Positions 1-24,000 of a stretch of 24,000 bases of DNA are shown here, one piece after another; position 1 is the first letter of the stretch; each line of letters opens with the position of its first letter. The translations under genes and the position numbers were made by a program. Below the pieces are notes generated by a model. It made no database searches. It was given only the letters and a program-made list of their open reading frames with translations, and was not told the DNA's origin. Location: positions 22,676 to 46,675 of the forward strand of contig BAXG01000025.1 of NCBI GenBank assembly GCA_001310455.1, in the 5' to 3' direction. This DNA comes from Photobacterium sp. JCM 19050. GTDB taxonomy: Bacteria > Pseudomonadota > Gammaproteobacteria > Enterobacterales > Vibrionaceae.

Positions 1-2
1 GT

Positions 3-587
3 GGGGCGGTCAGCCATCACCTCAGTGCCAAAGAGGAAGGCCTGGATTTTGTGCGACGTAATATTGATGCCTGGTGGCCGGCGATCGAAGCCGGAGCTGA
101 GGCCATAGTGATGACAGCGTCGGGTTGTGGTTCGATGGTGAAAGAGTATGGGTATCTGTTACGCCATGACAAAACCTACGCAGACAAAGCTCAGAAAGTC
201 AGTGCGATCACCAAAGATCTAAGCGAAATTCTGCTGAATGAAGACCTTTCACGGCTGACACCCTCATCATGTCAGGAAAGGGTAGCTGTGCATTGTCCCT
301 GCTCGCTCCAACACGGGCAGAAACTTCCTGATACTGTTCAATCAGTATTGGAAAAAGCGGGCATTCCGCTGGCTGAGGTTTCGGATTCTCACCTTTGCTG
401 CGGATCTGCCGGGACATACTCCTTGCTGCAGCCCGAGATGAGCAAGCGCCTGCTTTCCAACAAAATCCATGCCCTGACAGGTGACGAACCCGATGTCATT
501 GTGACGGCGAACATCGGCTGCCAACTCCATCTTTCGGAAGGGACAAAAGTGCCGGTCAGACACTGGATTGAACTGTTGGATAAATAA
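3..587 (+). CDS. glcF: glycolate oxidase iron-sulfur subunit GlcF, C-terminal part (5' end lies outside the window)
   Basis: The frame is open from base 3 (GAVSHHLSAKEEGLDFVRRNIDAWWP...), so the GTG at 51 in the ORF track is internal. There are two cysteine-rich CCG-type motifs (VAVHCPCSLQHG, HLCCGSAGTYS) and the ANIGCQLHL tail typical of GlcF. Confidence 0.8.
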   Translation, partial: GAVSHHLSAKEEGLDFVRRNIDAWWPAIEAGAEAIVMTASGCGSMVKEYGYLLRHDKTYADKAQKVSAITKDLSEILLNEDLSRLTPSSCQERVAVHCPCSLQHGQKLPDTVQSVLEKAGIPLAEVSDSHLCCGSAGTYSLLQPEMSKRLLSNKIHALTGDEPDVIVTANIGCQLHLSEGTKVPVRHWIELLDK

Positions 588-693
588 ATATCACCCGGCT
601 GTCCGGTTTGTTATTTCCTGTGCGTCTCTACCCTGAAGACGTTATGCAGGCAACGTTGTAGTGCCTGGATAAATTGCACACAAGGAGATGACA

Positions 694-1080
694 ATGAGTG
701 ACGCCCCCAATGCCATGCAAACCCATGGCGCCCCAAGCTGGATTCAGCACAACAGCGAAAACCCGGATGAAGCCCGGCGCTTCTACCAAGAAGTGCTCGG
801 CTGGAATGTGGAAGATATCCCCATGAAAGCCGGAGGCACTTACCCGGTAATTAAGGTTGGTGATACGCCGGTTGGCGGGTTTAATCCGGTTCCGGAATCT
901 GAACCCGGCTGGCTTAACTACATTACGGTCGAAAGTGTTGACGACTGTGTTGCCCGGGCCAAAGGGTTGTCAGCTAAGGTGCTCAAACCTTGTGACGATT
1001 ATCCGGGCGTGGGGCGCATTGCCGTAATTCAGGATCCGCTTGGTGCTGTGATCGCGTTAATTACGTACGAACAGTCTTAA
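694..1080 (+). CDS. VOC (glyoxalase/bleomycin-resistance fold) family protein
   Basis: Small ~128 aa protein with a VOC-like pattern (EARRFYQEVLGW...GRIAVIQDPLGAVIALI). AAGGAG at 682-687 sits 6 nt before the ATG at 694, so the ATG at 688 from the ORF track is too close to the SD. Confidence 0.6.
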   Translation: MSDAPNAMQTHGAPSWIQHNSENPDEARRFYQEVLGWNVEDIPMKAGGTYPVIKVGDTPVGGFNPVPESEPGWLNYITVESVDDCVARAKGLSAKVLKPCDDYPGVGRIAVIQDPLGAVIALITYEQS

Positions 1081-1254
1081 TTCAATAGCTTTAATCCGCC
1101 ATTTGCCCGGGCTTTCTACCTGATGGGGTGAAGTCTGGGCCCTTTTACGTTCCGTTTTTTCTAATAAAACAAACTGGATAAAGAATGGGACGCTGGCCGG
1201 ATTACCGCCCCACTATAGTGAAATAACAGGGAGTAATTTACTCAGGAGAACAGG

Positions 1255-1605
1255 ATGAAATATGCATTGCTGATATACGGAAGCGAACAGTTTGTCTCTG
1301 AAATGAGTGATGAAGAAGGGAAAAAGATGCTTGAAATGCACCTTTCTACGCGTGGGAAAATGGAAGCCTCCGGGGAGTTTGTAGGCTCTGCCCGTCTTGA
1401 ACCCACGCACGATGCCATCACAGTCAGTGCAGATGAAGACGGCTACCCCTTGGTCACTGACGGCCCGTTTGCAGAAACCAAGGAACAGTTTCTTGGCTAC
1501 TACGTTGTGGAGTGTGAAACCATTGAAAAGGCAGCTGAATATGCGAAAGGGCTGCCGCTGAAAAATCACAAAGTGGAAGTACGTCCGATTGGCTGGTGTC
1601 TGTAG
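1255..1605 (+). CDS. YciI-family (DGPF domain) protein
   Basis: 116 aa, begins MKYALLIYG and contains the DGPF motif (LVTDGPFAETKEQFLGYYVVEC). AGGAG lies 6 nt upstream of the ATG. Its stop is immediately followed by the sigma factor start. Confidence 0.8.
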   Translation: MKYALLIYGSEQFVSEMSDEEGKKMLEMHLSTRGKMEASGEFVGSARLEPTHDAITVSADEDGYPLVTDGPFAETKEQFLGYYVVECETIEKAAEYAKGLPLKNHKVEVRPIGWCL

Positions 1606-1606
1606 G

Positions 1607-2833
1607 ATGGTGGGTTCTGAGCAAATCGGAGACATTCTGGCGCACTCCAGACCCCGGTTGATTGGTACGCTTTACCGTCATCTCGGTGATTTTTCTCTTG
1701 CGGAAGATGTCTGGCAGGAAGCTGCGCTCAAGGCTTTTTCCCAATGGTCGGAGAATGGTTTACCCGATCATCCCGACGCCTGGCTGCTGACTGTTGCCCG
1801 GCACCGCGCAATAGATATATTTCGTCGCGAAAGCCGGATGGTCACCCTTGATGAGAGTGATGAATGGAAGCTGCCGGCAACGGAAAGCAGCGATGAGGCA
1901 GCCATTTACCGTGATGATATCCTCCGTTTGATGTTTATCTGCAGCCATGAGTCTTTGACAGCAGAGCAACAGGTATTGCTCGCCCTGAATGCGATTGCCG
2001 GCTTTCCTTCCCAGACGTTGGCCCGTGCGTTTATGACGTCGCATGCTGCGATGGAAAAGCGTCTGAGCAGGCTTAAAAATGCAGCATTTCAATCGGGCGC
2101 ACAATGGGATGCCCCCTTTTTGGACTCGCGTAGGCAAGGGGCGGTGAAAACGATGTTGTACCTGATGTTCAATGAGGGGTACGGCGGCGTAGAGAGCGAG
2201 CAGGCGATTAAAATTCGCATTTGTGAACAGGCGATTGATCTTATTCGCCTGCTTAACACCCTTTGTCCAGAGCGCCCGGAAACGCAGGGCTTGCTTGCGC
2301 TTTGCCTTTTTAGTCACAGCCGCCGTCATGCCCGGTTAGATCAGAATGGTTGTTTGGTGTCACTGGACAAACAGGATCGCAGCTTGTGGGATGGGGCAAT
2401 GATCTCGGAAGCTCACTCTCTGGTCCAACATGCCCTTACCCAAAGCCAGCCTGGGTACTACTTGTTGCAAGCCTGTATTTCAGGCATTCATGCTACGGCC
2501 CCATCGGCAGAACTGACTGATTGGAAAGAGATTCTTTTATTATACGATTTGATGGAAGTGCGTTATCCGTCACCGGTGGTTTCATTAAACCGCTCGGTGG
2601 CCTTGGCGCATGTTGCTGGCCCAGAACGTGCCTTACCTTTGGTTACGGGGTTGGCCACTAAATTAAAGAACTACCCATATTATTATTCGACATTAGGTCA
2701 CTTGTATCAGATGAATGGTGATTTAAATAGTGCTAAAAATGCATTTTTATCCGCAAGGGAAGTAGCTGTGAATAAAAAGGAAATTAATTACCTGGACATG
2801 GAAATAAATAAAATCAAAAACTCTGTCATATAA
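1607..2833 (+). CDS. ECF-type RNA polymerase sigma factor with a long C-terminal (TPR-like) extension, ECF42-like
   Basis: Sigma-70 region 2 (DVWQEAALKAF...AWLLTVARHRAIDIFRRE) and region 4 (LTAEQQVLLALNAIAGFPSQTLARAFMTSHAAMEKRLSRLK), followed by ~220 aa more. Pairing with a DGPF/YciI gene is the known ECF42 context. The ATG at 1607 directly follows the YciI stop; the track's TTG at 1589 is an alternative start. Confidence 0.75.
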   Translation: MVGSEQIGDILAHSRPRLIGTLYRHLGDFSLAEDVWQEAALKAFSQWSENGLPDHPDAWLLTVARHRAIDIFRRESRMVTLDESDEWKLPATESSDEAAIYRDDILRLMFICSHESLTAEQQVLLALNAIAGFPSQTLARAFMTSHAAMEKRLSRLKNAAFQSGAQWDAPFLDSRRQGAVKTMLYLMFNEGYGGVESEQAIKIRICEQAIDLIRLLNTLCPERPETQGLLALCLFSHSRRHARLDQNGCLVSLDKQDRSLWDGAMISEAHSLVQHALTQSQPGYYLLQACISGIHATAPSAELTDWKEILLLYDLMEVRYPSPVVSLNRSVALAHVAGPERALPLVTGLATKLKNYPYYYSTLGHLYQMNGDLNSAKNAFLSAREVAVNKKEINYLDMEINKIKNSVI

Positions 2834-2877
2834 TGGAATTTATTTCATATGCAATTCAATATTATGTTTTCTTTAAA

Positions 2878-2898
2878 AAACACGAGTTCTTCGTGTTT
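2878..2898 (+). terminator. stem-loop downstream of the sigma factor gene (possible terminator, could work in both directions)
   Basis: AAACACGA (2878-2885) pairs with TCGTGTTT (2891-2898) around loop GTTCT. A6 lies upstream, and the T-tract forms part of the stem. Confidence 0.35.
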
Positions 2899-2983
2899 CA
2901 ATTTATCCATGCAAAAAGTAAGGGTTTGTAATTTTTGGAGATAAGTTGACCATGTGGATATGCGCGTAATGATATGAAATAGA

Positions 2984-3009
2984 TACAAAAATGCCGGAAA
3001 TATTCCGGC
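2984..3009 (-). terminator. rho-independent terminator on the minus strand, about 300 nt downstream of the MCP stop
   Basis: GCCGGAA (2993-2999) pairs with TTCCGGC (3003-3009) around a 3-nt loop. On the minus strand it is followed by ATTTTTGT. Confidence 0.5.
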
Positions 3010-3304
3010 AAACGGATAGGTGAGCCACATATGCGCTCTTAAAAAACGTAATTAAATCGAATTACAGTCGGATTATAATCCTAAATTCAAGTTTGACTGT
3101 TTCAGATTTAAAACACTAGAAGAAAAAGAATCTGACTGTCTTGTTTTTCTGATGTTTTATTTATTCTTTGCTTAAGAAAATATATAAGCCACCTGATTGT
3201 TTAATATCTTAATTTTGATGTCAGCATAAATTTAGCTTTCGTCAATCAAAGTGAATGTAAAGTTGCGTAAATACGAGTCGCAATTATCTTGGTTTTCCTT
3301 CGTT

Positions 3305-6231
3305 TTAAATACTGGGCCAGTACGTGCCGTCATCCTCGTCGAAGGATTTGACCTGACCGGGAGATGATGTTTGAAGAGTGTTTACGGCAGACGACTTATT
3401 CCTGCGTTTTTTCTTACTGCTTTTATCTGATTTAGAGATGCCTTTGTTGCCCTTGTCACCTTTGATGACAAAGAAACGCACGATTTCGCTCATGTCTTCC
3501 GCCTGGGCCAGCATTGTTTCGCTGGCTGTGGTGGCTTGTTGTACCAGCGCGGCATTTTGTTGTGTCATGGCATCCATACGGGCGATCACTTCATTGACCT
3601 GTTCGATACCGACACTTTGCTCCTGTGCGGCACTGGAGATTTCGAACATTTTTTTCTGCACTTCTTCCACGGTATTCACGATTTCTGTCAGCGTTGTTCC
3701 AGACTCATTCACCAAAGATGCTCCCCCTTCCACTTTCAGGTTGCTGTCTTCGATCAGGTCTTTAATTTGTTTGGCTGCTGACGCTGACCGCTGGGCAAGG
3801 TTGCGGACTTCCCCTGCTACGACAGCAAACCCCCTGCCTTGCTCACCGGCTCGGGCCGCTTCGACTGCGGCGTTAAGGGCAAGAAGGTTGGTTTGGAAAG
3901 CAATTTCATCAATCACGCTGATGATATTGGATATTTTGGCGCTGGCCGTACTGATATCTTCCATCGCATTGATGGTTCGCGAAATCACCTCGCCGCCTTC
4001 GCGGGCTTTGATGCTGGCAGCTTCGCTGAGCGAGTTTGCGGAAAGCGCGTTTTCCGCGCTTTGCCGCACGGTACCCGTCATTTCTTCCATGTTTGACGAT
4101 GTTTGTTGCAGCGCAGCTGACTGCGCCTCAGTTCTTTCACTGAGGTCCCGATTTCCGGCAGCAATTTCGTTAGATGAATTGGTCACGGTGGAGGCATTTT
4201 CGCGGATAATGGCGACAACTTCAGTGAGGCGATCGCATGTGCTGTTGGCATCGTCTTTGAGCTGACCCAACCGCCCTTTGTAATCACGTTTTATTCGCTT
4301 GGTCAGGTCACCGCGGGCCATGGCACTGAATATTCGCTGCATGTCGATAACGGCTTCTTCGATGGTAGAAGACAGGTTGTTCAGTCCGGTGGTCAGGGTC
4401 AGGAAGAAGCCTTCTTTGCCCGCGACTGACACCCGTTTGGAGAAATCGCCCTGACCGGCGGATTCAATAACCTGATCGATTTCTCTCTGGATCCCCACTT
4501 CTGCGGTGCGATCCGTCCACTCCACGACCGTACCCAACCTTTCGCCTTTTTTGTTGAGGATTGGGTTGCAGTGAGGCCCATGATAAGGCTGCCAACTTCG
4601 AATTCCGTATAATGTGTATCGGTCAGTTGGCTGAGGATTTCCCGCTGTTTTTCTGGTCTTTGGTGGAAGAGGTCAACGGATTGACCGAGGATATTTGCCG
4701 CATCAAAACCCGGTATCATTTCGGAAAAGTCATCACAAGACTCCTCCATCATATTCAGGGATGCCCGGTTGAGGTAGATAATTTTATGGTCCGCATCGGC
4801 GATCATGGTGTTGGTGGAAACATTGTCGAGCGCTTGCCTTACCCGGGCATTTTCTTCTGCAATCAACTTGGATTTTTCTTCCGTTTCTTTTTTGTTCTGC
4901 TCAATACGTTCCACGTTTTCGAGTGAGGTGTTAGTGGCTTCCTTGATATCGAGCAGGTCACCCCGGAGTTCGGCATCAATTCTCTGGCTGAAATCTCCTT
5001 TTGCCAGGCTTTCCATGACCTTTTTGATTTCTTCTACCGCAGTTTGGGTGGCTTCCATCAGCGTGTTGACTGCCTGCGCAGACTGACCGATTTCGTCTGA
5101 GCTGCGAACGTTAACCCTGACGCTGTAATCCCCTTCCTTGACGGCTCTTAACAGGTTTCGGGTGAGATCAGTGATGGGTACTGTAACGGAACGGGTAAAG
5201 AGAACGGCGATGACAATAACAGCGATGACGGCGATGGCGATAACCATACCAATTTGCTGCCTGAGTGTTGCACCGGGGCAAAGGCTTCTGCTTCATTGAC
5301 CTGGGCGATGAGCGCCCATGAGTAGTTGCCAAAGCGGACCGGCGTGTAGGCCGACAATACCTTAGTGCCAAGGTAATCGGTGATCACGGCGTCACCGGTT
5401 TCCCCCTTTATCGCGGCGTTGGATGCGTCAGTATCGACGGAGCCATCAGACGGCGACACAAAAGACGCCAGTACAGAATGGCTGTCCGGTGACCGGAAAG
5501 AATCCGAACGCATCAGTTGTCCGGGCCGACCAGATAGGTTTCTCCGGTGCTGCCCATCCCGGTACGCTTCGACATGATGGTATTGATGGCGTTCAATGAA
5601 AGTCGGAGTACCGCGACAGCTTCGATTTCGCCTGCAAGGTTACTGACAGGTGCGGCAACAAACGCAGCAGGCTCACCATCCAGTTCTATATACCGTGAAA
5701 AGTCCTGAACCTCAGTCCGGTTGCTGTCCAGCACTTTACGCCAAATCTGGGCAAGGCCACTTTCAATAAAGTCAGCGTGGTTGAGGTTGACACCAAGGTC
5801 ATCATTGCGTGTTGCCGTATAAATAACGTGCCCGTGGTCGGCGGTGATGATGTACAGATCCTCGTAGCCGTATACATTGACATAATCGAGCAGGTTATCA
5901 CCGCCATTCCATATTTCGTCATACCTGGCAGTGTCTGTAAAAAAGGCGTCATCACTTAAGATTTCTTCATCGTTTTCATAAAACTTAAGTAGCCGGCGCA
6001 TTTTTTTACATCCTCACTGCCGGCAAGGATTCGGATGTCATTGAACGCCCGGTTGAAGTAGCCATCAATCTGACTTTTCTTTACTTCCCGCATACTGACA
6101 AGCTGGGCAAATGCCTGGTCTTTAAGTGAGGCACTGGATTGTGAGAGGGAAATTTGCCCGATAAAGAGGACGGGAACCAAACCGACAATCAGGAAGATAA
6201 GTAGCAGCTTGGCGCGAATTTTCAGGGTCAT
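3305..6231 (-). pseudogene. methyl-accepting chemotaxis protein (TM, dCache-like sensor, TM, HAMP, PAS, HAMP-like repeats, MA signalling domain), with the frame broken by 4 single-base deletions (pseudogene or assembly error)
   Basis: Five consecutive minus-strand ORFs (6231-5956, 6001-5513, 5513-5148, 5247-4399, 4537-3305) join into one ~976 aa protein. It starts at MTLKIRAKLLLIFLIVGLVPVLF (ATG at 6231). It carries the MA signature EIAFQTNLLALNAAVEAARAGEQGRGFAVVAGEVRNLAQRSA, a second TM (MVIAIAVIAVIVIAVLF) and a PAS-like segment (NTMIADADHKIIYLNRASLNMMEE). Each junction shifts the frame by exactly one deleted base. Confidence 0.9.
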
Positions 6232-6446
6232 AGTTGCCTGCTCCGTTGCCTGAAAGTGACTGTACCGGGCGCTAGCTTCACCAAATGTGCAGAGCAGCCT
6301 CCTGCCGACGGATGTCAGGCGAGGTGCCTTATTTGGCACATGTGAAACTTTTTTAATACATGCAGTTTTCAGTGTAGGAAAGATTCGCAGATGTGCTTTC
6401 CGGGTTACAGGATCCGCAAAAACAGAGAGATAGGAAATCCGTGACC

Positions 6447-6474
6447 TTGACAGGTGGTAAATTTTAGTAAAAAT
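6447..6474 (+). promoter_or_regulatory. candidate sigma-70 promoter for ebgR
   Basis: Perfect -35 TTGACA (6447-6452), a 16-nt spacer, then AAAAAT (6469-6474; TAAAAAT from 6468), about 100 nt upstream of the ebgR ATG. Pattern match only. Confidence 0.3.
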
Positions 6475-6573
6475 CGCTAGAGTGATTTTGAGTTTTACCA
6501 AGGATTTCTTTAAGGGAATAGACCGCCCGGATGGCTTTCACCAAGAAAAGGCGCTAAAGGGTTTGGAGGATAA

Positions 6574-7571
<998 letters not shown>

Positions 7572-7590
7572 AGCTTTGCTCAACCAACCC

Positions 7591-7616
7591 GCCCGCCATT
7601 TGAGCGGGCTTTTTTT
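7591..7616 (+). terminator. rho-independent terminator after ebgR
   Basis: GCCCGC (7591-7596) pairs with GCGGGC (7604-7609) around loop CATTTGA, followed by T7 (7610-7616). Confidence 0.75.
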
Positions 7617-7849
7617 GTTTCAGGCGTCATAGTTCCCCCTCTCATTGGCTTCATTCTGTTCCCCTCTTCGTTATCCGAAAGCTATAACACGTTCTGAATG
7701 TGCTTGTTTTAACTGATTTTATTGAATTTTACCTTTATTGAAAAACATGATGGTGATCGCCTAAATTCAGGCGAATCCGGGTGTATTTTGCCGAGAGCTT
7801 CACAGGTTAAAACAAGGCCATGTGATCAAGTTAAAAAAGCAAAATTTAA

Positions 7850-11472
<3,623 letters not shown>

Positions 11473-11479
11473 AGCCCTT

Positions 11480-11501
11480 GGTGCCGGTTAACGCCGGTAC
11501 C
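11480..11501 (+). other. intercistronic stem-loop between ebgC and the permease gene (no U-tract)
   Basis: GGTGCCGG (11480-11487) pairs with CCGGTACC (11494-11501), including one G-U pair, around loop TTAACG. No T-run follows, so it is probably not a full terminator. Confidence 0.25.
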
Positions 11502-11508
11502 TGATTAA

Positions 11509-13019
<1,511 letters not shown>

Positions 13020-13048
13020 TAAACCCGATAGTTGTTACCCCCAACGTT

Positions 13049-13073
13049 AAGTCCGCTCCGGCGGACTTTTTTT
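13049..13073 (+). terminator. rho-independent terminator after the permease gene, between convergent genes
   Basis: AAGTCCGC (13049-13056) pairs with GCGGACTT (13061-13068) around loop TCCG, running into T7 (13067-13073). Confidence 0.75.
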
Positions 13074-13109
13074 GTTGACGTGTAAGTTGGAGAGGATGGT
13101 ATAAAACAT

Positions 13110-14053
13110 TCATACCTTGGTCTGGACCGGTTCGATAAGTTTTACGCCGTGCCAGAAAAGATAAAGCGTCAGTACGTAAGGTGCGGTAAAGGAGGGCAAC
13201 CCATCCGGTGCCATCAACACATTGATAGATCCCTGCAAGATCACTGTAGTAATGACGGCGATCAGGGTGAATCCCATGCTTCTGGCTGACGCTTGGTAAA
13301 CACGGCGCCAAAGGCAACGGCTGTCAGTACAGGACTGAACCCGTACAAACCGGTACTGACTAAATCCGGTTTCCCGCCCAGAAACAGTGCGACCACGATG
13401 GCAACCACTGAACCGACGCAGGCCGCAACCCCCACTCGCCATGAGCCGATCAGCATTCCCATCAAAACGATGATTCCGCAGACATCTGGTGATAACAGAA
13501 AAACCTGTCCGATGTTTTTAAAGAAGATGCCAGCCAGTTCACCGAGATGGGGATGATGGTAGCACCCGATGTGTAATCCGTGGGAAGTAATGGTTTGGGA
13601 AACATGTCGATATTGAGATGGCCGAAATTGTAAACCGACACCATAAACAGCCATCCACAAAGTACGAAAGGCCGGTAGATGCAGGGATGCCCCAGGTTTT
13701 GGTGAGTGTCTGGTTAAAGGCTCGCTGGACGAAAACGGTCATTACCGCTCCGACAGATACCAACAGCCACAACTCTGCTGATGACGTGACGAAGGTCGGT
13801 AAGACAGCTCCCATCAAAAGCCCGTTGAAGCCATAGAGCCGGCCTTGATTTTGGTTTCATCAATATTCAGTAACTTAGCGGTGGCTGTGGAAATGGAAAC
13901 CCCCAGCAAAGCGCCGATACTGGAAAGCCAATTTCCTGAAAAATAAGACGCATAAAGCATTGCGACCATGAAAAATAAGCCGGTAAGTGAATTTTCAATA
14001 AAGAAAACCTGGCTGTATCCCCGTAAACACTGAACTAAGAAATTATCTCGCAT
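13110..14053 (-). pseudogene. urea transporter (UT) family protein, with the frame broken by 4 single-base deletions (pseudogene or assembly error)
   Basis: Five minus-strand ORF pieces join into ~315 aa: MRDNFLVQCLRGYSQVFFIENSLTGLFFMV...AG|LYGFNGLLMGAVLPTFV...TWGIPASTG|PFVLCGWLFMVSVYNF...ELAGIFFKNIGQVFLLSPDVCGIIVLMGMLIGSW...TGLYGFSPVLTAVAFGAVF|YQASARSMGFTLIAV.... The duplicated (Y/I)xQVF(F/L) and GLYGF motifs are typical of the UT family. Confidence 0.75.
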
Positions 14054-14556
14054 TATAAAATTGCCACGTCGTATTAAATATAAAGGTGAAGGAAGAATGG
14101 GCTTTCCTATTTAAAAGGGAAAACCAACTATCTCTCTTCAAAGTGTTTTTGTGGGTTTTTATATTAAAATCATAAAATTACGTCGTTCATTGAATGGCGA
14201 GAAATACGCATGAGTGACGATCATATTATTTGTGAGATGCATGATCAAATTTGAGTTAAACAGACTGAGTTAAGTAGGTTTATTTTACATTGATGAATAT
14301 TTCTAATTGCCTTTTTAATGTTAATCAATAATCAATGGGGAATTAATTAATGATAATTGTAAAATAAAGGTGTTAATAACAACGACTGAATGAAACACCG
14401 GTGTCTATGAACGCAACGCATTGGTGCTTTGCGATTTCATCAACACTGAAACCTGAAGAGCATCACTTTTGGGGTGGGATTTGAAATCGTTTCCAATCGG
14501 GTTGAAACAGAAGTTCTATAGTGATCACAAAAAGGTACAAATATTCTATTTTAATC

Positions 14557-14584
14557 TTGTTGTGAAACATTAATTTCATATAGT
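14557..14584 (+). promoter_or_regulatory. candidate iolD promoter with an operator-like palindrome filling the spacer
   Basis: -35 TTGTTG (14557-14562), palindrome TGAAA-CATTAA-TTTCA (14563-14578), -10 TATAGT (14579-14584), about 80 nt upstream of the iolD ATG. The iolC promoter has the same layout. Confidence 0.45.
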
Positions 14585-14662
14585 GGCTGAAAAGAAGCGT
14601 GGAGCGGATCGACACTTTTTGAGCCGCACCTGATAGGACATAGCGTATTTCGGAGTTTGGAT

Positions 14663-16597
14663 ATGGGTACACTCAAACTGACCACGGCACAGGCATTGGT
14701 GAAGTTCCTGAATCAACAGTATGTGGATGTTGACGGGCAGGAACATAAATTTGTCCACGGCGTATTGACGATATTTGGTCACGGTAATGTTGTTGGCCTG
14801 GGGCAAGCCCTGGAACAGGATGCCGGGGACTTGATCGTCCACCAGGGCTGTAATGAACAGGGTATGGCACATATCGCCATGGGATTTGCCAAACAACAAA
14901 AACGGAAAAAGATTTATGCGGTAACGTCTTCCGTCGGACCCGGTGCGGCGAACATGGTGACTGCCGCTGCGACAGCAACCGCCAACCGGATTCCTGTCCT
15001 GTTCCTGCCGGGTGATCTCTTTGCATCCCGCCAGCCGGACCCCGTGTTGCAGCAAGTCGAGCAATATCATGACTGCTCAATCAGTACCAACGACTGCTTC
15101 CGTCCGGTCTCACGCTATTGGGATCGTGTTTCCCGCCCTGAGCAATTGATGACGGCGATGATTAACGCCATGCGCGTACTGACCGACCCGGCAGATACCG
15201 GCGCAGTGACTATTTGCCTGCCGCAGGATGTGCAGGGTGAAGCCTACGACTTCCCGGAATATTTCTTTAAAAAACGCGTCCACCGTATAGAGCGTCGTCC
15301 GGCGACAGAAGCCATGCTGGCTGATGCGGTTGAACTGATTCGCCGCAAGAAAAAGCCGATGCTGGTGTGCGGCGGTGGTGTCCGGTATTCCGAAGCCCAT
15401 GATGCATTCCGGCAATTTGCTGAAACTTTCAATATTCCGTTTGGGGAAACTCAGGCCGGGAAGAGTGCCATTGTGGCGGAACATCCCCTCAACTGCGGCG
15501 GGGTAGGGACAACCGGTTGTCTGGCAGCCAACCTGATTGCCAAGGAAGCGGATCTGGTGATTGGCGTGGGTACCCGCTTTACGGATTTCACAACCGCATC
15601 CAAGTCGTTGTTCCAGAACCCGGATGTGGAATTCCTCACCATTAATGTGGCCGAATTTGATGCCTTCAAACTCGATGCCGTCCCTGTGGTGGCAGATGCG
15701 CGCGCTGCGCTGGAAGCGTTGTCAGAAAAACTGCAGGCAACGGGATACCATAGCGGTTACGGCAACGAGATAGTTGATGCCAGAAGTGCCTGGAATGCTG
15801 AGCTTGAGCGCCTTTTCAGTATTCGGGTCGATGACGGTTTTGTACCGGAAGTGCCGGGCCATCTGGATGACAAATTGGGTGAGTATGCCGCAACCCTTTC
15901 TACCCAACTTGCGCAGACGCGGGTGCTTGGGGTGATGGATAAATACCTCGAAGATGATGCCATTGTGGTTGGGGCGGCCGGGTCATTGCCGGGAGATCTG
16001 CAGCGAGTATGGCGACCGAAAACACCGGACACTTACCATATGGAATACGGCTATTCCTGCATGGGCTATGAGGTTGCCGCTGCTGTGGGTGCCAAGCTCG
16101 CCCGCCCGGATCAGCCCGTTTATGCTATGTTGGGTGACGGCTCATACATGATGCTTCATTCCGAGTTGCAAACCGCAGTTCAGGAAGGCACTAAAATTAC
16201 GCTTCTGCTGTTTGATAACGCAAGCTTTGGCTGTATCAACAACCTGCAAATGAGTCAGGGTATGGGAAGTTACGGTACGGAAAACCGCCACCGCGATCCG
16301 GAAACTGGCAAGATGACCGGCCCGTTAGTGAAGGTCGATTTTGCCAAAAACGCAGAAAGCTATGGCTGTAAGGCTTATTCCGTCCACACGGAAGAAGAAC
16401 TGGTCGCCGCGCTGGAAGAGGCAAAACTGCAAGCCGGTCCGGTGTTGATTGACATCAAAGTGTTGCCCAAAACGATGACTCACGGTTATGAGGCGTGGTG
16501 GCGCACCGGTACTGCACAGGTGGCAGACAAGCCGGAAATTGTGGCTGCTGCTGAGGGTATTAAGCAGGTGCTTGCTACCAAGGCTCGCCAGTACTGA
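14663..16597 (+). CDS. iolD: 3D-(3,5/4)-trihydroxycyclohexane-1,2-dione acylhydrolase (decyclizing) IolD
   Basis: [25 protein letters not shown]...[18 protein letters not shown]...[15 protein letters not shown]...[14 protein letters not shown]...[11 protein letters not shown]...GCINNLQM...[14 protein letters not shown] is colinear with B. subtilis IolD as recalled; it is a ThDP-dependent enzyme. GGAG at 14652-14655 supports the ATG at 14663 over the track's TTG at 14657. Confidence 0.92.
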
Positions 16598-16613
16598 TAC
16601 ATTTTTACCGAGT

Positions 16614-16642
16614 GGGGGCAGCTTTCAGGCTGCTCCCTTTTC
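16614..16642 (+). terminator. rho-independent terminator after iolD
   Basis: GGGGGCAGC (16614-16622) pairs with GCTGCTCCC (16629-37), including one G-U pair, around loop TTTCAG, followed by TTTTC. Confidence 0.7.
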
Positions 16643-16746
16643 GGTCTGTTCCTTTGGCTGCTCGCCACTTGCTTCTTTCTTCAATCTTTCCTCTTTTCTC
16701 TTCCGTCATCTCTATGTGTTTGCGTGTTTGTCCTCTGCCATCGGAA

Positions 16747-16767
16747 TGAAACGAAATATTTGTTTCA
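16747..16767 (+). promoter_or_regulatory. additional copy of the GAAA-N6-TTTC palindrome (possible auxiliary operator)
   Basis: TGAAACGAAA-TATTTG-TTTCA. The core CGAAA-N6-TTTCA lies at 16752-16767, about 400 nt upstream of iolG. Confidence 0.3.
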
Positions 16768-16970
16768 CTTTATGTTGCAGATGATGTTTACGCAAATTGC
16801 ATCGAATAGTCCTGAGGTTTGAGCAATTTATCGAGTTTTCATACTCGTTTAACCCCAGTTATTTCTGATGGTTATGCCTGCCTCGACTCGGATGTATTTC
16901 GTGATCGCAGTGACAGGATTTGCTGTCTTCCGGTCAAAAAATGATACCCTTGCGACAAAAATAAAATATT

Positions 16971-17013
16971 CATTTCATAGCATATATGAAATGTACGTTT
17001 CACTTGATATATT
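16971..17013 (+). promoter_or_regulatory. candidate iolG promoter/operator region
   Basis: Perfect 9-bp inverted repeat CATTTCATA (16971-16979) / TATGAAATG (16985-16993). It overlaps TGAAA-TGTACG-TTTCA (16987-17002), which is followed by the -10-like TATATT (17008-17013). Confidence 0.4.
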
Positions 17014-17163
17014 CCCGTCATCGATTAGGTAATTGATTAATCCTGTTCGAAAAATCCTGTCAACTCGGTTGAATTCTGTTTGTGGAAAACCCCTGAAGTG
17101 TTTCCGATAAATGGGGGAGTCCAGAAACTTCTGCCGGCTAAGAGCCGGTTCCAAGGAGCCCTT

Positions 17164-18150
17164 ATGTACAATATCGCATTGTTTGGTGCAGGCCGTATCG
17201 GCCAGGTTCATGCGGTTAACATCGCTGAACACAAGGAAACTTCTCTCTATTCCGTGATTGACCCGTACCAGGAAGGTGCAAATTCACTGGCAGAAAAATA
17301 TGGCGCTAAGGTTCAGTCTGTGCAGGAAGCAATGGCTGACCCGAATGTTCATGGCGTGCTGATCGCGTCAGCTACTGACACCCATGCAGAGCTGATTGAG
17401 ATGGCCGCCAAAGCCGGCAAAACCATTTTCTGTGAAAAGCCGGTCCACCTGGATATTGAGCGAGTCCGTGAATGCCTGGCGACCGTGAAGGAGTACAACG
17501 TCCCGCTGTTTGTGGGCTTTAACCGCCGTTATGACCCGCAGTTCCGCAAAGTGCGTGAGATGCTGAGCGCCGGAGCCATCGGCCAGGCAGAATCGCTGAT
17601 TATCACCTCCCGCGATCCGTCTCCACCGCCTGCTAACTATGTGAAAGTCTCCGGTGGCATGTTCCGCGACATGACCATCCACGATTTCGACATGGCACGT
17701 TTCATTATGGGCGAGGATCCTGTCTCTGTGTATGCACAGGGCAGCAACATGGTTGACCCTGAAATCGGCCAGGCCGGTGACATTGATACCGCCTTTATCG
17801 TGATGAAATTCCCATCCGGCGCGATGGCGACCATTTCCAACAGCCGCCGCTCCGGTTATGGATATGACCAGCGTATCGAGTTGCATGGTGCCAAAGGTCT
17901 TCTCACGGCGAAAAACATGCTCGAAGATCAGGTAGAGAAATGGGGTGAAGCCGGATGTGTTGCCGCGAAACCGGAGCACTTCTTCCTGCAGCGCTACAAC
18001 GCTGCCTACAAGGCTGAGTGGAACCACTTTGTTGATGTGCTGGCAGGCCGTGCAGCACCAGAGTGCAGCGGTTATGACGGCGAACAGGCACTCCGCCTGG
18101 CTGACATGGCCTTTGAATCACTCGCCACGGGCAAAGAAATCAAACTGTAA
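17164..18150 (+). CDS. iolG: myo-inositol 2-dehydrogenase (Gfo/Idh/MocA family), IolG/IdhA
   Basis: MYNIALFGAGRIGQVHAVNI...ASATDTHAELIEMAAKAGKTIFCEKPVHLD...FVGFNRRYDPQF resembles rhizobial IdhA/IolG. AAGGAG at 17152-17157 supports the ATG at 17164; the track's 17080 start adds an implausible leader. Confidence 0.85.
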   Translation: MYNIALFGAGRIGQVHAVNIAEHKETSLYSVIDPYQEGANSLAEKYGAKVQSVQEAMADPNVHGVLIASATDTHAELIEMAAKAGKTIFCEKPVHLDIERVRECLATVKEYNVPLFVGFNRRYDPQFRKVREMLSAGAIGQAESLIITSRDPSPPPANYVKVSGGMFRDMTIHDFDMARFIMGEDPVSVYAQGSNMVDPEIGQAGDIDTAFIVMKFPSGAMATISNSRRSGYGYDQRIELHGAKGLLTAKNMLEDQVEKWGEAGCVAAKPEHFFLQRYNAAYKAEWNHFVDVLAGRAAPECSGYDGEQALRLADMAFESLATGKEIKL

Positions 18151-18164
18151 TCTTCCGTCATTTT

Positions 18165-18193
18165 GGAGCGGCAACCCGCCGCTCCGCTTTTTT
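18165..18193 (+). terminator. rho-independent terminator after iolG
   Basis: GGAGCGGC (18165-18172) pairs with GCCGCTCC (18178-18185) around loop AACCC, followed by GCTTTTTTC. Confidence 0.75.
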
Positions 18194-18279
18194 CTGACGA
18201 GTTTCAAATCCAATCTTTCCGGAAACGGGGTTACTCCCGTTGCCGCAAGCATGATGCAAACGAAAATCAGGAGGACGTT

Positions 18280-19978
18280 ATGCTGGCGTTTATTTCGTTT
18301 CTCGGCTTTACCCTGTTTGTTGCAGGCTTTGCGTATTACAAAACCAAAAATGCTCACCTGACTGATTCTGCTGAAGGTTATTTCCTTGGCGGACGCTCGC
18401 TGACCGGCGTGTATATCGGTGGTTCCATGCTGCTGATGAACCTTTCCACTGAACACCTGGTTGGCTTGAATGGCTTGTCTTTCCGCACCGGGTTTATCGT
18501 GATGGCGTGGGAAGTGATGGCAGCGATGGCCATTGTGCTGTTTGCAATTTTCTTTCTGCCCCGCTACCTCAAGCTCGGTATCTCCACTATCCCCGAGTAT
18601 CTTGAAAAGCGCTTTGACAAGCAGACCCTGACCATTACATCCATTCTGTTCCTTGGTATGTACGTTATCTCCCTTCTGCCATCGTGCTTTATACCGGTGC
18701 GATTGCACTGGAAAGCCTGTTCCAGGTGTCCGACGTGTTTAATGTCGACAAGACGACCGCGCTTTGGATCATGGTGTGGGGCGTGGGTGGACTGGGTGCC
18801 ATTTATGCGGTCTTTGGCGGTATTAAGGCAATTGCGGTGGCAGATACCATCAACGGTGTCGGTCTGATTACCGGTGGCCTGATGGTAACGCTGTTCGCCC
18901 TGGCTACGTGGGTGATGGCAATATTTTGAGTGGTTTGACGGAAGTCTACCAACACAACCCGGAGAAGTTTAACTCCATTGGTGATGAAGACTCGCTGGTG
19001 CCGTTTTCAACCTTGTTTACCGGCCTTGTTGTTTCCAACCTGTTCTTCTGGTGTACCAACCAGTCGATTGTGCAAAAAGCACTGGGTGCGAAGAACCTTG
19101 CAGAAGGCCAGAAAGGCGTACTACTGTGTGCCTTCTTCAAACTGGTTATCCCGACCATCATCATCCTGCCGGGCATCATTGCTTTCCATATTTTCCAGGG
19201 TCAGATCGATAACCCGGACAATGCCTACCCGATGCTGGTAGAGCTTGTGCTGCCGGAAATGCTGGTTGGTTTCTTTGCAGCGGTTGTCGTGGGGGCGGTG
19301 TTCTCTACCTTCAGTGGCGGCCTGAACTCCTCTGTCACGCTGTTTACCGTCAACATCTTCAAAAAGAGCCTCAAGCCGGATGCAACAGAAGCCCAGACGG
19401 TGGCGCTGGGTAAATACCTCGGCCTTGGCCTTGCGGTGGTGTCGATGATTGTCGCCCCGCTGGTGGCAAATGCGCCGGACGGCCTTTTCTACCTCATCCA
19501 ACAGCTTCAGGGCATCTTCAACGCCCCCATTCTGAGTGTGGTGATGGTGGGCCTGCTTACTAAACGTGTTCCCGCCATTGCTGCCAAGCTTGGCCTGTTG
19601 TTCGGTATGTCAGCCTATATCCTGTTTAACTTTGTGGTGAAAGTGGATATCCATTTCTTCCACCTCGTTGGCTTGCTGTTTGCCGGTAACATCGTCTTTA
19701 TGTTGGTTGTCGGGTATTTCTTTCCGCAAGAGGCCTACGAAGAGGTGTATACCGAGCAGGTGGATATCAAGCCTTGGTCAATGGTCAAGCCGGTTTCCCT
19801 GCTTATCGCGCTGGGTTCCGTCTCCATGTACGTCTATCTGGCGCATAACGTACCGGGCTGGGTGATGACCGGCTACTATGTGTTTGCCGTTGCGTCCCTG
19901 GCTTATGTGTTCTGGTCTATTGGACGTGAATTGATGAATAGCCCGCGTGCGTCAATGCGCACACAAAAACAAGGCTAA
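18280..19978 (+). pseudogene. SGLT-type sodium:solute symporter family (SSS) protein, likely myo-inositol or sugar uptake, with 2 single-base deletions
   Basis: Three ORFs join: MLAFISFLGFTLFV...YFLGGRSLTG...TIPEYLEKRFDKQ...YVISLLPS|VLYTGAIALESLF...VFGGIKAIAVADTINGV...LFALAT|VGDGNILSGL...FFWCTNQSIVQKALGAKNLAEGQKGVLLCAFFKLVIP.... This resembles Vibrio vSGLT as recalled. AGGAGG at 18268-18273 supports the ATG at 18280. The inositol substrate is inferred from context only. Confidence 0.8.
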
Positions 19979-19990
19979 AAGTTGGAAAAT

Positions 19991-20021
19991 AAACGCCCCG
20001 GTAACGGTACCGGGGCGTTTT
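19991..20021 (+). terminator. rho-independent terminator after the symporter gene
   Basis: Perfect 13-bp stem: AAACGCCCCGGTA (19991-20003) pairs with TACCGGGGCGTTT (20008-20020) around loop ACGG. A-tract and T-tract flank it, so it could work in both directions. Confidence 0.8.
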
Positions 20022-20036
20022 ATGGCTGGATGTACG

Positions 20037-22037
20037 ATGGATCAGTCTCTTCTTCCCAATATCTTTGATTTCCTTTCCCGCACCGACCCCTTTGATACGC
20101 TCTCCCCTGAAGAAAGGGAAAAGCTGGCGGCATCGGTGGATATTTCCTATCTGGCTCAGGGTGACAAACTGGATGGAAGCCGAATTGTCGGTACCGGTTT
20201 ATATATGGTGCGTACCGGCGCGGTTGAACAACGCTATCCGGACGGTGCGCTCCGCGCTCGCCTCGGTAGCGGAGATCTGTTCGGGTTCAGCCAGATGCAC
20301 CGCCACGGCGAGTGCGAATACGCACTGGTCGCACTTGAGAATACGCTGCTGTACCTGATTCCCCGGCAGGTGCTGGACAGGTTGATTGCCGAGAACCCGG
20401 CGGTCAGCCACTACTTTGCCGCCACAGAAGGCGTGCGTCTGGCAAGCAGCAAGCAAAATGATATCTGGGGTGGGAACAACAGCCTCTACCTCAGTACCGT
20501 AGGCAGCACGTTAAACCGGACTGTGGTCAGGGTGACACCGGATATGTTAATCCGCGAAGCTGCGCAGGAGATGGTGCGGCTTCACCGTTCAAGTGCGCTG
20601 GTCATGGACGGGGATACCCTGGTCGGCATTGTGACCGACAGGGACATGACCAAGCGCGTGGTGGCAGAAGGCCTGGATATCAGCCTGCCGGTTTCTTCTG
20701 TCATGACGGAAATGCCGGTTGCCATTGACAGCGAAGCCCCTCTTATCCGGGCCGTTGAACAGATGATGCAGCACAACGTGCGCAGTTTGCCGGTCTTGGA
20801 AAACGGTAAAGTGGCGGGTGTGATGACCGCAACCAGCCTCGTCCAGAAAAGCCAGATCCAGGCGGTTTACCTGATTAGCCGTATCTACCGGCAGGAAAGC
20901 ATTGCTGACCTGAAAATACTGGCAGTGCAGCGCCAGTCAGTTTACGAAACGCTGGTAGAAAATGGCGTTCATCCCCGAACTGTCTTGCAGATGATGACGC
21001 TGATTGCAGACGCCTTTAACAAGCGCCTTTTACAGCTTGGCGAGCGGGAGCTTGGCAGCCCGCCTTGTGATTACGCCTGGATAGTGGCGGGGTCCCATGC
21101 CCGGAATGAAATGCACTGCCTTTCGGACCAGGACAGTGGCATCGTGCTCGGGTGCGAGCCGGATGAGCACCAGAGAAGGTATTTTCAGGCACTGGCTGAA
21201 TTTGTCTGCAATGGCATGGATGAGTGTGGTTATCCACTGTGTACCGGCCACATGATGGCAACCCATTCTAAGTGGTGTAATTCCCTGCAAGGTTGGCAGA
21301 GTCATTACCGGGAATGGGTGATGCAGCCGGAGGCGGAAAGCCTGCTCAACATCAGCGTGTTCCTTGATACCCGTTTTCTCTATGGCAATGAGAAACTGGC
21401 TGAGATGCTAAGAGCGACGGTTCAACAATACACCCGGGACAACCGCCGCTTTCTTGCGGTACTGGTGGCAAACTCCCTTCGAGTAAACCCGCCATTGGGT
21501 ATGTTCCGGCAGTTTGTCCTGGCAAAAGACGGCGAGAACCGGAACGTTTTCAACATCAAAAAACAGGCGATAAACCTGTTGGTAGAGCTCGCCCGAATTT
21601 ACGCTCTGGCAGCGAACAGCGGTGAAACCGGAACAGAAGAGCGGCTTGATGCCGCGGCCGCAGCCGGGGTGATCAGCGAGGAAAGCCGCAAGGAGCTTAC
21701 CGAGGCATTCCACTTTATCTGCCAGGTGCGTTTCCACCACCAACGAAGCGCAATCGGGCGAGGGGAGGTGGCGTCAAACAATATCGTCCCGGCCTGGCTG
21801 ACCCAGTTTGAGCGAAACCACCTGAAGGATGCATTCCGGATTATTGCCCGAACCCAGGAAGCTGCAATGCAGCGTTTCAGTGCCGAGGGGTGCTTAGATG
21901 ATCGGCAGGCTCCGTACAGCGCTTGCGGGCCGTCATCCATTGGCAAAGTTGGAAAAACAGCGGAAGCAACTGCTCGAAAAAGGCCAGGTGCCGGCACCGT
22001 TGTTACCCCTTTACCAAATGCCGGTCCCCCAGGCTGA
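20037..22037 (+). CDS. cyclic-nucleotide-binding / tandem CBS / DUF294 putative nucleotidyltransferase protein; the 3' end is possibly frameshifted, with a native stop perhaps at 21899-21901
   Basis: N-terminal cNMP-binding-like region (GTGLYMVRTGAVEQRYPDG...GDLFGF), a CBS pair (ALVMDGDTLVGIVTDRDM..., VRSLPVLENGKVAGVMTATSL) and an NTase core (YAWIVAGSHARNEMHCLSDQDSGIV) with a substrate-binding tail. The ATG at 20037 lies after the upstream terminator, and the track's 19947 start reads through it. As written, the ORF overlaps the next gene by 140 nt. Confidence 0.75.
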   Translation: MDQSLLPNIFDFLSRTDPFDTLSPEEREKLAASVDISYLAQGDKLDGSRIVGTGLYMVRTGAVEQRYPDGALRARLGSGDLFGFSQMHRHGECEYALVALENTLLYLIPRQVLDRLIAENPAVSHYFAATEGVRLASSKQNDIWGGNNSLYLSTVGSTLNRTVVRVTPDMLIREAAQEMVRLHRSSALVMDGDTLVGIVTDRDMTKRVVAEGLDISLPVSSVMTEMPVAIDSEAPLIRAVEQMMQHNVRSLPVLENGKVAGVMTATSLVQKSQIQAVYLISRIYRQESIADLKILAVQRQSVYETLVENGVHPRTVLQMMTLIADAFNKRLLQLGERELGSPPCDYAWIVAGSHARNEMHCLSDQDSGIVLGCEPDEHQRRYFQALAEFVCNGMDECGYPLCTGHMMATHSKWCNSLQGWQSHYREWVMQPEAESLLNISVFLDTRFLYGNEKLAEMLRATVQQYTRDNRRFLAVLVANSLRVNPPLGMFRQFVLAKDGENRNVFNIKKQAINLLVELARIYALAANSGETGTEERLDAAAAAGVISEESRKELTEAFHFICQVRFHHQRSAIGRGEVASNNIVPAWLTQFERNHLKDAFRIIARTQEAAMQRFSAEGCLDDRQAPYSACGPSSIGKVGKTAEATARKRPGAGTVVTPLPNAGPPG

Positions 22038-22632
22038 TGCCCGTTGGGAAACGCTGTCTTTTCTGGTGCTGGATTTTGAAACCTCCGGGTTGGATCCGGC
22101 CAATGACCGGATTCTTTCAATAGGACATGTCAGCGTTGAAAACAGTGTGCTGAAACTGTCCTCTGCAAAACATATCTATGTTGATGGCGGCGTTGAGGTC
22201 AGCCCGGAGGCGGCTGTTATCAATCATATTACGCCGCAAAACCTCGCCGGAGGTTGTTCAGATCAGGAAGGGATTTCGTATCTGGTCAGGCAAATGGCCG
22301 GGAAAGTTGTTATTGCCCATGGCAGTGCCATTGAGCGGGGCTTTTTGCATCAGGCGCTTGGTATCTATATCGACTTCCCGTTGCCTGTGGTCTGGCTTGA
22401 TACGCTGATGCTGGAAAGATCGCTGGCGGTTAACCGGGGATGCAGTAAAAAAGATTTCCGGCTTTGCACCTTGCGGGAGCAAAAAGGGTTGCCGGCATAC
22501 CATGCCCACAATGCCCTGGTCGATGCCGTTGCTACCGGAGAGCTGTTTCTGGTATTGGTTCGGGAAATTTTTGGCCGGGAAAAACCGATACTGGGGCCAC
22601 TTTTTATCCGTTCATGTTACGGGAGACCATGA
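21898..22632 (+). CDS. DEDDh-type 3'-5' exonuclease (DnaQ / DNA polymerase III epsilon-like domain)
   Basis: Exo I motif LVLDFETSGLD, Exo II-like VVIAHGSAIERGFL and Exo III HAHNALVDAVATGELF. The start lies in an ATGA context typical of translational coupling to the upstream gene. Confidence 0.8.
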   Translation: MIGRLRTALAGRHPLAKLEKQRKQLLEKGQVPAPLLPLYQMPVPQADARWETLSFLVLDFETSGLDPANDRILSIGHVSVENSVLKLSSAKHIYVDGGVEVSPEAAVINHITPQNLAGGCSDQEGISYLVRQMAGKVVIAHGSAIERGFLHQALGIYIDFPLPVVWLDTLMLERSLAVNRGCSKKDFRLCTLREQKGLPAYHAHNALVDAVATGELFLVLVREIFGREKPILGPLFIRSCYGRP

Positions 22633-22843
22633 AACAGGCATTTCAAAAAGTGGCGTCATTGAGCTTGGTTTGGGTGATGCGAACCCGGGATTTTTGCGTA
22701 GGTAAATGTGTTCTGGCCTGCGATAAAGTTCATTCGGTCATGCCTTCAACTCACGGTTTTTACCGGTGTTTTCACTTCCTGCTTCGTCATTACAGCTGAA
22801 ACCCCGTAGTGATCACGAAATGAAATAAATGAACTGATTTCAA

Positions 22844-22872
22844 TTGTATGTGAAATATATATTTCGTATAAA
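22844..22872 (+). promoter_or_regulatory. candidate iolC promoter with an operator-like palindrome filling the spacer
   Basis: -35 TTGTAT (22844-22849), then G plus TGAAA-TATATA-TTTCG (22851-22866; GAAATATATATTTC is a perfect 14-bp palindrome), then -10 TATAAA (22867-22872). This lies about 190 nt upstream of the iolC ATG. Confidence 0.45.
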
Positions 22873-23059
22873 GATTGCATATTCAGACGGGGAAGCATTT
22901 CCCCGGTATGTGTCCCGGCTACCCCAATCACCGGGAATGGGTTGAACAACGCCAGATTCAGTCATTTCGGCACTATATTCAAAGTATTCGACACAAAACG
23001 GTGTTTGCATTCCGTGAGTAGCCTTCCCATCACTGTTGGATGTTTCAAGGAGTTTATCA

Positions 23060-24000
23060 ATGGGCAGTGAAAAGCAGTTTGATGTGATTTGTATGGGCAG
23101 AATCGCCGTCGATCTCTATGGACAGCAGATTGGTTCCCGTCTTGAGGATATGGGCAGCTTTGCCAAATACCTCGGGGGGTCATCAGGCAACGTGGCTTAC
23201 GGTACAGCCCGCCAGGGGCTGAAATCCTCCATGCTTGCCCGGGTGGGGGATGAACATATGGGACGCTTCTTGCGCGAGGAGCTGGTCAATGTCGGCTGTG
23301 ATACCAGCCACTTGATCACCGACACAGAACGCCTGACAGGCCTGGTGATTCTGGGCATCAAGGATGAGGACACCTTCCCGCTGATTTTCTACCGTGACAA
23401 CTGCGCTGATATGGCGATCACGCGGGAAGACTTTACGGAAGACTATATTGCATCGGCGCGTTGCCTGGCGATTACCGGTACCCACCTTTCCCACCCCAAA
23501 CCCGCGATGCGGTGCTGACAGCCTTGGAATATGCCCGTCGTAACGGGGTGAAAACGGCCATTGATATTGACTACCGCCCGGTGCTTTGGGGCTTGACGTC
23601 TCTGGGGGACGGAGAAACGCGCTTTATTGAATCCGGCCAGGTGACGGAACAGCTACAGGAAGTGCTTGGCTTGTTTGACCTGATTGTGGGGACCGAAGAG
23701 GAATTCCATATTGCAGGTGGCTCGACGGACACGATCGAATCCCTCCGAAAAGTGCGGGAGCTGACAGGTGCAGAGCTGGTTTGCAAGCGAGGTTCGTTGG
23801 GGTGCAGTGTCTTTACCGGAGACATTCCGGATACCTGGATGAGGGGATTACCGTTAAAGGTGTGCGGGTGGAAGTGCTGAACGTCCTTGGCGCGGGAGAT
23901 GCTTTTATGTCCGGCCTGCTGCGCGGTTACCTAAACGGGGAAGGCTGGGAAAAAGCCTGTGCTTATGCCAACGCCTGTGGTGCGTTGGTGGTGTCACGCC
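23060..24000 (+). pseudogene. iolC: 5-dehydro-2-deoxygluconokinase IolC (PfkB family), with 2 single-base deletions; the 3' end lies outside the window
   Basis: MGSEKQFDVICMGRIAVDLYGQQIGSRLEDMGSFAKYLGGSSGNVAYG...ITGTHLSHPK|TRDAVLTALEYARRNGVKTAIDIDYRPVLWG...GDIPDTW|DEGITVKGVRVEVLNVLGAGDAFMSGLLRGYL... The EYAR..DxDYRP and GAGDAF motifs match IolC / PfkB kinases. AAGGAG at 23047-23052 precedes the ATG at 23060. Confidence 0.85.

Follow-up and report, generated by a model that had tools for sequence, protein, structure and literature searches.

The window, a stretch of 24,000 nucleotides from Photobacterium sp. JCM 19050, carries eight genes that are split by 16 frame breaks (Table 1). Specifically, these are the genes for a methyl-accepting chemotaxis protein (MCP), ebgR, ebgA, a ygjI-like permease, a urea transporter (UT), an inositol-type SSS symporter, a DUF294 protein and iolC. 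The table of open reading frames (ORFs) and views of the separate frames reveal that every break (16 of 16) is a −1 shift, such that the frame index drops by 1 on the plus strand and rises by 1 on the minus strand. Addition of one base to a run of one to seven identical bases at each site yields eight full-length ORFs without internal stops, and all eight have family-typical lengths and collinear domain matches. A preliminary description of this DNA had reported single-base losses tied to homopolymers with exactly this direction of shift, and both points hold for all 16 breaks in the eight genes, where repair restores every ORF. The break that it had listed as tentative, in the DUF294 gene, is real, as the run is one base longer both in a second assembly of the strain and in a conspecific genome. 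Most of its repair coordinates match exactly or miss by a few bases, but five of them lie in the wrong neighboring run: the ebgA loss, placed at 10954, is at 10939-40; the symporter losses, placed at 18685 and 18908, are at 18679-80 and 18901; the second iolC loss, assigned to a G2 at 23837-8, is in the C2 at 23834-5; and the DUF294 loss, assigned to a G4 at 21887-90, is in the C2 at 21883-4.

Table 1. Split genes of the window and the sites of their one-base losses. Runs are given as base and length. Logan denotes the second assembly of the strain and TLL-SE01 the conspecific genome.
Feature	Position	Strand	Description
Methyl-accepting chemotaxis protein gene (MCP)	3305..6235	-	5 pieces, 4 one-base losses; 976 aa repaired
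MCP break 1	6001..6007		T7 in window, T8 in Logan; T absent after 6000 in window
MCP break 2 (GETYLVGPDN/LMRSD)	5516..5516		G1, one base short, exact base ambiguous; common to both assemblies
MCP break 3	5268..5269		T2 in window, T3 in Logan
MCP break 4 (GLTAT/PILNKKGERLGTVVEW)	4563..4565		G3, true length probably G4; common to both assemblies
ebgR (LacI family)	6574..7571	+	2 pieces; 332 aa repaired, the length of the TLL-SE01 ortholog
ebgR break	6831..6831		C1 in window, CC in TLL-SE01; Logan also short (92 + 233 aa in its gene table)
ebgA	7919..11032	+	C-terminal ~30 codons out of frame; 1033 aa repaired
ebgA break	10939..10940		G2 in window, G3 in Logan and TLL-SE01
ygjI-like amino-acid permease	11578..13019	+	2 pieces; 480 aa repaired
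Permease break	12590..12591		G2 in window, G3 in TLL-SE01; Logan also short (346 + 133 aa)
Urea transporter (UT family)	13110..14053	-	5 pieces, 4 one-base losses; 315 aa repaired
UT break 1	13838..13838		G1 in window, GG in Logan
UT break 2	13670..13671		G2 in window, G3 in Logan
UT break 3	13549..13552		G4 in window, G5 in Logan
UT break 4 (GAVF/YQASARSMGFTL)	13298..13300		A3, true length probably A4; common to both assemblies
Solute:sodium symporter, iol cluster	18280..19978	+	3 pieces; 566 aa repaired
Symporter break 1	18679..18680		C2 in window, C3 in TLL-SE01
Symporter break 2	18901..18901		T1 in window, TT in TLL-SE01; substitution adjoins
cNMP-binding/CBS/DUF294 protein	20037..22037	+	Last few codons out of frame
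DUF294 break	21883..21884		C2 in window, C3 in Logan and TLL-SE01
iolC (5-dehydro-2-deoxygluconokinase)	23060..24000	+	2 breaks; extends past window end
iolC break 1	23498..23500		A3 in window, A4 in TLL-SE01
iolC break 2	23834..23835		C2 in window, C3 in TLL-SE01

At 13 of the 16 sites the loss is seen directly as a one-base gap relative to another sequence. The other three (4563, 5516 and 13298) are placed from the reading frames together with collinear Pfam and PDB alignments of the repaired proteins. The chemoreceptor pieces lie in frames 0, 1, 2, 0 and 1, and the repaired protein matches dCache_1 over profile positions 19-239 of 240 in a single stretch, in addition to HAMP, HAMP_2, PAS_4 and MCPsignal. 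This single dCache_1 stretch and the frame view locate MCP break 2, where the Logan gene table is split as well. The PAS_4 match, which runs across the junction of MCP break 4 (residues 469-579), is weak (E 0.0025; 18.5 bits, with a Pfam cut-off of 23.1). The repaired urea transporter covers positions 3-288 of 292 of PF03253 in a single stretch (254 bits), and its residues 8-303 align with PDB entries 3k3f and 3me1. For UT break 4, a C3 run at 13273-13275 was considered as an alternative and gives 252.5 bits versus 254.4 for the A3 run at 13298-13300; the ‘GGMFY’/‘GGIFF’ segment of solved urea transporters favors the A3 site.

The stop codon of the repaired ebgA directly abuts the start of ebgC, and that of the repaired DUF294 gene overlaps the start of an RNase_T-like gene (ATGA). 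Homologs of the repaired symporter are 565-566 aa long and align with 100% coverage and 88-89% identity. The same homolog search with the repaired symporter returned no near-identical fragments from the same strain.

The losses are uniform in kind. All 16 go in the same direction (two-sided sign test, 3e-5), and every one lies in a true run of at least 2 bases, a class that holds only 48% of coding bases (p ~8e-6; p = 7e-5 when only the 13 sites with a directly observed gap are counted). Losses per run become more frequent with length, from 0.13% for 2-mers to 0.85% for 3-mers, 1.7% for 4-mers and 1.6% for 5-mers, and the one 8-mer is affected (1 of 1). Overall, there is about one break per 1.3 kb of coding sequence. 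We found no coding insertions, multi-base indels or nonsense codons in the window, as the preliminary description had stated; likewise, the six repaired genes that have a conspecific ortholog align with it from end to end with no gaps and no internal stops.

Most of the affected runs comprise 2-4 bases. At four sites the true length is only 2 bases, which is short for classic homopolymer errors and counts against a sequencing artefact.

A second assembly of the same strain is available in Logan, a k-mer-based assembly of run DRR017912. Over 17.9 kb, 12 one-base indels in run length and no substitution separate the two assemblies; they presumably derive from one read set and so are not independent experiments. 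Contig DRR017912_259 aligns with window positions 1020-15487 with 0 mismatches and nine one-base gaps, all in runs, with the window short at six and Logan at three. Contig DRR017912_71 aligns with positions 19525-22940 with 0 mismatches and three one-base gaps, with the window short at one and Logan at two. Thus, run length differs between two assemblies of one strain and substitutions are absent, as expected for an artefact, and the missing base is present in Logan at 7 of the 12 covered breaks. Five breaks are common to both assemblies (4563, 5516, 6831, 12590 and 13298), and four lie outside Logan coverage (18679, 18901, 23498 and 23834). For 15.5-19.5 kb and 23-24 kb, exact-protein queries with iolG (ATG 17164) and with the first pieces of the symporter (ATG 18280) and of iolC (ATG 23060) returned no Logan contigs.

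Logan also carries losses of its own. Three of these occur where the window ORF is intact (1719 and 2590 in a sigma factor gene and 5176 in the MCP gene), and at the other two (19813 and 19996) the window agrees with the conspecific genome. It follows that both assemblies err by deletion only: all 16 errors of the window and all five that are unique to Logan are missing bases. Because Logan lacks at least seven of the breaks but has five deletions of its own, it is the data, and not the genome, that vary in run length.

This result bears on the possibility that the breaks are 16 real one-base deletions, caused for example by loss of mismatch repair or by very recent host restriction. On that account, ebg function, inositol catabolism, a chemoreceptor and two or three transporters would all have been lost. 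One-base indels in runs do build up in mismatch-repair mutators, and the five breaks common to both assemblies are compatible with real deletions. However, the other assembly of the same strain lacks at least 7 of the 16 breaks. The assemblies differ by 12 indels and no substitution, and a mutator should also produce transitions. The presence of many adjacent genes with frameshifts does resemble reductive decay in recently host-restricted bacteria. Such decay brings relaxed selection and a mixture of lesions, namely larger deletions, nonsense codons, IS insertions and indels of either direction. Neither this mixture nor relaxed selection is seen here; there are no nonsense codons, larger indels or insertions.

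The source organism belongs to Parasalinivibrio latis (Vibrionaceae) or lies very near it. Chromosome 2 of the complete genome of P. latis TLL-SE01 is 95.7-96.9% identical to the window over positions 6435-13073 and 14479-24000, and the MCP and urea transporter genes have no conspecific reference at these places. As references, E. coli genomes and plasmids proved to be distant only, with megablast identities of 78% for ygjI and 79.5% for ebgA-ygjI on a Plesiomonas plasmid. The sole coding indels between TLL-SE01 and the window are eight one-base gains at the predicted breaks, and all six comparable genes are intact and full length in TLL-SE01. The preliminary description had proposed a search for the same frameshifts in independently sequenced relatives; none of the eight comparable breaks recurs in TLL-SE01, where the frame is intact at each site, as expected if the breaks are artefacts. 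The repaired genes have dN/dS values of 0.017-0.080, no higher than the 0.061-0.227 of intact neighbors, a comparison with little power against very recent events. Values of 0.02-0.08 do not indicate relaxed selection. Together with the failure of the lesions to reproduce in Logan (7 of 12 covered) or in TLL-SE01 (8 of 8 comparable), they make genuine recent pseudogenization very unlikely.

The intact orthologs also speak to recoding, in which programmed ribosomal frameshifting or transcriptional slippage would yield full-length proteins from genes that are truly out of frame. Runs at the junctions are all that this proposal has in its favor. At the corresponding positions, TLL-SE01 has orthologs that are plain ORFs read in a single frame, and the second assembly contradicts the proposal too. 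Moreover, the junctions share no common slippery motif, several runs are of only 1-2 bases, and 16 independent recoding sites in 20 kb would be without precedent. We therefore regard recoding as barely conceivable.

Alternatively, the culture itself might be heterogeneous, with phase variation by slipped-strand mispairing and each assembler choosing one length. Twelve runs differ between the assemblies, so both alleles must be in the reads, and one tract in the MCP gene, the T7/T8 near its 5′ end, has sufficient length to slip. Yet 11 of the 12 discordant runs are of only 2-5 bases, far below the tract lengths that are known to phase-vary. They also reside at any position within housekeeping-type genes (ebgA, urea transporter, sigma factor), and a population with 12 polymorphic indels per 18 kb and no SNP would have an implausible structure. 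Phase-variable tracts are long simple-sequence tracts, typically of at least 7 bases, that lie within or upstream of the 5′ portion of a gene with a surface or regulatory role; only the MCP T7/T8 tract fits this pattern, and the remaining 15 runs have true lengths of 2-5 bases and are scattered along their genes. An explanation of this kind for the breaks as a whole is extremely improbable.

Judged from these sequence comparisons, the 16 breaks are very probably consensus errors in the deposited assembly rather than gene losses, and all eight genes are most likely intact in the organism. The losses have one direction, are tied to runs and rise in rate with run length, as such errors would. We propose that the sequencing chemistry would under-call the length of homopolymer runs and that the assembler consensus would retain the short call at approximately the observed density. 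The preference of the preliminary description for assembly error over gene decay thus gains support from Logan, which differs in homopolymer length alone and restores 7 of 12 covered breaks. We infer that the five breaks common to both assemblies and the four outside Logan coverage would be errors of the same kind. There is a small chance that some of these nine are genuine and very recent events among sequencing errors, with the T7/T8 chemoreceptor tract possibly serving as a slipped-strand on/off switch.

The proposed errors have a documented counterpart in the PacBio-only genome of C. autoethanogenum, in which false frameshift annotations were all deletions tied to homopolymers, as confirmed by Sanger sequencing and corrected with Illumina data (PMC4687164). 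As in that genome, and as in the flow-space errors of 454 and Ion Torrent, only missing bases are seen in the window, annotations are split, a one-base fix suffices and the rate rises with run length. The two cases differ in density, which is ~1 per 1.3 kb of coding sequence here versus ~1 per 18 kb there, and in run length, which is mostly 2-4 bases here versus mostly 5 or more there (PMC4687164). This high density and these short runs argue for flow chemistry, low coverage or both, and against long reads. Moreover, k-mer assembly of DRR017912 gives a 14.8-kb contig with few indels, which raw long reads would not allow. Hence, the unpolished long-read consensus that had been suggested as the cause is probably not the correct one, and a flow-based platform (Ion PGM or 454), run at modest coverage, would fit better. 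A possible parallel comes from drafts of Japanese Vibrionaceae isolates, for example that of ‘Photobacterium aphoticum’ C119 = JCM 19237, which was produced with Ion PGM and Newbler 2.8 at 26x and comprises 6,976 CDS in 5.41 Mb (PMC4214989). It resembles the present case in being a Vibrionaceae isolate of ~50% G+C with a DDBJ-registered run (DRR prefix). We judge its CDS count to be high, as fragmentation of genes would make it. A literature search for DRR017912 gave no match.

These observations are of practical, not biological, value. No loss of a chemoreceptor, of urea transport, of inositol catabolism or of ebg regulation should be ascribed to the strain. If the whole assembly resembles the window, then gene, pseudogene, pan-genome and "gene loss" figures would be badly inflated, as would the derived protein entries. 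A cheap check that directly exposes run-length errors is to compare a deposited assembly with one rebuilt from the same run by k-mer assembly. The 92-aa LacI piece created by the ebgR break is already among public protein collections.

Eight genes of the 24-kb window, whose G+C content is about 50%, appear in the ORF table in two to five pieces each, and the splits stem from sequencing and assembly error, with no biological basis. In every split gene, ORF table and frame views place successive pieces in the frame expected from the loss of one base; those of the chemoreceptor (MCP) gene occupy frames 0, 1, 2, 0 and 1 in turn, and ebgR passes from frame 1 to frame 0. Sixteen such sites are confirmed, all 16 in the same direction, as the preliminary description had proposed. 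Most of its coordinates were exact or within a few bases, whereas five (ebgA, both symporter sites, the second iolC site and DUF294) lay in a neighbouring run. The DUF294 break, which it listed as tentative, is real.

Sites in the window that lack one base, by gene (window coordinates), and the product after repair
Gene	Strand	Window short of Logan	Break common to both assemblies	Break outside Logan contigs	One-base gain in TLL-SE01	Repaired product
MCP	minus	5268, 6001	4563, 5516			976 aa from likely start
ebgR	plus		6831		6831	332 aa
ebgA		10939			10939	1033 aa; end directly abuts ebgC
Permease			12590		12590	480 aa
Urea transporter	minus	13549, 13670, 13838	13298			315 aa
Symporter				18679, 18901	18679, 18901	566 aa
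DUF294		21883			21883	stop overlaps start of next gene
iolC				23498, 23834	23498, 23834	unbroken up to window end

The addition of one base at each of the 16 sites yields eight uninterrupted ORFs, and the repaired proteins are collinear with their families. Specifically, the urea transporter matches PF03253 in a single stretch (profile positions 3-288 of 292), and across residues 8-303 it can be aligned with two urea transporters of known structure, 3k3f and 3me1. Similarly, the MCP has one continuous dCache_1 match (profile positions 19-239 of 240), its HAMP and MCPsignal matches score above cut-offs, and a weak PAS_4 match, under Pfam's cut-off, spans the fourth junction. The repaired symporter is 100% covered by homologs of 565-566 aa.

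The uniform direction of the breaks (16/16; two-sided sign test, 3e-5) is not an ascertainment effect, because frame-breaking insertions would be equally visible. Moreover, all 16 restore a run of two or more bases, compared with 48% of coding bases that lie in such runs (p about 8e-6 for the 16 sites and 7e-5 for the 13 directly observed). The loss rate per run is 0.13% for 2-mers, 0.85% for 3-mers and about 1.7% for 4-5-mers, and the sole 8-mer is also affected. As a source of the breaks, phase variation is conceivable only at the MCP T7/T8 tract.

Exact EbgC and RNase_T-like proteins led to two contigs of the Logan assembly of run DRR017912, a second assembly of the same strain, that cover window positions 1020-15487 and 19525-22940. 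Over these 17.9 kb the sequences show no substitutions and 12 one-base differences, all in run length. The window is short at seven of the 12, which are exactly breaks that had been predicted from the sequence alone. Logan is short at the other five (1719, 2590, 5176, 19813 and 19996), where the window ORF is intact or the window matches TLL-SE01, a complete genome of Parasalinivibrio latis. In Logan these deletions disrupt the sigma-70/DUF6596 gene and the C-terminus of the symporter, and give the MCP gene a fifth break. At each of them the window has the correct run; neither assembly is usable as truth. Homopolymer length is thus the only point on which the two consensus sequences of the strain disagree, and each errs solely by losing bases, as expected of a read set with noisy run lengths. 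To explain this by real heterogeneity would need 12 indels without a single SNP in 18 kb, which is not biologically credible.

TLL-SE01, an independently sequenced conspecific, emerged from a scan of species-representative genomes with IolD, which has 99% protein identity to its counterpart on chromosome 2; DNA identity to the window is 95.7-96.9% over 6435-13073 and 14479-24000. Coding regions differ by only eight indels, all one-base gains in TLL-SE01; intergenic indels run in both directions, as in natural divergence. The only place where the window run exceeds that of TLL-SE01 is an intergenic tract 3′ of ebgR (window 7604-7610), T7 in the window and Logan and T6 in TLL-SE01, a difference that probably reflects natural variation of a U-tract resembling a terminator.

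The six TLL-SE01 orthologs are all intact. Against them the repaired window genes give full-length alignments free of gaps and stops, and the earlier claim that other lesion types are absent holds in this comparison. Rescue of the split genes by programmed frameshifting is excluded, given that the orthologs are in-frame. Against these orthologs the repaired genes have dN/dS values of 0.017-0.080, which do not point to relaxed selection; values for the intact neighbours (ebgC, iolD, iolG and the exonuclease) are 0.061-0.227. True decay or a mismatch-repair mutator is contradicted by the low dN/dS, by the second assembly, and by the lack of substitutions and of any other type of lesion. Assembly error, the main interpretation of the preliminary description, is supported by the second assembly, TLL-SE01 and the low dN/dS, and we are highly confident that the pattern as a whole is artefactual.

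Nine sites, five common to both assemblies and four outside the Logan contigs, are probable rather than demonstrated errors. Shared systematic under-calls are expected because both assemblies presumably derive from the same reads. TLL-SE01 contradicts six of the nine, although a different strain cannot settle the matter alone; 4563, 5516 and 13298 lie in genes absent from TLL-SE01 at these places, and are judged by frames and family alignments only. The nine match the seven demonstrated errors in run type and length, and it is very improbable that a few are genuine.

Unpolished long-read consensus, the cause initially suggested, is unlikely. Logan assembles its contigs from 31-mers with two or more occurrences, and raw high-error long reads could not yield a 14.8-kb contig in which no more than ten one-base errors are suspected (five specific to Logan and five common with the window). 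Affected runs are also mostly of 2-4 bases. A flow-based platform run at modest coverage is the better fit. The DRR prefix denotes a run registered at DDBJ, and Ion PGM plus Newbler 2.8 drafts of Japanese Vibrionaceae isolates are, as a lead, a documented candidate class for the source data. The draft of "Photobacterium aphoticum" C119 has 49.7% G+C, 26x coverage and 6,976 CDS in 5.41 Mb (PMC4214989).

The same general phenomenon, deletion-only homopolymer errors causing false frameshift annotations, was confirmed by Sanger sequencing in C. autoethanogenum (PMC4687164). The sole importance of the window's breaks is as a warning on the annotation of its assembly and the protein entries derived from it. 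False-frameshift fragments are already held as separate proteins in public collections; a 92-aa N-terminal piece of EbgR (LacI fragment, window 6574-6852), from NCBI and Logan, is sole member and representative of its own cluster.

The window opens with the last part of a CCG-domain protein and a glyoxalase-like gene, and window 1255-2833 holds a YCII-family gene and a gene for a sigma-70 region 2, DUF6596 and TPR protein. The longest ORF of the latter (414 aa from the first possible start codon) shares its first 17 bases with the YCII-family gene. This ECF-like sigma gene, paired with YCII, is unbroken in the window. The long MCP gene, the ebg block, the urea transporter and an inositol cluster (iolD, iolG, solute:sodium symporter, cNMP-binding/CBS/DUF294 gene, RNase_T-like exonuclease, iolC) make up the remainder. 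With its missing C restored, the DUF294 gene ends on the start codon of the gene for the 244-aa exonuclease in an ATGA overlap (window 21883-21901), also present in Logan and TLL-SE01, which suggests a translationally coupled pair within the iol cluster.

The order ebgR-ebgA-ebgC-ygjI (window 6574-13019) is identical in E. coli. The ygjI-like permease has 78% DNA identity to E. coli ygjI, and the ebgA-to-permease stretch 79.5% to a Plesiomonas shigelloides plasmid; these values are high for a Vibrionaceae-Enterobacterales comparison and suggest horizontal spread of the block. The MCP gene and urea transporter (window 3305-6435 and 13073-14479) are without counterpart at the same places in TLL-SE01, where (positions 2-1060 and 7844-9818 of the stretch compared, L003) an SBP_bac_5 solute-binding protein gene instead lies left of ebgR, and a PAS-MCP of 520 aa, encoded on the opposite strand, sits between permease and iolD. 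These places resemble cargo slots that vary among strains, beside ebg and iol blocks that are conserved.

Follow-up and report, generated by a model that had tools for sequence, protein, structure and literature searches.

Why does one palindrome recur upstream of separate inositol genes, and which protein would read it? The window analysed here, a single stretch of 24,000 nucleotides, carries iolD, iolG and the start of iolC1 (Table 1). An earlier note, made from the letters of this DNA, had proposed that four dyads of the form TGAAA-N6-TTTCR in it are operators of an RpiR-type repressor, IolR, and that they lie inside the iol promoters. Inositol use matters for the colonisation of gut and plants, and its bistable induction in Salmonella has been much studied. 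We followed the dyads through the window, the genome and related genera, and asked separately what would bind them and how binding would act on transcription.

Predicted boxes in the window

All four dyads lie where the earlier note had placed them, letter for letter, as does the 9-bp inverted repeat CATTTCATA/TATGAAATG at 16971-16993. This repeat is the junction of two neighbouring boxes, because a further box, TAAAATATTCATTTCA, overlooked in the note, lies just upstream of the proximal iolG box, at a centre-to-centre distance of 25 bp. Also overlooked was a weak dyad over the exonuclease stop codon, which scores 12.6 versus 23.5–26.1 for the other boxes and may be an auxiliary site of low affinity or have arisen by chance. 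The extra half-sites described for 14389-14510 are indeed present, but only the one at 14503 resembles a full site, and a degenerate one; by alignment, Parasalinivibrio latis has a good site, TGAAACAGAAATTTCG, at the orthologous position (L036:11773). The motif can be refined to TGAAAY-N4-RTTTCA, with the extended form AAATGAAATATATATTTCATTT.

Table 1. Candidate boxes, promoter-like elements and genes of the window, numbered from its first nucleotide (PWM, weight-matrix score).
Feature	Position	Strand	Sequence	Remarks
Degenerate second box near iolD	14503-14518		TGAAACAGAAGTTCTA	PWM 7.6
TAGTGATCAC element	14519-14528	.	TAGTGATCAC	44 bp upstream of iolD dyad
Putative iolD promoter	14557-14584	+		TTGTTG (-35, 3/6), 16-bp spacer = dyad, TATAGT (-10, 5/6)
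Candidate box upstream of iolD	14563-14578		TGAAACATTAATTTCA	~93 bp before iolD ATG; PWM 24.6, genome top ten
iolD, 3D-(3,5/4)-trihydroxycyclohexane-1,2-dione acylhydrolase	14663-16597	+		TIGR04377, 951 bits
Terminator-like hairpin + T run, 3' of iolD	16614-16637	+
Distal candidate box upstream of iolG	16752-16767		CGAAATATTTGTTTCA	PWM 24.5
CRP-like sequence	16900-16915	+	CGTGATCGCAGTGACA	Upstream of iolG boxes; 2 mismatches
Candidate box upstream of iolG	16962-16977		TAAAATATTCATTTCA	PWM 23.5
Proximal candidate box upstream of iolG	16987-17002		TGAAATGTACGTTTCA	PWM 26.1, genome best
iolG, inositol 2-dehydrogenase	17164-18150	+		TIGR04380, 454 bits
Sodium:solute symporter gene, two frames	18163-19978	+		Frame breaks in this assembly
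DUF294 nucleotidyltransferase (cNMP/CBS domains) + DEDDh exonuclease genes	19947-22632	+
Weak dyad over exonuclease stop codon	22630-22645		TGAAACAGGCATTTCA	PWM 12.6
TAGTGATCAC, second copy	22807-22816	.	TAGTGATCAC	44 bp upstream of iolC1 dyad, same spacing as iolD
Putative iolC1 promoter	22844-22872	+		TTGTAT (-35, 3/6), 17-bp spacer holding dyad, TATAAA (-10, 5/6)
Candidate box upstream of iolC1	22851-22866		TGAAATATATATTTCG	PWM 25.4, genome second best
iolC1, 5-dehydro-2-deoxygluconokinase/aldolase fusion	23060-24000	+		Runs past window

Several of these genes are broken in this assembly. Besides the symporter gene, which is inferred to be one continuous frame in P. latis, the DUF294 gene has a frame-shifted C-terminus and iolC1 is split over three frames; an intact second copy, iolC2, lies at L001:16482-18458. 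For iolG, the true ATG is the one at 17164, which is preceded by AAGGAG, and the TIGR04380 match begins at residue 29 of the longer open reading frame.

Distribution in the window and the genome

TGAAA-N6-TTTCR gave eight strand-matches, at five places, in the window, compared with 0.17 expected by chance, and none of 100 shuffles of the window reached eight. Genome-wide, 10 of the 98 matches to TGAAAYNNNNRTTTCA with at most one mismatch fall inside the 26-kb iol region. The earlier note had suggested a weight-matrix scan of the whole genome, and a scan of this kind did find the enrichment upstream of iol genes: with a matrix trained on 193 sites from other genera only, Parasalinivibrio excluded, eight of the ten best matches in the 5.44-Mb genome lie in the iol region, and the remaining two at one other locus. 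Predicted boxes stand upstream of iolD, iolG, iolC1, iolB and iolC2, those of iolB lying outside the window (L001:13362 and 13392). The dyads are thus real, non-random elements of this genome.

Such elements might bind no protein, being only a by-product of AT richness in promoter DNA or of promoter modules that were duplicated. The upstream DNA of iolD and iolC1 shares not only the dyad but also a TGAAAC half-site and the TAGTGATCAC element at equal spacing, which could mean common descent, and a copy of the motif inside iolR is explained by a conserved peptide, MKQLFR. However, the motif does not recur at similar density in AT-rich DNA elsewhere; such recurrence was what the earlier note had said would refute the operator reading. 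Within AT-rich DNA only, strong sites reach 2.5 per kb inside the iol region and 0.015 per kb outside it, a density ~170-fold higher (Poisson P ~5e-16). The palindrome is also kept in at least ten genera while its flanks diverge, and a reversed-pattern control gives 17-fold fewer matches, as described below. We therefore regard a by-product as very improbable indeed.

Conservation across genera

At 73 loci around IolR orthologues we found 291 motif matches, compared with 17 for the reversed control; these are related genomes, and the counts are not independent. Matches are most frequent within 250 bp upstream of iolR, where 61 of them fall, and at other iol gene starts. In an unbiased count of all 5-mer palindromic dyads in the DNA preceding iolR, covering 16 genera, TGAAA-N6-TTTCA ranked first. 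A box is found upstream of iolA, iolB, iolC, iolG or iolR in Photobacterium, Vibrio, Thaumasiovibrio and Agarivorans, and the same set of positions also covers Xenorhabdus, Photorhabdus, Providencia, Moellerella and Pectobacterium. Xenorhabdus has a box upstream of its SSS symporter gene too, and the motif is present in an Enterobacteriaceae-type island. Relative to the start codons of iolA, iolB, iolC and iolR, box centres cluster 55–108 bp upstream. Conservation upstream of orthologous iol genes, another check named in the earlier note, thus reaches at least ten genera. Motif copies are few or degenerate in Erwinia, Pantoea, Serratia, Yersinia, Oceanisphaera and Zobellella, in which IolR is ~62–64% identical.

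Because the dyads are real, exceed chance and are conserved across genera next to iolR, we take them to be the IolR binding site. The earlier reading of an RpiR-type IolR operator is supported by the enrichment, the conservation and the linked iolR gene, and on this pattern of sequence the dyads are very probably IolR operators.

The iolR gene and other candidate regulators

A search for the iolR homologue, which the earlier note had not seen in the window, located an RpiR-family gene on the same contig, ~15.5 kb downstream of the window (L001:15522-16253). Its product combines HTH_6 at the N-terminus with a sugar-phosphate-binding SIS domain at the C-terminus; the gene is divergent from iolC2, with a box of its own in the shared intergenic region (L001:16410). 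As assembled here, iolR is one base short, a deletion that leaves the SIS domain truncated; the P. latis gene is intact. If the deletion is real, the repressor may be defective in this strain. The closest solved structure to IolR is that of Vibrio vulnificus NanR (PDB 4IVN), at low sequence similarity (E = 3.5e-16).

The motif copy within iolR (L001:16021) was not counted as a site, being coded by MKQLFR; the codons of this peptide show a slight bias toward the motif (AAA 89% vs 71% background, TTT 63% vs 55%). In Vibrionaceae, Morganellaceae, Pectobacterium and the Enterobacteriaceae-type island, the usual annotation of IolR is just "MurR/RpiR family regulator"; the other label in use, "Fe-S cluster assembly protein HesB", is wrong.

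Could another regulator bind the dyad, such as a LacI protein of the cluster, a paralogous RpiR protein or a global factor (CRP, Cra or ArgR)? Two LacI-family genes do lie between iolE and iolB, a paralogous RpiR gene is found on contig C4, and TGAAA-like half-sites are known from several operator families. Yet iolR clusters that have no LacI genes also carry the motif, in Xenorhabdus, Photorhabdus, Providencia, Moellerella and Pectobacterium, and the C4 paralogue sits in a second iol-like cluster that has its own variant, TGAAAA-N4-TTTTCA. A global regulator is unlikely because the ten best genome matches are confined to two loci. We consider it highly improbable, on this evidence, that the dyad is read by a protein other than IolR.

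Individual operator types were also compared with the dyad and rejected. LacI-family operators are even palindromes with a conserved central CG; here the four central bases are rich in A/T and show no preference for CG, and the motif occurs where LacI genes do not. CRP sites read TGTGA-N6-TCACA, to which the TGAAA half-site is a misfit, and a CRP-like pattern was not enriched above chance in a scan of the window. Cra and ARG boxes differ in spacing, and the matches are not global. The TAGTGATCAC element, as distinct from the dyad, is possibly half a CRP-like site, to judge from its letters.

Promoter context of the boxes

How might IolR act from these boxes? An IolR dimer would read one 16–22-bp palindrome with the core TGAAAY-N4-RTTTCA and AT-rich flanks. 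The strongest box would lie between a weak -35 and a good -10 element at iolD and iolC1, and over the -35 region at iolG; bound repressor would exclude RNA polymerase because the box occupies the spacer in the first two cases and covers the -35 in the third. At least two boxes are found at most iol transcription units, 25–60 bp or 100–390 bp apart, a spacing that would suit cooperative binding or the assembly of tetramers. If this system resembles other IolR systems, 2-deoxy-5-keto-D-gluconate 6-phosphate, a phosphorylated intermediate of the pathway, may be the SIS-domain ligand that releases the repressor, and the box upstream of iolR would provide autoregulation.

As sequence, the dyad does sit in a putative -35/-10 spacer at iolD and iolC1, as the earlier note had described, but -10 support across genera is modest. 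At iolD, the upstream region is ~60–80% identical to that of P. latis or unalignable, while the box and the -10 hexamer are kept: the core GTGAAAyrTTAATTTCATATAGTG forms an island between the two species, and the changes within the box retain Y at position 6. Across genera, -10-like hexamers at +14 to +22 from the dyad start show a modest excess on the gene strand (44 vs 11). Only about one-fifth of cross-genus sites directly precede a good -10-like hexamer, so the layout in which the operator fills the spacer is not general. At iolG, the promoter scan shows the proximal box overlapping a promoter-like ATGAAA-16-TATATT with an extended TG. We somewhat favour an operator in the -35/-10 spacer that would occlude RNA polymerase, with chances a little better than even.

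A less likely arrangement, though one with a real share of the probability, is that the dyads are IolR operators and the promoters lie elsewhere; IolR would then bind upstream or downstream of them and act by looping between paired boxes or as a roadblock, with repression or even activation as the outcome. Both -35 hexamers, at iolD and iolC1, agree with TTGACA at only 3/6 positions, and a consensus promoter scan made no call for the putative iolD promoter or, on its strand, the iolC1 promoter. The proposed leaders would be long (~180 nt for iolC1, ~150 nt for iolG), the boxes are paired at distances of 25–390 bp, a -10-like hexamer directly follows the dyad at only ~20% of cross-genus sites, and one RpiR protein, SpNanR, activates from a similar palindrome (bioRxiv 10.64898/2025.12.10.693482). 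On the other side stand the joint retention of box and TATAGT at iolD, the gene-strand excess of -10-like hexamers, and repression by the IolR proteins characterised in Caulobacter (PMC2597717) and Salmonella (PMC5349611).

Folding of the iolD leader was no better than that of shuffled sequence, and an Rfam scan of the window gave no match.

Comparison with known systems

As IolR operators, the TGAAAY-N4-RTTTCA elements would be an ordinary, well-defined type of regulatory element. They offer a precise, testable predicted operator for the inositol repressor in Vibrionaceae, Morganellaceae, Pectobacterium and the Enterobacteriaceae-type island. We found no report of this consensus in the literature searched.

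A palindrome with TGAAA and TTTCA half-sites, TCTGAAACTACTTTCAAA, is bound by SpNanR, an RpiR protein of Streptococcus pneumoniae (bioRxiv 10.64898/2025.12.10.693482). The likeness extends to an HTH_6 dimer, a SIS domain that binds a sugar phosphate and a dimer-tetramer equilibrium. SpNanR differs in its half-site spacing (N4 vs N6 here), in being an activator, and in its pathway and effector.

Salmonella enterica IolR (STM4417, of GEI4417/4436) is, like the protein proposed here, a gammaproteobacterial autoregulated RpiR-type iol repressor. It acts through at least two sites per promoter (PMC5349611); these are of differing affinity and are accompanied by CRP sites, DKGP is the proposed inducer, and these studies identified no consensus site (PMC5349611, PMC4513076, PMC10783015), a negative that two laboratories have reported and PMC4513076 spells out. 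TGAAAY-N4-RTTTCA may be the general gammaproteobacterial IolR site, Salmonella included, with a single base pair in each half-site (TGAAAY vs TGAAAA) separating the paralogous RpiR proteins of one genome; we offer this tentatively, at somewhat less than even chances. If true, the paired Salmonella sites of high and low affinity would be accounted for, and new regulon members would be predicted, for example a contig C1 locus between a gene for a tartronate-semialdehyde-reductase-like dehydrogenase and one for a 1116-residue secreted CBM6/CBM35 protein. Should the motif carry over to Salmonella, binding-site mutants and regulon predictions would be straightforward.

The closest parallel for the site itself is the alphaproteobacterial IolR box. 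The earlier note had given this box as GGAA-N6-TTCC, and such a box is documented: it (for example TGGACCATATGTTCCA) is the site of an RpiR-type IolR, and its mutation derepresses iolC (PMC2597717). It is the box of both Caulobacter crescentus CC1297/IolR and Sinorhizobium meliloti IolR according to PMC2597717 and to Kohler et al. 2011, a paper that PMC2597717 and PMC8877191 both cite. There, as here, an RpiR regulator with HTH and SIS domains is paired with a 16-bp palindrome of 5-N6-5 geometry, there (T)GGAA-N6-TTCC(A) (as in TGGACCATATGTTCCA and TGGAATATGCGTTACA), which precedes iolR and the iol genes for catabolism and transport, often twice per promoter. The centre and flanks of the motif described here are far more AT-rich than those of the alphaproteobacterial box, and each half-site differs by a single base (TGAAA here, TGGAA there); TGGAATTTTAATTTCA, upstream of iolB in this genome, is a hybrid of the two half-sites. 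The predicted gammaproteobacterial operator would thus have drifted from its alphaproteobacterial counterpart by a single base per half-site, with the geometry kept.

A shared palindrome at the iol promoters

The earlier note proposed that a 16-bp dyad acts as a repressor operator of the iol genes, and all four of the copies that it listed were found. We identified one additional strong dyad, beginning at 16962, and a weak one at 22630. The 9-bp inverted repeat previously described near iolG is real and is formed jointly by the dyads at 16962 and 16987. Matches to TGAAA-N6-TTTCR in the window numbered eight across both strands, at five places, compared to 0.17 expected, and no shuffle equalled this count. 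At position 6 every real site carries a pyrimidine, and at position 11 a purine, which gives the core TGAAAY-N4-RTTTCA.

Features of the iol region and related loci. Positions are in the window unless another sequence is named (L001, 20 kb of contig C25 beyond the window; L003 and L133, parts of contigs C1 and C4).
Feature	Position	Remarks
Window	contig C25:22676-46675	
Window genes	from 14.6 kb on	iolD, iolG, sodium:solute symporter, DUF294 nucleotidyltransferase and DEDDh exonuclease pair, start of iolC kinase/aldolase fusion (iolC1)
Degenerate counterpart of second P. latis iolD box	14503	score 7.6
TAGTGATCAC, iolD promoter	14519-14528	
Dyad, iolD	14563	
CCTGATAGGACATAGCGTATTTCGGAGTTTGGAT	14628-14662	35 nt directly 5' of iolD start codon
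Dyad	16752	
Candidate activator element	16900-16915	
Dyad, additional	16962-16977	strong
Dyad, iolG	16987-17002	
DUF294 and exonuclease genes	19947-22632	between symporter and iolC1
Dyad, additional	22630-22645	weak; on exonuclease gene stop codon
TAGTGATCAC, iolC1 promoter	22807-22816	
Dyad, iolC1	22851	
L001 genes, first part	L001	iolC1 remainder, iolE, dehydrogenase genes, second iolE-like gene (apparently broken)
L001 genes, second part	L001	ABC transporter with rhizopine-type binding protein, two LacI-family regulators, PhyH-family dioxygenase
L001 genes, third part	L001	iolB, iolG2, RpiR-family regulator (minus strand), iolC2 (intact), iolA
Boxes 5' of iolB	L001:13362 and 13392	30 bp apart
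iolR deletion	L001:15560-15600 (contig C25 ~62236-62276)	outside window; frame shift at ~residue 231
Dyad-like TGAAACAnnTGTTTCG	L001:16021-16036	inside iolR (+217)
Box, iolR/iolC2 divergent region	L001:16410	
Second iol-like cluster	contig C4:141649-149717 (partly L133)	iolE', iolD', iolC', iolB', RpiR paralogue
Intergenic region, contig C1	L003:4932-5740 (contig C1:63190-63998)	800 bp

Specificity within the genome

We scanned the whole genome (5.44 Mb, 116 contigs, 50% G+C) with a 22-bp weight matrix whose 193 distinct training sites came from other genera, Parasalinivibrio being left out. The ten best positions comprised eight sites in the iol region and two at a single contig C1 locus. The originally listed sites and the 16962 site scored 23.5–26.1, and the 22630 dyad only 12.6. 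Ten of the 98 core matches with at most one mismatch fell in the 26-kb iol region. Nor is the motif simply a product of AT-rich sequence: the iol region had 2.5 strong sites per kb, versus 0.015 elsewhere, using 823 kb of DNA with at most 42% G+C (Poisson P ~5e-16). A global regulator was rejected as the binding protein, the best matches being limited to two loci.

Conservation across genera

Other Vibrionaceae, and groups outside the family, have IolR orthologues with 54–69% identity. We took the best 80 loci (one genome per species, 10-kb flanks); the 73 that were full-length contained 291 core motifs, versus 17 for a reversed, non-complemented control, in related and thus non-independent genomes covering at least 10 genera. 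Occurrences were most frequent directly 5' of iolR and where other iol genes begin. Among all 5-mer palindromic dyads with spacers of 0–10, TGAAA-N6-TTTCA ranked first in iolR upstream regions from 16 genera. Gene-by-gene maps bore out conservation at orthologous genes, with boxes 5' of iolA, iolB, iolC, iolG, iolR and, in Xenorhabdus, the symporter gene; site centres concentrate 55–108 bp 5' of the iolA, iolB, iolC and iolR start codons. The mapped genera were Photobacterium, Vibrio, Thaumasiovibrio, Agarivorans, Xenorhabdus, Photorhabdus, Providencia, Moellerella and Pectobacterium, and boxes were also found in an Enterobacteriaceae-type island reached via a protein cluster with E. coli, Enterobacter, Citrobacter and Yersinia pseudotuberculosis proteins. 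Erwinia, Pantoea, Serratia, Yersinia, Oceanisphaera and Zobellella had only degenerate relatives, such as TGAAATTTTTTGTTCA and TGAAAAAAAAGTTTCA.

Of the genomes searched, the nearest to this one is that of Parasalinivibrio latis TLL-SE01 (Vibrionaceae), which carries the counterpart region on chromosome 2. Upstream of iolG and iolC1 the two genomes share 98% identity, and the comparison is uninformative. The iolD upstream region has diverged, with the box and TATAGT forming a conserved island; two substitutions within the box keep the position-6 pyrimidine. At iolD, P. latis carries another good box 60 bp upstream, the counterpart of which is degenerate here. CCTGATAGGACATAGCGTATTTCGGAGTTTGGAT is identical in P. 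latis and the 40 nt preceding it have diverged; folding of the iolD leader predicted no significant RNA structure.

Both Parasalinivibrio genomes carry the DUF294 (cNMP-binding, CBS, nucleotidyltransferase) and exonuclease genes. Neither had a tblastn match in the Xenorhabdus or Photorhabdus iol clusters, where the symporter gene lies immediately 5' of iolC.

The regulator gene

The iolR homologue sought by the earlier note is an RpiR-family gene ~15.5 kb beyond the window end, with HTH_6 and SIS domains; the closest solved structure is Vibrio vulnificus NanR (PDB 4IVN). In this assembly iolR lacks one base (GACAGCCAGG in P. latis, GACAGCAGG here), a deletion that truncates the SIS domain, with sequence further downstream otherwise conserved; P. 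latis iolR is intact at 274 residues. Frame breaks also split the symporter gene, iolC1, the DUF294 C-terminus and yjeM. Many are probably assembly errors, since they are apparently absent from the complete P. latis genome and the assembly is 93.8% complete. With so many window genes split, the iolR deletion may be one too.

In many public records, orthologues of IolR go under the label 'Fe-S cluster assembly protein HesB' (P0009, P0018, P0025, P0040 and others). These proteins have HTH_6 and SIS domains and lie in iol clusters; the label is a propagated misannotation.

TGAAACAnnTGTTTCG, a dyad-like sequence of the kind seen at +217 of iolR in many loci, arises from the codons for the conserved peptide MKQLFR. 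Codon bias toward the motif is only slight, so a role as a binding site is improbable.

The motif accompanies iolR, including in clusters without LacI-family genes. This, together with geometry and genome specificity, favours the dyads as operators of an RpiR-type IolR, which, judged from sequence, they very probably are. A LacI-type operator was rejected, as the AT-rich dyad centre lacks a central CG and the motif is present where LacI genes are absent, and a CRP site was rejected because the dyad falls outside the CRP consensus.

Promoter layout

The dyad was also proposed to fill the spacer between -35 and -10 elements. That layout is present at iolD (TTGTTG, 16-bp dyad, TATAGT) and iolC1 (TTGTAT, g, dyad, TATAAA), but each -35 matches consensus at only 3/6 positions, a consensus promoter scan called neither, and across genera the layout is not general. 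The scan did find a promoter-like site at iolG, with its -35 overlapping the box. Among 196 oriented sites, T-A-T is preferred directly after the dyad, and -10-like hexamers at +14 to +22 number 44 on the gene strand versus 11, corresponding to ~1/5 of sites. We lean slightly towards spacer occlusion at iolD and iolC1, in which a bound dimer would exclude RNA polymerase. The main alternative is repression via paired boxes, through cooperativity or looping, which is consistent with the finding of two classes of site, of different affinity, in Salmonella (PMC5349611). By analogy with other IolR systems, the inducer 2-deoxy-5-keto-D-gluconate 6-phosphate would bind the SIS domain (PMC5349611, PMC8877191).

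The iol promoters may be activator-dependent, as in Salmonella (PMC10783015), given their weak -35 elements and the CRP-like sequences close by; 16900-16915 and TAGTGATCAC are candidate activator elements. TAGTGATCAC lies exactly 44 bp 5' of the dyad in both the iolD and iolC1 promoters, each copy preceded by a TGAAAC half-site; the arrangement may represent a further regulatory element or reflect common descent of the promoters.

A paralogous cluster and a candidate regulon locus

Contig C4 carries a second, divergent iol-like cluster whose RpiR paralogue has 41% identity. Three variant dyads, TGAAAAATATTTTTCA, TGGAAAATCTTTTCCA and TGAAAAATATTTTCCA, lie 5' of its first gene, iolE'. It looks like a paralogous regulator–operator pair differing at position 6, and the presence of TGAAAAATATTTTTCA beside its own RpiR paralogue fits regulator-specific half-sites.

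The contig C1 intergenic region contains two top-ten matches, TGAAACGTATATTTCA and TGAAATAAACATTCCA, both perfect in P. latis, plus CGAAATGTACGTTTCG. One flank holds a tartronate-semialdehyde/3-hydroxyisobutyrate-dehydrogenase-like gene, then a urea/branched-chain-type binding-protein gene; the other holds a gene of 1116 residues that includes CBM6, CBM35, PKD and beta-propeller repeats. These genes are candidate additional members of the IolR regulon.

Relation to known operators

A full-text literature search found no gammaproteobacterial IolR consensus. Computational IolR regulogs for Enterobacterales and Vibrionales in the RegPrecise database may already include this motif. For Salmonella IolR, one study states that it identified no consensus site (PMC4513076), and binding has been narrowed only to ~100-bp regions (PMC5349611). 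The element is solid and of use for annotation and experiment, if unsurprising: it is very probably an orthologous repressor–operator pair with a shifted half-site. The GGAA-N6-TTCC box given in the earlier note is correct and documented for alphaproteobacteria; in Caulobacter, where the regulator is of the RpiR family, the boxes are TGGACCATATGTTCCA and TGGAATATGCGTTACA, and mutating one derepresses iolC (PMC2597717). Our motif has the same geometry but differs by one base per half-site. Streptococcus pneumoniae NanR, another RpiR protein, binds a TGAAA...TTTCA palindrome in which the spacer is shorter than here (bioRxiv 10.64898/2025.12.10.693482).
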